Made by a program: the position numbers and the translations under genes
The notes under the pieces: generated by a model
What the model saw: only the letters and a program-made list of their open reading frames with translations
Databases searched by the model: none
Told to the model about the DNA's origin: nothing
Shown: positions 1 to 64,000 of the stretch, piece by piece
Layout of the letters: every line of letters begins with the position of its first letter
How positions within the stretch are numbered: position 1 is the first letter of the stretch
Source: an uncultured Clostridia bacterium
Lineage (GTDB): Bacteria > Bacillota > Clostridia > Christensenellales > CAG-314
DNA: 64,000 nucleotides
Reading direction: 5' to 3'
Assembly (NCBI GenBank): GCA_947630425.1
Contig: CANRHN010000001.1
Location: 26,567-90,566 of the forward strand

Positions 1-658
1 CAGAGTCGTCAATCAACCCCGTAAACATGGCGGTAATGTTGTCGGAATTTATTTTTACAATTATTATTTCCGCAACGGTCCAAATCAAACTAATGGTAAT
101 TATGTAAGTCAGCGCAATCGCCCAAATAATGCCGAAAATTTTGTCGATGGACTTGAACACAACGACCGAAGTTATTTTTTTGAGCAAGTATTTTATGCCG
201 AACAGCAGGTACTTTATTGCAAGGTAAAGCACCAGCCACATTACAAACTCAACAATTATGTTTACAATAATTCTGCCAAAAAAGTTGCCCAAGGTCAGTT
301 CAAGTCCCGCAGGAACAAGCATAGCCTCCATTTTGGAAAACATTTTGCCGCTCAATCCCTTCAGAACTCCGAGATAGCTCCCCTCCATAACCGCGCCAAG
401 CTCTTCGGCGGTGGCAACAGGGGTTGTGTAGAGCTCCTTTTTGAACCATCCCGACGCAGCCGATATAAAGGACTTCATCGGGCTTGACAGCGCAAACAGG
501 GGGTACAAGACCATAACGAGGACTATTGCGCCTGCGATGGAAAAGATCCCGACAAGCGGGCGCGAAAACTGTCGGCACATACCGCGAACGGCGCCGACAA
601 TAAGGGCAATTACAAAAATTACGCCCAAACCGATATCGATAAAAGACCCGACGGACAT
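1..658 (-). CDS. CvpA-family integral membrane protein (C-terminus outside window)
   Basis: I checked codon by codon that the frame is open from the window edge to the ATG at 658-656. A GGAGGAA RBS lies at 661-667. The N-terminus MSVGSFIDIGLGVIFVIALIVGAVRGMCRQFSRPLVGIFSIAGAIVLV is multi-TM with an RG..(R/Q)F motif after TM1, as in CvpA. It is absent from the ORF track because it is truncated. Confidence 0.55.
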   Translation of the reverse strand, partial: MSVGSFIDIGLGVIFVIALIVGAVRGMCRQFSRPLVGIFSIAGAIVLVMVLYPLFALSSPMKSFISAASGWFKKELYTTPVATAEELGAVMEGSYLGVLKGLSGKMFSKMEAMLVPAGLELTLGNFFGRIIVNIIVEFVMWLVLYLAIKYLLFGIKYLLKKITSVVVFKSIDKIFGIIWAIALTYIITISLIWTVAEIIIVKINSDNITAMFTGLIDDS

Positions 659-885
659 GCTTCCTCCGATTTGCAACGATCAGCGCGTTTTAACAACGTG
701 TTCGTTAGTTATTATATTAACATAAAATACGACAAAAATAAAGCATTTTACAAAATTTATATTCGCCAACGGAAAAATTGGTGGGCTTCGACAAAAAAAT
801 ACGGCGTAACATCAAAAAAATAGCGCTGTTCGGCACTAAAAAAATTCACGTTGGCAACACTCAATTCAAAAACAAGGAGAAAGAA

Positions 886-1395
886 ATGGTAGAAGTCAGC
901 ATATACAACCCGCAGGACGCGGAAAAATTAACAAAAGAATTGGCGCAAAACAAATCCACCGTATTTATGTGTATCGGCACGGAAAAAGTTTTTTCCGACA
1001 GTCTCGGACCGCGCGTGGGCACATTGCTAAACAACTGCATGCAAGCTCCGATATTCGTTTACGGAATGTGCGAGCAAAACATCACGGCGGACAATCTGCT
1101 TTATTGCTACAATTTTATTAAAACCATGCACCCAAACAACACAATTGTGGTGGTGGACGCGGCGGTAGGTTCGGCAGATCAAATCGGAAAAATCCAAATT
1201 TGCGAAGGAGGTATTCATCCCGGTGCGGCAACCAACAAAAATCTGCCTGCCGTCGGAGACCTTGGTATTGTCGGAATTGTTGCGGAAAGGGGAATGGGCG
1301 ACTTTTATACGCTCAACTCGGAAAAAGACAAATTGGTATCTCAAGTTGCACAATTCATTGCCGACGCCATTGCGGCGAGTTTTCAAACGGCGTAG
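886..1395 (+). CDS. yyaC: Sporulation protein YyaC (DUF1256-type)
   Basis: ATG at 886 follows an AAGGAGAAAG RBS; the track ORF 778-1395 starts earlier. Motifs CIGTEKVFSDSLGPRVGTLL, VVVDAAVG and IHPGAATNKNLPAVGDLGIVG match the YyaC family. Confidence 0.7.
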   Translation: MVEVSIYNPQDAEKLTKELAQNKSTVFMCIGTEKVFSDSLGPRVGTLLNNCMQAPIFVYGMCEQNITADNLLYCYNFIKTMHPNNTIVVVDAAVGSADQIGKIQICEGGIHPGAATNKNLPAVGDLGIVGIVAERGMGDFYTLNSEKDKLVSQVAQFIADAIAASFQTA

Positions 1396-1420
1396 ATGTC
1401 TCAAGCAGATTGTCAACGTC

Positions 1421-1461
1421 AGCCCACACAAGTATGTTTGCGTGGGCTTTGTTTTATTTTT
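1421..1461 (+). terminator. Intrinsic terminator after yyaC
   Basis: Stem AGCCCAC (1421-1427) pairs with GTGGGCT (1442-1448), followed by TTGTTTTATTTTT. Confidence 0.55.
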
Positions 1462-1589
1462 CAGACCCCATGTCCTCAAAATGGGGTGGCGCACACCACA
1501 AAAGCCGCAAAATGTTAGGCGGGAAAAACAACGATAAAAAGCAAAATAATTACAAATACTATTGTAGTGTCATCAACACAACATAAAAT

Positions 1590-1618
1590 TTGACAAGATG
1601 TGTATATTGTGATAGAAT
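1590..1618 (+). promoter_or_regulatory. Sigma-A-type promoter of ftsH
   Basis: TTGACA (1590-1595), a 17-nt spacer, then TG-extended TAGAAT (TGA TAGAAT, 1610-1618). It lies about 95 nt upstream of the ftsH start. Confidence 0.7.
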
Positions 1619-1714
1619 GTATGTGTATAAGTTTATGCAAATGCGCCTTGTTCGTCAGGGCGCAACAAAAGTAAGTGAACACCCTTTTGCAAAAGCGGTG
1701 AAAGGAGTAGAATT

Positions 1715-3670
1715 TTGAATCAAAGAAAAACAAGAGCAATAATATATGCGGTTATCGGCGTGGTGCTTGCGGTTGCGCTGTTTGCGCTGCTTTGGGTATT
1801 GCTCAGCAACAACAATCAACCAATTAACGAAGCGGAATTTCGGCAAAACCTAAGCAGCGGCAAATACAAAGAGGTTACGCTCAACATCTACAAAGTTGTG
1901 GGTGTATACGAAGACAACAGAGGCAACGACGTACAGGAAACCTGCGTTATTGTTGACAGAAACGATTTTGACGCATATGTAAGAAACTATATAACCGGAG
2001 ACGGTGAAGTTGAAGGCGGTCCGGACAGCGAACTTAAGTACCGCGTTACAGATCCCAACGCCACAAGTTGGACGGACTACATCATTCCCGTGCTGTGGAT
2101 CGGCTTGATCATACTGCTCGGCGTAATCATGTTCCGTCAAATTGCCCGTCAAAACAATCAAAACATCGATTTCGGTCGGAGCAAGGCGCGCGTCGTACAA
2201 AACATGAAGGTACGATTCAGCGACGTTGCCGGCGCAGAGGAAGAAAAAGAGGAGTTGCAGGAAATAATAGACTTCCTCAAAGATCCCAAAAAGTTCAGCG
2301 ATGTCGGCGCGCGTATACCCAAAGGCGTGCTGCTGGTTGGTCCTCCGGGAACAGGTAAAACGTTGTTTGCCAAAGCTGTCGCGGGCGAAGCGGGCGTTCC
2401 GTTTTTCTCCATGAGCGGTTCCGACTTTGTGGAAATGTTCGTGGGTGTGGGCGCAAGCCGCGTGAGAGACTTGTTCGACCAAGCCAAGCGGAACATGCCG
2501 TGTATCATCTTTATAGATGAAATCGACGCCGTGGGACGTCAACGCGGCGCAGGACTTGGCGGCGGACACGACGAACGCGAACAAACGCTCAACCAATTGC
2601 TCGTGGAAATGGACGGCTTTGAGACAAGCACCAACATCATCGTTATGGCGGCAACCAACCGTGCGGACATTCTCGATCCGGCGTTGCTCCGCCCCGGACG
2701 TTTTGACCGTCAAATATATGTAAACCGTCCCGATGTGAGAGGACGTGAGGCAATTTTGAAGGTGCATGCGCGCAAAAAGCCGATAGGTCCCGACGTCAAC
2801 TTCCGTACAGTGGCACGCATAACGGCGGGGTTTACAGGCGCAGATTTGGAAAATTTGCTGAACGAAGCGGCAATTTTGGCTGTGCGCGAGGGTAGACGCG
2901 TCATTACCATGGCGGACGTCAACGAAGGTATAAACAAGGTGGTTATGGGACCGCAAAAGAAGTCTCGTCTCGTTACCGAACCGGACAAGCGCATCACCGC
3001 CTATCACGAATCGGGGCACGCAATATTGGCGTGCAGCCTCAAATACTGCGACCCCGTACACGAAGTTACCATCATTCCGCGCGGAATGGCGGCGGGCTAC
3101 ACAATGACTCGTCCGGAAAACGACAACAACCACGTAACCAAGCAGCAATTGTTGGACGACATCACAATGACGTTGGGCGGCAGAGTTGCCGAGGAACTTA
3201 TCATTCAAAACATCAGCAGCGGAGCAAGCGGCGACATAAAGGCGCTTACCGACAAGGCGCACCGAATGGTGACGGAGTGGGGTATGAGCGACCGTATCGG
3301 GCCGTTGTTCTACGGCAGCGAGGGCGAAGTGTTCGTCGGCAAAAACTATCAGACGGAAAAGAGCTACTCCGACGAAATTGCCAACATAATAGACGAAGAA
3401 GTGCGCGACATAGTAGAAAGTTGCCACAAGCGCGCAACGGAAATTCTCTCGTCCAAGCTGGATGTGTTGCACAACATGGCGAGGGTGTTGATTGAAAAAG
3501 AAACAATACACACCGAAGAAGTGGACATGCTTATGAAGGGAAGCTCTGTTGAGGAGGTTATTTCCTATATGGAAGCGCACGAGGCGGCAGCAGAACCGCA
3601 ACAAACCGTTCCGTCCGAGACAGTTCCCATCAAGGAACAACCTGCGGAAACGCCAAAGGACGGCGAGTAG
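1715..3670 (+). CDS. ftsH: ATP-dependent zinc metalloprotease FtsH
   Basis: 651-aa ORF with an N-terminal TM segment, Walker A GPPGTGKT, the AAA second region of homology, and the zinc site HESGHA. TTG start after AAAGGAG. Confidence 0.95.
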
Positions 3671-3697
3671 AATTTTGCAATAACAATAGCAAAACAA

Positions 3698-3742
3698 AAA
3701 GCCCTTGAAGTTGGCAAGCGACCAATTTCAAGGGCTTTTGTT
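3698..3742. terminator. Bidirectional terminator between ftsH and the convergent lipoprotein gene
   Basis: AAAGCCCTTGAA (3698-3709) pairs with TTCAAGGGCTTT (3727-3738), flanked by an A-run and a T-run. Confidence 0.75.
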
Positions 3743-3762
3743 GTGGCTTTGAACCGGAAACT

Positions 3763-4875
3763 TTAATCGGCTTTTTTGTAGTTGAGAGCGTCCCAAACGG
3801 AGTTGTCGTATTGTTCCAATTCATACGCAAGGTAGCCCACGCGGAAACGATTGGTGGTGTACTTACGCTTGTCTGTAGCGTCGTTCTCACCCTTAAGGAT
3901 TTCTCCTGAAATTTCCGCATAGTCGGGAATGTTTTCTTGCATCATATACGCCAGACCGCCAATTGTAACGGTAACAGCGTTTAGGCTTACATTCTTGGTG
4001 CTTTGTTCTCTTGCGGAGTCTGTTATCACCAGCGGCTCATTGTAAACAAATCTAAACGACGCCGCTACAAGCTCGCCAGTTTGAGGATTAAACACATTGA
4101 CCGCCGGATTGTCCGCAAAGCTCGATGATGATTTGTCAAAGCTGCGAATGTAAAGCAAGAGTTGGTTGGGGTCGATAAATGTGGCGTTGCGACCCAATTT
4201 GTATGTCGTTTCCTTGCCGTCCACCGAAACCTTCGCCGTCGGGCGTTTTCCGCTGAAATCGTAGGTTGTTTCTATCTTGTATTTGCTTGCTTGTTGGTTG
4301 GACTTTCCTATATAAAATCCGTTCGAATCAGTGGAAGAGCTGACGGGATTTTGCGTTGTGTTGTCCTCGAACGTGACGTCCGTTTTGATAACGGATCTGA
4401 AAATCACCGTTTTTTCCGACGGAGAAAGGTTCGTGTTGGCGGCAACTTCGGCGTCCTCGACAGGCTTCAACTCCGCTTCCGATATTTTTATGTCGCTTTT
4501 GTTATATTGAACATACAACGTCTGCTCTGTGGCAAATTTCCAATTTCCGGACTCCTTGGAAATTTCAAAGTGGTATTTTCCGTCTACCGCCACGGGGCGA
4601 ATTTCGTCGAGATCGGAAAATACTTCGCCGGTGATAGCCATATCTTTGTAGAATTTGACTCCGTTTTGTTCGTTATATAGGAACAATTCTGTGAGCGACG
4701 TCGCTTTTTGTGTGCCGTAGTCCGGATCAAAGGCTGCAAGACTCACGTGGAAATCGTATTGTTCCGCATCTTCCCACCGTATCAATATTTTTGTGGCGGC
4801 AGTTTGTCCGCACGCTACAAATATCGTCGCAACGGCGACAAGCAACAAAAGTAACAATGCAAGTTTTCTTTTCAT
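3763..4875 (-). CDS. Hypothetical lipoprotein
   Basis: ATG at 4875 follows a GGAGAA RBS. The signal peptide MKRKLALLLLLLVAVATIFVAC carries a lipobox. I recognise no catalytic motif. Confidence 0.6.
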   Translation of the reverse strand: MKRKLALLLLLLVAVATIFVACGQTAATKILIRWEDAEQYDFHVSLAAFDPDYGTQKATSLTELFLYNEQNGVKFYKDMAITGEVFSDLDEIRPVAVDGKYHFEISKESGNWKFATEQTLYVQYNKSDIKISEAELKPVEDAEVAANTNLSPSEKTVIFRSVIKTDVTFEDNTTQNPVSSSTDSNGFYIGKSNQQASKYKIETTYDFSGKRPTAKVSVDGKETTYKLGRNATFIDPNQLLLYIRSFDKSSSSFADNPAVNVFNPQTGELVAASFRFVYNEPLVITDSAREQSTKNVSLNAVTVTIGGLAYMMQENIPDYAEISGEILKGENDATDKRKYTTNRFRVGYLAYELEQYDNSVWDALNYKKAD

Positions 4876-5016
4876 AGTTTCTCCGTTCAATTGCATTTGC
4901 ACACCGCGTCGGCGATTGGACTCGGCAGCAGATTATATTGTATTTTTTATTATATCACATATATCCGTAATTTGCAAACAGTAAATTGGCGCGGCGACCG
5001 ACAACGCAAATTTTGC

Positions 5017-8000
5017 ATGTCGGTTGTTGACGAAAACATCGTTTTTTCTGCGGAAAGCGAGTTAAGCGGCAAAACAGATGGCAAATTTGCATTATTCTTG
5101 CCAATGGCGGTAAAAAATGCTACAATATACTTGATGAAAACAATTTCCAACAACGTGATATACAAAACAAACTCCATGGCAGACGCGGCAAAGTATGTCT
5201 TGGATCGACTTTCACGCATAGACAAGTCGAATTTGGACGTTATGCACACGGTAATTGTGCCCGACCGCGCGTCTTTGGAAGCGGAGCGCGCCATTCTCAA
5301 CGAGTTGGGCGGCAGCTTCAACGTACAGGTCAAAACATTCCGACGCCTTGCCGCCGATGTGTTGCCAAAGTACGAATACCTCTCCAAACAGGCGGGAATT
5401 CTCGCGCTCAGCGGCATCATACAAGACAACAAGGACAAGCTCGTGTGCTACAAACGCGGCGTGGAGACCCCCGGTTTTGTCGAAAGCGTCTACGACGCCG
5501 TTTGCACCTTCAAATACTGCAACATAAAGCCGGAAATGCTCCACCGGGAAATGCCGCCGAGCGTAAGCGGCAAAGCGCACGATTTGGCGTTGCTGTACAA
5601 AGCCTATCTGGAGTTTACCGAAAACCGCTTTATCGACTCGGCAGACAAGCTGGAAAAGCTGTGCGAGGCAATACGCGACACGGATTTTGCCGCAAAAAGT
5701 TACTTTTACCTGTTTGACTTCGACAACCTTTCCAAACAGGAATTGGCAATTTGTGAACAGCTGATATACAAAAGTCTCGGCGTTACGGTAGCATGCTGCG
5801 TCAGCGAGCGCGACGAGGACAAAAGGCTTTACCTCAACGACATATATCACGGGGTTCTGAAGCTGTTTTCAAGCGACGAGGCAAAACGTCGTCAAGTACA
5901 GTTCGAGATCATCAACGGAACAAGCTACGCGCACGGATTTGCCAAACAAATAGGCGACAACCTGTTTCGTTACTCCGACGTTGCGCCGTTAGAAGCGGGC
6001 AAATTTTTGGAAATTTACGAGGGCGAATCGCGAGTGGACGAGGTGTACGCGCTGGCTTGCAGAATACAGAAGTACATTCGGAGCAATCCCAAACATCGCT
6101 TTCGCGACATCTATGTGGTAGCAAGCGACGTTGCCATGTACTCCAACGCAATTTCCACCGTGTTTGCGGAGTTCGACATACCGTATTTTTGCGACAGACA
6201 GTACGCGCTTTCCGATCACCCTTACGCGCGTTACATTGTGGACTACCTGACGCTTTGCCGCAACAACGGCAAATTGTCAAGCGTTTTGCCCTTTGTCAAA
6301 AACTTTCTGTTTTGCGGCAACTTCGACGGCGCAGAGCAGGACGACAGCGTTTACTTGTTTGAAAATTACTGCCTGAAGTACAACGTTTCCTACAGGTACG
6401 ACGGCTTTGCATTGGGTCGCCACGAGGATTACTTTGACAAGGCAGATAGCTTCAGAAGGCAGTTTAACAGCTTATTTAGTACGCTTAAAGCCCCTAACCA
6501 TGCAACAATTAAGGAATATACGGATTTTGTGCGGTCACTCATAGAGATCGTTGGGCTGAATGAAAAAAACAGTCGTTTTGCAAGCATGCAGCAACAGGCG
6601 GGGCTGGAATTTGAAAGCAAGGTGACGGAACAGGTCGTGGAAAAATTCGACGGCGTTCTTACTCAGATGCAAAAGGTTTTGGGCGAGCGTTATGTGGGCT
6701 TGGACGAGTTTGTCAAGCTGCTTGTTTCCGGTGTGGCTGCGGTAAAAATTTCCGTTATTCCCGTTTACAACGATTGCGTTATTTTTGCCAACATGGCAAA
6801 GGCGCGCAAGCACGACGTCGGCTTTTTGGCGCTTTTGGGGGCAAATCAGGGCGCAATGCCCATTGTAAAAAGCGACGCCAAGCTGTTGAGCGACCGCAAC
6901 ATAGAGGAACTTCAATCGGTACAAATAGACATCGAACCGAAAATAATCGTCGAAAACAGGCGCGAACGCTTCAGCTTGTTTCAGTTGTTGCTTGAACCGA
7001 CGGAAAAGTTGTACGTTTCTTATACAACTTCCGACGGCATAGACAGATTGATACCCTCCGGCTTTGTCAGAGAATTGGGCAAGCTGTTTGTAAAAAACGG
7101 CAAGCCCTACTTTGACGGCGAAAACAATCTTTGCAAATCAAACGAGCTTTTGCAGGACGACGTTTATACGGAGAAACAGGCGTTTGCAAGGTTGGTACTC
7201 AACAGTCGCAAAATCAGAGATTCGCAGGACGTCAAAATGCCCTCCTACCAAGCGTTAAAAACATACTTTGGAGACAAATTGGCGCAATACGAAACAGCCA
7301 AGGAGGGGTTGAACATCTATGTTCCGCGCGGAAGCGAGCTTTATCTGAAAAATTCCGCAACCAGCGTCAGCCAATTGACGGACTTTTTTAAGTGTCCGTA
7401 CCGTTTTTACATACAGTACGGACTCAATGTCAAACCGCGCACCGTGGCGGAACTGAAATCCAGCGACTTGGGCAACGTTTTACACGCAGTGTTGGAAAAC
7501 TACGTTCGCGAAATGGATGTCAACGAAAGCGACGACGTTACCGAACAAAAGGCTCGGGAAAAATTCGACGTGGCGATGAACGACGATTTTTACCGCGGAT
7601 TGAAAAACGACGTCAAAATGGTGGGTATTTTGTCGCAGCTCAAGTCGGAGAGTGTCAGAATGTGCAAGGTGGTGAAAAACCAAATTCAAAACTCCGAATT
7701 TCAAAACTACGCAACGGAGTTGAGTTTTGGCGGAAACAGCGAGCTTCCCCCCGTGGTAGTGGATTTCGACGGGGGCAAATTCCACCTTGTAGGCAAAATA
7801 GACCGCGTGGATATATGCGACGGCAGGTTCATCGTCATCGACTACAAGAGCGGGGCAAATGCGGCGCACTACGGCGAAAAAGAACTGTATGTGGGGCACA
7901 AATTGCAATTGCCCGTCTATGTTCGGGCGGTGGAAAACGTCACCGGACTGCGCCCTGCGGGCTTTTACTACTTCAACATGCACGACACGTTTGCCGACTT

Positions 8001-8397
8001 GGACGCCAAGGACGACTATGTGTACAACGGTCGCACTTTGAACGACGTGGACGTCGCTTGTCAAATCGATCGTCAACTGCAAAAAGGACGCAGCACCAAG
8101 CTTGGGCTGTCTCTCAAGGCGGACGGCACTTTCAACATGCTCGGCGGACGCACCAAGCTTTTGGAAAGCGAACAGTTCGACGCTCAGGTGGAGTACGCCT
8201 TTGATTTGATACGCAGTGCCGGCAACATGATGAAAAACGGTTACGCCGCCGTCAATCCTTACGAGGGCGCGTGCAGCTACTGCGACTACAAGGACGTTTG
8301 CGACTTCGGCGACTGCTTCCACTACAATGCGCGCAAGGTGGATGACGACGTGGACAAAAACGTGATAGACAGGACGGTGGAAAATGAGCGGAATTGA
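5017..8397 (+). CDS. addB: Helicase-nuclease AddAB subunit B (RexB-like)
   Basis: The ORF is large and overlaps addA by 14 nt. The C-terminal nuclease has the four Fe-S cysteines (KCPYRFY ... GACSYCDYKDVCDF). The N-terminal Walker A is degenerate. The start is uncertain: ATG 5017 or ATG 5134; 4891 is unlikely. Confidence 0.85.
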   Translation: MSVVDENIVFSAESELSGKTDGKFALFLPMAVKNATIYLMKTISNNVIYKTNSMADAAKYVLDRLSRIDKSNLDVMHTVIVPDRASLEAERAILNELGGSFNVQVKTFRRLAADVLPKYEYLSKQAGILALSGIIQDNKDKLVCYKRGVETPGFVESVYDAVCTFKYCNIKPEMLHREMPPSVSGKAHDLALLYKAYLEFTENRFIDSADKLEKLCEAIRDTDFAAKSYFYLFDFDNLSKQELAICEQLIYKSLGVTVACCVSERDEDKRLYLNDIYHGVLKLFSSDEAKRRQVQFEIINGTSYAHGFAKQIGDNLFRYSDVAPLEAGKFLEIYEGESRVDEVYALACRIQKYIRSNPKHRFRDIYVVASDVAMYSNAISTVFAEFDIPYFCDRQYALSDHPYARYIVDYLTLCRNNGKLSSVLPFVKNFLFCGNFDGAEQDDSVYLFENYCLKYNVSYRYDGFALGRHEDYFDKADSFRRQFNSLFSTLKAPNHATIKEYTDFVRSLIEIVGLNEKNSRFASMQQQAGLEFESKVTEQVVEKFDGVLTQMQKVLGERYVGLDEFVKLLVSGVAAVKISVIPVYNDCVIFANMAKARKHDVGFLALLGANQGAMPIVKSDAKLLSDRNIEELQSVQIDIEPKIIVENRRERFSLFQLLLEPTEKLYVSYTTSDGIDRLIPSGFVRELGKLFVKNGKPYFDGENNLCKSNELLQDDVYTEKQAFARLVLNSRKIRDSQDVKMPSYQALKTYFGDKLAQYETAKEGLNIYVPRGSELYLKNSATSVSQLTDFFKCPYRFYIQYGLNVKPRTVAELKSSDLGNVLHAVLENYVREMDVNESDDVTEQKAREKFDVAMNDDFYRGLKNDVKMVGILSQLKSESVRMCKVVKNQIQNSEFQNYATELSFGGNSELPPVVVDFDGGKFHLVGKIDRVDICDGRFIVIDYKSGANAAHYGEKELYVGHKLQLPVYVRAVENVTGLRPAGFYYFNMHDTFADLDAKDDYVYNGRTLNDVDVACQIDRQLQKGRSTKLGLSLKADGTFNMLGGRTKLLESEQFDAQVEYAFDLIRSAGNMMKNGYAAVNPYEGACSYCDYKDVCDFGDCFHYNARKVDDDVDKNVIDRTVENERN

Positions 8398-11300
8398 CTT
8401 TACGGATGCGCAAAAAAGAGTAAAAAACTTTTGCGGCGAAAAAAACATGCTTGTTTCGGCGTCTGCCGGCACGGGCAAAACCACCACGATGATAGAGTGT
8501 ATCGCTTCGCTGTTGCGCGGAACAGAGGAACGAACTCCCGTGGACGTGTCGGAAATTGTCGTTGTTACCTTTACCAACCTTGCCGCCGCCGAGATGAAAG
8601 CCAAACTTGCGCAAAAGCTGTCCGCCATGTGTGGCGAAAAAGGGGCTAAGGACAGAAATTGGCTTGCCGAACAGTTGGAAAAGTTGGATAATGCGGCAAT
8701 ATGTACGCTACATTCCTTTTGCAGCGATTTGTTGCGCAACTATTTTTACGTGGTGAACATAGACCCCGCCTTTGCCATACTCGACGCCTTGACGGTTGCG
8801 TCACTGCGCAAAAATGCTCTTGACGATTTGTTTGCGGAGTATTTTTCCAAAGACGACCCCGTTTTTCGCGAGATTTACAAGATTTTTTCCGTAAACCGCC
8901 GAGAGGACAACTTTCGCGAAACGCTTTTGCGCCTTTACGACTTTTCGCGTTGCCAAGAAAACTTCGAGCAATGGTATCAACAAACAAGACAGAGCTTTGT
9001 GACATTTGGAGAGGGCAACGAAATTGCCCGTTCGCTCAAAGAGGACATCTGTCAGACGCTTGACTACCAAGCGGAAAACATGCGCAAGCTTGCCACTCGC
9101 GCCGAAGAAGCGCAACTTGCCTACGCAAACGTATTTCAACACAACGCCGACGTGTTAAAGAGCCTTTCCGAGCGGGATTTGCAAGCAATTTTGAACGGAC
9201 TTTACACGCTCACGTTGGAATCGCTTCCCCCCAAGAAAAAGAATGCCCAAACCGACAAAAATGAGGAAGAAATACGGCAACATTACAAGCAGCTCAAAAA
9301 GGATTTTGACGACCGCGCAAAAAAGTACAGCAATCTGTGCCGCGGCGAACAGCTTTCCGAGCTTTGGCGGGAAATGTCTCTTTCCGTTTGTCACGTAGAT
9401 AAAATGGTGGAGCTTGTAACGCGCTTTGACGAGCTGTTTTGGGAAGAAAAGCGTCAACGCGGCGGAGTGGATTTCAACGATCTGGAGCATCTCACCCTCA
9501 AACTGTTAAGCGACCCCGATACGCTTGCCGAAATTCAACGCAGGTACAAGCTGGTGTTTGTTGACGAGTATCAGGACACAAACCCCGTTCAGGAAGCGAT
9601 CGTAAACAAGCTCTCTAAACAAAACAATCTGTTTATGGTCGGGGACGTCAAGCAATCCATCTACGGCTTTCGCGGTTGCGAACCGAGCATTTTTGCCGAC
9701 AAGTACGAGCGTTACAAGCGTACGAAAGAGGGCGAAGCGGAGGAGCTGAACGACAATTTCCGCGCCGACAGCAGAATTTTGAATTTTGTCAACAAAGTGT
9801 TCGAGAATTTGATGACGGAACGTTTTGGCAAGGTCGATTACGCCAATGACGCAAAATTGAGCGGACGTAAAACTTCCCCATTGGACGTAGTTCCCGTAAA
9901 AATCAACGTGATTGTAAAGCCCAAATCGGAAAAGAAAGCCATAGAAACCGTTTACGACATCACGGCGAAGGTCGCGGAGGACGGAGTTAAGCAGGGCGAG
10001 CTGATTTCCAATCGAATAAAGGCTTACGTTGGCAAGAAATACTTTGTAAAAGACGACGACGGAAACCTTGTCGAAAGAAAAATCGATTACGGCGACATAG
10101 TTATACTTATGCGTTCTATGACGGAGCGCGCGCAGGATATCTACCGCACTCTTGTTGAAAACAACATACCCGTCGCGGCTTCATTTAAGGTGGAGGGGTA
10201 TTCCAACAAGGAAGTCAGGGACGTTATAAATTTGTTGCGCGTTATAGACAACCCGTATAACGACATTTATCTGGTGGGCGCATGTCTCACCTTCGGCAAG
10301 CTGACAGAAAGCGAGCTTGTACCCATTCGCTTGGATACAACGGGGCGAGTACCCTTTTACGAAAGGTTGGTCAGCTATGCCGACGTAGGAGCTTCTCTCG
10401 AAATTGCAAGCAAGGTTCGCACGTTTTTGCAATTTTTGGAGCAAATACGTTTTTATTCGTACGGCGCGTCGGTTTGCGAAACGGTACTGAAAATTTTCGA
10501 ATTGACGGACTACCGCCTTGCCGTGCAACAGCTGCCCAACGGCAACATGCGGTTGAACAAGCTACATGCTTTTGTAGACAGCATAAAGGACGCCGCATTT
10601 GCGCAAAGCATAGCCAAATTCCTTGCTTACGTTGACGAAACGCAAGAGCAAAGCGCAGACGCCCCCATTGTCCCGAATGCGGTGCGCATGATGACCATGC
10701 ACGCTTCCAAAGGGTTGGAGTTTCCCATTGTGATAATTGCCGGTTTGGAAGCGAGCTTCAATTTCGATCGTTACTCTCTGAAAACCAACTCCAAATTGGG
10801 CGCGGCTTTGGACTACTACAACATACAAACCATGCGCGTCACGCAAACGGTAGGTTCATTTGTGTGCGACGCGGTAAATCAGTTCAAACAGCGCGAGGAA
10901 GAAATGCGGTTGCTTTACGTGGCTCTTACGCGCGCAAAATTTGCGCTTGAACTTGTCGCCACGGTTGACGAGGCGCGTTTGACGCAATTGCCAAAGCAAC
11001 AAACGCGCGCAACAAGTCATTTTGATTGGCTGCACAAGCTGCTTTTCGGCAAGTACGACCAAAAAACGGTGAGTGACGGCGTGGAAGTCGAGCTTGTCGG
11101 CGCGGTGGAAAAATTGCCAAGCAAGGGTTCGGACGCGGGCGAGCAAACGGTAACGGTAGAGGAAGTACGGGAAAAACTCAATTTTGCCTATTCTTATGTC
11201 AACGAGACGAAAATGCCCTCAAAGGTCGTCAGCTCCTTGTTGGACAAGGAGTACATCGACGTTACGGACGAACCCAAGCCGGATTTTGTTTTGAACGTTG

Positions 11301-11797
11301 ACGGCGACAGAAACGAAGTCGGGTCTGCCTACCACAAGGTGCTTCAGTATGTGGACTACCGCGCAGATACGGAGCAAATCAAGCAATGTGTCGAGGATTT
11401 GGTCAACGAGGAACGCGTCGATCGTCGTTTTGCGGACAAGCTGGACGTAAAATTGATTTTCGACGTCTTGAACAATCCCGAGTTGCGCGCGCTGTTGAGC
11501 AAAGGCAAAGCGTACCACGAAATACCCTTTATGCTGTATGTTCCCTACGACGAGCTGTCGCAGGACAAACGTTTTAAGGACAACGTGATGCTGCAAGGAG
11601 TTATAGACTTGCTTGTCAAAAACGGGGACGACGCCGTTGTTGTTGACTTCAAGTACACAACGCGCTCCGATTTGGTCGAACAACGTTACGCGGCGCAGTT
11701 AAAAAGCTACCGACTTGCCGTGCAACGTATATGCGGCGTGAAAAACGTCGAGTGCTACGTGCTTTCAATTGCGGACAACAAATTGATAAAAATGTAA
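8384..11797 (+). CDS. addA: Helicase-nuclease AddAB subunit A (UvrD/PcrA-like helicase with C-terminal nuclease)
   Basis: Walker A ASAGTGKTTTM and UvrD-family motifs (VDEYQDTNPVQ, MTMHASKGLEF, LLYVALTRAK). The gene is 1137 aa and translationally coupled to addB. Confidence 0.9.
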   Translation: MSGIDFTDAQKRVKNFCGEKNMLVSASAGTGKTTTMIECIASLLRGTEERTPVDVSEIVVVTFTNLAAAEMKAKLAQKLSAMCGEKGAKDRNWLAEQLEKLDNAAICTLHSFCSDLLRNYFYVVNIDPAFAILDALTVASLRKNALDDLFAEYFSKDDPVFREIYKIFSVNRREDNFRETLLRLYDFSRCQENFEQWYQQTRQSFVTFGEGNEIARSLKEDICQTLDYQAENMRKLATRAEEAQLAYANVFQHNADVLKSLSERDLQAILNGLYTLTLESLPPKKKNAQTDKNEEEIRQHYKQLKKDFDDRAKKYSNLCRGEQLSELWREMSLSVCHVDKMVELVTRFDELFWEEKRQRGGVDFNDLEHLTLKLLSDPDTLAEIQRRYKLVFVDEYQDTNPVQEAIVNKLSKQNNLFMVGDVKQSIYGFRGCEPSIFADKYERYKRTKEGEAEELNDNFRADSRILNFVNKVFENLMTERFGKVDYANDAKLSGRKTSPLDVVPVKINVIVKPKSEKKAIETVYDITAKVAEDGVKQGELISNRIKAYVGKKYFVKDDDGNLVERKIDYGDIVILMRSMTERAQDIYRTLVENNIPVAASFKVEGYSNKEVRDVINLLRVIDNPYNDIYLVGACLTFGKLTESELVPIRLDTTGRVPFYERLVSYADVGASLEIASKVRTFLQFLEQIRFYSYGASVCETVLKIFELTDYRLAVQQLPNGNMRLNKLHAFVDSIKDAAFAQSIAKFLAYVDETQEQSADAPIVPNAVRMMTMHASKGLEFPIVIIAGLEASFNFDRYSLKTNSKLGAALDYYNIQTMRVTQTVGSFVCDAVNQFKQREEEMRLLYVALTRAKFALELVATVDEARLTQLPKQQTRATSHFDWLHKLLFGKYDQKTVSDGVEVELVGAVEKLPSKGSDAGEQTVTVEEVREKLNFAYSYVNETKMPSKVVSSLLDKEYIDVTDEPKPDFVLNVDGDRNEVGSAYHKVLQYVDYRADTEQIKQCVEDLVNEERVDRRFADKLDVKLIFDVLNNPELRALLSKGKAYHEIPFMLYVPYDELSQDKRFKDNVMLQGVIDLLVKNGDDAVVVDFKYTTRSDLVEQRYAAQLKSYRLAVQRICGVKNVECYVLSIADNKLIKM

Positions 11798-11865
11798 CGC
11801 AAAACTTTTTACTTCCGTTTGAATTGCCTCAACAGTGGCAACAATCTAACAAAACGGAGGTAAAT

Positions 11866-12606
11866 ATGTATTACGTAATGAGAATTCTCAACATTTTGAA
11901 CAATCACCGCGTGTTTGTTCTGTCCGCGCTTTTTGCGGCACTGCTTGTGTTCGGCATTGTAAATTGGGCGTACGACCCCTATCGCAAAAGCAACGCAAAG
12001 CTCAAAGCGTGCGTCAAAGGAATGCGCGCATACCCTTCCAAGGTTGCGCTGTACATGGCAATGTTGCCGGCGGACTATCGCAGACAGTGGCGTGCTTTTG
12101 TCAATTGCAAGACAGACAAACCATCGCTTGTGTTTGAATTTGTTCCCCAAAAAAAGCGCGTGGTCGCATTGTGGCTGCTCATTGCCGCTTCGGTGGCGAC
12201 AACCTTTTATGTGGCTGTTTTTGCTTTGGTAAGCATGAATTTTACCTACATCGTGCTACAGGTTGTTTTTTGGTTGGCATTTACGATCATATTGTTGGTC
12301 GAACGCGTCATAGCGCGCCACAACGTGCGCCGCGCCAAACAGCTGTTCGGACAAATGGTGGCGCAGTTGACCGCTTGCACGCCAGCAAGTCACACAACGG
12401 TAGTGGAGGACACCGTTACCGCATTGAAAAAGCTCAACAAGGCGGACGTGACGGACGAAACGGTAGGAAAAGCGTGCGAGTTGCTACGCAACAAAGGGCT
12501 GGACGGCAAAGAACCTCGCACAACAGAGGAACAGCGGCGTATCAACGTTGCGCTCAACGGCTTACTGCAAGCCTATGCAAAAAATGCGGCTCGCAAGTCG
12601 ATTTGA
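11866..12606 (+). CDS. Hypothetical membrane protein
   Basis: ATG at 11866 follows a GGAGG RBS. There are three or four predicted TM helices and no recognisable domain. Confidence 0.5.
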   Translation: MYYVMRILNILNNHRVFVLSALFAALLVFGIVNWAYDPYRKSNAKLKACVKGMRAYPSKVALYMAMLPADYRRQWRAFVNCKTDKPSLVFEFVPQKKRVVALWLLIAASVATTFYVAVFALVSMNFTYIVLQVVFWLAFTIILLVERVIARHNVRRAKQLFGQMVAQLTACTPASHTTVVEDTVTALKKLNKADVTDETVGKACELLRNKGLDGKEPRTTEEQRRINVALNGLLQAYAKNAARKSI

Positions 12607-12613
12607 AAATCAT

Positions 12614-12643
12614 TCTCCCAACTGCGGTTGGGGGATTTTTTTA
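12614..12643 (+). terminator. Intrinsic terminator
   Basis: Stem TCTCCCAAC (12614-12622), loop TGCG, stem GTTGGGGGA (12627-12635), then TTTTTTT. Confidence 0.75.
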
Positions 12644-12683
12644 TTGTATGCTTTGTAAAATTGTGGTATAATAAACAAACAGG

Positions 12684-14513
12684 TTGAGAGAAATGATACA
12701 GAACGTCGATCTTCAGACAAAATTGAAAAATCTTCCCGACGAGCCGGGCGTGTACATCATGTACGACGCCGACGGCAACGTTTTATATGTGGGAAAAGCA
12801 AAAATTCTCAAAAACCGAGTCAGACAGTACTTTCACGCGTCCACCAACAAGACGGAAAAGGTGCTTGCAATGCTCAGCCACGTCGCCGACTTCAAGTACA
12901 TTATCACCGCCAGCGAAACGGACGCTTTGAGTTTGGAAAACACTCTGATAAAACAGTACACCCCGCCCTACAACATCTTGTTAAAGGACGACAAGCAGTA
13001 CCCGTATATCAAGGTAAATCTCAAAGCGGACTACCCCAAATTTGTGTCTACGCGCAAGCTTAGCAAGGACAAGTGCCGTTACTTCGGACCGATAACGCAG
13101 GGCGGAGCCAAGGCATTTTTGGAAATTCTCGGCAGCGTTTTCCCGACCGTCAGTTGCAACAACAATTTTGCCAAATTGCCCAAAAACTTTCGCCCATGTC
13201 TCAACTATCACATAGGCAAGTGTTGCGCCCCGTGCATAGGCAACGTAACAAAAGAGGAATATCGCAAGATCGTGAACAGGGCAATGGCGTTTTTGTCGGG
13301 AGACGACAGCGAGGTTCGGCAGGTGTTGGAACAAAAAATGCTTGCCGCCTCCGAAAAAATGCAGTACGAACAAGCCTTGACGTACAAGAGGTACTTGCAG
13401 TTAATTGACAAAATAAATCAACAACGCATAGTGGTTCTCAACAAGTTTGTGGACTACGACATGTTCGCCGTGGCGTCAAACGGAAAAAATTGCGTCGTAA
13501 ACCACACAATGATACGCGGCGGCAAAGTTATTTTTTCCGAAAACAACGCCGTGTCCGACGCGGGTATAGACGAGGCGCAAACATTGTCGAGCTTTTTGGC
13601 GGAGTACTGTCAATTGGTAAAGCTATGCGGCGAATTGTATACCAACGTGGAACTGCCCGACGCCGAGGAGCTTCAGCAGCTGATTACGGAAAAAACGGGC
13701 ACAAAAACAAAAATTTACTGCCCCAAAAGGCAGGACAAAAAGCGTCTTGTGGACATGTCATACCGCAATGCGGTGGAGTACCTTACAAAAAGCCAAACCG
13801 CACTTGACAAAAAATATAACGCCACCCATGGCGCAGTTTTGCAGCTCAAGGAGATGTTGCATCTCAAAAAACTTCCCAATCGCGTCGAGTGTTACGACAT
13901 CAGCAACGTGCAGGGCGTAGACAAGGTTGCAAGCATGGTGGTCTTTACCAACGGGCAAAAGGACGCCTCGCAGTACAGACGGTTCAAAATCAACACCGTC
14001 GAGGGAGCAAACGACTTTGCAAGCATGCGCGAGGTGCTGTTGCGCCGCTTTGAGCGTATGAAAGAAGATGACGGGGTGTTCGGCAAAACTCCCGACCTTA
14101 TTGTCGTGGACGGAGGTTTGGGGCAGTTGGACTACGCGCGTCAGGCGATGGAAGAAGCGGGCGTGGAAGTTCAGCTTGTGTCCCTTGCCAAGCAACAGGA
14201 ACTTGTGTACACCTTGGGGACAAATCAACCGACATTTTTGCCGCGCAACAGCTATGCGTTGAACTTGCTCATCAACATTCGTGACGAAAGTCACCGTTTT
14301 GCCATCACTTACTTCCGCAAATTGCACAACAAAACGAGCATCAAGTCGGTGTTGCAGGACGTGCCCGGCATAGGCGAAAAACGGCGCATAGAGTTGCACC
14401 GCAAATTCAAGTCTATGGACGCGTTGAAAGAGGCGACAGTGGAACAAATTGCCGAAACTCGCGGCATGACCCGCCCCGCGGCGGAAGCGTTGTACAAGTA
14501 TCTTCACGAATAA
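12684..14513 (+). CDS. uvrC: Excinuclease ABC subunit C
   Basis: GIY-YIG N-terminus GVYIMYDADGNVLYVGKAKILKNRVRQYF, a UvrBC-interaction region, and a C-terminal HhH pair. An alternative ATG lies at 12693. A TGG-TATAAT extended -10 lies at 12664-12672. Confidence 0.95.
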   Translation: MREMIQNVDLQTKLKNLPDEPGVYIMYDADGNVLYVGKAKILKNRVRQYFHASTNKTEKVLAMLSHVADFKYIITASETDALSLENTLIKQYTPPYNILLKDDKQYPYIKVNLKADYPKFVSTRKLSKDKCRYFGPITQGGAKAFLEILGSVFPTVSCNNNFAKLPKNFRPCLNYHIGKCCAPCIGNVTKEEYRKIVNRAMAFLSGDDSEVRQVLEQKMLAASEKMQYEQALTYKRYLQLIDKINQQRIVVLNKFVDYDMFAVASNGKNCVVNHTMIRGGKVIFSENNAVSDAGIDEAQTLSSFLAEYCQLVKLCGELYTNVELPDAEELQQLITEKTGTKTKIYCPKRQDKKRLVDMSYRNAVEYLTKSQTALDKKYNATHGAVLQLKEMLHLKKLPNRVECYDISNVQGVDKVASMVVFTNGQKDASQYRRFKINTVEGANDFASMREVLLRRFERMKEDDGVFGKTPDLIVVDGGLGQLDYARQAMEEAGVEVQLVSLAKQQELVYTLGTNQPTFLPRNSYALNLLINIRDESHRFAITYFRKLHNKTSIKSVLQDVPGIGEKRRIELHRKFKSMDALKEATVEQIAETRGMTRPAAEALYKYLHE

Positions 14514-14576
14514 CAAGCGGGGCTGTCGCGTTAAACAATTTTTCTAAAAACAAATCAAAAATTACTTTACAAAACT

Positions 14577-15059
14577 TTACTTTTTTTCGGGGTTGGTAGA
14601 ACCGAGTCCGCCGTTGCGTTTTGTCGTTACGTCGTCGTCCTCTGTAAGCATGTACCGCACAAAAATGCCCTGCGCAAAAGCCGTTCCCGCGTCGATGTGC
14701 AGCGGTTTGTCGCTTTCGTTTGTCATGCGCACGAAAATGTGTCCTTCGTTGTCGCTTTCGCAGTAGTCGGCGTCAATGATACCAACGGTGTTGTTTAGTT
14801 TCAAACGGTACTTAAAGCCGAGACCGCTTCGGGGAAAGATCATCAGACACACATCGTCGGGCATAAGCGCACGCACGCCCGTTGCCACGGTTACCGTCTC
14901 GTCGGGAGCAAGATCCAATGCCGCCGGCGCAAAAAAATCGTAGCCCGCGCTTTTGGCTGTGGCGCGGCGGGGCAGGCGAACGTTTTCGTAGGCTTCGCGC
15001 GTGCCGTTTTGTGCAAAAACATCAAACGAAACCTTTTCAAATTTGGCAGTTGTTTTCAT
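14577..15059 (-). CDS. dut: dUTP diphosphatase (trimeric dUTPase family)
   Basis: ATG at 15059 follows GGAGTA. Motifs SAGYDF, PRSGLG, GIIDADY and RNGGLGST. Confidence 0.8.
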   Translation of the reverse strand: MKTTAKFEKVSFDVFAQNGTREAYENVRLPRRATAKSAGYDFFAPAALDLAPDETVTVATGVRALMPDDVCLMIFPRSGLGFKYRLKLNNTVGIIDADYCESDNEGHIFVRMTNESDKPLHIDAGTAFAQGIFVRYMLTEDDDVTTKRNGGLGSTNPEKK

Positions 15060-15174
15060 TACCGTACTCCTTGTTGACACCATTGTAGCACACAATTTGA
15101 ATTTTCTCAACCTTATGATTGTTTACATTGTGCAATTTTTGTGCTACAATATTGCCTATACAAAGGAGTTTTTT

Positions 15175-16989
15175 ATGTCTATTCGCAATTTGACCACCAC
15201 TTGGGGAAAGAACATAGATTCCAAACCGTTGCAGGAATATCCGCGTCCGCAGTTTGTGCGCAAAAGCTATTTTAACCTTAACGGTTGGTGGGAATATGCA
15301 ATTACCGTCAAAGATGTCATTCCCGACGACTTTCACGGCAAAATTTTAGTGCCTTTTTCGCCCGAAAGTTCGCTTTCCGGCGTGGGACACCAGCTTCGTC
15401 CAAAGGAATTTTTGTTTTATCGCAGAAACTTCACGTTGCCCAAAACATTTGTAAAGGACAGAATTTTGTTGCATTTCGGCGCGGTAGACAGCGTGTGCGA
15501 CGTGTACGTCAACGGAACAAACGTATGTCATCACGAGGGCGGCTACAACTCCTTCAGCGTAGACGTGACGGAGCATATCAAGCCCGATGACGAAAACGAA
15601 CTTATGCTGAAAGTGACGGACGCAACGGACGCAGGCTACCAAACGCGCGGCAAGCAATCCACTCATCGCGGCGGTATATGGTACACGCCTCAAAGCGGCA
15701 TTTGGCAAACGGTGTGGATGGAGAGCGTGCCCGCCCAGTACATTTCCGGCGTGCGCATAACGCCCGACTTCGACAACGCCGAGGTAAATGTGGAGGTACA
15801 ATGTAACTTTGACGAGCCCGTCACCGTTGTAATAGTGGACGGCGATGTGGAAATTGCCAAAAATGACGGAAAAAAACGCATAACAGTGCGTTTCCCGAAC
15901 AAACAGTTTGTGCCTTGGACGCCCGAAAATCCGCACCTGTACGGTTTGAAACTTATTTCACGGCGCGACCGCGTAGACAGCTATTTCGGCATGCGCAAAT
16001 TCGGCTGCGAAATGGCAGGCAAATACCCCCGCTTGATGCTCAACAACAAGCCCTACTTCCACACGGGGTTGTTGGATCAGGGGTATTGGAGCGACGGCTT
16101 GTACACCGCACCGTCGGACGCCGCGCTTGTTTACGACATTCAATTGGCAAAGAGTCTCGGGTTCAACATGCTGCGCAAGCACATCAAGGTAGAACCCGCC
16201 CGTTGGTACTATCACTGCGACCGATTGGGTATGCTTGTGTGGCAAGACATGCCCAGCGGAGGCACAAAGTACAGCAAGTGGACCACAATGTACGCGCCTT
16301 ACGTGGGAATGAATTTCAAAGACAGCAGGTACTCGAGCTTTGGTAGAAAAAAGCAGGAAAGCCGCGATTTGTTTGTCAAGGAGTACACCGAGCTGATCGA
16401 TCAACTGTACAACTGCGTTTCCATTGCAATGTGGGTCCCTTTCAACGAGGGCTGGGGGCAGTTTGACGCAAACAAAATTGCTGCGCTGACCAAAAAGCTT
16501 GACCCCACGCGCACGGTGGATCACGCAAGCGGTTGGCACGATCAGGGCGGCGGAGACGTAAAAAGTCTGCATGTCTACTTCAAAAAATTTCGCATGCCCA
16601 AAGAAAAAAGGCGCGCCGTGTGTCTGACGGAATTCGGAGGGTACAGCTACAAGGACGAGCAGCACAGCGCAAACCTCGACAACACATTCAGCTACAAACA
16701 GTTTTCCGATTTGCACGAGTACAACGCGGGATTGGTTGAGCTGTACGAACGGGACGTTGTGCCGTATATAAATCGCGGATTGTGCGCCGCCGTTTATACG
16801 CAGCTTAGCGACGTAGAGGACGAAGTGAACGGATTGGTCACCTACGACCGCAAAGTGGTAAAGGTGGACGTTGAGCAAATGCGGCAGTTAAACGCCAAGC
16901 TCAATCTTAACAAGCTTGCGGAGCTTTTGGAACAAGGCAAGTACAAACCGTCGGAAGTGCATTTGCCCATCTACGAGGAAACGACATGA
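15175..16989 (+). CDS. Glycoside hydrolase family 2 protein
   Basis: ATG at 15175 follows AAAGGAG. Motifs NGWWEY, YVNGTNVCHHEGGYNSF..DVT and WVPFNEGWGQ resemble GH2 sugar-binding and catalytic regions. Substrate unknown. Confidence 0.7.
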   Translation: MSIRNLTTTWGKNIDSKPLQEYPRPQFVRKSYFNLNGWWEYAITVKDVIPDDFHGKILVPFSPESSLSGVGHQLRPKEFLFYRRNFTLPKTFVKDRILLHFGAVDSVCDVYVNGTNVCHHEGGYNSFSVDVTEHIKPDDENELMLKVTDATDAGYQTRGKQSTHRGGIWYTPQSGIWQTVWMESVPAQYISGVRITPDFDNAEVNVEVQCNFDEPVTVVIVDGDVEIAKNDGKKRITVRFPNKQFVPWTPENPHLYGLKLISRRDRVDSYFGMRKFGCEMAGKYPRLMLNNKPYFHTGLLDQGYWSDGLYTAPSDAALVYDIQLAKSLGFNMLRKHIKVEPARWYYHCDRLGMLVWQDMPSGGTKYSKWTTMYAPYVGMNFKDSRYSSFGRKKQESRDLFVKEYTELIDQLYNCVSIAMWVPFNEGWGQFDANKIAALTKKLDPTRTVDHASGWHDQGGGDVKSLHVYFKKFRMPKEKRRAVCLTEFGGYSYKDEQHSANLDNTFSYKQFSDLHEYNAGLVELYERDVVPYINRGLCAAVYTQLSDVEDEVNGLVTYDRKVVKVDVEQMRQLNAKLNLNKLAELLEQGKYKPSEVHLPIYEETT

Positions 16990-17435
16990 CGCAAGCGGAA
17001 AAATTTATGAAGGCTGCGCTCAGACAGGCAAAAATATCCGCCAAAGCGGACGAAGTGCCTATCGGAGCGGTGGTGGTAAAACAGGGCAAAGTTATTGCTC
17101 GCGCGCACAACAGGCGTAACGCTTCGCATGACGCGACGGAGCATGCGGAATTGGTCGCAATACGCCGCGCTTGCAAACGTCTCGGCGATTGGCGATTGAC
17201 GGGCTGCGACCTGTACGTCACGTTAGAACCCTGCGTGATGTGTCTCGGAGCGTGTTACAACGCGCGCCTTTCCTCGGTCACGTTCGGAGCGTTTGACTTG
17301 AGCGGCAACGGGTGTTTGCCCCTTGCGGAAATGGTCGAACACACGTTGAACCACGAACTGCAGCTAAACGGCGGCGTGTTGGAAAAGCAGTGTTCCGAGC
17401 TACTCAGCGACTACTTCAAATCCAAACGCAACTAA
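16986..17435 (+). CDS. tadA: tRNA adenosine(34) deaminase
   Basis: HAELVAIRRA ... PCVMCLGA deaminase zinc motif. ATGA start/stop overlap with the GH2 gene. Confidence 0.9.
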   Translation: MTQAEKFMKAALRQAKISAKADEVPIGAVVVKQGKVIARAHNRRNASHDATEHAELVAIRRACKRLGDWRLTGCDLYVTLEPCVMCLGACYNARLSSVTFGAFDLSGNGCLPLAEMVEHTLNHELQLNGGVLEKQCSELLSDYFKSKRN

Positions 17436-17470
17436 AAAAGGACTGTCGTTTCAAGCGACAGCCCTTTTAA
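17436..17470. terminator. Bidirectional terminator
   Basis: AAAAAAGGACTGTCG ... CGACAGCCCTTTT hairpin between convergent genes. Confidence 0.7.
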
Positions 17471-17472
17471 CG

Positions 17473-18201
17473 TTAAACGCCGTTTTGACCGTTGTCATGC
17501 AGTTGTTCTCGAATTTCGCGTACCGCGTCAACATCCGTCTGTTCGGAATTGCTGTCGGCGTTTTCGTCCGCTTTGGCACATTCCTCGCAGTTGTCCGTAA
17601 ACGGTTGCTCGTATATATCCGCCGACAGCTCTCGTTGTTGAGTAAGCGTTTTCGCAAGCTTTTCCGCCTTGTCGAGGTCGGGTCTGTAGCTGCTTTTGAG
17701 ACGACGTATCACAAAATTTACCGAATTAAAGGTAAGCCCCAGCGTATTTTTGAATGCGTCGGCAATCAAACAGCGCAACACGTCTACCGATTCGGAAACG
17801 TTGTGAGTGGCGACGTCCACCTTGAAGGTTGCAACAATGCCGTTCCTTTCATCGAGGCGCATTTTTGTTTTGCGTACGCGCACGCCTTTAACTTTTTTTG
17901 CACAGTTTTTTACAATGTTTTTTATCACTTTTACGTTTGCATGCGTTGCGCTTTCACTGTCGCAGTGCAGCAGCACCTGTTTGAGCGTTGCGTTTTCGGA
18001 AAAATTTACGTAAATGATGTAGCCGGACAACAGCAGGTACACAATTGCAAGAACGCCTATCAGCGTTCCCAACACCCCGTTGTTTGAAAGCGCGGTGTTT
18101 TCGGGAATAATGTTGAACAGATACAGCAGCGTTGTCACCACAAAAACAAACGTAATGCAAATTTGCGCGATTATCGCCACTTTTTCGGCAATTTTTCTCA
18201 T
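17473..18201 (-). CDS. Membrane-anchored protein, possibly Asp23/Gls24-like
   Basis: ATG at 18201 follows GGAGG. There are two N-terminal TM helices, then a beta-rich segment (VKVIKNIVKNCAKKVKGVRV..GIVATFKVDVA..) reminiscent of the Asp23 family, and an acidic tail. The family call is tentative. Confidence 0.4.
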   Translation of the reverse strand: MRKIAEKVAIIAQICITFVFVVTTLLYLFNIIPENTALSNNGVLGTLIGVLAIVYLLLSGYIIYVNFSENATLKQVLLHCDSESATHANVKVIKNIVKNCAKKVKGVRVRKTKMRLDERNGIVATFKVDVATHNVSESVDVLRCLIADAFKNTLGLTFNSVNFVIRRLKSSYRPDLDKAEKLAKTLTQQRELSADIYEQPFTDNCEECAKADENADSNSEQTDVDAVREIREQLHDNGQNGV

Positions 18202-18344
18202 AGACGAACCTCCGTTGTTAGTATGCCCAATATAGGAAAAAATACCTGCTTTCAACAAAAAAAACGTCCCTTTTTCAAGGGACGTCGGCGCGTTTTTTGG
18301 GGCGATGTGCCCGTTAAAGCGCGCAAGATCGTTTTGCGGTGCGG

Positions 18345-18965
18345 TCAACGTTGGTCGTTTTGTGTTTCTTTGTTAACGTTTTCAAAAGTAATCTCGGCAA
18401 CAGCCATCTGCAACGCGTTGTGCAGCGCGGTTCGCCGTTCGTGACCTTGTATCAACCAGCAATCGACGGCTTCCCACACGGAAAAAGTGCCGACAATACT
18501 TACCACTTCCAACATCAAAAGGTTTTTGTTCCTTATTTGCAAAAAGAAGTACAACGCCAATGCAATCACGCCGAATATCAGCAAAAATATTCCCAACAAT
18601 CTGTTTCGGCGAATGTCGTCCAATTTGTCGTAGACCTGCAAATTGTAGTGCTTGTGTACGGCAAGGTCTATTTGTTTTTGCTGTTCGGCAGTCAACTCGC
18701 GCCCGACAAAGTGTAAACAAATGTCGTACTCCGACGGAACAAAGTAAACCTGCTCGTCTATATAGTTGTAAATTTCGGGATTTAACACCTTGTAGCTGTT
18801 GGGGGCCAAGGGGTGGAACAGCTCCAAATCGGGAGGCAAAACAATGTCTATTTGCACCTTTCCGTTGGGTAACAGTCTGTCTCGGACAAATTGCTCATTG
18901 GAAAATTTGTTCAAATCGCTTTTTAACAACGACATTCTTTTTTTGTATGTTTCTTTTTTGTTCAT
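18345..18965 (-). CDS. Hypothetical membrane protein
   Basis: ATG at 18965 (MNKKETYKK..). Two TM helices in the C-terminal half; no recognised domain. Confidence 0.5.
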   Translation of the reverse strand: MNKKETYKKRMSLLKSDLNKFSNEQFVRDRLLPNGKVQIDIVLPPDLELFHPLAPNSYKVLNPEIYNYIDEQVYFVPSEYDICLHFVGRELTAEQQKQIDLAVHKHYNLQVYDKLDDIRRNRLLGIFLLIFGVIALALYFFLQIRNKNLLMLEVVSIVGTFSVWEAVDCWLIQGHERRTALHNALQMAVAEITFENVNKETQNDQR

Positions 18966-19103
18966 TTTGCACCTCGTACCGTTATATTGTAGCACTTGCG
19001 CCGCTCAAACACAAGCGACGGGGGATTATTTTGAAAACATTGACTATTATTTGTTTGAAAGCGGTTGATTTTTTTGCCGCTTTGTTGTACAATAGTAAAG
19101 CAT

Positions 19104-19180
19104 CTGGGTGTAGCGCAGTTTGGTAGCGCACTAGACTGGGGGTCTAGGTGTCGCTGGTTCAAGTCCAGTCACTCAGACCA
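19104..19180 (+). tRNA. tRNA-Pro (anticodon GGG)
   Basis: Hand-folded cloverleaf: acceptor CTGGGTG/CACTCAG, D stem GCGC/GCGC, anticodon stem CTAGA/TCTAG with loop CTGGGGG, T arm GCTGG-TTCAAGT-CCAGT, discriminator A, encoded CCA. Confidence 0.9.
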
Positions 19181-19675
19181 TGTGGGCGGACATTCGCCCT
19201 TATGTTGCAACGGAAAGGGAGCAGATAACTGCTCCCTTTTCCATTGCTGCCTTTAGGCTCGTCCGTCCACGGTCTCGTGACTGGATAGTCCGAAATAATG
19301 TAGCGCTCCACTTCGTTTCGCTCACTCGGCTGCGCCGAGACAAGTCCAGTCACTCAGACCAATGCACAGGCGACGCCGTGTGGGGTCGCAACGAAAAAGG
19401 CACAAGGGAATTGTGCCTTTTTTTCGTTTCTTCCTTTTGGCGCGCCTGTGCAGGTCTTTCGTGACTGAATCGTTTGAAATGATGTGTCGGGATTGACGCT
19501 TCGCGTAACAATCCCTGTTCCGTCGCGGCTTCGCCGCTCCTTGCAAGTCCGGTCACTCAGACCATGTGGGCGGACATTCGCCCTTATGTTGCAACGGAAA
19601 GGGAGCAGGTGGCTGCTCCCTTTTCCATTGCTGCCTTTAGGTTTCGCCCACGGTCTCGTAACTTTATTGTGCGAA
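19181..19675 (+). repeat. Three tandem tRNA-trailer units separated by copies of the tRNA-Pro 3' 21-mer
   Basis: CAAGTCCAGTCACTCAGACCA (19160-19180) recurs at 19341-19361 (perfect) and 19544-19564 (1 mismatch). The 98 nt from 19160 are nearly identical to 19544-19641. Each unit carries an A-run/hairpin/T-run. Confidence 0.85.
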
Positions 19676-19710
19676 CTAAGAAAAGGAAGGTGTCCGAACA
19701 GACACCTTCC
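19676..19710 (-). terminator. Intrinsic terminator of the 831-aa lipoprotein gene
   Basis: GGAAGGTGTC (19685-19694) pairs with GACACCTTCC (19701-19710), followed on the minus strand by TTTTCTT. Confidence 0.75.
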
Positions 19711-19757
19711 GCTGTGAAAATTGTCAACAATCGATTGGTTTCAAAAAACACCGCGCA

Positions 19758-22250
19758 TTATAAATCCGCATACGGGTCCCAATAAGTCAATTGGTCGCTG
19801 TAAACGCTGATTCTTACCTTCAAACTACCGGACGCGCCTATCGCTACTTTGACATCTCCCTTTTGATACATATCATGCTCGTTTTTCGGGTCCTTTTCCT
19901 CGCAAAGCGTCCAGCCATCGGCAATGAGCGCCTGCTTGTATTCTTCGATAAACGCGTCTCTCGCTTCGCTGCTTGCAAAGTAATCGCTTTCGAAGTAGGC
20001 ATAATTATCCGCATCCCAAGGCTGATATATACCTGTTTTCCAGCCGTTCTCTGTGCCCCAACTGCCGCCTTTGATGTTTTTGGGATGAACGTAAGGAATA
20101 TCGGGGAAGTTCCAATGCGTCATTGCGTCGTAAAGCTCCGGTGAGGCTTCTGCCCAAGTTGTGGGAGTTTCGTCCTCGCTCGCAGAATCGAAATCAAGGT
20201 CGACTGTTGCGGTAGTAAAATCGGAATAGGTAATTTGCACCATTTTGGTGCCAACCGCAGTCAAAACCACCTCGTCAACGGTCACTGAAGCAATGTAGCC
20301 TCCGTCCAGCACAAGCGTAGCGTCTCCGTCCCAATCGGCATAGCTAAGATTTGTGGGCATGTAAAACATGTAATTGACAAAATAGCTTCCCCAAATGCGC
20401 GAAACGTATGTGTTTGCCGTGTTGGTTTCGCCGAAAATCTCCGCAACAAAATCGAATGTCGGATAACGTTTTATCGTGTCGCTTTCCCAAACAGTATCAT
20501 GTGTTTTGTCAATGGTGATAGCGCCGCTTTCAAGGTCAACGGAGTATTCGTAGTATGTCTTGCCGCCGTCCGTTGTGTGAATGCCCTCATGCGCCACAAC
20601 TTTTTCCAGATTTTTTGTAACAACATCGATCGTGTCCGAAAGATAGGTGATGGTGTAGGTCATCTCGGTAAATTTCAACTCGGCTTTATATTGCTTGAGG
20701 TTTGCCATGGCACTTATTGCGGAAGCAATGTCGTCATGGAATTCCTCGTGCGCATAAGGCTGCAAATGCTCAACCTCTGCCGTTCCCTTTTCCGTAAAAC
20801 GCGTCACATATTTCGCTCCGTATTTTTCGGTGACATCGGCCGTTGCCTCGGGGTCGCACACGGGATCTGCCTCCGCGACAAGTTCTACAATCTCGCCGTT
20901 CTCTACCTTAAGGTACAAATTGTCGGGGACGAATGCGTATTCCGCCACTCTGTAAACATCGTGGAATAACGTCAAAACGTCATCGATACTGCCTACAAAG
21001 TGGTAGGTGCTTCCGCCGTCGAAGCTCACCCAATCGTCCGGACCGAAAAGAATTCCGAAAATATTATAGAACATGCTGTCCCAAAGTTCCGCTTCTCCTT
21101 CTTCGTTTTCATATCTGCGCACTTTTACGCTGTTGTGTTCGTCGATGTACTCCGTGCCGATATACCGTCCTGCGTAAGTTACGTATTTTCGAGTAAAAGT
21201 CACCGTGCCGTCGCTACTCTTTTCCTCAATGAAGTAGGCGTCTGTCACATCGGCGGTATACTCGTCGCCGTAGTTTTTATTTTCTTCATAAATGATGGTG
21301 AGTGACGACGTGCCGTTGACAGACGCGTTGTATTCTTCGTCATAGTTGTACTCCGTATATGCAACGTCGAGCTTCACGCCGCCCGTGATTGCTCCGTAAA
21401 CATCATCGTCTATAGCCGTGCCATCGGCAACGTCGTAGACTTGCAATTCAAACGTACTCTTTACTTTCCGGTCGCTTGCAAGCGTGCAGGTGATGGTCGC
21501 TGTACCGGGGGCTTTTGCAAGTAGCAATGCTTCGGGCATAGAGCCATGCACAATGTTTTCCTCGTCCACTGTCACGATTGCAGGATTGGATGACGTCCAA
21601 ACAAACTCACCCTCAAGCCCGTTCAACTTTGCATAAATCGAACGCATATTCATGCGATTTTGCGCACTCATCGGACCATACATAAACAATTCTATGCGCT
21701 CGTCATCCGGAAGTTCGCTGTAGCTTTCGAGTTCGATGACAATGTTGACGTTCTTTGCGGGCATTGTAAAGCTATAATTCCCGTCACTCCCCTCAATCGT
21801 CACGTCGGGCGAAGAGACGGACTGCAAAAATTTCTCGCTATTCGTAACTTCCACAGAGAACTCAACGTTGCTTCCCGCTTCATAGCCATCTTCGTTTATG
21901 CCTTCAATCGTGTAGTCACCTTGTTTAACGGTCACAAAGTATATGCTTGGCGTCTGCGTCTCGAACTTGGCTGTTGCCGTCACGTTGTCTGTGGGTGTGT
22001 AACCCGCGGTCACTTTTGTTTCGCCCACATACCAGCCCGTAAAAGTTTGACCTTGCGGGGCGGTAGGATCTGCTGGAATTTGTTCCGCAGTGAGAGCCTT
22101 ACCCTGCTCAATTTCTACCGTGTCGACGGTGGTTTCGCCGTTTTTGAATGTTATTGTGTAGTTGGCGGGCTGTTCGCAAGCAACCGCAACGACGACAACA
22201 AGCGTCAAAACAAGCACAACCGCAAGCACGGAAATGATTGATTTTTTCAT
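19758..22250 (-). CDS. Surface lipoprotein with InlB-type B-repeat and Big_2-like Ig domain
   Basis: ATG at 22250 follows AAAGGAGGG. Signal peptide and lipobox MKKSIISVLAVVLVLTLVVVVAVAC. TFTGWY-type repeat; Ig-like segment VWTSSNPAIVTVD...GTATITC. Confidence 0.7.
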   Translation of the reverse strand: MKKSIISVLAVVLVLTLVVVVAVACEQPANYTITFKNGETTVDTVEIEQGKALTAEQIPADPTAPQGQTFTGWYVGETKVTAGYTPTDNVTATAKFETQTPSIYFVTVKQGDYTIEGINEDGYEAGSNVEFSVEVTNSEKFLQSVSSPDVTIEGSDGNYSFTMPAKNVNIVIELESYSELPDDERIELFMYGPMSAQNRMNMRSIYAKLNGLEGEFVWTSSNPAIVTVDEENIVHGSMPEALLLAKAPGTATITCTLASDRKVKSTFELQVYDVADGTAIDDDVYGAITGGVKLDVAYTEYNYDEEYNASVNGTSSLTIIYEENKNYGDEYTADVTDAYFIEEKSSDGTVTFTRKYVTYAGRYIGTEYIDEHNSVKVRRYENEEGEAELWDSMFYNIFGILFGPDDWVSFDGGSTYHFVGSIDDVLTLFHDVYRVAEYAFVPDNLYLKVENGEIVELVAEADPVCDPEATADVTEKYGAKYVTRFTEKGTAEVEHLQPYAHEEFHDDIASAISAMANLKQYKAELKFTEMTYTITYLSDTIDVVTKNLEKVVAHEGIHTTDGGKTYYEYSVDLESGAITIDKTHDTVWESDTIKRYPTFDFVAEIFGETNTANTYVSRIWGSYFVNYMFYMPTNLSYADWDGDATLVLDGGYIASVTVDEVVLTAVGTKMVQITYSDFTTATVDLDFDSASEDETPTTWAEASPELYDAMTHWNFPDIPYVHPKNIKGGSWGTENGWKTGIYQPWDADNYAYFESDYFASSEARDAFIEEYKQALIADGWTLCEEKDPKNEHDMYQKGDVKVAIGASGSLKVRISVYSDQLTYWDPYADL

Positions 22251-22681
22251 TGTGTTACCCTCCTTTTTACTTTCTTCTGAAAAAGAAAATAATAAGTAAG
22301 TATACCCCCCCCGTTGCGAATTTGTCAAACATTTTACATTGCAGAATTGCAGAAAATTTTCCGTTTTTGTTCTAAACAATGTAACAAAAAAAACGAAAAA
22401 ATGATTGACGCCCTCAACAACAAAGCCTTGTTGAAATGTGTTGGCTACCGCACACAAAAACGCGCCGAAGGGGCAAAGCAAACAGCCGACGACATTGCGG
22501 CGACATTGCGGAGGGAAAAACACGCCAAAATTCGGGTTGTTCGGCATTGACAAAACACATGGCGATATGTTATATTTAATCAAAACAATTGCGCTTTTTG
22601 CACAATCTCAAATTGCGATTTCTTCAGAGTTGCGTAAAAAAATGTCCTGCCGCACAGAACTCGTGTGGCAAAAGGAGAGTT

Positions 22682-22978
22682 ATGCAAGAGTATACTTACG
22701 AAAAATTTGTGGAAGAACTCAACGGCGGCAAGTTCGATACCGTCCGTTTTCGGCTGGAAGGCTACGGGCACTATTCCAATTGCGTCATCAAGTGCCGCGC
22801 GGAGCAGGGCGCGGCGGTTTTGGTGGAATTTTTGCTCACCGCGGACGGCAAGGAACGAGTAACATACTACAAAGGCTTTCGCGACAACAAAATTTTTCGT
22901 TTCGGGCGCGGTCGCAAAAGCACCCTGCGCGACGTGTGGAAGCTCGTCCGCATAGAAGAAATTGTCCCTCACGCGTAG
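22682..22978 (+). CDS. Hypothetical 98-aa protein
   Basis: ATG at 22682 follows AAAGGAGAG. No recognised domain. Confidence 0.4.
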   Translation: MQEYTYEKFVEELNGGKFDTVRFRLEGYGHYSNCVIKCRAEQGAAVLVEFLLTADGKERVTYYKGFRDNKIFRFGRGRKSTLRDVWKLVRIEEIVPHA

Positions 22979-23271
22979 CTAAGGCTGCCATTTTCGGCGT
23001 TTTGCCCCCCTCAAACGCAAAATCTGTTCATTTTTCGTTTCCTTTACTATTGTCAAAATCGTAAAAATAGTATATAATAGTTGTATTACAGATGTCGGTG
23101 TTGTACGCCGACGCGGATTTTTGTGTTTTGTTCGTTTTACCGCGAAACTTTCAGCGTTCCGTTTGGGGCGCGTAAACCCATTACCGCTGTATAGTTTATT
23201 TTTGTATCTTTGTACCCAAAACAAGTCCGCTCGGCTGCGCAGTCCTGCGGAAAAAATCGAGGAGAAACATT

Positions 23272-25011
23272 TTGACGAACAAAAAAACATTTGTATCATT
23301 GTTATTGGCAGTGATATTTATTACATTAGGTTTGTGTTCGGTGCTGATGTGGTGTCGTCCCGTTGAGGCGCAAGCAGAAGCGCAAACGGTGGATGTTTAT
23401 GCCATAAACGACTTCCATGGAGCAGTAACCAAAATGCCTCGCGTAGCCGGCTATCTTGCCGCGCGCAAGGCGGAAGGTGCGGTTATCATCAACTCGGGCG
23501 ACATGTTCCAAGGCTCTATGGAGTCCAACAGCAATTTCGGAAAGTTGCTGACGGATTGCATGGTGGAAGCAAAGACCGACGCCATGACGCTTGGTAATCA
23601 CGAGTTCGATTGGGGGTTAGACAACCTTCGCGAACTGTCGCAAAACAGCGGCGTACCCTTCCTCGGCGCAAACATATACAATTGGGATCGCAGCAGCGGT
23701 TGGGGCGACTTTGCCGACGACCTTGTGGACGAGTACGTAATTGTGGAATCGGGCGACCTAAAAGTGGGCGTTATCGGTGTTATAGGCGAAAGTCAGATAA
23801 CATCTATCAATGCCCAGCTTGTGCAAACGATTGGCTTTAAGGACCCACTTCCCATCATCAAGGAGCTTGCAACAGAACTGCGCGAAGAAAAGGACTGTGA
23901 TGTTGTGGTTGTAAGCGCGCACGCGGGTTGTCAGGAAATAGTAGGTGAGGAAGAAAACTACAACCAACCCTCCACAACAGCAGAGTTAGAGAACTATGTA
24001 GATGGTATGTTTTGCGCCCACACGCACTCCCAACAAAAGTATGTTGTCAACGGTTTACCATTCTTGCAGGGCAAGAACGAAGGTGCGTACGTTTCGCACA
24101 TTCGTTTCTCAGTAGACAATGGTAATGTGAGCGCGACGACATACGAAAACATTTCTTATAGCAGTCTCGGCAACATTGACGCGACGGCGCAGAGTGGCGT
24201 GCAGACATTGATAGACAATTCCAATGCACTTATAGCCGAGGAACGCAATCAAAAACTCGCCACACTCAGTAGCAGCTTGACCAAGGCAAACCAGATTCCG
24301 CGCCTTGTTTGCCATGCGATAGCCGATTACGTCGGGCAATACGGCGTGACGATAGACCTCGCCATCACCAATGGCGCACGCGAAAATTTGTCAGCCGGGT
24401 CGGTGACATATACCGCATTGTATGAGGCGTTGCCATTTGACAACGTGGTCTACATAGCCAAAGTAACAGGAAAAGAGCTTCTCAAAGAGGCGAGCTATTC
24501 TAATCAAAGTATATGGCGGGTGAGCGGTCGCGCCATCAGCGATAGCAATCAATATTACTACATAGCTGTGATAGATTATCTTTTGTACCACCAAAACGCC
24601 CGACGAAACTACAACTACTTTGCGTCGGCATTTTCCAGCGGACTTGAGCCTATTCCTTTGGTGAAAAAAGGAGTCAAGATATACAATTATCGTTTGATAA
24701 CAAGAGATTTCTTGTTGAAACAAGAAGGCACGCTTGACACCACGCCGTACACCTCAGGCAGCGACATTCACACCAATACGGCTCAATTGTCCTCGGCTGT
24801 GAATTTGCCCGTAGTTCCTTACAATTTTGACGGTTTGGCGGACATGGGTAGCGAAATAACCATTCCCAACCCGAGCGGAGATGCCGATTTGGGTAAAAAC
24901 ACACCTGATTCCACTCTTATGATAGTGCTTATTGTGGTTGGTTCGTTGATTGTCGTGGGCGTGGTCGTGACAGTGATAGTCATCTCGGTTCGACGTAAAA
25001 GGAAGAAATAA
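23272..25011 (+). CDS. Membrane-anchored 5'-nucleotidase / metallophosphoesterase
   Basis: Motifs NDFHG, GDMFQGS and GNHEFDWG, N-terminal signal, C-terminal TM anchor followed by RRKRKK. Confidence 0.8.
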   Translation: MTNKKTFVSLLLAVIFITLGLCSVLMWCRPVEAQAEAQTVDVYAINDFHGAVTKMPRVAGYLAARKAEGAVIINSGDMFQGSMESNSNFGKLLTDCMVEAKTDAMTLGNHEFDWGLDNLRELSQNSGVPFLGANIYNWDRSSGWGDFADDLVDEYVIVESGDLKVGVIGVIGESQITSINAQLVQTIGFKDPLPIIKELATELREEKDCDVVVVSAHAGCQEIVGEEENYNQPSTTAELENYVDGMFCAHTHSQQKYVVNGLPFLQGKNEGAYVSHIRFSVDNGNVSATTYENISYSSLGNIDATAQSGVQTLIDNSNALIAEERNQKLATLSSSLTKANQIPRLVCHAIADYVGQYGVTIDLAITNGARENLSAGSVTYTALYEALPFDNVVYIAKVTGKELLKEASYSNQSIWRVSGRAISDSNQYYYIAVIDYLLYHQNARRNYNYFASAFSSGLEPIPLVKKGVKIYNYRLITRDFLLKQEGTLDTTPYTSGSDIHTNTAQLSSAVNLPVVPYNFDGLADMGSEITIPNPSGDADLGKNTPDSTLMIVLIVVGSLIVVGVVVTVIVISVRRKRKK

Positions 25012-25125
25012 ATTTTGTAAAATCTGATAAATTGTGTTTACAGGGGTTATCGAAAGTTGTAAAATAACAAGTAGATAGCCCTTATTTCTTTACAAGCTAT
25101 AAAAGAAATCAAAAGGAGAGTAAAC

Positions 25126-28100
25126 ATGAAAAGACGTGCGATCATCAGTATACTCATTGTGTTGGCACTGTGCGTCGGAGTGTTTGCCGCTTGCGCAACG
25201 CAGTTTGACGACGACACACTGAAAGTTGCCATCACCAATCTGGAGCGCGACATGCTTTCGACCACGCAAACTCCGCAAAGCTACCCGCTTAGCCGCGTTA
25301 TCGAAAACAGCTACGACGCAAAAGGCAATCTTGCAACAATTTACGTCAAGTGGACCATCGAGGACAGCAATCTGATCACCATCAGCGACGATGGCGACAA
25401 GACGGTTACAGTCAACATTCCCGCAGAGCGTGCCGCAGACATACCGTACAAGCTTCGCGCAACCCTCGTGGACGAAAAGGGCACAGCCTACGAGAAAGCC
25501 GACGGTCAAAATTATACGGCAGTCAGCTCGCGCGTCGCTCCCAAAAGTAACGGCGGCGATGGTGGCGGCGGACAAGGCGGCGGTGGTGGAACAACCACAG
25601 GACAAGGCACGGAAGCCAGCCCGTACACACCTTCGCAAGCCAACGAGGTAGGAGAAGCTCTTGCCTCAAACGCATACACGGCAACGGCAGTGTACGTGCG
25701 CGGTTACGTTGTTGCGCACAACGACTACAACAACAAGGCTACTCCTTTCAAAGGCGAAGAAGGAGATTGGAGATTTTATATTGCCGACGACGTGAACGGC
25801 ACGGGTGCATTTTTCGTCAATTTTGCTACTTCGCAAGTTACCATAACCGAACTGAACCCGGGCGATTTGGTAACGGTATATGGCTACATTGAAAACTTCA
25901 ACGGCGCACAAATGTACGGCAAGACCGATCCCCCCAAGCCCGCAATCACTGCCTACACTGCAGGTAGCGGTGGCGGACAAGGCGGCGGTGGTGGAACAAC
26001 CACAGGACAAGGCACGGAAGCCAGCCCGTACACCGTTGCGGACGCGCTTGCTGTGATACAAGCCTTGCCGCAAGGCGAACAATCTACTCAACTGTCATAC
26101 GTGCAGGGCAAAATAACCGGCGAAATCAAAACCGGTGACCACAACGAATTGTTATTTACCATTACCGACAACGGTACAGGAGACGGCATCACCGTGTGGT
26201 ATGCCCCTGCCGTGCAATGTCAAACGGGCGACACGGTAGTTGTAAAAGGCTATCTTTGGAATTTCTACAACCAAACAACCAGCAGTTCCACTGCGGAAAT
26301 CGCCGATAACAATAGCGGAGTTGGACTTGCAATTGTCAAGGTCAACGGACAAGCTCCCTCCGGCGGCGGTCAAGGCGGCGGTCAAAGTCAATGGTCCGCC
26401 GACATCGGTACATACAATCTTGTGTATTTTGATTGGGATACCGAAGAATACACTTACACCGACACGGTTACAGTAGAAATTCAAGAAAACAGCATCAAAA
26501 TCACAAAAAACGGCAGTTCGCAGACCATCACCGATATCGAATTTTATGCGGACGAGGAGGACTCTCAAGGTTACTACTACGACCTGTTCCTTTTTACATG
26601 GAACAATTTGGAGTGCGAGTTGACCGTATACAATGATGACGGATACTCGGAATTGTATGTGGGAGACATTGAAAACTACGATTTTTATGACAACTACGAG
26701 GAGATTTACGGTGAATATGTTCCGGACGAACCGTCAGACGATTGGTCGGATTATAATGGAACAACCTACAATCTTGTAGACATAGAGGACGCTCAAATTC
26801 CGCTGAAAATAGAGATCGCGGCAGAAGGCGTAACTATCACCTACAACAACGGCGCAGCCGAAACGATTGCCGCTGCCGATGTCACGTTTTATGCAGAACA
26901 AGAGGACGAAGCAGGCGACATCTACGACGAGTTTATGTTCGATTGGGATGAGGACATATACATATTGGAAATTTACCCAAGCGACGGCTTTGTTATAATG
27001 CAAGGTATCCTCTCCGGATATTACTATGTAGAAGAGCAGTATGCCAATGTCGATCCCACACCCAACAACGATTGGAGCGCACATGTGGGCAGCAGCTTTA
27101 CGCTGGTGGCGTATGACTTCGAAAACGAAGAGTACATCACAACGGACAGCGTTACGGTGACGATCAATGCCGACAACATTACTATAACCAAGGGCGAAGA
27201 AACGACCACAATCAACGATATCGCATACTTTGTTGAAGGCGTTTCCTATTTATCAGCCTATGACGAGTTCGACTTTACTTGGAACAACCAAGAATGTGTG
27301 TTGTGCGTTTACGAAGACGATTATGTCGAATTGAGCGTGGGCGCAACTGCTTTTTACGATAGCGGTTACGAAAGTAATCCCGATGTCGGTGGCGGAAATG
27401 ACTTGGACGACGTTGAAAGTGACGGCACTCTTTCCACCGATTGGTCGGATCACTACGGCACTTACAACCTTGTTGCATACGATATTTATTCGGAAGCATA
27501 CGATTACATTCCCGACGACACGGCACAAATAAAAATCGACGCAAGCGGCATTACCATTACGCAAAACGGCAAGACGGGCATTATAACTCCCGAGAACTTG
27601 AAATACTTTGTCGGAGAAACAATTCATTACTCAGACGGGTCTGAAGAAGTGGTTGACTGTTTCTACTTTATGTGGAACGACGAGTTGTGCTACGTGGATT
27701 TTTATGATGACGGCTATGTTGACTTTGCCAACTACGACTATACCTTTGCTTATGACAATGATTACGAGGGCGACATCGGCGGCGGTGACGTCGGCGGGGA
27801 AATTGTTCCCGGCTCAACGGTGACAATTGAATTTTCCGATCAAGGGTACAGCAATGAACAAGAGGTTCAATCGTTTACGGCAGGCGGACTGACGTTTAAG
27901 TTTACGGGCGACGCAACCCCCGCAAAATGGTTTGACAAAGGAACGGCAATTCGAGTTTACGGCGGCGGTTCGATGACTGTTTCCGGCGCAAAGATGACCA
28001 AAATTGAGTTGATCCTCGGTAGCGGGGGCGACTCAAATACAATCACAACAAACGTGGGAACGTACAGCAACCAAGTATGGACGGGTTCTGCCGATTCGGT

Positions 28101-28782
28101 AACGTTTAACGTTGGCGGAACGAGCGGACATCGCCGTATTGCGGGCATCATCGTTACGTTTGACGGCGGCAGCAGCCAAGGCGGCGGTCAAGGCGGTGGC
28201 GGCGACCAAGGCGGCGGCGGTTCCGGCGAGGTAGTTGTTCCGGAAGGCGCGTTGCTGTTCGATTTTGAAAAGAATTTCAGTAGTTACAAAAGCGATTGGG
28301 AGGGTGGAGAAAACACTTATGAAGAAAGAACCATTAGCTCTGCCTCACTCGGCATTCAAAGCACAGTGGAATTTGTGCTTTCAAATGCGGGCGTGCAAAC
28401 AAGCACAATAAGCACCATGCCTGTCCTTGCCAGCAAGGAAGGCGCGCCGCAGTATGTCACTGTAAACGGCAACGGCGCAAAGATAAAGTCCGTGACGTTC
28501 AATTTGAAAGAATGGATACCCGGCGGCGGTTCGACAGCTTACAAGAAGTTTACCAAGGTGCAGATAGAGTATCAAATCGGCGACGGCGCTTGGACGGTAG
28601 TTGACGGCGTAGGTTTCAGCGGTGAGGCGCAACGTATCACCGATCACCAAACGCTGTCCTCCGGAACGCTGCCCGAGGGAGTCACTTCCGTGCGTTTGGT
28701 CTACGTCAGCTACACAGACGCCACAACCAAAGGTAATCAACAAATGGGACTTAAGAGCATAGTTTTGGAACTTGCAGAGTAA
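25126..28782 (+). CDS. Very large repetitive surface lipoprotein (1218 aa)
   Basis: Lipobox LCVGVFAAC. There are two copies of GGGQGGGGGTTTGQGTEASPYT followed by OB-like modules, and four tandem repeats of about 100 aa (W-S-D/A-x-x-G-T-Y-N-L-V-A/Y ...). Confidence 0.7.
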   Translation: MKRRAIISILIVLALCVGVFAACATQFDDDTLKVAITNLERDMLSTTQTPQSYPLSRVIENSYDAKGNLATIYVKWTIEDSNLITISDDGDKTVTVNIPAERAADIPYKLRATLVDEKGTAYEKADGQNYTAVSSRVAPKSNGGDGGGGQGGGGGTTTGQGTEASPYTPSQANEVGEALASNAYTATAVYVRGYVVAHNDYNNKATPFKGEEGDWRFYIADDVNGTGAFFVNFATSQVTITELNPGDLVTVYGYIENFNGAQMYGKTDPPKPAITAYTAGSGGGQGGGGGTTTGQGTEASPYTVADALAVIQALPQGEQSTQLSYVQGKITGEIKTGDHNELLFTITDNGTGDGITVWYAPAVQCQTGDTVVVKGYLWNFYNQTTSSSTAEIADNNSGVGLAIVKVNGQAPSGGGQGGGQSQWSADIGTYNLVYFDWDTEEYTYTDTVTVEIQENSIKITKNGSSQTITDIEFYADEEDSQGYYYDLFLFTWNNLECELTVYNDDGYSELYVGDIENYDFYDNYEEIYGEYVPDEPSDDWSDYNGTTYNLVDIEDAQIPLKIEIAAEGVTITYNNGAAETIAAADVTFYAEQEDEAGDIYDEFMFDWDEDIYILEIYPSDGFVIMQGILSGYYYVEEQYANVDPTPNNDWSAHVGSSFTLVAYDFENEEYITTDSVTVTINADNITITKGEETTTINDIAYFVEGVSYLSAYDEFDFTWNNQECVLCVYEDDYVELSVGATAFYDSGYESNPDVGGGNDLDDVESDGTLSTDWSDHYGTYNLVAYDIYSEAYDYIPDDTAQIKIDASGITITQNGKTGIITPENLKYFVGETIHYSDGSEEVVDCFYFMWNDELCYVDFYDDGYVDFANYDYTFAYDNDYEGDIGGGDVGGEIVPGSTVTIEFSDQGYSNEQEVQSFTAGGLTFKFTGDATPAKWFDKGTAIRVYGGGSMTVSGAKMTKIELILGSGGDSNTITTNVGTYSNQVWTGSADSVTFNVGGTSGHRRIAGIIVTFDGGSSQGGGQGGGGDQGGGGSGEVVVPEGALLFDFEKNFSSYKSDWEGGENTYEERTISSASLGIQSTVEFVLSNAGVQTSTISTMPVLASKEGAPQYVTVNGNGAKIKSVTFNLKEWIPGGGSTAYKKFTKVQIEYQIGDGAWTVVDGVGFSGEAQRITDHQTLSSGTLPEGVTSVRLVYVSYTDATTKGNQQMGLKSIVLELAE

Positions 28783-28801
28783 AGAAATTTTATATAAAAA
28801 G

Positions 28802-28833
28802 CTGTCGCGGAAGCTTTTTCCGCGGCAGTTTTT
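28802..28833 (+). terminator. Intrinsic terminator
   Basis: 11-bp stem CTGTCGCGGAA / TTCCGCGGCAG followed by TTTTT. Confidence 0.75.
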
Positions 28834-28891
28834 GCTTGTAAAAACAAAACAAACGCCAACAAAAAACTCTCACGCAAAGGAGAGTTGTTTT

Positions 28892-29605
28892 TTACCGTTT
28901 CAGTTTTTTCCAAACGGCAAAATTGTCTCGGCGAGCGGAAAGGGGCGTAACGCTGATGTACCCGTTCATAACCGCGTCGGTATCCAGCGACAAATCCGTG
29001 CCGTATTGATACACGCTGTACCCTTCCTGACTGTACAGGTCGTCCTCTATCTTGACAAATTCGTCCGTAAAGTATGCTCCGCCCTGCTTGGTCCACTTGA
29101 TACCATGGCTGCCGAGAGGAACATTTACGTTGAACAAATCCGCGTGTGCAAACAAGTCGCGCTGCACAAAGTACTGCCAAATTTCGTCCAGCTTGGTCTC
29201 CGCCTCGGAAAAATCCGTTGGATCTGTGGAAAAGGCAATGCCGCGACAGTGGCGCAGCGCCGCCTCGTAGACATTTGCGACGGTGCCGCTGTACAGTATG
29301 TCCTCGCCCACGTTGAAGCCCTTGTTTACGCCGGAAAGAATAACGTCGTAATGCGCGTTGAGTCCGAGCGTGCCAAACCGCACTGCGTCCACGGGAGTGG
29401 AATTGACGGAGTAAGCCTCGATGCCGTCGGCAAAAGTCACCTTGCGCACTTGTATGGGGTCGTGAATGTTTATGGCGTGGCTTTTTGCGCTTTGCTGAAC
29501 GCTGGGCGCGCACACGGTCACTTCTCCCAATTTGCGTGCCCAATTTGCCAAAATTTTCAAGCCTTCGGATTGTATTCCGTCGTCATTGCAAACAAGGATT
29601 TTCAT
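28892..29605 (-). CDS. surE: 5'/3'-nucleotidase SurE
   Basis: MKILVCNDDGIQSEGL N-terminus. ATGA overlap with the upstream DHH gene. The track ORF 28892-29827 is over-extended. Confidence 0.9.
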   Translation of the reverse strand: MKILVCNDDGIQSEGLKILANWARKLGEVTVCAPSVQQSAKSHAINIHDPIQVRKVTFADGIEAYSVNSTPVDAVRFGTLGLNAHYDVILSGVNKGFNVGEDILYSGTVANVYEAALRHCRGIAFSTDPTDFSEAETKLDEIWQYFVQRDLFAHADLFNVNVPLGSHGIKWTKQGGAYFTDEFVKIEDDLYSQEGYSVYQYGTDLSLDTDAVMNGYISVTPLSARRDNFAVWKKLKR

Positions 29606-30585
29606 AGCCACCCCTTGTTTTCGGCTTTGTAGTCGGCAACCATTTTGTCTCCGTCGGCTATCATGCGTTTGATGTCCTTTACGTTGTGCAGCGTTGCGCC
29701 GCAGGTAAATTGGTGTCCGCCGCCGCCGTATTTTTCCGCAAGCTCGTTTATCATCATAAAACGACTGCGGAGTCTCACTCTGATGTCGCCGTTGGGCATG
29801 TCTATAAAAGCCAATTGGGCAATGCACCCCTTGATGAACTTAAGATAGCTTATGGCTTCGCTTGCCTGTTCGGTGGTAAGGGCAAATTTCCGTTGCATTT
29901 TTTTGTCTACATGCAGGTATACAAGCCCGTTTGACGTGACTTTCATGTGTTCCAACACGTAAGCCTGAAATTTGAGTTGAGAGTAGTCCTCCAAGTAAAG
30001 ATGAGCGTACAGAGTGTCGATATCCACGCCGAAGTCCAACAACATTCCGCCAAGGCGCAGAGTGTCGCCGTTGGTCGCCTCGTAACGGAAACGTCCGCTG
30101 TCCGTCACCAATCCGCAGTAGAGGTAAGTGGCGGCTTCCTTGTCAAGCTTCAGCACGTCCTTGAAGGTTTCGTAAAAGAAAGCAATCATTTCGCAACAGG
30201 ACGAACGCCGATCTTCCACCCAACTGATGTCTCCGTAGTGTTTGATGTCGATGTGGTGGTCTATCTTGACGACTTCTTTTGCCAAATCTATACGACTGTT
30301 GCTTACCCGATCGACAGTCGCGGTGTCCGTCACTATCAACAGCGCGTTTTCGTACTCCGCGTCCGAAATGGTCTCGTCATCGGGACCGAGAAAGGACAGG
30401 TAGTCGCTTTTGTCCTCTGTCTGAACATATATTTTTTTGTCGGGGAAGCTCAGCCTGAGCATTGCCGCAAGTCCGCGTGACGAACCGATTGCGTCGCCGT
30501 CGGGACGCACGTGACGGGTGATTATTATTTTGTCATACTCAACAATTTTATCGAGTATTTTTTGCATTGTCTCTTTTTGCGTCAT
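29602..30585 (-). CDS. DHH-family phosphoesterase (NrnA-like)
   Basis: Motifs HVRPDGDAIGS, DHH (KIDHHID) and GGGH. GAGGAGAA RBS before the ATG at 30585. Confidence 0.8.
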   Translation of the reverse strand: MTQKETMQKILDKIVEYDKIIITRHVRPDGDAIGSSRGLAAMLRLSFPDKKIYVQTEDKSDYLSFLGPDDETISDAEYENALLIVTDTATVDRVSNSRIDLAKEVVKIDHHIDIKHYGDISWVEDRRSSCCEMIAFFYETFKDVLKLDKEAATYLYCGLVTDSGRFRYEATNGDTLRLGGMLLDFGVDIDTLYAHLYLEDYSQLKFQAYVLEHMKVTSNGLVYLHVDKKMQRKFALTTEQASEAISYLKFIKGCIAQLAFIDMPNGDIRVRLRSRFMMINELAEKYGGGGHQFTCGATLHNVKDIKRMIADGDKMVADYKAENKGWL

Positions 30586-31537
30586 CGAATTCTCCTCTGT
30601 GCAGGGATCTCAGATCCTCTACCATATTCATTGCCGTTTCGACGTCGGGAACCGTCGCGCCGCTTGCTTTGGCATGACCGCCGCCGCCGTATTTTACGGC
30701 AACGGGGTTGATGTTGTACTTTTTGGAACGCAGCTCGCACAAAACGCCATCGTCAGTTTCGGTAAGGTTGACCCAGCTGTCTATTCCGCGAATGTCCGCC
30801 ATTGTTCCCACCATTCCGCGCGAAATGCCGAAGCTGTCGGTGTTGTACTGTTCGGTAATGCGTTTTAATTCCTCTTTTGGGGTAAGAATGTACGCCACGC
30901 CGTCCCCCGCAACCTGTATTTTTTGTACATATTGCGCGCGCAATCGCACGTTTTGCAGGTCGTCGGCATATAGCTCGCAGTACACCTCGTTGGGATCAAA
31001 GTCCTGTTCCGTCAGCACTGCCGCCAGACGGAAGGTGCGGCTGTTTGCCGAGTCGTAGCGGAAACGTCCGCTGTCCGTCACCATGCCGGTAAAAAGCGAT
31101 TTGGCTGCAAGTCGGTTGAGCTTGAGCCCCGTTTCCACGGCAAATTGCGTCAACAAGCCGCAACAGCTTTCAAAACTGCTGTCGATCACATCCAAGTCGC
31201 ATATATCTTCGCAGTGTATGTGGTGGTCAAAGCGTAGCGTCGCGGCGGCGGTGGAGTAGCGTCCGTCGCTTATCATAAAGCGCGCCGAAGTGTCCAGCAC
31301 AACAGCCAAAGCCGTCTTGTAAAGCTCGTCCGACACTTCATCCGGTTCACACCCTTCCATAAACGAATAACGTTTGGTTCTGTCCCCCACAATAAAAACT
31401 TTTTTTTGCGGAAAGTTTTCGTTTATGAGGGCTTTCAGCCCTATTTGACTGCCCAAAGCGTCGCCGTCGGGGTTGCTGTGACGGTGAATTATAATGGTGT
31501 CGTATTTGCGTAGCATTTCCAACGCTTTTTCAAACAT
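30548..31537 (-). CDS. DHH-family phosphoesterase (NrnA-like paralogue)
   Basis: Motifs HRHSNPDGDALGS, FDHHIH and GGGGH. ATG at 31537 follows GGAGG. The 3' end overlaps the next gene by 38 nt. Confidence 0.8.
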   Translation of the reverse strand: MFEKALEMLRKYDTIIIHRHSNPDGDALGSQIGLKALINENFPQKKVFIVGDRTKRYSFMEGCEPDEVSDELYKTALAVVLDTSARFMISDGRYSTAAATLRFDHHIHCEDICDLDVIDSSFESCCGLLTQFAVETGLKLNRLAAKSLFTGMVTDSGRFRYDSANSRTFRLAAVLTEQDFDPNEVYCELYADDLQNVRLRAQYVQKIQVAGDGVAYILTPKEELKRITEQYNTDSFGISRGMVGTMADIRGIDSWVNLTETDDGVLCELRSKKYNINPVAVKYGGGGHAKASGATVPDVETAMNMVEDLRSLHRGEFDDAKRDNAKNTR

Positions 31538-31619
31538 AGTTGCCTCCGCGTGCGTTGTGTGTGAACCCGCGTCCAACATTACATTTTAGCACATTTTGTA
31601 CGTGCAGTCAATGTGGAAA

Positions 31620-32540
31620 TTACGATTGTTGCTCTGCGGGCAGAGATTCTTGTTGTTGAACGGCGTTTTTTGCCACCGTCTCCGCCACGTAACTGTCTGT
31701 GTTTACTTCCACAATGTTTGCCGAGTATATGGTGAGCGGAAGGACAATCAGAATTGCCAAAAGCGGGCTTATCAACCACAGTATGCCGCATATAGCGATG
31801 TTGAGCAAAAAGATAATTCCGAGTACCGCCGCATATTGCAAAAGCATTTTGCCTGTCAGCAGTTGCTTGAGACTAATGGTGTTGTCGCGGTAAATCAAGT
31901 AGGAGGTGCAAATGGAAACCGTGCCCATCAGCAAAACTATTGCGACAAAAACCAGCAAACTGTACAGCCTGATTGTGGCAAGCAGCACAATTGACAACAG
32001 CCCCATAATCGTTTGAAACAGCGGCACAAACGTGTGAGCGATAACAAATTGCTTAAAATTGCGCTTGGCAACGCGGTTGCGCATAACGTATCTTGTGGCG
32101 TAGTTGGCGGCGGTCAACCCGATCACGGCAAGTACCGCGGCAACAGTAATACCCGCCACAAGCTCCTTTTTGAAAGTGGCCACAATGGCGTTGATGTTGT
32201 CGCCAAAGCCTTCTACAGAAACATTCAATGTTTCAAAAAAACCTTTTATTGTTGTGGAAAGCCACTTTGTATCCAAAATCGTTTTGATTATAGTAAAGGG
32301 ATTATCTTTCCAATTGATTTTGCCGAAAGAGTAGGACAAAAATTCCGTCACCGACGTATCGGATTCTTCCAAGGCGACCTTCAACTCATCTACGGTGGCG
32401 GTTACGGCATCTCCTGCCGCGCCTGCAACCGTGCCTATCAGCGAAAATACAGCAATGAGCAAAAACAGATAGACAATGCCCATCGGCACAAACACGTAAA
32501 TAAGGTTTTTTCCAAAGTTTTTCAGCGATTTTTTTATCAT
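31620..32540 (-). CDS. Hypothetical polytopic membrane protein
   Basis: 306-aa ORF with about six TM helices and no recognised domain. Confidence 0.5.
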   Translation of the reverse strand: MIKKSLKNFGKNLIYVFVPMGIVYLFLLIAVFSLIGTVAGAAGDAVTATVDELKVALEESDTSVTEFLSYSFGKINWKDNPFTIIKTILDTKWLSTTIKGFFETLNVSVEGFGDNINAIVATFKKELVAGITVAAVLAVIGLTAANYATRYVMRNRVAKRNFKQFVIAHTFVPLFQTIMGLLSIVLLATIRLYSLLVFVAIVLLMGTVSICTSYLIYRDNTISLKQLLTGKMLLQYAAVLGIIFLLNIAICGILWLISPLLAILIVLPLTIYSANIVEVNTDSYVAETVAKNAVQQQESLPAEQQS

Positions 32541-32811
32541 AAATTATTCTCCGTCAATGCAAAAAGTTTTCGTATTTCGCACCCCATCCTCGCATTTCGT
32601 CCGGCGTTTGACAGTTTTTGCAAAACATTTTCTCCTTTTTGAGTGTAGTTGTATTATACCATTTGCTTGTAAGGCAGTCAACACATCGATATCAAAAAAA
32701 TAACGAGTTACAAATTTGTCGCTTTCAACTGTGTTTGTGCCGTCAAGTAAAAAACGACGAAGCTTGAGCTTTTGCGAATTTTTCTTTTGAAAAATTTATT
32801 TTAGGCTGACG

Positions 32812-32839
32812 TTGACAACAAAACAAACTTGTGTATAAA
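32812..32839 (+). promoter_or_regulatory. Promoter giving a near-leaderless CDF transporter mRNA
   Basis: TTGACA (32812-32817), a 16-nt spacer, then TATAAA (32834-32839). The ATG at 32848 is only 8 nt downstream and has no SD. Confidence 0.5.
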
Positions 32840-32847
32840 ATATTTGT

Positions 32848-33978
32848 ATGAAAAGAAATCTTGACAAACACACAGTAAAGGGGCTTGTCGCTTCGTCCGT
32901 TGGAATTGCATGCAATTTGTTGCTCTCCGCCGCAAAAATAGCCGTGGGCGTGGTGTTGGGCATGATTTCCGTTGTTGCGGACGGCTTCAACAATTTGGGG
33001 GACTGCTGCAGCGGAATTGTTGCTCTTGTATCGGTGCGCATTGCCTCCAAGCCCGCCGACAAGCTTCACCCTTACGGTCATCGCCGCGCCGAGTATATTG
33101 CCGCAATGGTAACGGGATTTTTGGTGCTGATAGTGGCGGTGGAACTGCTGAAGGAATCCGTGTTCAGCGTCATCGACGGCAAATTTGACGCCGTAAATTG
33201 GGTTGTTTACGTTGTGTTGGGCACGTCGGTGGTTGTAAAGGCGGCAATGTTTGCGTACTACCGCGTTACCGCCAAGCAAATTTGTTCCGACTCGCTCAAA
33301 GCGGCGGCGACGGACAGCCTTTGCGATTGTATTGCAACATTGGCGGTTGTTGTGGGCGCGGTTCTTGCGGAGTTCGGCATTGCGGCAGACGGCTGGGTGA
33401 GCATTGCCGTTGCGTTGTTTGTGGGTTGGCAGGGCGTCAAGCTCGTGCGAGAAGCAAGCTCCAAATTGTTGGGTCAGGCTCCGGACGCAAAACAGGTCAA
33501 CCGCATAAAGGAACTGATACGTTCCTTTGACGGAGTGCTGGGTATGCACGATTTGCACGTGTTTACCTACGGCAACGGAATTGCCTATGCAACCGTACAC
33601 GTGGAAATGGATTCCGAGCTGTCGGCAATGCAGTCTCATGCCGTTTTGGACGAATTGGAACAGGCGGTGTACAGGGCGGAAAAGGTGTATTTGACCGCGC
33701 ACCTCGACCCTGTTGACACGCACGACGAGCAAGCGGCGCAGTTGGAAAAAACATTGTGTGCCGCTTTGGAAAAACGTATAGTCGGAGTGGAAATTCACGA
33801 TTTCAGAATTATTCGCGGCGCGGTTGACAAGCTTGTATTCGATGTGGGAGTGCCCTATGATTGCACTTTGCCCGATGGCGAAATTGAAAAACAGACAGTC
33901 GCCGTTGTCAAAAATTTGGGGGACTACGATGTTGACGTCACCGTCGAAAGGGGAGTAGACGCCGATACTGTTGACTGA
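32848..33978 (+). CDS. Cation diffusion facilitator family transporter
   Basis: Six-TM N-terminal domain with CDF-type D/H sites, plus a cytoplasmic C-terminal domain (HDLHVFTYGNG..A.VHVE). Confidence 0.85.
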   Translation: MKRNLDKHTVKGLVASSVGIACNLLLSAAKIAVGVVLGMISVVADGFNNLGDCCSGIVALVSVRIASKPADKLHPYGHRRAEYIAAMVTGFLVLIVAVELLKESVFSVIDGKFDAVNWVVYVVLGTSVVVKAAMFAYYRVTAKQICSDSLKAAATDSLCDCIATLAVVVGAVLAEFGIAADGWVSIAVALFVGWQGVKLVREASSKLLGQAPDAKQVNRIKELIRSFDGVLGMHDLHVFTYGNGIAYATVHVEMDSELSAMQSHAVLDELEQAVYRAEKVYLTAHLDPVDTHDEQAAQLEKTLCAALEKRIVGVEIHDFRIIRGAVDKLVFDVGVPYDCTLPDGEIEKQTVAVVKNLGDYDVDVTVERGVDADTVD

Positions 33979-34023
33979 TAGCTTTTTTTGCGCTATAATA
34001 TCTTTTGTAAACCAATTCAACAT

Positions 34024-34098
34024 GCTTCCGTAGTTAAATGGATATAACAAGCCCCTCCTAAGGGCTAGTTAGCAGTTCGATTCTGCTCGGGAGTACCA
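34024..34098 (+). tRNA. tRNA-Arg (anticodon CCT)
   Basis: Hand-folded cloverleaf: acceptor GCTTCCG/CGGGAGT (two G-U pairs), D stem GTTA/TAAC, anticodon stem AGCCC/GGGCT with loop CTCCTAA, T arm AGCAG-TTCGATT-CTGCT, discriminator A, CCA. Confidence 0.8.
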
Positions 34099-34189
34099 AT
34101 AGCAGTTCGCTCAGCCGAGGAGCGTAGCGACGAACGCCACGAAGCGTAGCGAAGTATTCTGCTCGGGAGTACCAATAGCGGTTCGCTGC
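34080..34189 (+). repeat. 76-bp-period tandem duplication of the tRNA-Arg 3' end
   Basis: ATTCTGCTCGGGAGTACCAATAGC(A/G)GTTCGCT occurs at 34080-34113 and 34156-34189. The intervening 46 nt (34110-34155) is a short version of the 73-nt insert described below. Confidence 0.85.
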
Positions 34190-34449
34190 GCTCGTCCGAA
34201 AGCGATTGTTGCTTGTAGAGTCGATCGCGTCACATTGTTTCATGCTCCTGTCACCGAAGCAAAAAGGCAACAAGAAAAAGGCTGCAATGGAAAGGAAGCA
34301 CCTAATCGTGCTTCCTTTCCGTTGCAACTACAAGCGCAGTTGCCGCAAATGGCGTTGGGTCGACGGCAAACCTACCGTCCGAAAGGAGGAGGACCAACAT
34401 ATATGGCAAAAGAAAAATCAACAAATATAAAAAAGGGAGAACGAACAAA
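34186..34449 (+). repeat. Cassette 5' flank, copy 1
   Basis: Near-identical to 39984-40245. It contains a reversed tRNA-trailer unit (hairpin GGAAAGGAAGCAC/GTGCTTCCTTTCC at 34289-34320), a tRNA-3'-end-like 23-mer on the minus strand (34350-34372), the SD AAAGGAGGAGG and a 16-codon uORF. Confidence 0.85.
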
Positions 34450-34453
34450 ATGA
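34403..34453 (+). CDS. Conserved 16-codon upstream ORF (MAKEKSTNIKKGERTK), copy 1
   Basis: ATG lies 8 nt after AAAGGAGGAGG. Its TGA overlaps the cargo ATG (ATGA at 34450-34453). The peptide is identical at 40199-40249. Translation has not been shown. Confidence 0.35.
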   Translation: MAKEKSTNIKKGERTK

Positions 34454-34944
34454 GTGAAGCACTTATAGGTCTGTTGAGCGCGGTGATAGGCGTCGTCGTG
34501 GGCGCATTGGGCACATACTTTACATTGCGCTTCAACTACAAGTCGCTGTATGCGCAAGTGGTGTCGCAAAGCCGCAACAATTGGCTTAACGAAATGCGCA
34601 AGTACATATCTCAAATGCTTGCCGCAAAAAAATCGGAGTTAGAATACATTGTCAATCAGTCCGCCAACAACAATCCTTCAATCATCCAAGACTGTCGCGA
34701 AAGATACTATAATGCCAAAGCAGAGGTTCTGATTCGATTGAATAAAAACGAAGATTTACCTAAAAAGTTGGAAAAAGAAATTAAAAAAATAGACAAACTC
34801 GTCAAAAAAGCAAAGCCTGGAAATCAAACAGTTATTAGCGATTTTGAAAATAAAGAAAAAAGAATAATAGATTATTGCAGAGAATACTTCAAAAAAGAGT
34901 GGGAGCGCGTAAAACAAGAGGCGAGTGGCGACGATTATGATTAA
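34450..34944 (+). CDS. Cassette cargo 1: 164-aa N-terminally membrane-anchored helical protein
   Basis: One TM helix (LIGLLSAVIGVVVGALGTYF), then a Lys/Glu-rich helical region. No recognised domain. Confidence 0.6.
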   Translation: MSEALIGLLSAVIGVVVGALGTYFTLRFNYKSLYAQVVSQSRNNWLNEMRKYISQMLAAKKSELEYIVNQSANNNPSIIQDCRERYYNAKAEVLIRLNKNEDLPKKLEKEIKKIDKLVKKAKPGNQTVISDFENKEKRIIDYCREYFKKEWERVKQEASGDDYD

Positions 34945-35456
34945 TCAAAAAAAGGGAGACGAACGTTACAGTTGGTCTCCCTAACATTTTGTTTAATCCC
35001 CATCACAACGGCTGCACTATGCGGTGACGATTTTTTACGAACAGTATGGTTTATTGGATTTAGTATGCGAAAAAATTACGTTATTGCTTTTGCGCTTAAT
35101 ATAATACATAAATATGATGACAAGGCGATGTGTAACTTGAAAAAATATTGGTTAAAAATTGGTTAAAATTCGATATGGAAGTCGGTTAAAAGTGGTGTGC
35201 GAAATGAAATTTAATGCACAAAAGGGCTTGAAACTACCGTAAAATATCCGAAAAAACGGGCGTTTTGGACGATATTTTGCGTAATAAACGTTGTTTTCTC
35301 ATTCGGGGTCTACTTCTAAGCGAGCGGTCTATCCATACAAAACGGGCAAAAACAACAAAAAACAGCCGATTTTGGCAGTAAAACAGCTGTTTTTCACCAA
35401 AATTTGTGCTATTCAAAAAAGTTGGTTAAAATTTTGGTTAAAAAATTTTTAATATT
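34945..35456 (+). repeat. Cassette 3' flank, copy 1
   Basis: 34945-35330 is about 93% identical by eye to 40837-41203, and 35190-35345 is similar to 43050-43256. It contains the hairpin GGGAGAC..GTCTCCC, a TATAAT box and five T(T/C)GGTTAAAA motifs (35148, 35159, 35182, 35422, 35434). Confidence 0.85.
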
Positions 35457-35600
35457 TGTAGTTAAAGGAACATAACTCGGACCACCTAATGGCTAATTGG
35501 CAGTTCGTTCAGCCGAGGAGCGTAGCGACGAACGCCCTCAGCCAAGCACGCAGTGCGCACGCCACGAAGCGTAGTGAAGTATTCTGCTCGGGAGTACCCA
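35457..35600 (+). pseudogene. tRNA-Arg-derived relic with a 73-nt insert in the T-loop
   Basis: 35457-35507 aligns with tRNA-Arg positions 8-57 (GTAGTTAAA..CTAA..GGCT.A.TT.GCAGTTCG) but lacks the 5' acceptor strand. Then come 73 nt (35508-35580), followed by ATTCTGCTCGGGAGTACC (35581-35598). Confidence 0.7.
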
Positions 35601-35746
35601 AAAAAGACGTAAGGAGAAAAACTCTTTACGTTTTTTTTAGCATTCATATTTTTTGACTGTAAAAAACGAACTGCCCCTAAATGGTGAAAAAGGAAAAATG
35701 CAACCATGAAATCATCTTCACTCATGTTTCGGCGATGTATATTGCC

Positions 35747-37198
35747 TCAATACCAATCGTGTTTTTCGTTCCTGTCGAGGGCAGCGATCTCGTTCATTTC
35801 TTCGTTTGAAAGCGAGAAATCGAACACAGAAATGTTTTCGAGGATATGGGCGGGATTACTTGAACCGGGGATCGCCACAACGCCGCGCTGTAAGTGCCAA
35901 CGTAAGATCACCTGCGCCGCCGTCACGTTGTGCGCCTCGGCAATTTTTACGATCGTTTCATCGGAAAGGAGTTCGCCCGTATGCCCTCTGCCGCCGAACG
36001 GATACCATGCCTGCACAACAATTCCCAAATTGTGCATATACGGCACGACGGCTTGCTCCTGATAATACGGGTGTATCTCATTCTGCACGAGCGCAGGTCT
36101 GATGTCCACCTGTGAAATGAAGTCGTCTATTTCTTCGATATACCAATTTGACAGTCCCAAAGAGCGGATCTTTCCGTCTGCCACGGCTTTTTCCATTGCT
36201 TTATACGCCTTAACGTCATTCGCGCCGGGATGGTGCAAGAGCATCATGTCGATATAGCCGATATTAAGTTTGTCGAGCGACTCCTGTATTGCTTCTTCGG
36301 GGTGAGAATATTGTTCGCCGGGGTAGATTTTTGTAATGACGAAAATCTCTTCGCGCGGCACATTCGATTCCCGTATCGCTTCTCCGATTTCCCTTTCGTT
36401 GCCGTACATGTGCGCGGTGTCGATAAGGCGAACGCCGCTTTCAAGTGCCGCTTTCACCGAGGCTTTGCACGTTTCGCCCGTAAGAGAATAAGTGCCAAGT
36501 CCCAAGATCGGCATTTCATATCCGCTGCTGAGAGTTACCGTGGGTGCGTGTCCGTTTTCGCCGCTATTAAGGTCGAACACGGAAACGTCGGGCGCGAATT
36601 TCAGTCCGAGCGAAGCCACCCATTCATCGACCATGCTTTGCGAAGTTCCCGAGGAAAATCTTCTGCCGTCAAGCCAAGTTGCGTCACTTGCGAGCGAATG
36701 TAAATTCGTCGCGCTCAAACCGATGCCGCTACTGTGCGAGGTGCAAAACGGTATGATCGTCTTGCCCGAAAAATCGTAACTTTCAAGAAAAGTATAGATG
36801 ATCTTAGGCGCTTGACTGTGCCAAATAGGATAGCCCAAAAAGACGACTTTGTATTTCTCCATGTTCTCCACGCTTCCGCTTATCGCAGGGCGGGCATCGG
36901 GATCGTTCTGCTCTCTGTCGGCGCGGCAGTCCGTATAGTATTTCAAATCGTCCTCGGTATAGGGTTCTTCGGGAACTATGGAATACAACGTGCCACCCGT
37001 CTTTGCCTCAATATGTTCCGCAACGCCTTTTGTCGTCCCCGTGCAGGAGAAGTAAGCGATCAGTACGTTTGAGACCGCCGCGGGCGTGTCGCTTTCGGGA
37101 GGCGTATGGTTTCCGCCGTTTTGATTCGTATTGTTGCACGCCGAAAAAGAAAATAACGCCATCATGATAATCAAGATGATTCCGAGTGTTTTTCTCAT
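35747..37198 (-). CDS. Lipoprotein-signal flavodoxin-like domain fused to an aldo/keto reductase
   Basis: MRKTLGIILIIMMALFSFSAC lipobox, a flavodoxin-like block (VLIAYFSCTGTTK ... FLGYPIWH), then AKR motifs (LGLGTY, DTAHMYGNE, LHHP). Confidence 0.75.
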   Translation of the reverse strand: MRKTLGIILIIMMALFSFSACNNTNQNGGNHTPPESDTPAAVSNVLIAYFSCTGTTKGVAEHIEAKTGGTLYSIVPEEPYTEDDLKYYTDCRADREQNDPDARPAISGSVENMEKYKVVFLGYPIWHSQAPKIIYTFLESYDFSGKTIIPFCTSHSSGIGLSATNLHSLASDATWLDGRRFSSGTSQSMVDEWVASLGLKFAPDVSVFDLNSGENGHAPTVTLSSGYEMPILGLGTYSLTGETCKASVKAALESGVRLIDTAHMYGNEREIGEAIRESNVPREEIFVITKIYPGEQYSHPEEAIQESLDKLNIGYIDMMLLHHPGANDVKAYKAMEKAVADGKIRSLGLSNWYIEEIDDFISQVDIRPALVQNEIHPYYQEQAVVPYMHNLGIVVQAWYPFGGRGHTGELLSDETIVKIAEAHNVTAAQVILRWHLQRGVVAIPGSSNPAHILENISVFDFSLSNEEMNEIAALDRNEKHDWY

Positions 37199-37211
37199 AA
37201 CTTCGCTTCTT

Positions 37212-38195
37212 TTATAAATTTGCCTTGAAAAACGCCTCGATTTTATCGAACGGAATAACATCGAGCCTGTCATACAGATCGGTATGCACGGCGTTCGGGA
37301 TGATGAGAAGTTCCTTGTTTGCCGCGTATTTGCTGTCCTTTGTCATTGCTGCGTAAGCATCCTTCGAGAAGTAGCAGGAGTGCGCCTTTTCGCCGTGAAT
37401 GAGAAGAACCGCGCTCCGAATTTCGTTGCTGTACGTAAGAATGGGCATGTTCATAAAGGAGAGCGAGGAAGTTTTGTTCCACCCGCCGTTACTGTTCAAA
37501 CTGCGAACATGGTAGCCCCGCTTAGTCTTATAGTAGTCGTAATAATCTTTTACGAAGAAAGGCGCATCGTCGGGAAGAGGATCGACGACTCCGCCGCCGA
37601 GTTCGTAAGTGCCGTTTTTGTAATCCACGGTGCGTTGTGCGTTGAGGGCTTTTTTCGTTTCAAAGCGCGCTTCCTCGCTGTCCTGCGCGTCGAAATAGCC
37701 TTTGGCGTTTACGCGCGTCATGTCGTACATGGTGGAGGCGACCGTCGCCTTGATTCTCGTATCCATCGCCGCCGTATTGATTGCCATTCCGCCCCAACCG
37801 CAAATGCCCAAGATGCCGATTTTGTCCGCGTCCACGTCCTCTCGGCAGGAGAGGAAGTCTACTGCCGCGGAAAAGTCCTCGGTGTTGATGTCGGGAGAAG
37901 CTACATAGCGGGGAAATCCGCCGCTCTCGCCCGTAAACGAGGGGTCGAATGCAATCGCAAGGAAGCCGCGCTTTGCAAGTTCCTGTGCATACAGCCCCGA
38001 ACTCTGTTCCTTCACCGCGCCGAAAGGACCGCACACAGCGACGGCGGGAAACTTTCCGCTTGTATTTTTCGGCTTATACACGTCGCAGGCAAGCGTAATG
38101 CCGTAACGGTTGTGGAACGTCGCCTTGCTATGCTCCACCTTCTCGCTCTTGGGGAACACTTTGTCCCATTCCTTCGTCAACTTCAATTCTTCCAT
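37212..38195 (-). CDS. Alpha/beta hydrolase (dienelactone-hydrolase-like, Cys nucleophile elbow)
   Basis: 327 aa with a GICGWGG elbow (G-x-C-x-G) and alpha/beta-fold spacing. Confidence 0.65.
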   Translation of the reverse strand: MEELKLTKEWDKVFPKSEKVEHSKATFHNRYGITLACDVYKPKNTSGKFPAVAVCGPFGAVKEQSSGLYAQELAKRGFLAIAFDPSFTGESGGFPRYVASPDINTEDFSAAVDFLSCREDVDADKIGILGICGWGGMAINTAAMDTRIKATVASTMYDMTRVNAKGYFDAQDSEEARFETKKALNAQRTVDYKNGTYELGGGVVDPLPDDAPFFVKDYYDYYKTKRGYHVRSLNSNGGWNKTSSLSFMNMPILTYSNEIRSAVLLIHGEKAHSCYFSKDAYAAMTKDSKYAANKELLIIPNAVHTDLYDRLDVIPFDKIEAFFKANL

Positions 38196-38201
38196 GTTTT
38201 T

Positions 38202-38771
38202 TTACTCCTTGATGGTTTTTATGATTTTTGCGGGAACGCCCGCTACAACGGCATTTTCGGGAACATCCTTTGTGACGACTGCGCCTGCGCCGACAACAGC
38301 CCCATCGCCGATTGTTACCCCCGGCAAAATCGTAGCGTGTGCGCCGATCCAAACTTTGTTTCCGATCTTTACGGGCGCGGGGAACATATTGCCGCGCCTT
38401 TCGGGATCCAAATCGTGATTTAAGGTTGCAATCACCACCTGTTGTCCGATGAGGCAATCATCACCTATCTCTATCCCGCCTTGATCTTGAAAGCAACAGC
38501 CCGAATTGATAAAGACACGCTTGCCGAGCGTGATATTCAGTCCGTAGTTGGTGGAAAAGGGCGGGAACAGTCCGAAAGTTTCATCGTATTCTTTTCCGAT
38601 GAGTTCAAAAAACAACCGTCTTAATTCCTCGGGCGCATGATACTTTCCGTTGATCTCTGCCGTAAACGCAAGCGCGCGCTGCGACATCTCGTGCATATAA
38701 AGGTGCGTATCAGACCCTGCGACAAGGTAGGTTCTTGCTTTTGTAGTTTCGGTAAATTGTTCTCTCGTCAT
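38202..38771 (-). CDS. Sugar (maltose/galactoside-type) O-acetyltransferase, left-handed beta-helix
   Basis: Hexapeptide repeats [13 protein letters not shown] ... [27 protein letters not shown]. Confidence 0.75.
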
Positions 38772-38900
38772 ATTCGCCTCGAATTTACATCAATATTATA
38801 ATACGAAAGCATCTAATATGTTAAATACTTATATTTTATAGATTTCCTATGCTTGACAAGCATAGTTTTTGCCGATATAATATTCTCAAAGGAGTTTTTT

Positions 38901-39779
38901 ATGGAACTGCGAGAACTCAAATATTTTTTGGCTGTCGCACGAGAAGAAAGTATTTTGAAAGCGGCGGAAGCATTGTATGTATCCCAACCCAACTTGTCGC
39001 GACAAATGAAGCATTTGGAAGAAGAACTCGGGCAACAGCTCTTTATCCGCGGAAGCAGAAAGATCACGCTTACCGAAGCGGGAGAACTTCTCAAAAAGCG
39101 CGCCGAAGAGATTTTAGACCTGTATCAAAAGACGGAAACGGAACTTTCTTCGCCGTCTGCGGAAATTCGCGGTGACGTCTATATCGGCGGGGGCGAAAGT
39201 TACGTTCTCAAAATCGTAGCAAAAGCGGCGCGCGCCGTGAGGGAAAAATATCCCGCCGTCAAATTTCATTTGTTCAGCGGGGATATGGCGGCAATTGCGG
39301 AGAAACTCGATAAAGGGCTTATCGACTTCGGCATCTTCATCGAACCCGCAGACCTAACAAAGTACGACTATCTCCGCCTTCCCCTCGTAGATACTTGGGG
39401 CGTTCTTATGCGAAAAGACAGTCCGCTCGCGGAAAAGGAATTTGTCACGCCCGAAGATTTGAGGGACGCGCCTTTGATCCGCTCCCGCCATTCGCTTGGG
39501 AAAAGCGTCATCACCGATTGGTTTCAAAGACGGTCGGACGAGCTGAATATCGTCGCCACATACAACCTTATGTATAACGCCTCGCTATTCGTCACCGAGG
39601 GCGTGGGGTATGCCGTGGGGCTTGAACACATCATCAATACGTCGGGTACAAGCGAACTTTGTTTCCGTCCGCTTTTCCCGAAGCTCGTTTCCCACCTTGA
39701 TATTGCTTGGAAAAAGTATCAAGTGTTTCCCAAATGTGCAGAGGTCTTTTTGAAAGAATTGGAAACGAGTATCGTATAG
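38901..39779 (+). CDS. LysR-family transcriptional regulator
   Basis: ATG at 38901 follows AAAGGAG. HTH segment LKYFLAVAREESILKAAEALYVSQPNLSRQMKHLEEELG. Divergent from the three-gene operon. Confidence 0.85.
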   Translation: MELRELKYFLAVAREESILKAAEALYVSQPNLSRQMKHLEEELGQQLFIRGSRKITLTEAGELLKKRAEEILDLYQKTETELSSPSAEIRGDVYIGGGESYVLKIVAKAARAVREKYPAVKFHLFSGDMAAIAEKLDKGLIDFGIFIEPADLTKYDYLRLPLVDTWGVLMRKDSPLAEKEFVTPEDLRDAPLIRSRHSLGKSVITDWFQRRSDELNIVATYNLMYNASLFVTEGVGYAVGLEHIINTSGTSELCFRPLFPKLVSHLDIAWKKYQVFPKCAEVFLKELETSIV

Positions 39780-39983
39780 TCCGTGTCCGCAAAGTGATCT
39801 TGCGGTTTTGCGGATTTTACACCCGACGATTTACACCCGAACAGAATAAAGCAAGATAAAAGTTACCGCGCAAAACGCGCAATAAACAAAAAAACAGGCG
39901 TTCAAAATGCAAAAAACGGCTGTTTTCAGCCGTTTTGAACATCAAAAAGCCTGTTGCTTGCTCCTGAACTAGTTGGCAGTTCG

Positions 39984-40245
39984 CTGCGCTCGTCCGAAAG
40001 CGATTGTTGCTTGTAAAGTCAAGGTCACATTGTTCCGTACTCCCGTCACCGAAACAAAAAGGCAACAATAAAAAGGCTACAATGGAAAAGGAAGCACCTG
40101 ATCGTGTTTCCTTTCCGTTGCAACTACAAGCGCAGTTGCCGCAAATGGCGTTGGGTTGACGGCAAACCAACCGTCTGGAAAGAGGAGGACCAACAAATAT
40201 GGCAAAAGAAAAATCAACAAATATAAAAAAGGGAGAACGAACAAA
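39984..40245 (+). repeat. Cassette 5' flank, copy 2
   Basis: Near-identical to 34186-34449, and preceded by CTAGTTGGCAGTTCG (a tRNA-Arg T-arm-like junction). Confidence 0.85.
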
Positions 40246-40249
40246 ATGA
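40199..40249 (+). CDS. Conserved 16-codon upstream ORF, copy 2
   Basis: Same peptide MAKEKSTNIKKGERTK. Its TGA overlaps the cargo ATG at 40246. Confidence 0.35.
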   Translation: MAKEKSTNIKKGERTK

Positions 40250-40818
40250 GTGATGTAAAACAACCCATCAACAAACAAGAGTATGATGAATTAGAAGCCA
40301 AGATAGGAGAAATTAAGAATTATCTTAAAACAGAAAGTGAAAAAATAGCCGATAAAGTGAATGGAAAGAAAGCAGATTTAAGCCTTTTTAAGGTCAAGAA
40401 ACGCAAACTAAAAAAAGACGAAGGGAAGGGTTATATATGTAATTTTACGCCCAAAACGGACGCCGGTATTTATGTATTTTGTTCAAATAAAACAGAAATT
40501 AAAATACCGAAAAATTTTGATAACGTAAATTATGGCGCAAAACTAAATGAAGGCAATGAAAATGCTAATCGATGCCTTTATGTGGGAAAATCATATGACT
40601 TAAAAAAACGCATTAAAGAACATTTGTCTGAAAAAGACAAATCGCCATATTCATTAAAGTGTAGCCACCCAAACAGGGAACAACTGTTTACGAACTCCAA
40701 GGTTTACATTTTTGAATTGAAAGACGAATTGGTAGAACATAAAGAACTTATACTTCCCACAATTGAAGGTTTTTTACACGAAATGTTGAAACCTCAAATC
40801 GGAACCCCAAGAACATAA
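40246..40818 (+). CDS. Cassette cargo 2: 191-aa GIY-YIG-like nuclease-domain protein
   Basis: GIYVF ... (33-aa spacer) ... LYVGKSYDLKKRIKEH resembles a GIY-YIG core with an unusually long insert. I placed the start at 40246 by homology with cassette 1; the track ORF starts at 40156. Confidence 0.5.
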   Translation: MSDVKQPINKQEYDELEAKIGEIKNYLKTESEKIADKVNGKKADLSLFKVKKRKLKKDEGKGYICNFTPKTDAGIYVFCSNKTEIKIPKNFDNVNYGAKLNEGNENANRCLYVGKSYDLKKRIKEHLSEKDKSPYSLKCSHPNREQLFTNSKVYIFELKDELVEHKELILPTIEGFLHEMLKPQIGTPRT

Positions 40819-40836
40819 ATCTTTCAAGCAAATCAT

Positions 40837-41203
40837 TCAAAAAAGGGAGACGAACGTTACAGTTGGTTTCCCTAAAATTTTGTTTAATCCCCCACCATAA
40901 CGGCTGCACTATGCGGCGGCAATTTTTTACGAACAGTATGGTTTTGTGGATTTAGTATGCGAAAAAATTGCGTTATTGATTTTGCGCTTAATATAATAGA
41001 CAAGGCTATGTGCAACTTGAAAAAATATTGGTTAAAAATTGGTTAAAATTCGATATGAAAGTCGGTTAATAGTAGTGTGCAAAATGAAATTTAATGCACA
41101 AAAGGGCTTGAAACTACCGTAAAATATCCGAAAAAACGGGCGTTTTGGACGATATTTTGCGTAATAAACGTTGTTTTCTCATTTTGGGGTCTACTCCTAA
41201 GTG
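40837..41203 (+). repeat. Cassette 3' flank, copy 2
   Basis: About 93% identical to 34945-35330 with one 11-nt indel. Similarity ends at CTCCTAAGTGA. Confidence 0.85.
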
Positions 41204-41210
41204 ATAGGCT

Positions 41211-41238
41211 GTGGGTTCAATTCCCGCCGAGAACGCCA
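41211..41238 (+). other. Orphan tRNA 3' fragment (T arm, acceptor strand, CCA)
   Basis: GTGGG-TTCAATT-CCCGC, CGAGAAC, G, CCA. No matching 5' half lies upstream. Confidence 0.5.
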
Positions 41239-41345
41239 TTACGGGCGGCCGCGTCATATGTCGCAACAAAAAAAAGGTTCACGCAAGGTGGACCCTTTTC
41301 CCATTGCTCCCGTTCGCTTGCCGCGTCACAGTTTGCTCGGTGGAT
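41239..41345 (+). repeat. tRNA-trailer unit (partial)
   Basis: TTACGGGCGGCCGCGTCATATGTCGCAAC, an A-run, hairpin GGTTCAC/GTGGACC, CTTTTCCCATTGCTCC, CGTCACAG. The architecture matches 19181-19283. Confidence 0.7.
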
Positions 41346-41346
41346 T

Positions 41347-41892
41347 TTAGGATGTAATATTTTTTTGTGAAAATTCAATTGAACTTTTTACATATAATTT
41401 TCCTGATGATGATAGGCGGCATTTTATCTCGGCTTCGGGCAATCGCACTTTACCATTATTTGCAAGCAACAAATGTAGACACTGGTCGTATTCCGTTTCG
41501 GTAATAAGTTTTTTTCCAAACAATCTGTCAAGAATTCCAAGTGTGCCCATCACAGTGACGGATTCCTTTTCGGCGGCATTCCTCAGTGCTTTATCACCTG
41601 TAAGTAAACATAATTTTCTGCATTTAGCAATCGCCAATGCCGTTCTGTCGTACACCGATAATTTTGTAAATTTTGAATAACGCTCTGCCTGCAAGTATTC
41701 TTCTGTTGTCAATTCAACACCGACCAGTCCCGATTGAAGAAGTTTATCTTTCAAACCGTCCGGATGGAGCAATTCCTTGTTTACCGCGTCCCAATGCATT
41801 ATGTACGTATACGGCAACAGAAAAGGTAAATACAACTTGTCAATGACGGCAAAGTCGATCCAAATATTAGTATCGCTGCTTATAAGTTGCAT
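41347..41892 (-). CDS. PIN-like nuclease-domain protein
   Basis: N-terminal SSDTNIWIDF (Asp), central D-R-T-A-L-A, and LLTGDKALRNAA...GTLGIL. The layout is that of PIN-like proteins paired with ImmA/IrrE regulators. Confidence 0.55.
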   Translation of the reverse strand: MQLISSDTNIWIDFAVIDKLYLPFLLPYTYIMHWDAVNKELLHPDGLKDKLLQSGLVGVELTTEEYLQAERYSKFTKLSVYDRTALAIAKCRKLCLLTGDKALRNAAEKESVTVMGTLGILDRLFGKKLITETEYDQCLHLLLANNGKVRLPEAEIKCRLSSSGKLYVKSSIEFSQKNITS

Positions 41893-41893
41893 T

Positions 41894-42940
41894 TCAGTCC
41901 TCGCTATAATTGCATTTTTGTTCTACGAAATCGTGAGTGCATTTCAGTAATTCACAGCCGCGAGTTATATTTATTTCCCCTTCGTTTATTGCTCTAAATA
42001 CCAATTGATTGAAAAGAGATGGCTCTTCGGCGGCAATTCGGCTTGGCTCTTTTTTGTTCCATCCAAGTTGAGAAAAGCGTTTGTAAGCCGCCTCTTCCGC
42101 CGGTTTAGTTATGATTTTGCACAAAAAGGCTCTTTTGGTTAGTAGCCACATGGAAATTCCATATTCTTTGGCCACTAATTGCATATCATTGCTGATATAA
42201 CTCCTGTGTATGCCTAATTCTCGTATCGCATCAACTTTTGGAAAAAGGAATGCTCCCGCAATGGCAGTAGCGCGGGTTTCTATGTCAACTTGTTTGGGGT
42301 TGTTTGAGGTAGACCAATCAAACATCAAGTGCGCCAACTCATGAACGATGGTTGATCTTTTTCGCTCCGTAGACATATTGTCATTGAGCATTATGTAGGG
42401 TCTGTTATTGACAAAGCCGTTTATTCCGGAAAATTTGTCGTCATCTATTTGTTGCAAATAAATCAAAAACCCCTTATTCTCCAACTTGCCGATCAAATCC
42501 TCTATGGGTCCGTCATTGGCAAAACTCAAATGTTTTCTCAACTGCGAGGCGTCATTCTCGGGATTGTCTGTCATGGTCAGACAGTGGCAAACAGGCGATT
42601 CGGGCAAGGTTTCCCCGCCGAGGATTTCCACTGCATCCATAAATCTGCTGAAATATTCTTCAACACTTTCTTGTATCAATTGTTTTTTGCTCTCGGACAA
42701 AGTAGAGTTTTTGCGAAATTCATTGTGGACAAAAATAAGTTGTTGATTTCTGCTCACCAAAAAATCTGAAACTGTTACACCCAGCACCTCGGCGCACTTT
42801 TTAATGATTTCTATGTGGGGTGATCTCGTTCCGTTTTCGTAATTGGTAATAGCCATAGGCGTAACGCCTATCTTGTTTGCCAATTCTTTTTTGGAAAGGG
42901 ATCTTAACAAACGATAATATTTTAAATTTTTGCTGAACAT
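41894..42940 (-). CDS. XRE HTH fused to an ImmA/IrrE-family zinc metallopeptidase
   Basis: HTH segment LSKKELANKIGVTPMAITNYENG and zinc motif HELAHLMF. There is a 1-nt gap to the PIN gene. Confidence 0.8.
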   Translation of the reverse strand: MFSKNLKYYRLLRSLSKKELANKIGVTPMAITNYENGTRSPHIEIIKKCAEVLGVTVSDFLVSRNQQLIFVHNEFRKNSTLSESKKQLIQESVEEYFSRFMDAVEILGGETLPESPVCHCLTMTDNPENDASQLRKHLSFANDGPIEDLIGKLENKGFLIYLQQIDDDKFSGINGFVNNRPYIMLNDNMSTERKRSTIVHELAHLMFDWSTSNNPKQVDIETRATAIAGAFLFPKVDAIRELGIHRSYISNDMQLVAKEYGISMWLLTKRAFLCKIITKPAEEAAYKRFSQLGWNKKEPSRIAAEEPSLFNQLVFRAINEGEINITRGCELLKCTHDFVEQKCNYSED

Positions 42941-43049
42941 ATCTTCACCCCCTGTTTATATTATAACGAATTTTATAAAAAAGTAAACAGTTTTTTACAA
43001 AATTTTATCATTATAAAATAAAATTCAAACAAAATTCTGCCAATTATTA

Positions 43050-43256
43050 AAAATAAGTCAAATTTGGTTGAGATTCTTGTGCAAAATGGAATTTAATGCA
43101 CAAAAGGGCGTAAAACTGCCGCAAAATATGCGAAAAACGGGCATTTTGGACGATATTTTGCGTAATAAACGTTGTTTTCTCATTCGGGGATTACTCCTAA
43201 GCGAGCAGTCTATCCACACAAAACGGGCAAAAACAACAAAAAACAGCCGATTTTGG
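43050..43256 (+). repeat. Cassette 3' flank, copy 3 (distal part only)
   Basis: Aligns with 35190-35345 and 41070-41203, and continues like copy 1 to CAGCCGATTTTGG, where the IS end begins. Confidence 0.75.
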
Positions 43257-43598
43257 TGAAATGCACCCCAAAAATTTGACACAAAGTGAACAACATTAGG
43301 AGGTGCATTTTTATGGCAAAAAAAGGACAAACATTCAAAAAGTATAGCTCGGAATTTAAGCTATGTGTTATACTGTATATGCGCAAAAACAAACTTAGTT
43401 ATCACGAAACTATGCGCAAGTTCAATCTCGGCAATCCCGAGTCCGGCGAGACGCGCAAAATGATACAATGTTGGGAGCGCATATACTTGGAGGAAGGAGC
43501 AGACGGACTTATGAAAGAACGCCGTGGGCGAAGCCCCAAAAGCGGACGTCCGAAAAAACCGTTAGATAAGTAGGTAGAAGAAGATCTTATTGCCGAAA
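43257..43598 (+). mobile_element. IS3-family (IS150-group-like) left end, truncated
   Basis: TGAAATGCACCCCAAAAATTTGACAC resembles IS150-type terminal repeats. The orfA HTH protein follows. Homology ends after VEEDLIAE, and there is no orfB or right end. Confidence 0.6.
43313..43573 (+). pseudogene. IS3-family transposase OrfA fragment
   Basis: MAKKGQTFKKYSSEFKL...ERRGRSPKSGRPKK. An in-frame TAG at 43571 interrupts the typical ...LDK-EVEEDLIAEN continuation. Confidence 0.6.
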
Positions 43599-43832
43599 CC
43601 GAACATCAGGCGTATGTAAACGAGGATTATAAACCGTCTTTTGGCTTTTTCGCCGAATTTATGATTTCCGTTTTTGCCCCGTTCTCGTTAATGATAATTT
43701 GTACCAGCTGACCGCAACGAGGGCATACAATATCTACATCGGAGCTGGCGCCCCTCTTCATAGTTTATATCCGCATATAGGATATGCTACGTGCTGTTCC
43801 GTTTCTCATATTCGATATGAAACCTTTCTTCT

Positions 43833-44360
43833 TTAACAAGCACCTTTAATCCGTTGGGTACTTACTGGTCGCTTCGTCGCTTTAGCTTGCCTTTGCGTTG
43901 TGAATGGAAGACCTCGACCAATCTTTCCATATATTATTGAAAAAAGCTTCCTCTTCATGTTTTTAGGTTCTCTTTTAGGGCGCATTCTTCTACCTCGTTC
44001 AGCAGCTTGCAGTCCTATGTCTGTGTTTTCTGCAACCCGCGTAAAATTGCTCATGCTGGAGAGGACAACGAGTACGCCCTCGTCAATGTTTTCGAGGATA
44101 TGTTTCGTACTCGATGGCGGTTTGGTAAGCGCATTGCTCATTACGGGTTCCATAACGAGAACTTGTTTGTCGTGTTTGCGGGCAATCCCATAGCATTCTT
44201 TCGGTCGAACGGAAGTTTCCCTCAATCGTAATAGTCCATTATAATCTGCACGGCATTCACCTTGGGGCGTTTGGTGAGAATTTAATCGAGGTGTCATACG
44301 TCGTTTTGGTAAGAGAAAGTAATAGGCGTATTTTTCCCCATGCCTTCCTTTTTCTCGCAT
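43833..44360 (-). CDS. Hypothetical basic protein (175 aa), possibly a mobile-element remnant
   Basis: This is an ORF only, with no motif I recognise. A 44-codon CxxC ORF (43627-43761, minus strand) follows it. Confidence 0.2.
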   Translation of the reverse strand: MREKGRHGEKYAYYFLLPKRRMTPRLNSHQTPQGECRADYNGLLRLRETSVRPKECYGIARKHDKQVLVMEPVMSNALTKPPSSTKHILENIDEGVLVVLSSMSNFTRVAENTDIGLQAAERGRRMRPKREPKNMKRKLFSIIYGKIGRGLPFTTQRQAKATKRPVSTQRIKGAC

Positions 44361-44715
44361 AATCTAACAGGTGACAGATTTTAACTTCTGCAGACTACAT
44401 ATATATCGGTTAGGGTTGAGGCATAGATGGTAGTCGAAGTGCTCACTTCGCATTTTTCAAGCTATTCATTGAAAATTGCTTTCACTTATTGATTAGCTAC
44501 GTTTATAATGAATTTCTAATACTTGTAATTAATGTTGAGAAAGTAAAGCGGACAATTTGTGTTTTAAAGAGAGATTAACCACTTTTTATTGTGTAGATAA
44601 AAATCTGTAACGAAAACCGAACAATATTTAAAAAATATTTTTAAAATATGACGGACAGCGCCGCCTAAATTACTCATCTGGTTGAAAATAAATAAAAAAT
44701 ATTTTTGAAATACTG

Positions 44716-44744
44716 TTGACATTTGTCGAATAATATTGTATTCT
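44716..44744 (+). promoter_or_regulatory. Candidate promoter of the five-gene operon
   Basis: TTGACA (44716-44721), a 17-nt spacer, then TATTCT (44739-44744). The RBS AAGGGAG precedes the ATG at 44776. Confidence 0.5.
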
Positions 44745-44775
44745 TATGGAGAAACAATAAGGGAGCGTAGGTTAT

Positions 44776-45006
44776 ATGAAACAACAAAATGAAAGCAAGC
44801 GCGAATGCTTTGTTCGAATCGCAGAGGCAAGAACGAATAAAATAATTGATATGTTAAGATTGCTTGGCAATTGCTCGAATGTTGCTACTTACGAATATAC
44901 AAAGGAAGACGTCAAAAAAATCTTTGCAGCCATAGAAGAAGAACTGAAGGCGACAAAGACAAAATTTGACACTGTAACAACTACGAATTCTAAATTTAAA
45001 CTTTGA
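44776..45006 (+). CDS. Small (76-aa) helical protein, first gene of the operon
   Basis: The ORF has an RBS. It is basic and helical (KRECFVRIAEARTNKIIDMLRLLGN). A DNA-binding role is only a guess. Confidence 0.55.
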   Translation: MKQQNESKRECFVRIAEARTNKIIDMLRLLGNCSNVATYEYTKEDVKKIFAAIEEELKATKTKFDTVTTTNSKFKL

Positions 45007-45014
45007 GGTGAAGC

Positions 45015-46871
45015 ATGGCTATAAATTGGTCGTTTATTTCTAATCAGCACGGCGAGATTAAAGGTATAAATGATTCGGGTGTAGCTACCTTTAGAGGTAC
45101 ACCGTTAAAATCGTTGGCCAGAGAAATTTGCCAAAACTCTTTGGATGCTTTTGTGGACGATAATCCCGTTGTGGTAGTGTTCCACGCTTTTGATTTGCCA
45201 GTAATTAGCATCCCCGGCGCAGAAGAACTGAAAGATGCTTTTGAACGGTCAAGGGTTTATTGGAGCGGGCAAAAAACATCGCAAACACGTGATTTCTTTG
45301 ATGCCGCATTAAAGGAGTATGAGAAAGGCACTACTTCCGTTTTGCGCATTAGCGATTTTAATACAAAGGGATTACGCGGATCCCGTGAGCTGAAAGATAC
45401 GGACTGGACAAACCTTACGAAGTCGTCGGGCGTATCCGATAAGCATGGAGCGGCTGGGGGCTCGTATGGAATTGGCAAATATGCCACTTTTGCTTGCTCT
45501 AAATTTTCTACAGTTTTTTACAGCACCTACGATATAAATAATGAGCGGGCTTATCAGGGAATTTCTAGAATAGTAACTTTTACGAGAGCAGACGGAGAAG
45601 ATACTACCGGTTTGGGTTTTTACGGTGAAGAGCAAAACAAACCTGTATTCGACCAGTTAAATATCGATCCTAACTTTTCAAGAAAGTTGGAGCAATATGG
45701 CACGGATATTTACATTATGGCTTATGCGCAAGCACAGACAGATTGGAAGAGGGAAATCATCGTTTCAATTCTGGACAGTTTTCTTGTCGCTTTTTGGAAA
45801 AATAAGTTGAAGGTGTGGGTAGAAGACGTTGAAATTAGCAAGGATACCCTCGCTACGCTGATGGACGAATATAAGGGTAGCGTTGATGGATATGTCTGCA
45901 GTTATTATAAGGTCTTGACTTCTCCCGAAACGAAGTGGATTGAAGAAGAAAATTTCTACGGACTTGGCGGTATTAAATTTGGTGTTTTACTGATGGATGA
46001 TGATGCCAGCCGTCGTGTTGCCATGGTCAGACAGACAGGTATGAAAATTAAGGATCAAGGTGGCATTTCGGGCTATATTCCGTTTATGGGAGTAATGCTG
46101 ATAGAAGGTGATGAAATAAATACTCGGTTGAGGTTGATTGAGAACCCTCAACATACAGCGTGGGAGCCTCAAAGGTCGGCTAATGAACAGCAGGCGAGGG
46201 AATTGCTGTCAGCATTGAACGATTTTATGAAACAGTATGTGGGAGAATTAGCTTCGCAAGGTGACGCAATGGAGCTTGATGCGGTAGGCTTAGGCGATTT
46301 ACTACCTGATGACATTAATGCAGATGCCGACAAGTCTAAAGAGGAAAATGTGAGCAATGCAATCGAAGTAATCGAAAGTAAGGTGATTATACAAAAAGAA
46401 AGAAAAATAACGGCAAGTAAAGCCAGGACTAAAACGTTAGATGGCGCAGAAGAAAGAGATTGGGAACCAGACTGGTTACCAAACCCTGATTCTAATCCTA
46501 ATCCACCGCGCCCTCATCTGTCTAAGCCTGTGGAAATTGTTCCGGGGGATAAGACGAAGGTGCAACAGCCTAATGTTATAAGTATTGAAAAATTTGTTTT
46601 CTATTCGCCCAACCGGAAAGAGGGAAAATATACTCTCAGTATTGTTCCTGCCGAGAGTGGTGAAAACGGCACAATAGAGTTGCAAATAGCAGGAGAAGTT
46701 TATAGTTTTCCTGCAACTATCAAAAGTGCAACAAAATCAGGCTTAGCATTGATGGTCGAAGAGAATCGTATTAAGGGCATACAATTTGAAAAGGGTAAAC
46801 AATTGCGCATTTCGGTTGAATTGGCGTGCAAAGACTACTGTGCATTGGAGGTAAGTGCATATGCGGATTAG
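45015..46871 (+). CDS. GHKL (Bergerat-fold, MutL/MORC-like) ATPase, 618 aa
   Basis: N-box REICQNSLDA, G1-like ISDFNTKGLRG and G2 GGSYGIGKYA. The C-terminal 380 aa or so is uncharacterised. Confidence 0.75.
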   Translation: MAINWSFISNQHGEIKGINDSGVATFRGTPLKSLAREICQNSLDAFVDDNPVVVVFHAFDLPVISIPGAEELKDAFERSRVYWSGQKTSQTRDFFDAALKEYEKGTTSVLRISDFNTKGLRGSRELKDTDWTNLTKSSGVSDKHGAAGGSYGIGKYATFACSKFSTVFYSTYDINNERAYQGISRIVTFTRADGEDTTGLGFYGEEQNKPVFDQLNIDPNFSRKLEQYGTDIYIMAYAQAQTDWKREIIVSILDSFLVAFWKNKLKVWVEDVEISKDTLATLMDEYKGSVDGYVCSYYKVLTSPETKWIEEENFYGLGGIKFGVLLMDDDASRRVAMVRQTGMKIKDQGGISGYIPFMGVMLIEGDEINTRLRLIENPQHTAWEPQRSANEQQARELLSALNDFMKQYVGELASQGDAMELDAVGLGDLLPDDINADADKSKEENVSNAIEVIESKVIIQKERKITASKARTKTLDGAEERDWEPDWLPNPDSNPNPPRPHLSKPVEIVPGDKTKVQQPNVISIEKFVFYSPNRKEGKYTLSIVPAESGENGTIELQIAGEVYSFPATIKSATKSGLALMVEENRIKGIQFEKGKQLRISVELACKDYCALEVSAYAD

Positions 46872-47712
46872 GCAAAAGTTCTATCCTTATCCTGTGATGG
46901 AGAGGGGTAACCACTCGTATAAAGAATTCTCTTTTAATGTCGCAACGACAGTGAAGGTTGAAGGGTATAATGTTATTTTTGAATTCAATTCATTTATAGG
47001 AGATGAAAAAATAGCGAATCTTATAGCTACTGGTAAAGCTGTTTTTGCGTACCATATTCAATGCGCGCAGACGTGCTACAGAGCCTCGTTTGAAACGAAA
47101 GATAAAAGCTTCAAAAAGATTATCAAGGAAGATGACCTTAATGGTTTAGTGGAGGTTTGTCCGTTCATTATTGCAAAAGAAAATATCAGGGCTTTCTCAA
47201 GCGAAAGCTTTAGTGCCGACTATATGGGTATTCGCTTTGATGTTGACAAGGGAGGAATCCTTGCAATAGGTGACCAAAGTCAACATATTATCAACAAAGA
47301 CCTCAACGACTTAAATAACAAGTCTTCCATTTTTAAGGTCACAACAGCGCCCAATATTGAAAACATGCGAATTGATATTCGGGACTCCAAAATCTATGTG
47401 GTTTTACCCCAAGAGCAACACGGCATTTATAGAAGTATCAGCAAAAACCCTACTACGCAAAAAACCATGCACGCTATGATTTTTGTTCCAGCACTGATGC
47501 AAGTTCTAGTGGAGTTAAAAAATCGATTAGACGACCAGGGTGATTTTGCGGATTACGCTAGTAGCAGGTGGACGTTGTCATTAGAAAAGGTCGCAGAAAC
47601 ACGATTTAACAAATCTCTTGAAGAATTACTGAGAACGAAAGAGTCGCTTGAATTAGCTCAAATGTTACTTAAAAATCCCATGAATGAAGCATTTGAATTG
47701 TATAGGAGCTAA
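46855..47712 (+). CDS. Hypothetical 285-aa protein
   Basis: Overlaps the ATPase gene by 17 nt (alternative ATG at 46861). No recognised domain. Confidence 0.6.
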   Translation: MHMRIRQKFYPYPVMERGNHSYKEFSFNVATTVKVEGYNVIFEFNSFIGDEKIANLIATGKAVFAYHIQCAQTCYRASFETKDKSFKKIIKEDDLNGLVEVCPFIIAKENIRAFSSESFSADYMGIRFDVDKGGILAIGDQSQHIINKDLNDLNNKSSIFKVTTAPNIENMRIDIRDSKIYVVLPQEQHGIYRSISKNPTTQKTMHAMIFVPALMQVLVELKNRLDDQGDFADYASSRWTLSLEKVAETRFNKSLEELLRTKESLELAQMLLKNPMNEAFELYRS

Positions 47713-47717
47713 TAATT

Positions 47718-48425
47718 ATGAACGCAAAATTTATCAGGCAAGAGGATGTGGCTCAGCTATATGGAAATATTGGCGAATTATATAAGCAAGTGGTATGTGG
47801 TGGAAAATCCTTGGAAGAGTACTTAGGGAAAGATTGCGTGGTACAGGATGCGAATATCATTATCGAAGACTTCACACTCGATATGTCGGAAAGCAATGCT
47901 GTTTTAACCGATCTTGAGAATGTAAGACGGGTTTATAAAGCGATGTTGGGGTTGAGTAATTCGCAGGCATCCGATGAGCGTATATGGTTGGCATATTCGT
48001 TCGGCGTATTCAAAGACTATATGAACTACCGTTGGCCCGCAAAGGATGAGAGTACGATTAAGAATAGATGGCTCTTCGGTTATGCTGCCAAGCGTTCATT
48101 ATTTAGACATGGTATTGCGCGTCTTTGGTGGATAGGTAGGTGTACCTATGATAAAGGTAGGGCGGATCCATTTGAGTTAACGGCTTATGTAATAACGAAA
48201 CAGGATATAATAAATCAGTTGCTGGATATAGGTTTTAACGGAAACAAGGAGTTAGTGCTTGCCATAATTGAAGCCATTAGGGACGCCGAGAAAGAAGGCA
48301 AATCGGTGGGACGAGAGGAAATTCGTTCCGTGTCCAGATTTGTTAATTCACTTGGTGGTATGTATTTAATTGATTCGTGGGAGCACGATGAAATTTATCA
48401 GCGAGTTAAAGAAATCTTCGAATGA
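47718..48425 (+). CDS. Hypothetical 235-aa protein
   Basis: 5-nt gap from the previous gene. No domain I can name with confidence. Confidence 0.6.
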   Translation: MNAKFIRQEDVAQLYGNIGELYKQVVCGGKSLEEYLGKDCVVQDANIIIEDFTLDMSESNAVLTDLENVRRVYKAMLGLSNSQASDERIWLAYSFGVFKDYMNYRWPAKDESTIKNRWLFGYAAKRSLFRHGIARLWWIGRCTYDKGRADPFELTAYVITKQDIINQLLDIGFNGNKELVLAIIEAIRDAEKEGKSVGREEIRSVSRFVNSLGGMYLIDSWEHDEIYQRVKEIFE

Positions 48426-48437
48426 TGAGGTGAAAAT

Positions 48438-51400
48438 ATGATATGTCTAAGCTGTCGGCAACAAATACAGGACAATCTAACGGAGTGTCCGTTTTGTCAT
48501 GCGCAATATAATGCTGAAAAGCTTAGATTTATCAAATATATAGGAGATGGAAATAGCCTAGTGGGCTATCAAAAATCCTATAAAATTGTCCTGCTCAAGA
48601 ATATTCTCGAACTAGTGCGTTCAGGACAGCAATTATCCGTTGACAGCATCATGTATACGATAAAAGAATTTTATTTAACTCGTGTGCAACAGGGGCTTCC
48701 TGCGGACTATGAAGTCGATGATAGAATCAAAAACATTTCGGAAAAGACGTCAATATATGACATCTGGGCGGTATTTAAGGCGAACCCCTATAATGTTATT
48801 AACAATCAAGGTTTTTTGTTTCTTGAGAAGAATAGTCGGGGAGAGCTGATTTTTGTTTTGCCCGAGGACATAACGAGCACATTAACTGAAGTTGAGTGCA
48901 ATAATCTAATAATGCTTCTCGAAAAAAAGTTAACCCTGTACTATTCAAAAATGGATGGAATCATTGCGGACGGAGCTATAACTGAAAGCATATTCCAAAA
49001 ACAAGCGGATAATATTTGCGCTCAGCCACAGCAACCTAATCGACAGAATGAAAACCTTATTCCCATTGAGCATACACGGTTAAGCAAGCGAGCCAAGGGG
49101 TGCTTGCTTAGAAGTGGATATGTATATATACACGATATTCTTAATCTCACCGAAGGAGATTTATATCGAATTAGAAATATGGGATATAAGTCCGTAGAGG
49201 AGGTCAAGAACCTTATTTCGGACTATCACCACGGATTTAACGTGTTGTGTGATGATGCGCCCAATACTACTGCTATCAAACTTGAAGAATCGGATATGGA
49301 GTGTTTGCTTCAAGACACTTCATTAAGTGTTAGAGCAAAGAATGTGCTGATTCATGCGGGCTATAATAAAATCGGCGATATTTTAAATGTAACTGAGGAG
49401 GGATTAGCTTCTTACCGTAACTTGGGACAATTAACCATTCGGGAAATTTTGGGGTATGTAAAAAAATTTCGAATTGCGAACGGCTTCGATGACGAGCAAG
49501 AGGAGGGCAAGTACAGCATTTTACTACAACCGATAAAGTCCACAAGTTTAAGCAATCGAGCCAAAAATTCACTTTTACAAAGTGGCTATCGAGTCGTTGG
49601 CGATATTTTAGAATTAACCGAGTCCGAATTGTGGTCGTTGCCCAAAATCGGCAGCAACACCGTGGAAGAGATTTTTCTGTTTTCGGTCACGCTGAAGCAG
49701 AAATTAGCAGACGAAACGCCTGATGATGGTGGGCAAAACTATGGATTAATAAAATATCCGTATATAAATATAAATTCTGAGTGCGAACATATGTTGGTGT
49801 CCGTTTTGGTGTATTTCGGCATGCAACCCTCATTGGTTCGGAAATTGCTGGGTCAGGGCATAAGTCAAATTGGACAGTTGAAGTCAATGGACTACTTGCA
49901 GATCAAGACAACAATGGGTTCGGAATGGATTAAATTATTGCACTTCACTTTGGAGGAGTTCTCTAAAGGTGCTATCCATGCAACAAAAATGTTCTTAGAT
50001 AACATCAGTGAAGAAGAGGATCTAAGTTTCATTATTGAACGTAGCCGAGGTGCAACCCTTCAGGAGCTTGGAAACAAATACGGCGCAACGCGAGAGGGAA
50101 TAAGGCAAAAAGTTGAAAAACCACTTAAATTTATAAAACCAGTAGCAGTTTGCTTGGTTAAAGCAATCATGAAAGAAAGGCAAGTTAAATTTTTGACGCT
50201 ACAAGACATCTATGATATTTACGATAACGACGATTATGATGCCATTATTTCGTATGCACTAAGGGAGTCAGAGGATATTGAAACGATTGAGGCGTTAGAC
50301 CTGTTTTTCATTAAAGGCGAAGTTTCATACAATAATATCCTCAAAAGTGTTATTCAAGAATATGTGGGAGAAGGAATAAATTGGCAGCGCAATATCAATC
50401 AGCTAATTGATGTTTTACAAGAGAAAAACTTGTCTTTTATAGAAATAGACGATGCGTGGCGCTATATGCTAAGTATGGGGTATAAAGTGTACGGCGAATA
50501 TGTCGCTCCTCGTGTCGTGTCCTATGGTACACTCTTAGCAATCATCATAGAAGAAGAATTCTCCGAAGGAATATCATTTTCTGACGCGACGGCAGTTGAT
50601 AGGTTGCGGCAACGTGCATTTGAGCGATTTGGCAACTTAAATTTACCAAAGGAAAACAGAGCTTTAATTGCGCGTGTCACTGACTTGTTGGTGATTTGCG
50701 GCAGAGGGAAATGGATTGCGCCCAATAGGGTAGAAATAGAAATTTCCACCCTGGAAACAATTAAAGAGTATATCGACCAGTCGCCTAATAATATTATTTA
50801 TTATCAAGCGCTGTTCAACCAATTTGAAGGGCTACTCACAATGACGAGCAGTATTTCAAATTATCATTATCTGCATGGGGTTTTAAGGTACTATTATGGG
50901 GCAGAATACACGTTTGGTCGTGATAATCTACAAAAAGAGGCAGGCAATATATCTGGTAGTATAGCAAAGCGTATTTATGATTATATCGCTGAGAAGGGAC
51001 AAGCGGTCAGCCGAAAGGAGTTAAAGGGGTTTCTGAAAATTACTTCAGACGTGATGATTTCCAATACGATAAACTCCAATAAGGATTTGTTTCAATGGGA
51101 GTTTAACTATTATAACTGTTTGAGGAATATTAAAATAATGCCATCCGAAGAAGACTTGTTGCACGAAATAATAACAGAATTGTTTGCCAAGAACCAAAAT
51201 TATTGTAGTGCTAAAATGGTTTACGAGTATTGTAATCAATTAATGCCAGAGATGATTGAGCGCAACAACATAAAAAATCCCACCAATTTGTTCTATATAG
51301 TAGCAACTTTGATGAGTGACAAATACAAGTGCAGGTTTCCCCATATTTTGCCGCTCGACAGCAGAGTGTCGACTACAGAAGATATTGCACGGAAGTTTAT

Positions 51401-51983
51401 AAATAATGCTGAAGTGTTGAATTGGAACGAATTTTCTGCTTTTGTTGAGCATTTGGGCTGGGGGCAGAGTACGGCGAATATGATTTTTAATAGCATAGTA
51501 AATGCGGATTATTATAGGGTATCAAGAAGGGAGTATTTGCGAAAGGATAAACTTGTTTTAACAGGATCACAAATTCGTTTAATAAAAGAAGTGTTGGATT
51601 CGCATCTTTATGGGAAACCATTCCTTGGGTCTTGGGAAATAAACTACCATTTGTTACCTAACATTGGACATGAGTGGACGCCACATTTGTTGGATACGGT
51701 TGTGACATGGTTTGTTGACGAATATAGGATGATATTGCCTTGTTATGGAGCAAGTAAAGCTGAGAGAGGGTTAATAGTAGCGGCTAATAGCGCACTTAAA
51801 ACATATGACGGGGTCGTGGAAAGCGCGGTGCGGACGCATGGTCGCCAAAGCCTAACAGAAAATGAGTTATATACGTTATTAGTTCTTGCCGGGGTAATTA
51901 AGGGTGTACTTCCTAATGAACTAAGAGAGTCAAAATTATTTATATACAATGACGGCAAATATACATTAAAAGAGAGCGTCTAA
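48438..51983 (+). CDS. 1181-aa protein: zinc ribbon, helical module, three or four RpoA alpha-CTD-like HhH repeats, sigma-70 region-4-like HTH, and a large unknown C-terminal region
   Basis: Zinc ribbon CLSCRQ..CPFCH. Repeats LSKRAKGCLLRSGYVYIHDILNLTEGDLYRIRNMGYKSVEEV, LSVRAKNVLIHAGYNKIGDILNVTEEGLASYRNLGQLTIREI and LSNRAKNSLLQSGYRVVGDILELTESELWSLPKIGSNTVEEI. Region-4-like segment ATLQELGNKYGATREGIRQKVEKPLKFIK. Confidence 0.75.
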   Translation: MICLSCRQQIQDNLTECPFCHAQYNAEKLRFIKYIGDGNSLVGYQKSYKIVLLKNILELVRSGQQLSVDSIMYTIKEFYLTRVQQGLPADYEVDDRIKNISEKTSIYDIWAVFKANPYNVINNQGFLFLEKNSRGELIFVLPEDITSTLTEVECNNLIMLLEKKLTLYYSKMDGIIADGAITESIFQKQADNICAQPQQPNRQNENLIPIEHTRLSKRAKGCLLRSGYVYIHDILNLTEGDLYRIRNMGYKSVEEVKNLISDYHHGFNVLCDDAPNTTAIKLEESDMECLLQDTSLSVRAKNVLIHAGYNKIGDILNVTEEGLASYRNLGQLTIREILGYVKKFRIANGFDDEQEEGKYSILLQPIKSTSLSNRAKNSLLQSGYRVVGDILELTESELWSLPKIGSNTVEEIFLFSVTLKQKLADETPDDGGQNYGLIKYPYININSECEHMLVSVLVYFGMQPSLVRKLLGQGISQIGQLKSMDYLQIKTTMGSEWIKLLHFTLEEFSKGAIHATKMFLDNISEEEDLSFIIERSRGATLQELGNKYGATREGIRQKVEKPLKFIKPVAVCLVKAIMKERQVKFLTLQDIYDIYDNDDYDAIISYALRESEDIETIEALDLFFIKGEVSYNNILKSVIQEYVGEGINWQRNINQLIDVLQEKNLSFIEIDDAWRYMLSMGYKVYGEYVAPRVVSYGTLLAIIIEEEFSEGISFSDATAVDRLRQRAFERFGNLNLPKENRALIARVTDLLVICGRGKWIAPNRVEIEISTLETIKEYIDQSPNNIIYYQALFNQFEGLLTMTSSISNYHYLHGVLRYYYGAEYTFGRDNLQKEAGNISGSIAKRIYDYIAEKGQAVSRKELKGFLKITSDVMISNTINSNKDLFQWEFNYYNCLRNIKIMPSEEDLLHEIITELFAKNQNYCSAKMVYEYCNQLMPEMIERNNIKNPTNLFYIVATLMSDKYKCRFPHILPLDSRVSTTEDIARKFINNAEVLNWNEFSAFVEHLGWGQSTANMIFNSIVNADYYRVSRREYLRKDKLVLTGSQIRLIKEVLDSHLYGKPFLGSWEINYHLLPNIGHEWTPHLLDTVVTWFVDEYRMILPCYGASKAERGLIVAANSALKTYDGVVESAVRTHGRQSLTENELYTLLVLAGVIKGVLPNELRESKLFIYNDGKYTLKESV

Positions 51984-51997
51984 TACGCTCTCTTTTA
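51969..51997. terminator. Bidirectional terminator between convergent operons
   Basis: AGAGAGCG (51971-51978) pairs with CGCTCTCT (51986-51993), with an A-run and a T-run on either side. Confidence 0.7.
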
Positions 51998-52000
51998 ATG

Positions 52001-54094
52001 CTAGTCTTGATTTTCTCGCCCGTTTGAAAAATCCAAATAAAACAGCTCGTCATTGAGTTTGACAAATAAGATGTCAGTTCTATTATAGTTTTGCAGGTCG
52101 TTAGCGGTTATGGGTTGTCCGCTTTCAACACCCAATCTATCACGGAAATATCGACCCAATAGCGAGTTGTCGTCAGGACAAGTAATCGCTTTATCACCTT
52201 GTTGCTCAACCCGCATTTGCATACAATAGTCGTCGTCAGTAATAACGGTAAAGTATCGTCTGTTCAAAGGGAAAAATCCAGTTGAGGCAATCGACCGAGG
52301 AAGCGGAATGTATGCTTGATCATGATTTCTTCCGGGGCGTTGACCCCAATTTAGTCCAGAGGATTTGCCAACCTCGCCAGTTCTAGATACAAGACTAATT
52401 GTTTGAGTTAATAGCTTTTCGGGATGCAATTCACGAGTTTCGTAATCAAATTGGGGTTGATTTTTATAAATACGGATATAATTTTCCACCTCGTTATCGA
52501 TGTTAATAATCGAATTGCGTTCCACGCTCAGATAGTATTCGTTTGCATCTTCAGCAGAACACTCCATAAGTGTTTCGCCGCAGTCTTTACTAAATGCGCT
52601 TTGCATATAGTTCGCCGATCCACTAAACGCTTTGTATGGCTTGTCATGTTTTAACCAAATGTAGATTTTGGAGTGGATAGGGGGCATTTTGTAGTTATAC
52701 TGGCAGGATATATCCGAACAATCGGGTTTTTCAGAATACTTTTTTTGCAATTCCTTAAACCCCATATGAACGCCAAGACTCAATCCGTCAAAAGGACACA
52801 TGCCGAGTATCAATTTTATTTTTATGGGAATAGCACCAACTTCTTTTAATTTGTCGATATGATACGCCGCCATGCTGGGTGATGCATAAGCGGATACAAT
52901 CCGTAGCTCATCAGCACCATCCAATGCCGGTTGCAATAATACTCTGTTTTCCAAATCGGTATCAAACTGATACTTCATGTCAGAATCCTTGGCATAGAGG
53001 AATTCCAAAGCGTTGCATTCAATGGAGGGATAAGGAATGCCAGCGAAACATTTTAATATCGCTTCAAAAATGATTTTCGCCCCTTGACAAGGGACGGCCA
53101 TACCAATTTGCTTACGAACACTCTCCTTAGATCCGATAAATCGATAGCTGTCGGGGAATGTTTGTAGCCGCGCACGTTCTCTGTTCGTTAATGCACGGGG
53201 CTCTTCCCAGTGGTAAATATGTGTACCGCCGCCGCCACTACCTGTTACAGTATAAGAGGGTTTCGTGGGGTCAAGACGTTTATAAACTTGGCTTATTTTT
53301 GCCCCAGCAACATTCAGGCGAAGATGCTCGGGCAAATCGGCCGTGAAGGCATTTTCGCCCGGACGAATATGATTTAATCTTGCAATGACAGCTTCGGATT
53401 GTCTAGTGCGTTCATTATTAAAAGCATCTGGAGCAATCGGCGGAACCGTTAACGCCGTCTCGCAAGTGTTATCAATACCGCTATAGGGTCGAGGAGAAGG
53501 GACGCGAAATTCGATTTTTTGGTCGTTTCTTATGCCAACTATGATTATTCTATGTCTTGCCTGCGGAATGCCATAGTCTTCAAACTGATAAAGGTGCGGA
53601 TAAAGTGCATAACCGGCGTTTTGCATTTCATGTAATATTTTGGTCAGTGTTTTCCCCTCATTATCGTTTTTAAGTCCGCTTACGTTTTCAGCGATAAACC
53701 ATTTGGGCTGGAAACGGGTCAGCGCCTTGATGCCATAGGTATAAAGAGGGCCATATGTGCCATTTAATCCTTTTTTTTCTCCGACATCGCTGTAATCATT
53801 ACAAGGAAAACCAAAAGCCAGCGCATCAATTGGTGTAAGCTGTGATAAATCAAATTGTCGAACATCTTTATGATAAACACTTGGTGCCAATCTATCAATT
53901 TTCCCTTGATTATTTACAGGGGTATTGCAAATATTGTGCGAATAAGTGCAGCAAGTGTCAAAATCATAATCATTTGCCCAGGCGTGTACTATACTAAATT
54001 TTTCACCATTTTTATTTGTCTGTTGTTGCGCATGGAGGGCTCCCCAGGCAATTCCGCCAGGACCGCAAAATAATTCCCCTAATTTAAATTGCAT
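52001..54094 (-). CDS. Fusion protein: DNA (cytosine-5) methyltransferase plus PLD-family (NgoFVII/BfiI-like) restriction nuclease with a B3-like DNA-binding domain
   Basis: N-terminal half: FCGPGG (motif I), GFPCNDYS (IV), ENVSGL (VI), QARHRIIIVG (VIII), LTNRERARLQTFPDSYRF and GMAVP (IX-X). C-terminal half: HKD motif IHSKIYIW...D...GSANYM, then LNWGQRPGRNHDQAYIPLP. Confidence 0.75.
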   Translation of the reverse strand: MQFKLGELFCGPGGIAWGALHAQQQTNKNGEKFSIVHAWANDYDFDTCCTYSHNICNTPVNNQGKIDRLAPSVYHKDVRQFDLSQLTPIDALAFGFPCNDYSDVGEKKGLNGTYGPLYTYGIKALTRFQPKWFIAENVSGLKNDNEGKTLTKILHEMQNAGYALYPHLYQFEDYGIPQARHRIIIVGIRNDQKIEFRVPSPRPYSGIDNTCETALTVPPIAPDAFNNERTRQSEAVIARLNHIRPGENAFTADLPEHLRLNVAGAKISQVYKRLDPTKPSYTVTGSGGGGTHIYHWEEPRALTNRERARLQTFPDSYRFIGSKESVRKQIGMAVPCQGAKIIFEAILKCFAGIPYPSIECNALEFLYAKDSDMKYQFDTDLENRVLLQPALDGADELRIVSAYASPSMAAYHIDKLKEVGAIPIKIKLILGMCPFDGLSLGVHMGFKELQKKYSEKPDCSDISCQYNYKMPPIHSKIYIWLKHDKPYKAFSGSANYMQSAFSKDCGETLMECSAEDANEYYLSVERNSIINIDNEVENYIRIYKNQPQFDYETRELHPEKLLTQTISLVSRTGEVGKSSGLNWGQRPGRNHDQAYIPLPRSIASTGFFPLNRRYFTVITDDDYCMQMRVEQQGDKAITCPDDNSLLGRYFRDRLGVESGQPITANDLQNYNRTDILFVKLNDELFYLDFSNGRENQD

Positions 54095-54096
54095 CG

Positions 54097-54411
54097 TTAT
54101 TTGCCCTCCTTTAATTCATTTATAAAAAGCAAAACTTTTTTTAATTGGTCTTCATTTAAACCAACGCAACTGTCAATAAGAGGTTTATATAACAAGTAGG
54201 TTTCATCGCTTTCCAAGTAGGCGGCAAGTAGGTTGGTTTGTAATACCTTTGATAGCGAAAGTAACATTTTGATGGAGGGTTTCAGCAACCTATTGTGTTC
54301 TAATTTGCTGACATCGGTATGATTAATGTTGGCAAGTTTGGCCAACCCCCTAACCGATAAGCCCCTTTCTTCTCGGCGGGATTTAATGATGGCGCCCAAA
54401 TCACTATGCAT
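54097..54411 (-). CDS. XRE-type HTH, probable R-M controller (C) protein
   Basis: 104 aa with HTH LSVRGLAKLANINHTDVSKLEHN. It lies 2 nt upstream of the M-R fusion gene. Confidence 0.65.
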   Translation of the reverse strand: MHSDLGAIIKSRREERGLSVRGLAKLANINHTDVSKLEHNRLLKPSIKMLLSLSKVLQTNLLAAYLESDETYLLYKPLIDSCVGLNEDQLKKVLLFINELKEGK

Positions 54412-54417
54412 AAATAT

Positions 54418-54446
54418 ATAATAGCATAGATTAAAAGAAAAAGCAA
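54418..54446 (-). promoter_or_regulatory. Promoter predicted to give a leaderless C-gene transcript
   Basis: On the minus strand: TTGCTT (54446-54441), a 17-nt spacer, TATTAT (54423-54418), 6 nt, then ATG (54411). Confidence 0.5.
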
Positions 54447-54449
54447 CCG

Positions 54450-54471
54450 TGTGCAGCTATTTGGCTGCACA
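54450..54471. promoter_or_regulatory. 8-bp palindrome abutting the -35 (candidate C-box operator)
   Basis: TGTGCAGC-N6-GCTGCACA, 4 nt upstream of the -35 of the C-gene promoter. Confidence 0.4.
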
Positions 54472-54513
54472 AAAAACAAAGATAATGCCGTTTATGGATA
54501 GAAAAGGTGAGGG

Positions 54514-54558
54514 GGTGAATTGTCAAACAAAGTGTTGAACTTAATTTGACAATTCACC
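54514..54558. repeat. Perfect 14-bp inverted repeat with a 17-nt loop
   Basis: GGTGAATTGTCAAA (54514-54527) pairs with TTTGACAATTCACC (54545-54558). Confidence 0.8.
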
Positions 54559-54586
54559 GTTTGTGGGAAGCGAGTTCGCGGGTTCG

Positions 54587-54659
54587 TTCAACCGAGGAGC
54601 GTAGCGACGAACGCCCTCAACCAAGCACGCATTGCGCCCGCCACGAAGCGTAGCAAAGT
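54587..54659 (+). repeat. 73-nt insert element, third copy
   Basis: About 90% identical to 35508-35580. It is preceded by GCGGGTTCG and followed by ACAACGCGCC rather than the tRNA-Arg 3' end. Confidence 0.8.
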
Positions 54660-54757
54660 ACAACGCGCCGCGCGTCAAGACAAGCACATGTCCCATTGTC
54701 ATTTTGATACAAATGTTATAATTATTGGTTAAAATTAAAATAAAAAAGGAGAAAAAT

Positions 54758-55666
54758 ATGAAGTATAAAGAATGGCTGGAAATCTGGCTGAACAACTATG
54801 TAAAAACAACATGCAAAGTGCGCACAAGCGATATCTACCGTTACAGGGTTGAGCATTGCATTGTGCCGTTTTTAGGCGAGTACGAGTTGCACGACCTAAC
54901 TTTGTCGATATTGCAACAGTTTGTAACGGATCTGTTAAATCCTAGTGAGGGCAAGCCACTCTCGGCGAACACGGTAAACGGTGTTATCTCCGTTGTGCAG
55001 AATTCGCTTAAAACTGCGTTTACGTTGGGATATGTTGAAGCGTATGACGCAAATAAAATCCGTCGTCCGAGAACCGTGGAAAAGAAGGTAGAGTGTTTCT
55101 CGGTCGCGGAGCAAAAGCAAATAGAGGCGTGCATAAAAAACAGTAACAAACTAAAACTCTATGGAATCATAATCTGCATGTACACGGGATTGCGTCTTGG
55201 AGAACTGCTTGCTTTGGAGTGGAAAAATGTGGATTTGAACGCTTGCCAACTGACGGTGGAAAAGACTTGTTACTATGTCAATGGACAGCGAATTTTGGAC
55301 GCGCCCAAAACGGCAAACTCTTTGCGCGCCATTCCTTTTCCAAAACAACTATTACCTCTGTTCAAGGAAATGTACAAGGCGCACAAAACTAAGTATGTAA
55401 TTGAAGCGAAAGGACGCCCTGTTTCGGTGCATTCATACCAACGCAGCTTTGAGTTGCTGCTCATCAAGCTCAAAATTCCGCACAAATGTTTCCACTCTTT
55501 GCGGCACACATTTGCCACCCGAGCGTTGGAATGCGGTATGGACGTAAAGACCCTTGCGGAATTGCTCGGACACTCCAACCCGACCGTAACGCTCAAACGC
55601 TATGCACACAGTATGTTGGAATACAAAATTCAGATGATGAACAAACTCGGCAGATTATTTGCATAA
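54758..55666 (+). CDS. Tyrosine recombinase (phage-integrase family)
   Basis: ATG at 54758 follows AAAGGAG. SAM-like N-domain. Catalytic pattern GLRLGELLAL (R), HSLRHTFAT (H-x-x-R) and LGHSNPTVTLKRYAH (H...Y). One TTGGTTAAAA motif lies at 54725-54734. Confidence 0.85.
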   Translation: MKYKEWLEIWLNNYVKTTCKVRTSDIYRYRVEHCIVPFLGEYELHDLTLSILQQFVTDLLNPSEGKPLSANTVNGVISVVQNSLKTAFTLGYVEAYDANKIRRPRTVEKKVECFSVAEQKQIEACIKNSNKLKLYGIIICMYTGLRLGELLALEWKNVDLNACQLTVEKTCYYVNGQRILDAPKTANSLRAIPFPKQLLPLFKEMYKAHKTKYVIEAKGRPVSVHSYQRSFELLLIKLKIPHKCFHSLRHTFATRALECGMDVKTLAELLGHSNPTVTLKRYAHSMLEYKIQMMNKLGRLFA

Positions 55667-55711
55667 AAAATGACGAAAACGCTCGAAAACGTATCGCCAA
55701 AAATGGGAATG

Positions 55712-55872
55712 TATTAGCATAATAGATACACAATACATAAAAAAGTATATATCATTTGCTTTGAAATGTAAATAGTTTCCGCTTTTCTTTTGATTTTTCC
55801 TGTCGAGTTTTGTGCCAACATACAACAATTCAAAAGCAAATTCCGAGTTTCTGTGTATCTATTATGCTAATA
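55712..55872. promoter_or_regulatory. 161-bp segment bounded by perfect 21-bp inverted repeats (candidate invertible promoter, or a MITE)
   Basis: TATTAGCATAATAGATACACA (55712-55732) is the exact reverse complement of 55852-55872. A TG-extended -10 (TGATATATA, minus strand, 55754-55746) lies inside the segment. Confidence 0.6.
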
Positions 55873-55952
55873 GGCACACAAAAAATCACCCAAAATTTGT
55901 GCATATGTTGTCTAATAAAACAAACATTTGTCACGCAAAAGGAGAACCAAAA

Positions 55953-58178
55953 ATGGCAATTTACAAATGCAAAATGTGCGGCGGAGATCTGGACGTCGCC
56001 GAAAACACGACCGTAGTGGTGTGCGACTACTGCGGCTCCAAGCAGACTGTCCCCACCGCCCGGGACGAAGAGTTGTCAAGCCTGTTTAACCGCGCAAATA
56101 CATTGCGCCGCAAGTGCGAATTTGACAAGGCAGAACAGCTGTACGAGAAGATCCTTGTCAAGGACGACAAACAGCCGGAGGCATATTGGGGCGTGTTGCT
56201 GTGCAGGTACGGCATCGAGTATGTTGAGGATCCCGCCTCGTCCAAACGCATTTCCACCTGCCACCGCACCGCGTTTGAGGCAATTACGTCCGACGAATAC
56301 TACAAGTCGGCATTGCAGTATGCCGACCCCGTGCAAAAGGCAATTTACGAGCAGGAAGCAAAGTACATCGACGGCGTGCAAAAGGATATACTTGCCCTTT
56401 CTCAGCAGGAAGACCCTTACGACGTGTTCATCTGCTACAAGGAAACAGACAACGGCAAGCGCACGCAGGATAGCGCAATCGCCAATGACATCTATTACCA
56501 ACTCACAAGCGAAGGTTTCAAGGTGTTCTATGCCGCTATCACATTGGAAAACAAACTCGGTTCCGCTTACGAACCGGTAATTTTTGCCGCGCTCAATTCG
56601 GCAAAAGTGATGTTGGCTATCGGTACCAAGCCGGAGTATTTCAGTGCCGTTTGGGTCAAGAACGAGTGGTCGCGCTATCTCAAAATGATGAAGAGCGACA
56701 AATCCAAACAACTCATACCCTGCTACCGCGATATGGATGCCTACGAACTGCCCGAGGAATTTGCACACTTGCAAGCGCAGGATATGAGCAAGATCGGCTT
56801 TATCAGCGATATTGTACGCGGTATCAAGAAGATTGTGCGCAAGGAAGAACCGAAAGTGGAAAGCCGCTCCTCTGAAAGCATTGGCGGCGGCAGCCTCAAA
56901 AATCTGCTCAAACGCGCCTACCTCGATCTCGAAAGTCGCAATTTCGATAGCGCAAGGACTCAATTCGACAAGATGCAAGATATCGACCCGGAAAACGGCG
57001 AAGTGTATTTAATTGGCCTGCTGTGCGATTTGCGGTTATCGCGTCCGGAAGATTTGGAAGAATGTTCGGCTCCGTTTACAAGCAACAACAATTGGCGCAA
57101 TTTGAACCGTTATGCCGACCCCGCATTGAAAGCGCGCATTGACAAGTTGTTGCAACTCAACGAAAATTGGAGAATGTACTGCTCTGCCACACAAAAATTC
57201 GATTTGTTGAGCGACGACAGAATATACGAAGATACAAAGAATCAGCTTGCCGCACTCGGCGATTACCGCGACAGCAAGGATTTGCTTGAATTTTTACCTG
57301 ATGTAAGGGATAAAGTTCTTGCAATGGATATAGAGAAAATTATCAAAGAGAACAATGATTATAACGAGTACGATGATTCTTACGCCACATTGCACGAAAG
57401 AGAATATAAAACGCTTTTGGCTGAAAAAAATGTGTACGAATCCGATTTGAGACTGCATGGAACAAGCAATTGGTGGAACGCCGAAAAAGAGACACGACTC
57501 TCCGAGTTACAAAAACTTATCGGAGAAGATGAAAACCAAAAAACCGAACATGAAAATTACAACCCATTTGAAAACTGCAAAAAAGCGAAACAACTGCTTG
57601 CAAAGATTTTGAATGATGAAATCCGCACAAAATGTGGAAAAATGCTAAAAGAATCAATTAAATTTGTTGCCCAAAAATGCAATGAAAAATGTTTATCAGA
57701 CGAAGAACAAATTGCAACGCTGCATGATGGCATTGAACAGGCAAAATTATTAGCAACCTATGACATTAAAAGGGTAGAGAAAAGTAGCAACTTAATTGTT
57801 TTAGGTGGCATTCTTCTGGGGGCATTGCTTTGGATTGCACTTCAAGTCAGTATTATAACTTTCAACGTGGCAGAGGGTGTTAGTGCGTGGATTTTTGTAA
57901 TCCTTGCACCCGCAGTGTTGCCCGGCATAATTATGATTTCTATTGGTAGAGCGAAATTAAAACAAGCATTGAAAGTTAAAATTTATTTTTTCAAAAGTCT
58001 AAAATTAGTGTCGGAATATAAAAAGCGATATTCTGAAATTCAGTCAAAGGCTATTGATATATCGGAAGGAACTGCCAAAATTACAACCATTGAAACTGAT
58101 ATTGAAAATCAAAAAAGCAATATCGCCACATGTGAGAATTTATTGAACGAATTAACGCAAGAATATTCCGATGAATAG
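55953..58178 (+). CDS. Zinc-ribbon / helical-repeat / TIR-domain protein with C-terminal TM helices (741 aa)
   Basis: ATG at 55953 follows AAAGGAGAA. Zinc ribbon CKMCGG..CDYCGS. TIR-like block YDVFICYKETD...FKVFYAA...VMLAIGT...WVKNEWSRYL. TM segment IVLGGILLGALLWIALQV / WIFVILAPAVLPGIIMISIG. Confidence 0.75.
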   Translation: MAIYKCKMCGGDLDVAENTTVVVCDYCGSKQTVPTARDEELSSLFNRANTLRRKCEFDKAEQLYEKILVKDDKQPEAYWGVLLCRYGIEYVEDPASSKRISTCHRTAFEAITSDEYYKSALQYADPVQKAIYEQEAKYIDGVQKDILALSQQEDPYDVFICYKETDNGKRTQDSAIANDIYYQLTSEGFKVFYAAITLENKLGSAYEPVIFAALNSAKVMLAIGTKPEYFSAVWVKNEWSRYLKMMKSDKSKQLIPCYRDMDAYELPEEFAHLQAQDMSKIGFISDIVRGIKKIVRKEEPKVESRSSESIGGGSLKNLLKRAYLDLESRNFDSARTQFDKMQDIDPENGEVYLIGLLCDLRLSRPEDLEECSAPFTSNNNWRNLNRYADPALKARIDKLLQLNENWRMYCSATQKFDLLSDDRIYEDTKNQLAALGDYRDSKDLLEFLPDVRDKVLAMDIEKIIKENNDYNEYDDSYATLHEREYKTLLAEKNVYESDLRLHGTSNWWNAEKETRLSELQKLIGEDENQKTEHENYNPFENCKKAKQLLAKILNDEIRTKCGKMLKESIKFVAQKCNEKCLSDEEQIATLHDGIEQAKLLATYDIKRVEKSSNLIVLGGILLGALLWIALQVSIITFNVAEGVSAWIFVILAPAVLPGIIMISIGRAKLKQALKVKIYFFKSLKLVSEYKKRYSEIQSKAIDISEGTAKITTIETDIENQKSNIATCENLLNELTQEYSDE

Positions 58179-58256
58179 TCGGGATATTGTTGACAAAAGG
58201 CAGACAAGTAAATTAAAAGGGTAATATAAAAACATGTTAATGTGGAGCTAACAATA

Positions 58257-59264
58257 ATGACAAATCTACCAAAGAGACCGCAGGTAATTTTGCTCGGCAA
58301 TGGGATAAATCGTGCATTCAACGGTGTGTCGTGGAATGATTTGTTGAACTCAATCGCAGATGAAAAATATAAAGACAAACAAATAGAGTGTCCCATGCCG
58401 CTTAAGGCAATTCTCGTAACGGGCGATAATATCGATAAAACGCTCAAAAACCATATCGAGCAAAATAGGCAGCAGGCATATGGCGCAATTGTACAAAAAG
58501 AACATGCCGCAATGCTCCAAAAAATTTTATCAATCGGTGCAGATCATATTCTTACCACCAATTACAGTTACGAATTGGAAATGGCGGCAAAAAACGTAAA
58601 AAGCGGGTTGTCGGACTATGCAATCGAGCAAATGATGGCACATACCGATGCCGTTTACAAGGCGGAAAGTAAATATCTGTTGAGCACATACAACCAAGTA
58701 CAATACGAAAAAACACCCAATTGTATTTGGCATATACACGGCGAATCTCGCAAGCCGAGCAGTATTGTGTTGGGGCATTACAATTACGGAAAACTTGTAC
58801 ATAGATACATTGAAACTCTTAACAAACTTGCCAAAACCGAAAATCGATATAAAAATTACGAAGGACAATATAAAGAATGGAAATTTCGAAGTTGGGTTGA
58901 CGCATTTATTTTGGGCGATGTGTATGTGCTTGGATACAAATTGGATTTGTCTGAATTTGACTTGTGGTGGCTCATCAATCGCAAAAAAAGAGAAAAAGCA
59001 GAACATGGTGATATATATTTTTACGAGCCGGCAGTGGAGAACGCGGAAAATGCGGATTCGGAAAACATTGACGCACGTTTGGAACTTATACGAGTTTTCG
59101 CAAAAGAAGTCAAGGATATGAGCGTGACGATTCCGAGAAAGAGCAAAAATGATGACCAATCTGCTTCCAATATCAAATATTACGAATTTTATAAAAAGGC
59201 AATTAACGACATAGCGAACAAAATAAGTGAAATAAAAAATAAGGAGAAAAAGACAAATGTCTAA
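58257..59264 (+). CDS. SIR2-like (SIR2_2-type) protein, 335 aa
   Basis: Motifs VILLGNGINRAF, ILTTNYSYELE, IWHIHGES and VYVLGYKLDLSEFDLWW. GGAG lies 9 nt before the ATG at 58257 (GTG at 58242 is also possible). I recognise no SLOG-like C-terminal domain. Confidence 0.7.
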   Translation: MTNLPKRPQVILLGNGINRAFNGVSWNDLLNSIADEKYKDKQIECPMPLKAILVTGDNIDKTLKNHIEQNRQQAYGAIVQKEHAAMLQKILSIGADHILTTNYSYELEMAAKNVKSGLSDYAIEQMMAHTDAVYKAESKYLLSTYNQVQYEKTPNCIWHIHGESRKPSSIVLGHYNYGKLVHRYIETLNKLAKTENRYKNYEGQYKEWKFRSWVDAFILGDVYVLGYKLDLSEFDLWWLINRKKREKAEHGDIYFYEPAVENAENADSENIDARLELIRVFAKEVKDMSVTIPRKSKNDDQSASNIKYYEFYKKAINDIANKISEIKNKEKKTNV

Positions 59265-61029
59265 ATTTGTAATCGAATGTCCCAAATGCGGCAATTATGC
59301 CGAGGGTAAAACGGGATTTTTTGCAAAAAAGAAAATCGAGTGTTCCTGCGGGCACGTCATTGACGTGCGAACGGAAAAATTGACTTCTCGCGTGTGTCCG
59401 CATTGTGGCAACACGGTTATTTTCGATCAAACCAAGGGCGAGGACGCGCTTTGTCCTGTGTGCCACGAGCATATCAACACGCGCGAGAGTATGAAGGCGC
59501 TTGTCAAATTTACCTGCCCCTCTTGCAGCTGCACGTTGACCGCGGACAAGTCGGCGGACAAGTATGTCTGCCCGCTGTGCGATACGGAGATCGACGTGCA
59601 AAAGCGTATCAGGCAGGAAGAAGTAAAGAACCAAGGAATGGCAAGCGTAATAAAATACGAGGGCGGCAACGACGTATTTGTGTGGAAGCACCCAATCGAA
59701 GATTTCAATTTGGGCTCGCAGTTGATAGTACACGAGTCGCAGGAGGCAATATTCTTCCGCGACGGCAAGGCGTTGGATCTGTTCGGCGCAGGTCGCTACA
59801 CGCTTGCAACGCAAAATTTGCCGTTGTTGGAGAACTTGTACAAGTTGCCCGTTTCGCCCGAGGCGGTGTTCCATTCCGAGGTGTACTTTGTCAACCTCAC
59901 CACGCAAATGGGCGTCAAGTGGGGCACGGACAGCAAGGTGCGCATGTTCGATCCCGCGTCCGGCTTGCATATCGACTTGGGCGCATGCGGCAATTTTAAC
60001 ATGCGTGTGATCGACTCGCGAAGATTGCTTTTGAAACTTGTCGGAACGACAAGTAGTTTCACTCGCGACGACGTGACGGGTAACGACAAGTACGGCGTAA
60101 CCCATGTTGTTGGGCAATTCAAGGCGCTTATTATGAACAAAGTAAAAGCCAACCTCGCCCGCGCCATCAGAGAAACAGGCATCAACATTTTGGAAATAGA
60201 CGAGTATCTCGACATTCTTTCCGACAAATTGAGAGTTATCATCAACCAAACCTTGGAAGAATACGGACTTACCATGTCGGAGTTCTACATAACAAACATA
60301 CTCACTCCGGATGACGACCCCAACTTCAAACGGCTCAAACAGCAATTCGCCGACAAAACGTTGCTTGTACGTCAAGAACAAATACGCAAGGCAGAGGCGG
60401 AAGCCGCGCAGGAACGCAAAATTGTCGAGGCGCAAACCGACGCAAAACTCAAAATGGTAGATGCGCAAGGCGAAGCGGAGGCGTTGAAAATCAAAGCGCA
60501 AGCAGAGGCGGAGGCCTACCGCGCCAAAGCGTTTGCCGAGGCGGACGAGATGAAAGCCAAAGGTTACACCTACCAACAGGAAACCGCACGGCAGGTGGGC
60601 ACGGAAGCAATGAAAAACGGACTTACGGGTAACGGCGGCGCAGGTGGCGCAATGGGCGATTTGGCGGCGTTGGGCATATCGCTTGGAGCAATGGGCAGCG
60701 TGATAGGCATGACCAAGGACGCGCTCAACCCCAATTTGAACGAAACCGCCCGGGTTGCTCAAACTATGCTTTCGCAAGACGCTTGGGATTGCGCAGCGTG
60801 CGGTAAAAAGGGTATAACCACCAAGTTTTGCCCGGAGTGCGGCGCAAAAAAACCGGAAACAGCAACTTGGGACTGCCCCAATTGCGGCGCAAAGCACATT
60901 GCGTCCAAGTTTTGCCCCGAATGTGGCACGCAAAAGTCCGACGGACCGATTGCTTGGGATTGCCCCGTGTGCGGCACAAAAGGAATAACATCCAAATTTT
61001 GCCCCGAATGTGGTGCAAAAAAGGAGTGA
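59257..61029 (+). CDS. SPFH/Band-7 (YdjI/COG4260-like) protein flanked by multiple zinc ribbons
   Basis: Overlaps the SIR2 gene by 8 nt. There are four N-terminal CxxC pairs. The core VIKYEGGNDVFVWKHP...QEAIFFRDGK matches the YdjI-type SPFH family. An Ala/Glu coiled coil follows, then three tandem C-terminal WDC..CG...KFCPECG ribbons. Confidence 0.75.
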   Translation: MSKFVIECPKCGNYAEGKTGFFAKKKIECSCGHVIDVRTEKLTSRVCPHCGNTVIFDQTKGEDALCPVCHEHINTRESMKALVKFTCPSCSCTLTADKSADKYVCPLCDTEIDVQKRIRQEEVKNQGMASVIKYEGGNDVFVWKHPIEDFNLGSQLIVHESQEAIFFRDGKALDLFGAGRYTLATQNLPLLENLYKLPVSPEAVFHSEVYFVNLTTQMGVKWGTDSKVRMFDPASGLHIDLGACGNFNMRVIDSRRLLLKLVGTTSSFTRDDVTGNDKYGVTHVVGQFKALIMNKVKANLARAIRETGINILEIDEYLDILSDKLRVIINQTLEEYGLTMSEFYITNILTPDDDPNFKRLKQQFADKTLLVRQEQIRKAEAEAAQERKIVEAQTDAKLKMVDAQGEAEALKIKAQAEAEAYRAKAFAEADEMKAKGYTYQQETARQVGTEAMKNGLTGNGGAGGAMGDLAALGISLGAMGSVIGMTKDALNPNLNETARVAQTMLSQDAWDCAACGKKGITTKFCPECGAKKPETATWDCPNCGAKHIASKFCPECGTQKSDGPIAWDCPVCGTKGITSKFCPECGAKKE

Positions 61030-61037
61030 GGTGAACC

Positions 61038-61730
61038 ATGAAAAAGAGTGTTTTGTACACGATTATTGCCTTTGCGGCGGTGCTTGTCGTTTACTGTGTG
61101 GCGTTTCTCGTCATTCCGTTTCCCAAATTGGCGGCGTCTTGGGTAGAATTCGGTTTTACGGTGCTTGCAATATGTTTGAGCGGAGCGGTGTTTGCCTATG
61201 CTTTCCGCAGGAGTGTCAAGAGCAAGCTGTACGGATTTCCGCTATTCAAAGTGGCGTTGATTTATGTTGCCGTGCAATTTGCGGCAGGTGTGGTGATTTG
61301 CGTCGTTGCCGCGTTTGTCAACGTTCCCGTTTGGGTATCGATAGTTGTGTCCGTGCCTCTTCTCGCCTTTGGAACGTTGGGCTTTGTTGCAACGGACAGC
61401 GCCAAGAGCGTTGTTGAACAAATAGACGCGGCAACGCAAAGCAGCACACACACCATTGAAAAACTTCAGACGGAAGTTGCAACCATCATCGACAATTGTG
61501 CCGACGCAAACGCACGCGAGGGCATGGAAAAGTTGGCGGAACTTTTGAGGTACAGCGACCCCGTGTCCTGCCCCGAAACTTTGGAATTGGAAAACGACCT
61601 TGTCGCCAAGACGGCGCAACTTCGCGACAGGGTAAAGGAAAATAATTTTGTCGAGGCAACTGCCCTCACGAATGAAATCAAGACAAACTTGGCAGAACGT
61701 AATCGCCTGTGCAAGTTTTACAAAAAATAA
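61038..61730 (+). CDS. Hypothetical four-TM protein with a helical cytoplasmic tail
   Basis: ATG follows AAGGAGTGAGG, 8 nt after the SPFH stop. Confidence 0.55.
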   Translation: MKKSVLYTIIAFAAVLVVYCVAFLVIPFPKLAASWVEFGFTVLAICLSGAVFAYAFRRSVKSKLYGFPLFKVALIYVAVQFAAGVVICVVAAFVNVPVWVSIVVSVPLLAFGTLGFVATDSAKSVVEQIDAATQSSTHTIEKLQTEVATIIDNCADANAREGMEKLAELLRYSDPVSCPETLELENDLVAKTAQLRDRVKENNFVEATALTNEIKTNLAERNRLCKFYKK

Positions 61731-61842
61731 CGCACAAGTGCTTTAATAGTTTATTATTTGAAAAATATCAACCCCCAAACCAATCATTGGCGTAAAACAA
61801 TACGAGCCCAACGTTTTCTGTCGGGTTCGTATTATTCTGCTT

Positions 61843-61863
61843 TGGCGGAAGAGATGGGATTCG
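61843..61863 (-). repeat. Duplicate of the tRNA-Ser 3' 21-mer
   Basis: TGGCGGAAGAGATGGGATTCG is identical to 62037-62057 (complement of T-loop to CCA). Confidence 0.85.
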
Positions 61864-62036
61864 TCCCGAGCACAGCGAGGGTGAGTGAAGCAACTTTGCA
61901 AAAGTTGCGAAACGCTACATTATTTCGATTTCCCATCTCGGAAGCGCCAAGCAGGCGAAGCCAAAGGAGCGCAGAAAAAAGGGACAACGCAATGCGTGTC
62001 CCATTTTCGGCGTGACTCAATGCGAGCCTGCGCCCG
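61864..62036 (-). repeat. tRNA-trailer unit next to tRNA-Ser
   Basis: Read in tRNA orientation: CGGGCGCAGG..., an A-run, hairpin GGGACA..TGTCCC, a T-run, and ...CGAAATAATGTAGCG. The last motif is the same as at 19290-19305. Confidence 0.7.
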
Positions 62037-62129
62037 TGGCGGAAGAGATGGGATTCGAACCCATGTGCCACCGATGGGTGGCAACCGCATTTCGAGTGCG
62101 GGCCGTTACAACCACTTCGATACTCTTCC
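62037..62129 (-). tRNA. tRNA-Ser (anticodon CGA)
   Basis: Hand-folded cloverleaf: acceptor GGAAGAG/CTCTTCC, anticodon stem CCGCA/TGCGG with loop CTCGAAA, long variable arm GCCACC-CATC-GGTGGC, T arm ATGGG-TTCGAAT-CCCAT, discriminator G, CCA. Confidence 0.9.
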
Positions 62130-62257
62130 AAGCCTTTTTATGTTACAACAAATCGTAATTGTTGTCAAGCGGGCGGTGGCAAGTTGTTGCCAATTGGTCC
62201 GACGTTTTCGGCATAATGTTTACGGCATTTACGCGGGCGCATAATTACATTAAAACA

Positions 62258-62286
62258 TTGTAAAAATCAAAAAAATGTTGTATAAT
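62258..62286 (+). promoter_or_regulatory. Candidate promoter of the cotH-family gene
   Basis: TTGTAA (62258-62263), a 17-nt spacer, then TATAAT (62281-62286). Confidence 0.5.
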
Positions 62287-62336
62287 GATTTTACAAACAT
62301 TTATTTTCGCGCAACTGCACGTTTAAGGAGTTTGCA

Positions 62337-64000
62337 ATGAAAAAAATTTTAATGTTGACGCTTTGCATTGTTATAGTTGCATTGTCTGTGGTCGGTTGTT
62401 CAACCGGTCATCGACACACATACTCCAACAAATGGAGCTACAACACAACTCAACATTGGCACAAAGCCACCTGCGAACACACCGACATGAAGCGTGATGT
62501 GGAAAACCACAATTTTTCAAACGACAAATGCACGGTTTGCGGTTATATCAAAAACACGCCCGTACCCGATCCCGACGACGGTTCCGAAACGGATTGGGAA
62601 TTCGGAGACGACGTAAGCCGCAACAACGCCAATTTCTACGAAGGTTACTCCGACGAGGAAAAGGAACTCTACTACACTTTGTGGAATGAGAACACCGTAA
62701 TCAACGTGGAAATCGACATTTCCGCGCACGAGCTTCAAATGCTCAATGAAGCATACGAGTATTGGCGCGATCACAATCACGACGCCACGCTTGCCGACGT
62801 CTATCGCAAATGCAATCTTAAAATCACCGTCAACGGGCACGCCTACGAATACGAGGAAGTGGGAATACGTATGCGCGGCAACACTTCGCGCACGGATTTT
62901 GTAAACGACAACGGGCAAATTTACAACCTTGTGCACTTCCGCTTTAGCCTGACGGAAACATTCGACGGCGACGAGTACGAGGGAAACGCTTGGGCTTCCG
63001 AATTATACCACGATTGGCAGCGCGACACCGAGGCGGGCGAAGCGGCGCGCAAAAAGCGCAAGGATCGCACCTTTGCCACCATGGAAAAGTTCTACTACAA
63101 GTGGAACAAAAACTACGACCAAACCTACATTCGTGAGGTGTACAACAATCGGATGTTCCAAGCATACGGTATTTTAGCACCCCATATCACGTTGGCGCAG
63201 TTCAGCGTCAAGCAAAACGACGCAATGGAAAACATTGGCGTCGGCAATTTGTACGAGTTGATAGACAAGCAGTTTATCAAACGCAACTTCGACAAGGCGC
63301 ACAAGGGCGGAGATTTGTACAAATGCACCTACGTTTCGTCTCCCGCCGATTTTACCAACACAAACAGCATCGGCGTTGAAACCGCCACGCAAAGTTACAC
63401 CTACGATCTCAAAACAAACGATGACCCCGCAGAACCGGAGTGGAGCAACCACGAGTATATCAAGACGTTTATCGGCGCGTTGCAAACAAGCAAAACGTCG
63501 CCCGAGTTCAAAACCAAGCTGGAATCGATGATGGATATGGACTACTTTGCCCGTTTTGAGGCGGTCAACTATCTTGTGGGCAATCCCGACTGTATTCGCA
63601 ATCACGCCAACAATTTTTACCTTTACTTTACTCCGAAAGATGACAACGGCAACTTTAAGGCATACTTGATACCGTATGATTACGACCGTTGTTTTGGCGC
63701 AAACATGGATTGGAATCCCGCAAACGGCATGGTCAACAGCGGACCGTACACGACGGAAACAACCATCGACGAAAACGGCAGAACGTGCCGCAACCCGCTC
63801 TACACCAAAACAATTTTGGACGGCGGACTGCCAGAGTACCGAGCAATGTATACCGCCGCGCTCAAAAAAGTTTTGGACGGAAAGTGGTTTACGTATGCCA
63901 ACTACAAGGCAATTTACGAGGCGTACAAGACCCATTATGCAACTTTGGCAAGACCCTCCCAGACCATTGTGACTCAATGCGGCGGCAAATTGAACATAAA
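62337..64000 (+). CDS. cotH: CotH-family (spore-coat kinase-like) lipoprotein, 3' end outside window
   Basis: ATG at 62337 follows AAGGAG. Lipobox LSVVGCS. I translated it by hand to the window end without a stop. GIRMRGNTSR, FYYKWNKNYD, LYKC and NFYLYF blocks fit CotH. It is not in the ORF track because it is truncated. Confidence 0.7.
   Translation, partial: MKKILMLTLCIVIVALSVVGCSTGHRHTYSNKWSYNTTQHWHKATCEHTDMKRDVENHNFSNDKCTVCGYIKNTPVPDPDDGSETDWEFGDDVSRNNANFYEGYSDEEKELYYTLWNENTVINVEIDISAHELQMLNEAYEYWRDHNHDATLADVYRKCNLKITVNGHAYEYEEVGIRMRGNTSRTDFVNDNGQIYNLVHFRFSLTETFDGDEYEGNAWASELYHDWQRDTEAGEAARKKRKDRTFATMEKFYYKWNKNYDQTYIREVYNNRMFQAYGILAPHITLAQFSVKQNDAMENIGVGNLYELIDKQFIKRNFDKAHKGGDLYKCTYVSSPADFTNTNSIGVETATQSYTYDLKTNDDPAEPEWSNHEYIKTFIGALQTSKTSPEFKTKLESMMDMDYFARFEAVNYLVGNPDCIRNHANNFYLYFTPKDDNGNFKAYLIPYDYDRCFGANMDWNPANGMVNSGPYTTETTIDENGRTCRNPLYTKTILDGGLPEYRAMYTAALKKVLDGKWFTYANYKAIYEAYKTHYATLARPSQTIVTQCGGKLNI

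Follow-up and report, generated by a model that had tools for sequence, protein, structure and literature searches.

Why is nearly the same non-coding DNA found around unrelated genes at neighbouring sites of one genomic island? The question arises in an uncultured Clostridia bacterium (CAG-314; GCA_947630425.1, contig CANRHN010000001.1, positions 26,567-90,566 of the forward strand); the window, as the term is used here, is this whole stretch of 64,000 nt. A sequence-only reading had proposed that the flanks are a reusable scaffold for expression and recombination into which single accessory genes are swapped. The features concerned are as follows.

34178-34449, + strand: 5' flank of module 1, apparent tRNA trailer, then leader
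34450-34944, + strand: cargo 1, 164 aa, N-terminal hydrophobic helix (from sequence)
34945-35312, + strand: 3' flank of module 1, opening with the hairpin GGGAGAC..GTCTCCC; motif copies at 35148, 35159 and 35182 (-165, -154 and -131 from the core)
39984-40245, + strand: 5' flank of module 2, matched to module 1 by blastn and alignment
40246-40818, + strand: cargo 2, GIY-YIG-domain protein of 190 aa
40837-41193, + strand: 3' flank of module 2; motif copies at 41028 and 41039
41347-41892, - strand: PIN-like protein, cargo of the third unit (within 41347-42940)
41894-42940, - strand: HTH plus M78 peptidase, cargo of the third unit
43060-43256, + strand: third copy, with distal P arm (43060-43193), core CTCCTAAG (43194-43201) and start of the P' spacer (43202-43256)
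43257-43573, + strand: IS3-family-like fragment (OrfA, HTH_28)

Near-identical flanks enclose unrelated cargo

When the region was compared with the window by blastn, the 5' flanks (34178-34457 and 39976-40253, slightly shifted from the coordinates first given) were 91.8% identical over 281 nt (E = 1e-111), and as had been noted the identity ran on through ATGAGTGA, the initial 8 nt of both cargo ORFs. The shared 3' flank, previously judged by eye to span at least 370 nt at about 93% identity with an 11-nt indel, was adjusted to 91.0% over 378 nt (34948-35323 and 40839-41204; E = 8e-151) with one 12-nt indel. The third copy began at 43060 rather than 43050, was 92% identical to 35196-35375 and 86% identical to 41058-41204, and ended abruptly at 43256, where the IS3-like fragment cuts it. 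The truncated OrfA-like ORF that follows (43286-43573; Pfam HTH_28) has a plasmid homologue that is immediately followed by a gene annotated as 'IS3 family transposase'. Copies were spaced 5.8 kb and 2 kb apart. The uORF, hairpins and repeated TTGGTTAAAA motifs described earlier were all found again, as was the lack of a long ORF in the flanks: a 72-aa ORF in flank 1 was broken by indels in flank 2 and had no database homologue, and the flanks showed no coding potential.

The cargo genes of modules 1 and 2 were unrelated in sequence, as first described. Cargo 1 matched no Pfam family; with approximately 206 representative homologue clusters, it is a member of a real family of 140-170-aa proteins. 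The GIY-YIG match of cargo 2, which had been read as 191 aa, was weak and barely exceeded the Pfam cut-off. A 17-18-nt direct repeat, AAAAAAGGGAGA(A)CGAAC, brackets the cargo. In the third unit, the HTH/M78 protein matched PADLOC RmrA models (E = 2e-38), RmrA being the regulator or antitoxin-type partner in RosmerTA systems. The cargo genes of the modules are partly anti-phage.

The flanks end at junctions in tRNA-Arg(CCT) sequence

Both flanks terminate where site-specific recombination has left junctions within tRNA-Arg(CCT) sequence, as seen from the following features.

33971-33999, + strand: sigma-70-like promoter (TTGACT-17-TATAAT), 24 nt upstream of the intact tRNA-Arg
34024-34098, + strand: intact tRNA-Arg(CCT), type 1 (ARAGORN, Rfam, junction table)
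34099-34175, + strand: 77-nt ORF-less unit, closed by a second tRNA 3'-end copy (ATTCTGCTCGGGAGTACCA, 34156-34174)
35313-35320, + strand: core octamer of module 1 (CTTCTAAG, one mismatch to CTCCTAAG), in the attP-like order P arm, core, spacer
35321-35455, + strand: P' spacer with terminator-like hairpin (about 35358-35393), TTGTGC-17-TAAAAT and a motif pair (35422 and 35434)
35458-35600, + strand: decayed type-1-like tRNA copy, T-loop split by 73 nt (35508-35580), third tRNA 3'-end copy at 35581-35598
39870-39983, + strand: decayed P' spacer and type 1 tRNA remnant, preceding the 5' flank of module 2
41194-41330, + strand: attR-type junction with core CTCCTAAG (41194-41201), 3' half of a type 2 tRNA-Arg(CCT) to CCA (41238) and native trailer/terminator
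54582-54660, + strand: 92% copy of the 73-79-nt insert in the decayed tRNA (35503-35581), just upstream of the integrase promoter region

The anticodon loop of the intact type 1 gene is CTCCTAAG (34055-34062), an attB-type core, and in a junction table covering the window and related loci this octamer was found in four partner combinations. The tRNA 5' half was joined to the 3' half in intact genes of the window, L014, L027, L070 and others. The 5' half was joined to a spacer and a new intact tRNA in L027 (twice), L082, L090, L097, L111, L112, L117, L134, L144 and L146; at least nine related loci had this junction beside a 472-aa tyrosine integrase, and none was found within the window. The 3' flank was followed by core and spacer in modules 1 (35313) and 3 (43194) and in L006, and by core and tRNA 3' half in module 2 (41194) and L118. 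Taken together, the four combinations suggest that the 3' flank, which ends at the anticodon-loop octamer, constitutes the P arm in the attP of a tyrosine-integrase element.

The P' spacer of module 1 was 88-94% identical to a spacer found in four Clostridia MAGs from rabbit gut, where it joins a tRNA-Arg 5' half to an intact tRNA-Arg. Ahead of module 2, the decayed spacer (about 39870-39960) aligned locally to 35337-35427 (z = 8.9) and the tRNA remnant (39961-39983; CTCCTGAACTAGTTGGCAGTTCG) spanned the anticodon loop to the T-loop. The attR-type junction was 80-85% identical to the intact tRNA and trailer of L014 and L070. The 77-nt unit is a T-loop-type integration scar, distinct from the anticodon-loop system.

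A repeated motif and a distant homologue point to a P arm

Eight exact copies of the 10-mer TTGGTTAAAA were present in the 64 kb, six of them in the flanks or adjoining spacer and one just upstream of the integrase ATG. In the P' arm the motif pair stayed +100 to +122 from the core, even where the tRNA begins about 70 nt farther away behind its own promoter (L111 and L144), and the motif covaried with lineage (TGGTTAAAA versus TGGTATAAA) in P and P' arms alike. This constant distance and covariation fit a predicted arm-type integrase site, which we consider likely, better than they fit a generic motif. Against this reading, the motif is similar to an extended -10 element as well, and its first copy forms the -10 of a consensus promoter in L112 and L134.

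The P arm of L118 aligned to the window 3' flank over about 190 nt (z = 11.2; E = 1e-15), with three motif copies at positions equivalent to those in the window; the adjoining gene differed (an AAA_14/DUF4143 ATPase). It was the only distant P-arm homologue found, and the left end of that element lies beyond the retrieved DNA.

A single integrase is encoded in the window.

54758-55666, + strand: tyrosine integrase, 302 aa

It was 81% identical to the L014 integrase, which follows an intact tRNA-Arg(CCT) at a distance of about 400 nt, and only 29% identical to the 472-aa family tied to the CTCCTAAG junctions; this was the best match, and no homologue of the 472-aa integrase was found in the window. 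In every context read, the 472-aa gene was convergent and came right after the intact tRNA located downstream of the 5' half and spacer, and the host neighbours differed. The integrase-bearing relatives carried xis, a sigma-like gene, a resolvase and surface proteins, with no phage structural genes in the stretches read.

Stacked mini-elements or local duplication

On balance we think it probable, with moderate confidence, that cassettes 1 and 2 and the partial third come from a family of integrative elements that targets the tRNA-Arg(CCT) anticodon loop in gut Clostridia, and are either small members of it or remnants, in both cases integrase-less. The tyrosine integrase (472 aa in relatives) would recombine attP with the tRNA at the 8-nt core. 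So short a shared sequence cannot restore the tRNA, and for that reason the element would bring along a tRNA-Arg(CCT) copy, placed behind a terminator and promoter at about 135-180 nt from the core. That tRNA would be a fresh target, later elements entering either it or the left junction, so that elements would accumulate in tandem or nested arrays. Each module would be a unit of approximately 1.5 kb (spacer, tRNA, leader, one cargo, P arm), with the P' arm (spacer) after the core and the P arm (3' flank), with three arm-type sites, before it. We infer the order of integration events, as we do the loss of the left junction (5' half and spacer) from the window by recombination; the mini-elements themselves may be mobile at present. 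Arrays of 176-nt '5' half plus spacer' scars were observed, as were integrase-less single-cargo units.

The cargo slot would lie between the structured leader/uORF and the P arm, and genes would be shifted among backbones when the conserved flank sequences recombine or undergo gene conversion, which would account for the different cargo of the copies. In other samples the same cargo was found on a different flank combination: in L005/L006 cargo 1 was 99.8% identical, the flanks were merely 95-96% identical, and the distal 3' flank was 99% identical to that of module 2. Against the stacked mini-elements stand the mismatch in the module 1 core and the missing 5' half plus spacer junction, whose loss from the window would have to be assumed. 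A 4-kb block (35640-39800) encodes an aldo/keto reductase, a hydrolase, an acetyltransferase and LysR at host-like GC; its right edge had no similarity to the P arm (z approximately 0), and thus the array is only partly parsed.

An alternative, which we regard as unlikely, is that a segment of about 1.2 kb beside tRNA-Arg was duplicated locally once or twice and its inner gene later replaced by illegitimate or homologous recombination; the copies would then be neither elements nor mobile, and unrelated older integrations would have left the tRNA fragments. The short distances between the copies in one island are consistent with this view, as is the lack of a cognate integrase in the window, and the direct repeat around the cargo could mark a simple recombination joint. 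The distribution of the flanks was also partly in its favour. Searches of genomes and metagenomes, as suggested by the sequence-only reading, found the 5' flank and the proximal part of the 3' flank in this lineage only (same-strain ENA contigs and two Logan contigs), with no match in the phage, plasmid, IMG/VR, GTDB-representative and JGI collections, but the outer part of the scaffold had its diverged homologue in an unrelated contig, in attR configuration and beside other cargo (L118). This homologue argues that the flanks are not a one-off duplication. Furthermore, the outer boundaries of the repeats match att-type junctions at an octamer used in at least nine other loci, and the partner beyond the core differs per copy (spacer or tRNA 3' half), whereas plain duplication would copy one. 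A flank divergence of 8-9%, set against the 99.8% identity of cargo 1 across samples, also disagrees with a single recent event.

The 5' flank and cargo expression

The initial 150 nt or so of the 5' flank are probably a tRNA gene trailer and the rest a leader. In module 1 and L005 the flank started right after the tRNA 3' end, and in module 2 right after the decayed tRNA copy, itself behind the decayed spacer. The trailer of module 1 contains a 19-bp hairpin (34284-34325) akin to those in the trailers of tRNA-Pro (19204-19254) and the native tRNA-Arg (41270-41320); the leader contains small hairpins, an SD and a 16-codon uORF (34403-34453). A promoter search of the 5' flank found none, and the sole good promoter ahead of cargo 1 was that at 33971-33999. 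Read-through from the tRNA promoter thus probably accounts for cargo transcription.

It is improbable that the flanks are mainly an expression device, in which a structured leader/uORF regulator and a terminator or small-RNA region are kept for toxic or defence genes and the proximity of att sites is incidental. Such a role would agree with the folding of 34178-34449, which was better than that of shuffles (z = -4.4), with the overlap of uORF stop and cargo start as ATGA in both modules, with the hairpin directly after each cargo stop and with 39 nt of the distal 3' flank that are unchanged in every copy. It does not agree with the missing 5'-flank promoter, with an Rfam scan of the flanks that returned no family even at E≤1, or with the 3' flank RNA, which folded no better than shuffles (z = -1.4), and it leaves the CTCCTAAG junctions and the lineage-covarying motif without explanation. 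An expression role is compatible with stacked mini-elements, in which the 5' flank would have it as a second function, and does not compete with them. Thus the recombination part of the proposed scaffold, around swappable single accessory genes, stood; the independent 'expression platform' did not.

Integron-like capture at a dedicated site, by an integron-type integrase acting through folded attC-like hairpins, is highly improbable: conserved non-coding elements around single genes that seem to lack promoters, the hairpin at the cargo 3' end and weak, sub-threshold matches of the integrases to integron-integrase models recall it, but these IntI matches were far below the cut-offs (46-47 bits against 265), no attI/Pc arrangement was seen, and the boundaries are tRNA anticodon-loop junctions with arms of about 150-360 nt and repeated motifs, an attP architecture unlike attC sites (imperfect palindromes of 60-120 nt). 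With no integron integrase or attC-like site present, the attC system was rejected, as was a P2/P4-hotspot context, no such phage context being seen. Likeness to both remains in the single, partly defence-type genes exchangeable among copies between conserved non-coding sequence; here there is no IntI, attI, attC or P2/P4 phage backbone, and the conserved sequence corresponds to attP arms and a tRNA trailer.

Relation to known systems

The integration logic proposed here matches the tRNA-dependent lysogeny described for mycobacteriophages (Fionnbharth; Cluster K4/L), in which a core of about 10 bp and complementation by the element tRNA were shown experimentally and a second copy was speculated to integrate into the element-borne tRNA (Guerrero-Bustamante & Hatfull, mBio 2024, PMC10865867). 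In both, the attB lies within a tRNA gene of the host and is the target of a tyrosine integrase (as proposed here), arm-type sites (predicted here) surround the core, and the common core is just 8-10 bp or so, so that the tRNA is not rebuilt. Unlike that system, the one read here from sequence alone has a gut Clostridia host lineage and tRNA-Arg(CCT) as its target, a replacement tRNA directly beside attP, relatives whose integrase-bearing elements lack phage structural genes in the stretches read, 176-nt scar arrays and integrase-less single-cargo units.

Cis-mobilizable elements (CIMEs) and the tandem accretion of ICEs/IMEs by site-specific recombination are named in reviews (e.g. PMC5704250). 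Like CIMEs, the units here are att-flanked, lack recombination genes of their own, lie in tandem with related elements at a single attachment site and have arms in common with integrase-bearing relatives. Classical CIMEs, reportedly several kb long and located at the 3' end of the protein gene fda in the Streptococcus thermophilus ICESt1/CIME work, bring no replacement target gene; each unit here brings a tRNA, so the target can be renewed. Tycheposons of Prochlorococcus are said to be tRNA-linked elements that build islands of tandem cargo modules parted by partial tRNA repeats, with certain units lacking integrases, adaptive or defence-related cargo, and the tRNA restored via a long shared 3' segment. 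The tandem tRNA-linked cargo modules, partial tRNA repeats, certain integrase-less units and the kind of cargo are alike; recombinase families and hosts differ, and here the tRNA would be replaced, not restored.

Repeated flanks surround unrelated cargo genes

Self-comparison of positions 34000-44000 against the window verified that the flanks described in the sequence-only reading were true repeats. The 5' flank at 34178-34457 matched 39976-40253 (91.8% identity over 281 nt, E 1e-111), and the 3' flank at 34948-35323 matched 40839-41204 (91.0% over 378 nt, with one 12-nt indel). The third, partial copy of the distal 3' flank, also proposed there, was located at 43060-43256 (92% and 86% identity) and ended exactly where an IS3-family-like OrfA fragment begins. 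The units considered are as follows.

34178-35312: module 1, comprising 5' flank (34178-34449), cargo 1 (34450-34944) and 3' flank (34945-35312)
39984-41193: module 2, the equivalent arrangement with cargo 2
41347-42940, minus strand: RmrA-like HTH-peptidase ('ImmA') and PIN-like protein, a RosmerTA-type pair (RmrA models, E 2e-38), which together with the third 3'-flank copy forms the third unit

As had been noticed, the identity of the two ORF starts extended through ATGAGTGA and the cargo genes of the two modules were unrelated. Cargo 1 encoded a 164-aa protein without a Pfam family, for which approximately 206 homologous representative clusters were found; cargo 2 encoded a 190-aa protein with a weak GIY-YIG match. 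After the stop codon, flank identity resumed at 4 nt in module 1 and at 22 nt in module 2. A 17-18-nt direct repeat, AAAAAAGGGAGA(A)CGAAC, flanked the cargo in both modules (34429-34446 and 34947-34964; 40225-40242 and 40839-40855). If the cargo were removed, the uORF would be extended into the 3' flank, where a TAA would end it. In L118, a locus from another genome or sample, an analogous repeat of 15 nt, ATAGTTAATAAAACA, was present on either side of an AAA_14 gene (near 3735 and 2210).

The flanks were non-coding, as first described: the 72-aa ORF of flank 1 had no homologue and its frame was broken in flank 2, which ruled out a degraded protein-coding gene. No Rfam family was matched in the flanks, even at E≤1.

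Junctions lie in the anticodon loop of tRNA-Arg(CCT)

An intact tRNA-Arg(CCT) gene (34024-34098) directly preceded module 1, both 3' flanks continued into tRNA-like sequence, and the similarity of modules 1 and 2 ended exactly at an anticodon-loop-like CTYCTAAG. Occurrences of the core octamer CTCCTAAG were tabulated by their neighbours, with either the tRNA 5' half (B) or the 3' flank (P) on the left and either the tRNA 3' half (B') or a spacer (P') on the right. All four combinations were found. Every junction was located in the tRNA-Arg(CCT) anticodon loop, placing attB inside a host tRNA. Such a set of junctions is the classical signature of site-specific recombination and identifies the 3' flank as the P arm of attP.

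Table. Junction types at the core octamer
Junction; type; where found
B-B'; intact tRNAs; intact tRNA genes
B-P'; attL type; at least 9 loci
P-P'; attP type; window 35313, window 43194, L006
P-B'; attR type; window 41194, L118

The tRNA 3' half at 41202-41238, together with approximately 90 nt beyond it, matched tRNA-Arg and the native trailer of the relatives L014 and L070. The module-1 core carried one mismatch, and no attL-type junction was present in the window. Junctions of the attP type within a chromosome are the product of tandem arrays of related elements; those observed here would have arisen when a new element entered the left junction of one already in place.

The common core consisted only of CTCCTAAG (± 2 nt), which is too short for the tRNA to be rebuilt. 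The junctions of 5' half and spacer were not tRNAs, since ARAGORN called the downstream intact copy only. A replacement was available in L027, L082, L111, L112, L134, L144 and L146, where an intact tRNA-Arg(CCT) was situated 135-190 nt past the core; in the window the corresponding position was filled by 35458-35600 (decayed) and 39961-39983 (a remnant).

Module 1 was bounded by the tRNA and by P arm, core and spacer, and module 2 by a decayed spacer with the tRNA remnant (39870-39983) and by P arm and core (40837-41201). Each module contained one cargo ORF and no recombinase or transfer genes, in keeping with the boundaries of CIMEs and accretion arrays. The two modules were separated by a 4-kb aldo/keto reductase-LysR block, at the right edge of which (39600-39870) no P-arm similarity was detected (z ~0).

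Related loci carry a 472-aa integrase

The flanks were rare, being found in same-strain ENA contigs and in two Logan contigs (L005, DRR855156; L006, DRR855143). Exact-pattern and BLAST searches of phages, plasmids and IMG/VR gave negative results or chance matches, a flank 23-mer was not found in GTDB representatives, and in JGI metagenomes neither a 24-mer nor a 20-mer revealed a flank copy, the 20-mer search giving only chance matches of 21-27 nt. The doubled motif TTGGTTAAAAN{1,2}TTGGTTAAAA had 89 matches in GTDB representatives; most were due to chance, and six were loci from four rabbit-gut 'uncultured Clostridia' MAGs. In these six loci the 144 nt immediately past the module-1 flank (35313-35455) were 88-94% conserved. 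On one side they adjoined a 40-nt 5' half of tRNA-Arg(CCT) with CTCCTAAG at its end, and on the other an intact gene for the same tRNA.

The unit of 5' half and spacer, 176 nt in length, was tandemly repeated up to three times in the rabbit-gut loci, and one such unit may be left per cycle of integration and loss. Tandem units (40-nt 5' half and 136-nt spacer) upstream of the intact tRNA-Arg(CCT) were observed in L027 (2157-1761, minus strand), L097 (3262-3484), L082 (1-288) and L090 (7427-7579); contigs frequently break within them.

In L027 the intact tRNA was followed by a convergent gene for a 472-aa tyrosine integrase, a member of a large family (at least 399 clusters at E≤1e-40). The host neighbourhoods of these integrases differed between loci (L111-L117, L134-L147); the order was constant in every context read, namely host tRNA-Arg 5' half, CTCCTAAG, spacer, intact tRNA-Arg(CCT), terminator, int and xis. 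In these relatives the 472-aa integrase, encoded beside the tRNA, represents the cognate enzyme of the element. The complementary junction, 3'-flank homologue, CTCCTAAG, tRNA 3' half and int, was seen in one of the contexts, L118, which was also the one distant P-arm homologue recovered (approximately 190 nt of homology to the window 3' flank, z 11.2, E 1e-15). No homologue of the 472-aa integrase above 29% identity was found in the 64-kb window, and the modules were consequently classed as integrase-less derivatives or satellites and not as autonomous members.

Candidate arm-type motif

The motif TTGGTTAAAA was present in the P arm at -165, -154 and, as TCGGTTAAAA, at -131 from the core, and in the spacer at +109 and +121. 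In a lineage with approximately 66%-identical integrases the same positions held TGGTATAAA, both in the P arm of L118 and in the spacers of L111, L112, L134, L144 and L146. The distance from the motif pair to the core was constant even in L111 and L144, where the tRNA has a promoter of its own and starts approximately 70 nt farther away. It could be argued that TTGGTTAAAA is only a promoter element of the tRNA, and in L112 and L134 the first copy does also serve the element tRNA, as the extended -10 of a consensus promoter. The P-arm copies and the fixed spacing from the core make this explanation less likely. Because positions and lineage variants were retained at a fixed distance from the core, we favour TTGGTTAAAA and TGGTATAAA as putative arm-type integrase sites.

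The window integrase and the T-loop-type scars

The window encoded a single tyrosine integrase, of 302 aa (54758-55666), 13 kb away from the modules. It belongs to a family other than that of the 472-aa enzymes, and with 29% identity to the latter it is unlikely to be the enzyme of the CTCCTAAG junctions. In L014 an 81%-identical relative was located downstream of an intact tRNA-Arg, without a 5'-half scar.

Behind each of the three tRNA genes of the window (Pro, Ser and Arg), the 3' end of the tRNA, from T-loop to CCA, occurred once or twice more (19181-19565; 61843-62036; 34099-34175; 35508-35598), the copies being separated by ORF-less units of 75-200 nt. Each unit repeated the tRNA trailer and ended in a conserved piece with GAAATAATGTAGCG (Pro, Ser) or GCGTAGCGA (Arg). 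The same pattern was seen in the MAG loci L070 (6823-7210, two units) and L082 (289-473). These scars look like the traces of a second, T-loop-targeting type of element. The 79 nt just upstream of the 302-aa integrase gene (54582-54660) were 92% identical to the decayed-tRNA insert at 35503-35581, which links this integrase to the T-loop-type scars and not to the anticodon-loop system.

Partners were also shuffled at the 8-mer GCAGTTCG (34072, 34102, 34178, 35500, 39976 and 54576). The tRNA fragment ending in GCAGTTCG at the start of the 5' flank was at first taken to be a second site-specific core, in the T-loop. However, the two joints of tRNA body and flank are explained equally well by a 30-nt slip deletion between GCAGTTCG in the T-arm and GCRGTTCG 30 nt downstream.

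The 5' flank as a probable tRNA trailer and leader

The 5' flank started immediately after the tRNA 3' end in module 1 and in L005, and in module 2 after the tRNA remnant at 39961-39983, itself preceded by a decayed spacer (z 8.9). Its 19-bp hairpin (34284-34325) shared a family with the hairpins in the trailers of tRNA-Pro and the native tRNA-Arg, and the whole flank folded significantly better than shuffled sequences (z -4.4). A reverse-strand BLAST match to the tRNA-Pro trailer was due to this near-palindromic hairpin, and a minus-strand tRNA-like 3' end within the flank was dropped as a candidate. No promoter-like site was found in the 5' flank; read-through from the tRNA promoter (33971-33999) would be the simplest route of cargo expression.

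A full unit would consist of spacer (~135 nt), tRNA (~75 nt), trailer and leader (~270 nt), cargo (0.5-0.6 kb) and P arm (~365 nt), approximately 1.5 kb in total, without an integrase. In the third unit, a tRNA 3' half with its trailer was followed by the RmrA/PIN genes, on the opposite strand, and by a P arm of reduced length.

Comparison with known systems

The sequence-only reading had found the modules reminiscent of, though different from, integron cassettes and P2/P4-type hotspot cargo. Membership of neither class was supported. There was no IntI-type integrase with an adjacent attI and Pc: scores against integron-integrase models were 46-47 bits, the cut-off being 265, and the integrase of the window is 13 kb away from the modules. 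The repeat search reported no inverted repeats of at least 40 nt, and each module was bounded by a tRNA trailer and by an arm of 360 nt in which motifs are directly repeated, not by attC. Integron membership therefore fails on both integrase and attC. Membership of the P2/P4 type fails on the phage backbone: there was no similarity to 50,697 phage records or to IMG/VR, and PHROGs matches were restricted to the integrase and a regulator.

Closer likenesses were found elsewhere. The window units resemble CIMEs and accretion arrays in being integrase-less and att-bounded, and tycheposon arrays in island structure. The integration logic is the same as that of tRNA-dependent lysogeny, in which the core is short, the tRNA is not rebuilt and the element tRNA complements the loss; a second integration into the element-borne tRNA has been speculated upon (PMC10865867). 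The mechanism is of a known kind, and mobility of the mini-units themselves is putative.

Modules 1 and 2, 8% diverged from each other, had the same internal joints; the short backbone was therefore at least propagated as such. It is conceivable, although we consider it improbable, that the ~1.5-kb units are not decay products but a functional class of minimal 'tRNA cassettes'. Each would then comprise attP, one promoterless gene and a tRNA-Arg(CCT) as replacement, and the 472-aa integrase of full-size relatives would mobilise it in trans. On this view an inserted unit would destroy the resident tRNA and supply a new one as the next target, so that the site would renew itself and could stack an open-ended array of defence genes driven by the tRNA promoter, an integron-like gene-capture platform based on a tRNA anticodon loop. 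Should the main reading of anticodon-loop integration be correct, the logic described for a few actinobacteriophages in 2024, to destroy a tRNA and bring one's own, extends to a large integrase family of gut Clostridia, and the element-borne tRNA serves as a renewable landing pad that gives rise to tandem 176-nt scars and stacked small cargo units. The junctions provide a rule for delimiting tRNA-Arg(CCT) defence islands in uncultured Clostridia, and the compact module of attP and tRNA is a possible integration vector for these organisms.

Cargo exchange and the defence island

In L005 and L006, cargo 1 was 99.8% identical to the window copy, whereas the flanks were just 95-96% identical and the distal 3' flank, indel state included, was 99% identical to that of module 2. 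This mismatch indicates separate histories of cargo and flank, as expected from recombination or gene conversion within the flanks. The cargo 1 gene was more conserved than its non-coding surroundings in these two contigs relative to the window. Its 164-aa membrane protein is a single-gene candidate located in the same slot as the GIY-YIG protein and the RosmerTA-type pair.

The 40-59 kb portion of the window was of low GC content and formed a defence island. Beyond the RosmerTA-type pair, the following genes were identified there and at its end.

45015-48425: PDC-M33, a PADLOC candidate defence system, complete A-B-C (A, 1.9e-204; B, 3.7e-80; C, 6.6e-71; C is DUF6339)
48438-51983: 1181-aa protein immediately following the PDC-M33 genes, with three RNA-polymerase alpha C-terminal domains
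52001-54094, minus strand: 697-aa fusion of C-5 cytosine methyltransferase and NgoFVII-type restriction endonuclease (Dcm-NgoFVII)
55812-59264: 788-aa TPR-TIR protein and, after it, a 340-aa SIR2-like protein, beyond the integrase
59257-61029: 590-aa SPFH/Band-7 protein with several zinc ribbons, one with a Cas12f1-like TNB-domain match (E 1.9e-8)

The PDC-M33 set was preceded by a 76-aa ORF, and the start of the SPFH/Band-7 gene overlapped the end of the SIR2 gene.

What the first reader, a model, noticed from the sequence alone, without database searches (positions are those of the whole stretch)
55712..55872. Perfect 21-bp inverted repeats bracket a 119-bp promoter-bearing segment between a tyrosine recombinase and the TIR/SIR2 operon (candidate inverton)
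TATTAGCATAATAGATACACA (55712-55732) is the exact reverse complement of 55852-55872. The repeat stops being complementary immediately outside and inside these coordinates. The bracketed unit starts 46 nt after the recombinase stop and ends 80 nt before the TIR gene ATG.

Inside it is a TG-extended -10 (TGATATATA) on the minus strand (55754-55746). As sequenced it fires toward the recombinase gene. After inversion it would sit at about 55830-55838 and fire into the TIR-SIR2-SPFH operon.

I found no convincing fixed promoter between 55873 and 55952.

The size and repeat length match known recombinase-driven phase switches in Clostridia (21-bp repeats flanking 150-200 bp). A phase-variable TIR/SIR2 operon would be notable.
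Basis: partly seen in the sequence, partly recalled or inferred. Interest (0 to 1): 0.75.

Follow-up and report, generated by a model that had tools for sequence, protein, structure and literature searches.

The report
Invertible promoter switch before TIR/SIR2 operon
A tyrosine recombinase gene is followed by a 161-bp flip-switch carrying a promoter, assembled here in the OFF direction, which most likely turns a TIR/SIR2/SPFH (probable anti-phage) operon on and off; related copies in other gut Clostridia are found in both directions and sit in front of many different defence operons.

Summary
A perfect 21-bp inverted repeat (55712-55732 / 55852-55872) brackets 119 bp, and it is the only such repeat in the window.

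The inverton interpretation is well supported:
- Each arm lies in a 13-3-13 near-palindromic core site, typical of tyrosine recombinases.
- The interior carries a sigma70-like promoter (TTTACA-17-TATACT) beside the proximal arm. It points at the recombinase, which is the OFF direction.
- Recombinase relatives (84-95% identical) keep the same sites while the interior diverges.
- Two of these relatives (L013, L010/L011) hold the segment inverted exactly at the repeats, so the promoter faces the cargo.
- Repeat changes occur in both arms together.
- Four further ON/OFF pairs occur among 39-61% relatives from mostly human-gut metagenomes.
- A terminator-like hairpin on the minus strand would stop OFF-state transcripts before the recombinase gene.
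- The unit is not a MITE.

Caveat: the TIR-type cargo was seen six times, always OFF. No read data could be examined.

This is a new member of a known kind. The added interest is that the same recombinase-plus-switch cartridge precedes diverse defence-like operons: restriction-modification, IetA-like AAA plus protease, and TIR/SPFH.

The parts
54696..54725 (+). Promoter-like site upstream of the recombinase gene. TTGTCA is followed by a TGtTATAAT-type -10 region.
   Evidence: Consensus scan and the sequence itself. The block is conserved in L005 and L013. Function is inferred.
54758..55666 (+). Tyrosine site-specific recombinase of 302 aa, the putative invertase.
   Evidence: Pfam Phage_integrase at 5e-26 plus Phage_int_SAM_3. 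The catalytic R, K, H, R, H and Y columns are invariant across 15 relatives. It scores below the cut-off of every NCBIfam model. The closest solved structure is the Tn1549 Int.
55661..55699 (-). Terminator-like hairpin (55671-55699) followed by AUUUUUUAUG, read on the minus strand. It would stop OFF-state transcripts before they run antisense into the recombinase gene.
   Evidence: RNA fold of -17.9 kcal/mol, z-score -3.4. The stem GACGA...UCGUC plus the U-run is conserved in 7 loci, but no pair shows changes on both sides. Function is inferred.
55704..55732 (+). Proximal recombination core site: TGGGAATGTATTA-GCA-TAATAGATACACA (13-3-13). The left repeat arm is 55712-55732.
   Evidence: The outer half is conserved in all close relatives even though it lies outside the repeat.
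55733..55851 (.). The 119-bp invertible interior.
   Evidence: Relatives L013 and L010/L011 carry it in the opposite orientation.
55744..55772 (-). Sigma70-like promoter: -35 TTTACA (55772-55767), 17-nt spacer, -10 TATACT (55749-55744). As assembled it fires toward the recombinase (OFF). After inversion it would lie at about 55812-55840, with a start near 55847.
   Evidence: The scan matches 10 of 12. The same register is conserved in all 7 close loci and in about 32 distant loci.
55801..55806 (-). Conserved TCGACA motif inside the segment, about 28 nt upstream of the -35 (55806 versus 55772). It may bind an accessory factor.
   Evidence: It is invariant in the alignment of 7 segments, whereas the surrounding interior is only 56% identical. 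Function unknown.
55852..55880 (+). Distal recombination core site: TGTGTATCTATTA-TGC-TAATAGGCACACA (13-3-13). The right repeat arm is 55852-55872.
   Evidence: The outer half matches the half-site consensus with 2 mismatches.
55873..55952 (+). Fixed 5' leader of the operon, with GGAG at 55941-55944 and the ATG at 55953. No promoter-like site was found.
   Evidence: It is partly conserved in the orthologue L095.
55953..58178 (+). Cargo gene 1: zinc-ribbon, TPR, TIR, TPR protein of 741 aa.
   Evidence: Pfam TIR_2 at 1e-11 plus TPR. No PADLOC hit. At least 8000 homologues share the N-terminal ~440 aa.
58257..59264 (+). Cargo gene 2: SIR2_2-domain protein of about 335 aa.
   Evidence: Pfam SIR2_2 at 4.5e-7. 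The start codon was read from the sequence. No relative in the PDB.
59257..61029 (+). Cargo gene 3: SPFH (Band_7_1) protein with several zinc ribbons, 590 aa.
   Evidence: Pfam Band_7_1 at 3.5e-39 plus DZR. The pairing with the TIR/TPR protein recurs in L046, L099 and L180.
61038..61730 (+). Cargo gene 4: 230-aa protein with no family match; the N-terminus looks hydrophobic.
   Evidence: No Pfam hit. A 231-aa gene occupies the same position in L099.

Best explanation
This is a recombinase-driven invertible promoter (an inverton) controlling the downstream TIR-TPR / SIR2 / SPFH operon.

**How it most likely works**
- The adjacent tyrosine recombinase binds two oppositely oriented core sites. 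Each has two roughly 13-bp half-sites around an asymmetric GCA/TGC centre.
- It exchanges strands in the central region and flips the 119-bp interior.
- As assembled, the switch is OFF. The only good promoter fires toward the 3' end of the recombinase gene, and its transcript would be stopped by a hairpin plus U-run just before that gene.
- After inversion the promoter would lie at about 55812-55840 and transcribe through the distal site and an approximately 105-nt leader into the operon.
- The likely biological sense is bet-hedging. A costly NAD-consuming or membrane-acting defence cassette would be expressed in only a sub-population.

**Shown**
- The repeats and the site anatomy.
- The promoter consensus and its conservation.
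- Both orientations in relatives, with breakpoints at the repeats.
- Co-variation of the two arms.

**Inferred**
- That this particular copy still flips.
- The position of cleavage.
- Terminator function.
- That the operon is silent when OFF.
- That the cargo is anti-phage.
For: **The repeat and its sites**
- Perfect 21-bp inverted repeat, unique in the window.
- 13-3-13 near-palindromic sites.
- Across 7 close loci the arms are 90-92% identical, against 56% for the interior outside the promoter.

**Changes occur in both arms together**
- L007: central GCA to ACA in both arms.
- L010: ATACACA to ATGTACA in both arms.
- L096: half-sites CTAATA/TATTAG in both arms.

**Both orientations, with breakpoints at the repeats**
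- L013 (ON) versus L014/L005 (OFF): same cargo, flanks 88% and 97% identical, interior 110/120 only as the reverse complement.
- L010/L011 are ON.
- Four more ON/OFF pairs among 39-61% relatives.
- In L063 versus L029 the inner half-sites have swapped arms, which places the crossover in the site centre.

**Promoter**
- It abuts one arm and points outward in all 7 close loci. It does the same in about 27 OFF and 5 ON distant loci.
- No + strand promoter lies in the fixed leader.

**Other support**
- Minus-strand terminator-like hairpin.
- Recombinase with intact catalytic residues.
- The TIR/SPFH cargo lies behind three different recombinase/switch lineages: the window, L046 and L099.
Against: - The ON state was never seen for this locus or for any TIR-type cargo. 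The window, L001, L002, L095, L046 and L099 are all OFF.
- No reads were available, so heterogeneity within a population is untested.
- The promoter and the terminator are consensus or fold predictions only. The terminator stem shows no double compensatory changes.
- Read-through from the recombinase promoter into the operon is not excluded, because no + strand terminator was found.
- In L099 the recombinase gene is frameshifted, so some copies may be locked.
Confidence: 0.85

Rival explanations
1. A fossil or locked switch. The element belongs to an inverton family, but in this strain it no longer flips, and the operon is permanently silent or is driven by read-through.
For: All six TIR-type loci are OFF. 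L099 has a frameshifted recombinase and is OFF. No ON copy of this exact locus was found.
Against: The repeat here is perfect. The recombinase is full length with its catalytic residues. The three identical contigs have only 4-6x coverage, and an assembly reports only the majority state. OFF also predominates across the family, about 27 to 5.
Confidence: 0.1
2. An integration or cassette-exchange module. The recombinase is chiefly an integrase, either of the tRNA-Ser island or of a cargo cassette, and the repeats are its attachment sites rather than a phase switch.
For: - Recombinases that are 84-95% identical precede unrelated cargo.
- Similarity between those loci ends at the outer half of the distal site.
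- The locus lies in a low-GC island that ends at a tRNA-Ser with a duplicated 3' 20-mer.
- The nearest solved relative is a transposon integrase.
Against: - Sites in inverted orientation give inversion, not excision.
- No third site exists in the window.
- The repeats bear no resemblance to the tRNA repeat.
- The recombinase is 6 kb from the tRNA.
- The invariable promoter-bearing interior and the observed flips are explained only by a switch.

This reading could be an additional activity rather than an alternative.
Confidence: 0.04
3. A MITE or the remnant of an insertion-sequence end that landed between two genes by chance.
For: Short terminal inverted repeats around an AT-rich segment of about 160 bp.
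Against: - Only one copy in 64 kb.
- The two exact hits among 185,579 species genomes both lie directly after a recombinase homologue.
- No exact hits in the JGI metagenome or viral-contig scans, and no match in plasmids or phages.
- The position relative to the recombinase stop codon is constant.
Confidence: 0.01

Closest known systems
Recombinase-adjacent invertible promoters of gut bacteria, as catalogued by PhaseFinder-type surveys. An example is inverton group 139 with tyrosine 'invertase group 35' in Clostridia (PMC11892184).
   Same: Short inverted repeats flank a promoter-bearing segment next to a tyrosine recombinase gene, in host-associated Clostridia. The recombinase itself is not under the control of the switch.
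   Different: Membership in group 139 could not be checked, because its repeat motif is not in the held supplements. The published examples have interiors of 206-228 bp, against 119 bp here. That survey does not mention defence cargo at all ('defense' occurs 0 times).
Clostridioides difficile RecV switches (flgB, cwpV, cmrRST, pdcB; PMC7446863, PMC9286219)
   Same: A tyrosine recombinase, imperfect or perfect repeats of about 21 bp, invertible segments of 150-200 bp, and ON/OFF control of a downstream operon in a Clostridium-class organism.
   Different: RecV acts in trans on many dispersed switches. Here each switch has its own recombinase immediately upstream, and the window holds only one pair of sites. 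Sequence relationship to RecV was not tested. The flgB switch acts after initiation through Rho, whereas here the segment carries the promoter.
E. coli fimS with FimB/FimE
   Same: A promoter on an invertible segment, a tyrosine recombinase encoded next to the switch, and the switch lying just past the 3' end of a recombinase gene.
   Different: 9-bp repeats and a 314-bp segment (my own knowledge). The recombinase here scores 19.7 bits against the FimB/E-type NCBIfam model NF007371, whose cut-off is 222, so it is not a member.
Bacteroides Tsr-type invertases with adjacent invertible promoters (PMC13139388, PMC12118408)
   Same: A dedicated recombinase next to the switch, repeats with an internal palindrome, and control of phage-susceptibility traits.
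   Different: A different phylum, and the cargo is mostly capsule, fimbriae or S-layer rather than cytoplasmic NADase-type defence genes.
Recombinase-linked defence systems (small serine recombinases as defence markers, PMC13552941)
   Same: A recombinase gene is genetically linked to diverse anti-phage systems. That paper speculates that inversion might regulate them.
   Different: That work concerns small serine recombinases and reports tyrosine recombinases as unreliable baits in Bacillota. Here a defined tyrosine-recombinase cartridge with a demonstrated flip polymorphism is the linked element.

Membership tests
Invertible promoter (inverton) driven by a site-specific recombinase | Two inverted repeats flank a short DNA segment. 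| tested here: met
   21 of 21 nt are complementary, with a 119-nt interior. Chance expectation is 0.01.
Invertible promoter (inverton) driven by a site-specific recombinase | A promoter lies inside the segment and is directed outward. | tested here: met
   Met at consensus level only. TTTACA-17-TATACT matches 10 of 12. It is conserved in register in 7 close loci and about 32 distant loci.
Invertible promoter (inverton) driven by a site-specific recombinase | A cognate recombinase with intact catalytic residues. | tested here: met
   The adjacent gene has a Phage_integrase domain. R146, K184, H246, R249, H272 and Y282 are invariant. That it is the cognate enzyme is inferred from constant adjacency and from co-variation of site and enzyme.
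Invertible promoter (inverton) driven by a site-specific recombinase | Both orientations exist, with breakpoints at the repeats. | tested here: met
   Met for the family: L013 versus L014, L010/L011, and four more pairs. For this exact locus only OFF was seen. Mixture within a population cannot be tested without reads.
Invertible promoter (inverton) driven by a site-specific recombinase | Expression of the downstream genes depends on orientation. | not testable with these tools
   This needs RNA 5'-end mapping or locked ON and OFF strains.
FimB/FimE-type tyrosine DNA invertases (NCBIfam NF007371) | Score above the family cut-off. | tested here: not met
   19.7 bits against a cut-off of 222.
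XerC/XerD/XerA and integron integrases (NCBIfam equivalogs) | Score above the family cut-off. | tested here: not met
   The best match is XerA at 78.9 bits against a cut-off of 220. XerC scores 70.2 against 335.
C. difficile RecV regulon switches | Recombinase orthologous to RecV, and one enzyme serving many dispersed switches. | not tested
   No RecV sequence was available to the tools. The window holds a single switch, which is unlike the RecV arrangement.
MITE / non-autonomous transposon | Many dispersed copies in unrelated contexts, with target-site duplications. | tested here: not met
   A single copy in the window, and all related copies lie next to recombinase homologues.
Thoeris (ThsA SIR2 effector plus ThsB TIR) | Proteins match ThsA/ThsB models. 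| tested here: not met
   No PADLOC family matches the TIR, SIR2 or SPFH proteins. NCBIfam ThcB4 scores 23.5 bits against a cut-off of 220. The middle gene is replaceable: SIR2 in the window, unrelated genes in L099 and L046.
Integron-like cassette platform | Recombinase-mediated capture of cassettes at an attachment site beside a promoter, with cassettes bounded by recombination sites. | tested here: inconclusive
   Cargo differs behind near-identical cartridges, and similarity between those loci ends at the distal site. However, no site was found at the cargo end.

The most novel reading that the evidence does not exclude
The roughly 1.3-kb unit made of the recombinase promoter, the recombinase gene, the anti-antisense terminator and the 13-3-13 flip-switch is a portable phase-variation cartridge. 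In gut Clostridia it has been placed repeatedly in front of anti-phage operons, possibly by its own site-specific activity at the distal site. Those operons include restriction-modification, IetA-like AAA plus protease, and TIR-TPR/SPFH cassettes.

If so, two things follow:
- NADase- or abortive-infection-type immunity would be run as a stochastic ON/OFF trait.
- The recombinase would be a usable bait for finding new defence systems.
Probability: 0.35. Interest if true: 0.75.

Novelty: new member of a known kind. Interest (0 to 1): 0.6.

Why it matters
Phase-variable restriction-modification systems and capsules are well known. The seven literature searches run in the held paper library turned up no case of promoter inversion switching a TIR/SIR2-type, NAD-targeting defence cassette.

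If the switch works as inferred, three things follow:
- It gives a concrete and easily testable example of bet-hedging over the cost or autoimmunity of abortive-infection-type immunity.
- It means metagenomic presence of such defence genes does not equal expression; most copies assembled OFF.
- It offers a defined recombinase-plus-site family (thousands of homologues, 13-3-13 sites, interiors of about 105-160 bp). This family can be used to predict invertons from genome sequence alone and to flag uncharacterised cargo, such as the TIR-TPR/SPFH pair, as candidate defence systems.

Tried and rejected
- **Exact-repeat scans.** The JGI metagenome scan and the viral-contig scan with the 20-mer gave 0 hits. 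The species-genome scan with the 21-mer gave only two loci, both beside recombinase homologues. The MITE reading was therefore rejected.
- **Similarity search.** blastn of the 301-bp region against plasmids and phages found nothing.
- **Rfam.** The scan of 54300-56100 gave only a chance miRNA-type hit on a hairpin, so this is no known RNA element.
- **Exact look-up of the TIR protein.** Nothing was on record, so no alternative-orientation contig for this exact locus could be retrieved.
- **Search for a third recombination site.** Half-site and palindrome patterns across the window, and a direct reading of the cargo end, gave chance-level hits only. A shufflon or cassette-excision layout is therefore not supported.
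- **hCom2 inverton paper.** Its held supplements do not contain the repeat sequence, so a link to its 'group 139' could not be tested.
- **Cluster look-up for names and accessions.** No names were returned.
- **PDB sequence searches.** None were found for the TIR and SIR2 proteins.
- **Covariation in the terminator-like stem.** No double compensatory changes were found, so the stem rests on conservation and the fold only.
- **Contig ends at or near the repeat (L006, L012).** These were considered as signs of mixed orientation, but the ends are 1 nt and 34 nt off the expected branch point. They were left as inconclusive.

Full report
**1. The observation**

The sequence holds a perfect 21-bp inverted repeat, TATTAGCATAATAGATACACA at 55712-55732 and its reverse complement at 55852-55872, with 119 bp between the arms. 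With up to three mismatches allowed, the 21-mer occurs only at these two places in the 64 kb. The chance expectation is 0.01, and no shuffle gave two matches. It is the only long perfect inverted repeat in the window with well-separated arms; the others are hairpins.

The gene context is as described:
- A 302-aa tyrosine recombinase at 54758-55666.
- A zinc-ribbon/TPR/TIR protein at 55953-58178.
- A SIR2_2 protein at 58257-59264 (start read).
- An SPFH protein with zinc ribbons at 59257-61029.
- A 230-aa protein with no family match at 61038-61730.

**2. Anatomy of the switch**

Each repeat arm is part of a longer near-palindrome:
- Proximal: TGGGAATGTATTA-GCA-TAATAGATACACA (55704-55732).
- Distal: TGTGTATCTATTA-TGC-TAATAGGCACACA (55852-55880).

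That is two half-sites of about 13 bp around a 3-bp asymmetric centre. This is the layout of tyrosine-recombinase core sites; the comparison with lox, FRT and dif comes from established knowledge. The two sites are in inverted orientation, and the distance from centre to centre is 143-145 bp in all close relatives.

Inside the segment, 11 nt from the proximal arm, lies the only strong promoter-like element. It is on the minus strand: TTTACA (55772-55767), a 17-nt spacer, then TATACT (55749-55744), matching 10 of 12. It points toward the 3' end of the recombinase gene. No + strand promoter-like site lies in the 80-nt fixed leader.

Between the recombinase stop codon and the proximal site, the minus strand folds into a hairpin followed by AUUUUUUAUG (-17.9 kcal/mol, z-score -3.4). 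The stem and the U-run are conserved in seven loci, but no pair shows changes on both sides. I read this as a terminator that stops OFF-state transcripts before they run antisense into the recombinase gene. That is an inference.

A TCGACA motif (55806-55801, minus strand) is invariant in an otherwise poorly conserved interior. Its role is unknown.

**3. Evidence from related sequences**

*Identical and close relatives.* The exact recombinase occurs on two further contigs with identical switch DNA in the same orientation. A scan of 185,579 species genomes with the 21-mer found only two loci. Both are rabbit-gut Clostridia MAGs, and both hits lie directly after a diverged recombinase homologue. 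The JGI metagenome and viral-contig scans with the 20-mer found no exact copy, and similarity searches of plasmids and phages found no match. The MITE alternative is therefore excluded.

The recombinase has about 6300 homologues at E <= 1e-20. I fetched the genomic context of relatives that are 78-95% identical. All carry the same two sites at the same distance from the stop codon. Across seven of these loci the arms are 90-92% identical, while the interior outside the promoter is 56% identical.

*Changes in the arms occur in both arms together:*
- The central GCA becomes ACA in L007.
- The inner half ATACACA becomes ATGTACA in L010.
- The half-sites switch to CTAATA/TATTAG in the 78% relative L096.

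This is what is expected if the two sites must stay identical for strand exchange, or are kept alike by it.

*The segment is found in both orientations.*
- L013 (recombinase 95% identical) and L014/L005 (93-94%) share the same cargo and have colinear flanks that are 88% and 97% identical. Their 120-bp interiors match 110/120 only as reverse complements, and the breakpoints lie exactly at the 20-bp repeats.
- L010/L011 are also inverted relative to the window.
- When all segments are oriented by the promoter they align end to end. In L010 and L013 the promoter then abuts the cargo-side half-site instead of the recombinase-side one.

*The wider family.* In 80 metagenomic loci, mostly from human gut, relatives that are 39-61% identical mostly keep the same architecture:
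- A repeat begins 2-100 nt after the stop codon.
- The interior is 105-160 bp.
- A TTGACx-17-TATAAT promoter abuts one arm and fires outward.
- About 27 are OFF and 5 are ON.

Most relatives below about 39% identity, including the phage integrases in the viral collection, lack the repeats.

Four ON/OFF pairs with flanks 87-99% identical show interiors that match only as reverse complements:
- L063/L029: 121/127.
- L069/L043: 135/144.
- L039/L052: 131/133.
- L016/L017: 118/123.

In L063 versus L029 the differing inner half-sites have changed arms. This maps the crossover to the centre of the site.

**4. What it controls**

*The TIR-type cassette.* None of the TIR, SIR2 or SPFH proteins matches a PADLOC family. 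None reaches an NCBIfam cut-off; ThcB4 scores 23.5 bits against 220. The TIR and SIR2 proteins have no PDB relative by sequence. The cassette is therefore not a canonical Thoeris system.

The pairing of the TIR/TPR protein with the SPFH/zinc-ribbon protein recurs:
- Behind a 51%-identical recombinase and its switch in L046.
- Behind a more distant, frameshifted recombinase with its own GGAATA-AAA-TATTCC-type switch in L099.
- Without any switch in L180.

The middle gene is replaceable: SIR2 here, unrelated genes elsewhere. The orthologous locus L095 (recombinase 85% identical, the same TIR gene) is also OFF. The TIR-type cargo was thus seen six times, always OFF.

*Other cargo.* Cargo behind other members of the family is dominated by defence-type domains:
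- ResIII and DEAD helicases.
- N6_Mtase, Eco57I and type IIG enzymes.
- Type IV restriction enzymes.
- IetA-like AAA with a trypsin-like protease.
- PbeA, T5orf172 and TRIP13-like proteins.
- Some surface proteins: Flg_new, Big_2 and LRR_5.

*The surrounding island.* The window locus lies in a low-GC island from about 40 to 62 kb. The island also holds a C5-methylase/NgoFVII fusion with a C-protein-like HTH, and a DUF6339 operon. It ends at a tRNA-Ser with a duplicated 3' end.

**5. Mechanism and rivals**

The best-supported reading (0.85) is a working invertible promoter, assembled OFF. When flipped, the promoter would move to about 55812-55840 and the operon would be transcribed from near 55847.

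The rivals are:
- **A locked or fossil switch (0.10).** It is favoured only by the absence of an ON observation and by the frameshifted recombinase in L099.
- **An integration or cassette-exchange role (0.04 as the main function).** It is suggested by unrelated cargo behind near-identical cartridges and by similarity between loci ending at the distal site. It is weakened by the inverted site orientation and by the lack of a third site.
- **A MITE (0.01).**

**6. Comparison with what is known**

Recombinase-adjacent invertons in gut bacteria, including Clostridia, are an established class (PMC11892184, PMC11602134). The C. difficile RecV switches, E. coli fimS and the Bacteroides Tsr switches work in the same way. 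The recombinase here is not a member of the FimB/E, Xer or integron-integrase families by their curated cut-offs. Its relationship to RecV and to 'invertase group 35' could not be tested.

The seven literature searches I ran found no report of promoter inversion controlling a TIR/SIR2-type cassette. A 2026 paper links small serine recombinases to defence systems and only speculates about inversion (PMC13552941).

**7. Verdict**

- Novelty: a new member of a known kind. The notable extra is a portable recombinase-plus-switch cartridge recurrently coupled to defence operons.
- Interest: 0.6.

Noticed in passing
window 61844-61863 and 62037-62129: A tRNA-Ser(cga) gene lies on the minus strand directly after the cargo operon. 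Its 3'-terminal 20-mer (GGCGGAAGAGATGGGATTCG) is repeated 194 bp away. This looks like an integration scar marking the right edge of the low-GC island that spans about 40-62 kb.
   Followed up: partly
window 52001-54411 and 54514-54558: A single 697-aa protein fuses a C5 cytosine methylase to an NgoFVII-type PLD restriction endonuclease. Next to it is a 104-aa C-protein/CapH-like HTH. A 20-bp, 90% complementary palindrome (GGTGAATTGTCAAA...TTTGACAATTCACC) lies between the HTH gene and the recombinase; it could be an operator or a terminator.
   Followed up: partly
window 54560-54690: A GC-rich stretch of about 130 bp sits in an otherwise AT-rich spacer just upstream of the recombinase promoter. 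It is partly alignable in L005, L007 and L013. A 53-aa ORF was called there in L002. No Rfam match. Unexplained.
   Followed up: partly
window 45015-51983: A four-gene + strand operon encodes proteins of 618 aa, 285 aa, 235 aa (DUF6339) and 1181 aa. The last carries three RNA-polymerase alpha-CTD-like repeats and a weak PglW-like match. It is probably another uncharacterised defence system in the same island.
   Followed up: no
window 55953-58178; proteins P0137-P0256: The N-terminal ~440 aa of the TIR protein (zinc ribbon, TPR, TIR, TPR) has at least 8000 homologues at about 60% identity, mostly from uncultured Clostridia. Their C-terminal domains are highly variable (LRR_5, RCC1, WG repeats, PF19789). 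The pattern is that of a sensor family with swappable recognition modules.
   Followed up: partly
L099 3607-4532: In a MAG with a 77%-identical TIR operon, the upstream recombinase gene is split into 184-aa and 109-aa ORFs by an in-frame stop, and the switch is OFF. This may be a naturally locked-OFF allele, or it may be an assembly error.
   Followed up: partly
L006 (end at 1060) and L012 (end at 2779): Two short contigs break inside the proximal repeat or 34 nt past it. Mixed orientations in the sample would tend to cause such breaks, but the ends do not fall exactly at the expected branch point.
   Followed up: partly
L007 1875-7444; L010 7352-12912; L003: The cargo behind 81-86% identical recombinases comprises two small proteins (one weakly Snf7-like), an IetA-like AAA ATPase, a trypsin-like protease and a large BspA-type LRR protein. 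This is an IetAS-like cassette with added parts.
   Followed up: partly
L039 ~1510-1690: In this ON-state locus the two arms differ in the central trinucleotide (CTATTG-TTA-TAATAG versus CTATTG-CAA-TAATAG). In the OFF relative L052 the arms are identical. The cause could be a consensus drawn from mixed reads or a real heteroduplex-derived difference. Unexplained.
   Followed up: no
L096 345-1858: In the 78% relative, two serine-recombinase genes (a Resolvase and a large recombinase with a zinc ribbon) lie upstream of the tyrosine recombinase cartridge. This suggests the cartridge can sit on or beside mobile elements.
   Followed up: no

Follow-up and report, generated by a model that had tools for sequence, protein, structure and literature searches.

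CBASS, Lamassu and Avs are modular defence systems with exchangeable effectors, and polymorphic toxin loci carry CT/immunity cassettes. Type I Thoeris pairs the TIR protein ThsB with ThsA, in which a SIR2 domain is joined to a SLOG sensor. A further group of SIR2 proteins, AbiH/'SIRim', includes KomC of Kongming and the SIR2 domain of DSR2; AbiH, which has been grouped with the immune SIR2s (bioRxiv 10.1101/2024.09.18.613514), is a related SIR2-type protein that acts as a single gene (PMC13064643). A different design is seen in the B. subtilis pspA-ydjGHI operon, where YdjI combines a Band_7_1 domain, low complexity and a C-terminal zinc ribbon (PMC8581546, PMC11237479). The soluble YdjI needs two membrane proteins (PMC8581546), namely YdjG, which has zinc ribbons and a TM segment and is described with an NTF2-like domain, and YdjH, which is described with a TPM domain (PMC11237479).

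We analyzed 64,000 nucleotides (hereafter, the window) from an uncultured gut Clostridia bacterium (contig CANRHN010000001.1, positions 26,567 to 90,566), in which four ORFs are tightly packed on the + strand: G1 (55953-58178, 741 aa), G2 (58257-59264, 335 aa, with an alternative GTG start at 58242), G3 (59257-61029, 590 aa), and G4 (61038-61730, 230 aa). The last 8 nt of G2 are shared with G3, a gap of 8 nt separates G3 from G4, and a GGAG-type ribosome-binding site lies ahead of each of the four starts. All four belong to a single operon, which is carried on a small block linked to an integrase. A sequence-only reading had described this packing, which the ORF check bore out, and had assigned the products as TIR, SIR2, SPFH, and TM proteins. 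These assignments were right: the cited motifs (YDVFICYKETD, WVKNEWSRYL, TTNYSYELE, and HIHGES) were all found in the translations, and the Pfam matches to TIR_2 and SIR2_2 exceed the curated cutoffs. The PADLOC search that it had proposed was run with all four proteins and matched zero models, and no paper on a TIR-SPFH-4-TM module was found in the searchable literature. The operon has the look of a bacterial module for immunity or conflict that has yet to be described, and not of a Thoeris system.

A membrane-tethered TIR protein and a minimal SIR2

G1 (55953..58178, +) is built of a zinc ribbon, TPR, TIR, and further TPR regions; a coiled region comes next, then two helices that form a membrane hairpin, and finally a tail of 76 aa. 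Its family comprises at least 8000 clusters that are 56-75% identical over aa 1-450; conservation of these N-terminal 450 aa across thousands of clusters is unusual, and is atypical of fast-evolving defence genes. The N-terminal ribbon (CKMC...CDYC, aa 1-33; 55953..56051, +) has CxxC pairs at aa 6 and 24, with cysteines that are invariant in alignment A5. It gave weak zinc-ribbon matches in Pfam and NCBIfam and aligns with the ribbon of a TIR-less relative, L170 (hhalign E=1e-5). The TIR domain (aa 158-279; 56424..56789, +) scores 45.7 bits with TIR_2 (E=1.1e-11), where the cutoff is 28; this profile was hit by 28/30 members of the family, and TPR was matched in G1 as well. Within WVKNE(238)W, E238 is invariant in the family alignment and aligns with the Glu of WPAREL in the Brucella TcpB/BtpA TIR (PDB 4lzp/4lqc, E 0.035-0.06). 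The AF2 model of the TIR region has low confidence, and the fold search returned TPR matches only.

A hydropathy scan agreed with the proposed membrane tethering of G1 through two TM helices (aa 614-632 and 647-665; hairpin aa 614-665, 57792..57947, +), each scoring 2.45 on the Kyte-Doolittle scale. The paralogs of G1 are single-pass proteins with an N-in/C-out topology, having 93 K/R before the TM helix versus 26 after it in 14 paralogs, and their outer domains vary among RCC1, LRR_5, and DUF6273. The arrangement invites a functional analogy with animal Toll-like receptors, which likewise combine a single pass, a cytoplasmic TIR, and variable repeat ectodomains (LRR_5 and RCC1 in the paralogs). 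The polarity of G1 is inverted, however, its TIR being N-terminal; this TIR belongs to the bacterial TIR_2 type and has a catalytic-type Glu, and the window's own G1 has a hairpin and lacks an ectodomain. We suggest no shared ancestry outside the TIR domain.

G2 (58257..59264, +) is a stand-alone, defence-type SIR2 of the SIR2_2/AbiH-like kind (30.7 bits with Pfam SIR2_2, E=3.7e-7; the cutoff is 24.5). The motifs GNG, TTN(102)Y, and WHIH(161)GE are invariant in its family. The AF2 model (pLDDT 85.9) consists of a single SIR2 domain and a long C-terminal helix; no SLOG or other sensor domain was found in it, in keeping with the minimal SIR2 described earlier. The top Foldseek matches are the SIR2 domains of BcThsA, KomC, and DSR2 (E 1.8e-8 to 1e-6), the nearest being that of ThsA (8btp, E=1.8e-8), and H161 aligns with H146 of KomC. 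Thus, G2 resembles the AbiH/'SIRim' proteins in being a single-domain SIR2_2, and KomC and DSR2 in its fold and His, but differs in occupying an operon slot of a TIR-SPFH module; KomA/KomB-type partners, as in Kongming, were not seen in the operon. Many members of the G2 family have precomputed matches to PF14253 (AbiH), whereas G2 itself gave nothing at E<=0.1 against this profile and nothing at E<0.01 against the PADLOC models. Judged by motifs and model, G2 is likely an NAD-destroying enzyme, a predicted NADase like the SIR2s of ThsA, DSR2, and KomC.

These features raise the question of Thoeris-like signaling, in which an NAD-derived messenger made by the G1 TIR would directly activate the G2 NADase, with SPFH and TM4 serving as accessory scaffolds. 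A TIR gene does adjoin a SIR2 gene of the ThsA-type fold, the catalytic-type Glu of G1 and Asn and His of G2 are conserved, and G1 has a weak match to NCBIfam Thoeris type III ThcB4. This match, at 23.5 bits, is far under the cutoff of 220, and PADLOC found neither ThsA nor ThsB. Unlike ThsA, the G2 model has no SLOG, Macro, or other ligand sensor, and G1 is a 741-aa membrane-tethered zinc-ribbon/TPR protein. Thoeris has no SPFH and 4-TM partners, both of which are conserved here.

The SPFH protein and its 4-TM partner

G3 (59257..61029, +; 590 aa) is a flotillin-like SPFH protein of the YdjI/COG4260 type (Band_7_1 3.5e-39, DZR 1e-8). Besides its SPFH core (Band_7_1, aa 148-353; 59698..60315, +), the protein has three zinc ribbons toward each terminus, an EA-rich coiled coil, and a hydrophobic segment rich in Gly (alignment A3), and it distantly matches the cage-forming Erlin-1/2 (5e-5). 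The tandem C-terminal ribbons, of the form W-D-C-x2-C-G ... F-C-P-E-C-G (CxxC, aa 512-585; 60790..61011, +), are encoded by three 71-nt direct repeats (D1). Seven CxxC zinc-ribbon units had been counted from the sequence; the 11 CxxC and two CxC motifs of G3 instead form six ribbons.

G4 (61038..61730, +; 230 aa) starts with four TM helices, and its cytosolic part is a helical domain with the motifs [KR][YF]SDP[VM]S and ERNR.CK. The hydropathy scan scored three helices, and alignment A4 supplies the fourth conserved hydrophobic stretch, so the four-TM description stands. No Pfam family matched G4, which belongs to an unnamed family of 1178 clusters, all of 221-235 aa. It is an obligate partner of the SPFH gene.

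The sequence-only reading had likened the SPFH scaffold to that of the pspA-ydjGHI envelope-stress operon. For the SPFH protein the likeness is real: G3 shares the YdjI/COG4260 design, lacks a TM helix of its own, as does YdjI, and is encoded with a zinc-ribbon TM protein and a second membrane protein. Beyond it the likeness fails, as there is no pspA, G4 lacks the TPM domain of YdjH, G1 carries TPR and TIR where YdjG has its NTF2-like domain, and G3 has six ribbons. A YdjG/H/I-type system for envelope stress or membrane organization, in which G1 and G4 would recruit SPFH so that membrane domains are organized or repaired, or variable surface proteins held in place, with the TIR as an interaction module only and no immune role, is one rival reading. 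The YdjI architecture, the dependence of YdjI on membrane partners, the strong conservation of the N-terminal module, the housekeeping contexts of some loci, and the resemblance of paralog C-termini to surface-protein domains would all fit. We nevertheless regard it as improbable: pspA was found neither in the operon nor in annotated related loci, the catalytic-type Glu of the TIR is invariant, SIR2 or HEPN-like genes occupy the slot between G1 and G3, and the block is integrase-linked, is placed differently in close relatives, and has relatives on phage-like contigs.

A conserved triad with an exchangeable cassette

Among the 80 closest SPFH loci (metagenome), the 4-TM gene adjoins the SPFH gene in 73, one or more G1-like TIR genes are present in 58, and a G2-like SIR2 is present in only one; most loci that are missing triad genes are short contigs. 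When SPFH lineages are counted at 70% identity, TM4 is present in 13/13 and TIR in 10/13, and the same trio recurs in 3/3 G1-seeded and 3/3 G4-seeded contexts. The conserved unit is thus TIR, SPFH, and 4-TM, and it is widespread in gut and rumen Clostridia. In two TIR-less relatives, the next gene is a separate TIR-like gene (L171) or encodes a protein with SIR2/AbiH-like motifs (L170).

Linkage of the SIR2 gene is another matter. A G1-family TIR gene lies directly upstream of a G2-family SIR2 gene in ca. 12/80 species loci seeded from SIR2, with gaps of -32 to +49 nt; the window shows the same order, and so the adjacency recurs across genomes. Yet SIR2 is present at only one of the 80 closest SPFH loci, and in ca. 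60/80 SIR2-family loci, TIR, SPFH, and TM4 genes are all missing from the neighborhood. Moreover, the TIR-linked SIR2s are scattered through the SIR2-family tree, and at a sister locus (L184) the SIR2 has been swapped for another gene. SIR2 is therefore an exchangeable accessory.

Comparison with L184 delimits the exchange. The two loci are 90.8% identical over G1 aa 1-570 and 88.7% over SPFH and TM4; between these lies the only stretch without L184 similarity (57664..59240, +), save for an 80-nt patch at 58098-58177 (75%). Within this stretch lie the C-terminal anchor and tail of G1, the spacer that follows, and the slot gene, here SIR2. Its GC3 is 31-41%, versus 52-70% in the conserved flanks, the drop from 56-70% coinciding exactly with the stretch, and TIR C-terminal regions and slot genes are lower in GC3 at most other loci too. 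L184 instead has a different anchor and a 216-aa protein, unrelated to SIR2, with a HEPN-like RNxxxH motif (RNAFAHG), whose gene overlaps the SPFH start. The alignment indicates a cassette exchanged by recombination between conserved flanks. At other loci the slot holds HEPN-motif proteins, DUF2971 proteins, or nothing, as in one triad without a slot gene (L185); slot genes share the strand of their neighbors and often run into the 5' end of the SPFH gene. Two slot families (c10 and c62) have an invariant W..RN..IH motif in common, and a third (c15, DUF2971) resembles the PADLOC candidate PDC-S31. A PDB profile search with the HEPN-motif slot proteins found nothing, and their putative HEPN nature is a matter of motifs only.

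A low-GC cassette swapped between near-identical loci within a conserved frame, with alternative cargo of effector look (SIR2 and HEPN-motif proteins), recalls CBASS, Lamassu, Avs, and polymorphic toxins, although here the TIR protein's membrane anchor is part of what is swapped. To our knowledge, no CBASS, Lamassu, Avs, or polymorphic toxin system has a frame of TIR membrane protein, SPFH, and 4-TM. The swap also bears on Thoeris-like signaling, for which the shared adjacency was the appeal: the SIR2 is dispensable here, 79/80 of the closest modules are without it, and an unrelated protein takes its place in the sister locus. A dedicated pair of TIR signal and SIR2 receptor is therefore not the conserved design, and we consider this account quite improbable.

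Because the SIR2 family occurs mostly away from the triad, often by secreted surface proteins or ordinary genes, G2 could instead be an autonomous passenger. The triad would then be a resident membrane or surface-receptor module without an immune role, the TIR-SPFH interval a recombination hot spot, and G2 an AbiH-like gene, either selfish or a single-gene defence, that inserted at this spot and works independently of its neighbors. Such a history would account for the absence of SIR2 from 79/80 SPFH loci, for the ca. 60/80 SIR2 loci without the triad, whose neighbors are unrelated, some of them housekeeping genes and others encoding surface proteins with signal peptides, for the polyphyly of TIR-linked SIR2s, for the foreign-looking GC of G2 (38% versus 49-52% in G3 and G4), and for the housekeeping contexts of some triads; the single-gene action of AbiH (PMC13064643) provides a precedent. 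It sits poorly with ca. 24% of SIR2 loci being in or adjoining a triad that covers well under 1% of the genome. The SIR2 gene is also nearly always on the same strand and directly 3' of the TIR gene, at -32 to +49 nt and in any module order, and the copy in the window runs 8 nt into the SPFH gene. Finally, effector-type genes recur in the slot in operon orientation, and the TIR C-terminus swaps along with them. On balance, we view a passenger G2 as rather unlikely.

Mobility and a proposed mechanism

A tyrosine integrase gene (54725..55666, +; Phage_integrase 5e-26 and Phage_int_SAM_3 in Pfam) sits immediately upstream of the operon. Integrase remnants upstream of the L184 TIR gene match its 3' part at 72.7% identity, whereas every other flank differs between the two loci, and the window's integrase gene probably belongs to the same mobile block as the operon. 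The block with its integrase is found in two unrelated neighborhoods, and its position differs between close relatives. Downstream, an exact 21-nt copy of the tRNA-Ser 3' end (61843-61863, -; repeat D9) lies between G4 and tRNA-Ser(cga) (62037-62129, -; ARAGORN and Rfam), giving two matches versus 0 expected; this repeat (61843..62129) may be an att remnant at the right border. The neighbors of the block in the window are PDC-M33, R-M fusion, and RmrA-like genes, and triads elsewhere lie by relaxase, resolvase, DrmB-like fusion, or phage genes. Relatives of the block occur on phage-like contigs, and several triads are found among housekeeping genes (polA, ribosomal proteins, hprK, and hisS). 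Such housekeeping contexts, the lack of a PADLOC match, and the triad without a slot gene argue against an immune module.

The explanation we favor, to which we give an even chance, is a mobile TIR module that is organized at the membrane and whose suicide effectors can be swapped, the one in this operon being a SIR2 NADase like those of ThsA, DSR2, and KomC. In such a module, the cytoplasmic TIR domains would be tethered to the membrane, in the paralogs via the single N-in/C-out helix, with the variable RCC1, LRR_5, or DUF6273 domains exposed on the outer side. The 4-TM protein would recruit an SPFH ring, which could hold the TIR domains ordered or separate, until an envelope disturbance, most plausibly phage adsorption or injection, lets them assemble and activate. 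The activated TIR would be an NAD+ glycohydrolase or a signal synthase, and the cassette-encoded effector, presumably controlled in the case of SIR2 through the co-swapped C-terminus of G1, would then stop the cell.

Four genes and their domains

The operon consists of four plus-strand open reading frames, which encode the zinc-ribbon–TPR–TIR membrane protein G1 (55953-58178, 741 aa), the minimal SIR2 protein G2 (58257-59264, 335 aa), the YdjI-type SPFH protein G3 (59257-61029, 590 aa) and the 4-TM protein G4 (61038-61730, 230 aa). These calls over 55953-61730 agree with the tight packing described in the sequence-only reading, with an 8-nt overlap of G2 and G3 and an 8-nt gap between G3 and G4, and a GGAG-type ribosome-binding site is found at all four starts. 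A scan for promoters and terminators gave counts at background level, and the source record gives no protein names for G1-G4. When Pfam domain calls were judged against curated cutoffs, both TIR_2 and SIR2_2 passed, upholding the proposed TIR and SIR2 assignments. The PADLOC check suggested in that reading was carried out with the v2 profiles, and none of the four proteins was recognized by a model (no match better than E=0.02).

The first 450 residues of G1 comprise a zinc ribbon, TPRs, a TIR domain and further TPRs. Pfam recognizes TPR and TIR_2 (aa 158-279, 1.1e-11, 45.7 bits vs a cutoff of 28), and 28 of 30 G1 family members match TIR_2. The family includes at least 8000 clusters with 56-75% identity over the N-terminal 450 aa, and E238 of the WVKNEW motif is invariant in its alignment. 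In a weak alignment (E=0.035), E238 lies opposite the Glu of WPAREL in the Brucella TcpB/BtpA TIR, the catalytic residue according to work on BtpA and SARM1. When aa 1-460 were modelled with AF2, pLDDT was <50 in the TIR region, Foldseek with this model returned only non-significant TPR matches, and a G1 profile searched against the PDB likewise matched TPRs only. Because AF2 gave no confident TIR fold, the TIR call rests on profiles.

Hydropathy places two hydrophobic helices near the C-terminus of G1; unlike the usual paralog, the window's protein ends in a hairpin of two helices with a short tail in the cytoplasm. G1-type paralogs, of which there are one to five per locus, diverge past aa ~450, where a single TM helix usually precedes RCC1, DUF6273, LRR_5 or TPR domains or a bare tail anchor. 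Lys and Arg residues in 14 family proteins number 93 preceding the TM helix vs 26 after it; these positive-inside counts put the TIR head in the cytoplasm and the variable domains outside. One locus beside a relaxase/NikA pair (L164:2456-17324) shows strong paralog expansion, with a single SPFH–4-TM pair surrounded by five G1-type TIR paralogs, some of the RCC1 type and others of the DUF6273 type.

SIR2_2 (3.7e-7, 30.7 bits vs a cutoff of 24.5) is the sole Pfam match of G2. Its family, with ~640 clusters and members of 300-335 aa, has the invariant motifs GNG, TTN(102)YSYELE, WH(159)IH(161)GE and EFDLWWL.NRK, with N102, H159 and H161 unchanged across 30 sequences. The AF2 model (pLDDT 85.9) shows one SIR2 domain with a long C-terminal helix, in line with the earlier description of a minimal SIR2 with no SLOG or other sensor, and Foldseek ranks it closest to the SIR2 domains of BcThsA (1.8e-8), KomC (8e-8) and DSR2 (1.5e-7). 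In a profile search of the PDB, H161 pairs with KomC H146, which is changed to Asn in the deposited NADase variant (H146N). Many G2 homologs of 40-50% identity carry precomputed matches to AbiH (PF14253); G2 itself reaches neither PF14253 (Pfam, E<=0.1) nor any PADLOC family (E<0.01). AbiH has been classed among immune SIR2s (bioRxiv 10.1101/2024.09.18.613514) and treated as a single-gene Abi that probably depletes NAD (PMC13064643). Thus, the SIR2_2 match above cutoff and a fold similar to that of solved immune SIR2 NADases, with the catalytic Asn and His retained, make G2 a credible minimal defence-type SIR2 without a ligand-sensor domain.

G3 matches Band_7_1 (3.5e-39), with DZR and Zn_Ribbon_1 at the C-terminus, and a hydropathy scan finds no TM helix in it. 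Its 11 CxxC and 2 CxC motifs make six zinc ribbons, correcting the seven units first counted. Three tandem 71-nt repeats (60781-61022, 68-80% identical) code for its three C-terminal ribbons, and the copy number among homologs ranges from two to four. Distantly related to the cage-forming erlins, G3 has the Band_7_1 domain, the C-terminal zinc ribbons and the lack of a TM helix of its own that place it in the YdjI/COG4260 type; YdjI is a Band_7_1 SPFH protein with a C-terminal zinc ribbon (PMC8581546, PMC11237479) that requires membrane partners (PMC8581546). G4 has no match at E<=0.1 to any Pfam family, including TPM, and belongs to an unnamed family of ~1200 clusters. The hydropathy scan scores three helices and the family alignment supplies a fourth hydrophobic stretch, consistent with the four-TM protein originally proposed.

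The conserved trio and the exchangeable cassette

Which of these genes belong together was assessed from several starting points. The SIR2-seeded scan used one genome per GTDB species and gave 80 loci, all from Clostridia MAGs. G1-like TIR, G3-like SPFH and G4-like genes lie within 10 kb in 18-19 of these loci, and a TIR gene is immediately upstream of SIR2 in ~12, regardless of the order of the other genes. Roughly 60 have quite different SIR2 neighbours, including signal-peptide LRR_5/Big_2 surface proteins, an LRR-Roc-COR protein, a WD40 protein, Macro-domain proteins, ComEA-like HhH proteins and ordinary housekeeping genes. On the neighbour-joining tree of the SIR2 family, those linked to TIR genes do not form one clade but are scattered. 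The reciprocal scan was seeded with SPFH; among the 80 closest SPFH relatives in metagenomes, it found the 4-TM gene in 73 loci, at least one G1-like TIR gene in 58 and a G2-like SIR2 in only one. With redundancy collapsed to SPFH lineages at 70% identity, the 4-TM gene is present in 13/13 and the TIR gene in 10/13, and the same trio surrounds 3/3 G1 homologs and 3/3 G4 homologs on long contigs. Thus, the SIR2-, SPFH-, G1- and G4-seeded counts define TIR, SPFH and 4-TM genes as the conserved unit and SIR2 as an accessory. Of the TIR-SIR2-SPFH synteny that the sequence-only reading proposed to analyse, the TIR–SIR2 adjacency is seen in some loci, and SIR2 is rare beside the closest SPFH relatives.

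Other recurrent neighbours were seen in these scans. A Macro-domain protein follows a G2-type SIR2 in six loci (family c7; L026, L031, L046, L048 and others), and in L035, L062 and L065 the genes flanking the SIR2 encode a VWA/DUF2201 metallopeptidase-like protein and an LRR_5 protein that has no signal peptide and ends in BRCT; both may be other SIR2 partnerships. A fusion of an Hsp70-like ATPase with DrmB/DUF1998-MZB (family c4; PADLOC DrmB 5.5e-78; for example L146:2555-5485) is encoded just ahead of the TIR gene in 13 of the SPFH-seeded loci and is possibly a further accessory of the module.

The gene position between TIR and SPFH is variable. Within G1, GC3 is 56-70% over aa 1-450 and 31-33% over aa 451-741; it remains low in G2 (41%) and is back at 52-66% where G3 begins, and most other loci show the same contrast. 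L184, a locus in MAG GCA_947589685.1, is 90.8% identical to the window over 55935-57663 and 88.7% over 59241-61729, with essentially no similarity over 57664-59240. In place of that segment it has another membrane anchor and a 216-aa protein with an RNAFAHG motif, which overlaps the SPFH start by 8 nt; in a 75%-identical relative (L185) the slot is empty. Many unrelated small same-strand genes occur just upstream of SPFH in the metagenomic loci. An invariant W..RN..IH motif, of a type typical of HEPN RNases with their Rx4-6H signature, is common to two families of slot proteins, c62 and c10, the latter found in 9 loci, and a protein in L172 has RNAIAHG. Searches of Pfam, PADLOC and PDB profiles gave no support for HEPN, and because the PDB profile search came back empty we call these two families and the L184 and L172 proteins HEPN-like at the level of motifs. 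Slot family c15 is DUF2971, similar to the PADLOC candidate PDC-S31, and the remaining families carry no annotation.

The best-supported reading, to which we give about an even chance, is that the locus is a membrane-organised TIR module, in which the SPFH oligomer and its 4-TM partner would frame TIR proteins tethered to the membrane, while the low-GC cassette would provide a matched anchor and effector, in the window a predicted SIR2 NADase. For such a module we infer the trigger, the TIR product and the mode of SIR2 switch-on. Alternatively, the SIR2 gene, found beside SPFH so rarely, might be a passenger that works on its own, lodged in a recombination hot spot of a module without an immune role, which we consider possible but unlikely.

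Mobility, neighbourhood and distant relatives

The similarity between the window and L184 takes in the 3' part of an integrase and none of the outer flanks; thus the ~7-kb block appears mobile. L184 lies near recF-gyrBA, without tRNA-Ser, and in the window the block is bordered by tRNA-Ser on one side and a low-GC island on the other. The 3' end of tRNA-Ser(cga) has an exact 21-nt duplicate (61843-61863 and 62037-62057, 194 nt from the tRNA), which looks like an att remnant of integration at this tRNA. It was the only candidate for att sites bounding the block, with no third copy in the window. Other triads are found among housekeeping genes. The module sits amid phage structural genes in two loci (L172, L173) and adjoins an integrase in L176. 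Scans of viral contigs yielded only nine SPFH relatives and one SIR2 relative, so that the system is not typically phage-borne, though some relatives are on phage-like contigs.

The island (40000-55700) has a GC content of 38-42% vs ~48% elsewhere, with strongly positive GC skew at 44-52 kb, and stops at the integrase that is also present with the TIR block in L184. Among its genes are those of a PDC-M33 candidate system, an R-M fusion of the M.C5–NgoFVII type and an RmrA-like pair. At 45015-51983 (+), three genes match PDC-M33 A, B and C very strongly (a PADLOC candidate; 1.9e-204, 3.7e-80 and 6.6e-71, the third being DUF6339). After them comes a gene for a 1181-aa protein, with a zinc ribbon at its N-terminus and three repeats of the RNA-polymerase alpha-CTD, which may be a fourth component of that candidate system. 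At 52001-54411 (-), a C5 cytosine methyltransferase is joined in one 697-aa protein to an NgoFVII-type PLD restriction nuclease and a B3-like DNA-binding domain, and an HTH controller-like gene is adjacent. An RmrA-like HTH–M78 peptidase gene (PADLOC 2e-38) and a PDC-S70-like gene at 41058-43189 are bracketed by ~130-nt direct repeats (41058-41188 and 43060-43189; 2 kb spacing, 83-95% identical), suggesting a small inserted cassette.

SPFH genes at a greater distance (34-38% identity) still occur with the 4-TM partner and with a zinc-ribbon–TPR–coiled-coil protein that has no TIR domain. Downstream of such a TIR-less module in L171 (5002-8005) are a separate TIR_2-like protein (1.5e-5, just under cutoff), small membrane proteins, a small protein weakly similar to the octameric membrane proteins of the 8xMP family, and a PBECR4 nuclease; in layout this resembles arrangements of the type II Thoeris-like kind. 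After the TIR-less gene of L170 is a 503-aa protein with SIR2/AbiH-like motifs (GNG/TLNYD/HLHGD), for which profile comparison gave no statistical support as a SIR2/AbiH member (hhalign E=0.013, probability 3%; no Pfam or PDB match).

Known systems compared and what the module may mean

The pairing of TIR and SIR2 had been read as the logic of Thoeris. Type I ThsA joins SIR2 to SLOG, a sensor of cADPR isomers, whereas G2 is SIR2_2 alone, has no PADLOC ThsA match and aligns, as a model, with only the SIR2 part of ThsA (TMt 0.37). G1 has a TIR_2 domain, but no PADLOC ThsB model matches it at E<=0.1. An NCBIfam scan of G1-G4 found no known system, and G1 gave a 23.5-bit, TIR-level match to the type III Thoeris protein ThcB4 (cutoff 220). 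Finally, the TIR–SIR2 pair is the Thoeris core, but here SIR2 occurs in 1/80 of the closest SPFH/TIR modules and is replaced in L184. Membership in Thoeris therefore fails on SLOG, on the ThsA/ThsB profiles and on conservation of the pair, and on these grounds true Thoeris-like signalling from TIR to SIR2 is quite improbable.

The SPFH scaffold had been likened to that of pspA-ydjGHI, and an envelope-stress or surface-anchoring role of YdjGHI type would fit a G3 that is built like YdjI. However, PspA is absent among G1-G4 and from the families annotated in related loci, and YdjH is a TPM-domain protein (PMC11237479), whereas G4, from its unnamed 4-TM family, has no TPM. With neither PspA nor a TPM partner, the likeness is limited to the SPFH protein, YdjGHI equivalence is otherwise out, and we regard such a role as improbable.

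We rate the locus as belonging with the TIR/SIR2-type conflict systems, as a variant with an SPFH and 4-TM frame. A bolder and doubtful extension is that the G1 family are bacterial counterparts of TLRs, sensing surface events and firing cassette-encoded suicide effectors that are swapped with the membrane anchor. Thousands of single-pass proteins would combine an invariant cytoplasmic zinc-ribbon–TPR–TIR head with hypervariable LRR_5, RCC1 or DUF6273 ectodomains, and a flotillin-like SPFH cage, together with its 4-TM receptor, would confine them; the events sensed might be phage adsorption or foreign cells, and the effectors a SIR2 NADase or a HEPN RNase. Literature searches for TIR, SPFH, SIR2 and phage, and for SPFH and anti-phage, found no description of a system like that in the window, and neither the PADLOC models nor the literature searched link TIR to SPFH in bacteria.

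If the module is immune, framing of the TIR protein by an SPFH scaffold and a polytopic partner, not by a soluble sensor, would add a design to TIR-based conflict systems, in which the role in the present module would be gating of TIR enzyme assembly, and SIR2 or HEPN-like effectors would be exchanged as cassettes along with the membrane anchor of the TIR protein. Its scale is considerable: the thousands of G1-relative clusters and the ~1200 of G4 are from gut and rumen Clostridia, and these relatives are named only "TIR domain-containing", "leucine-rich repeat protein" or "hypothetical". With N-in/C-out paralogs that carry outer LRR or RCC1 domains, receptor-type TIR signalling in bacteria, comparable to that of animal TLRs, would become testable.
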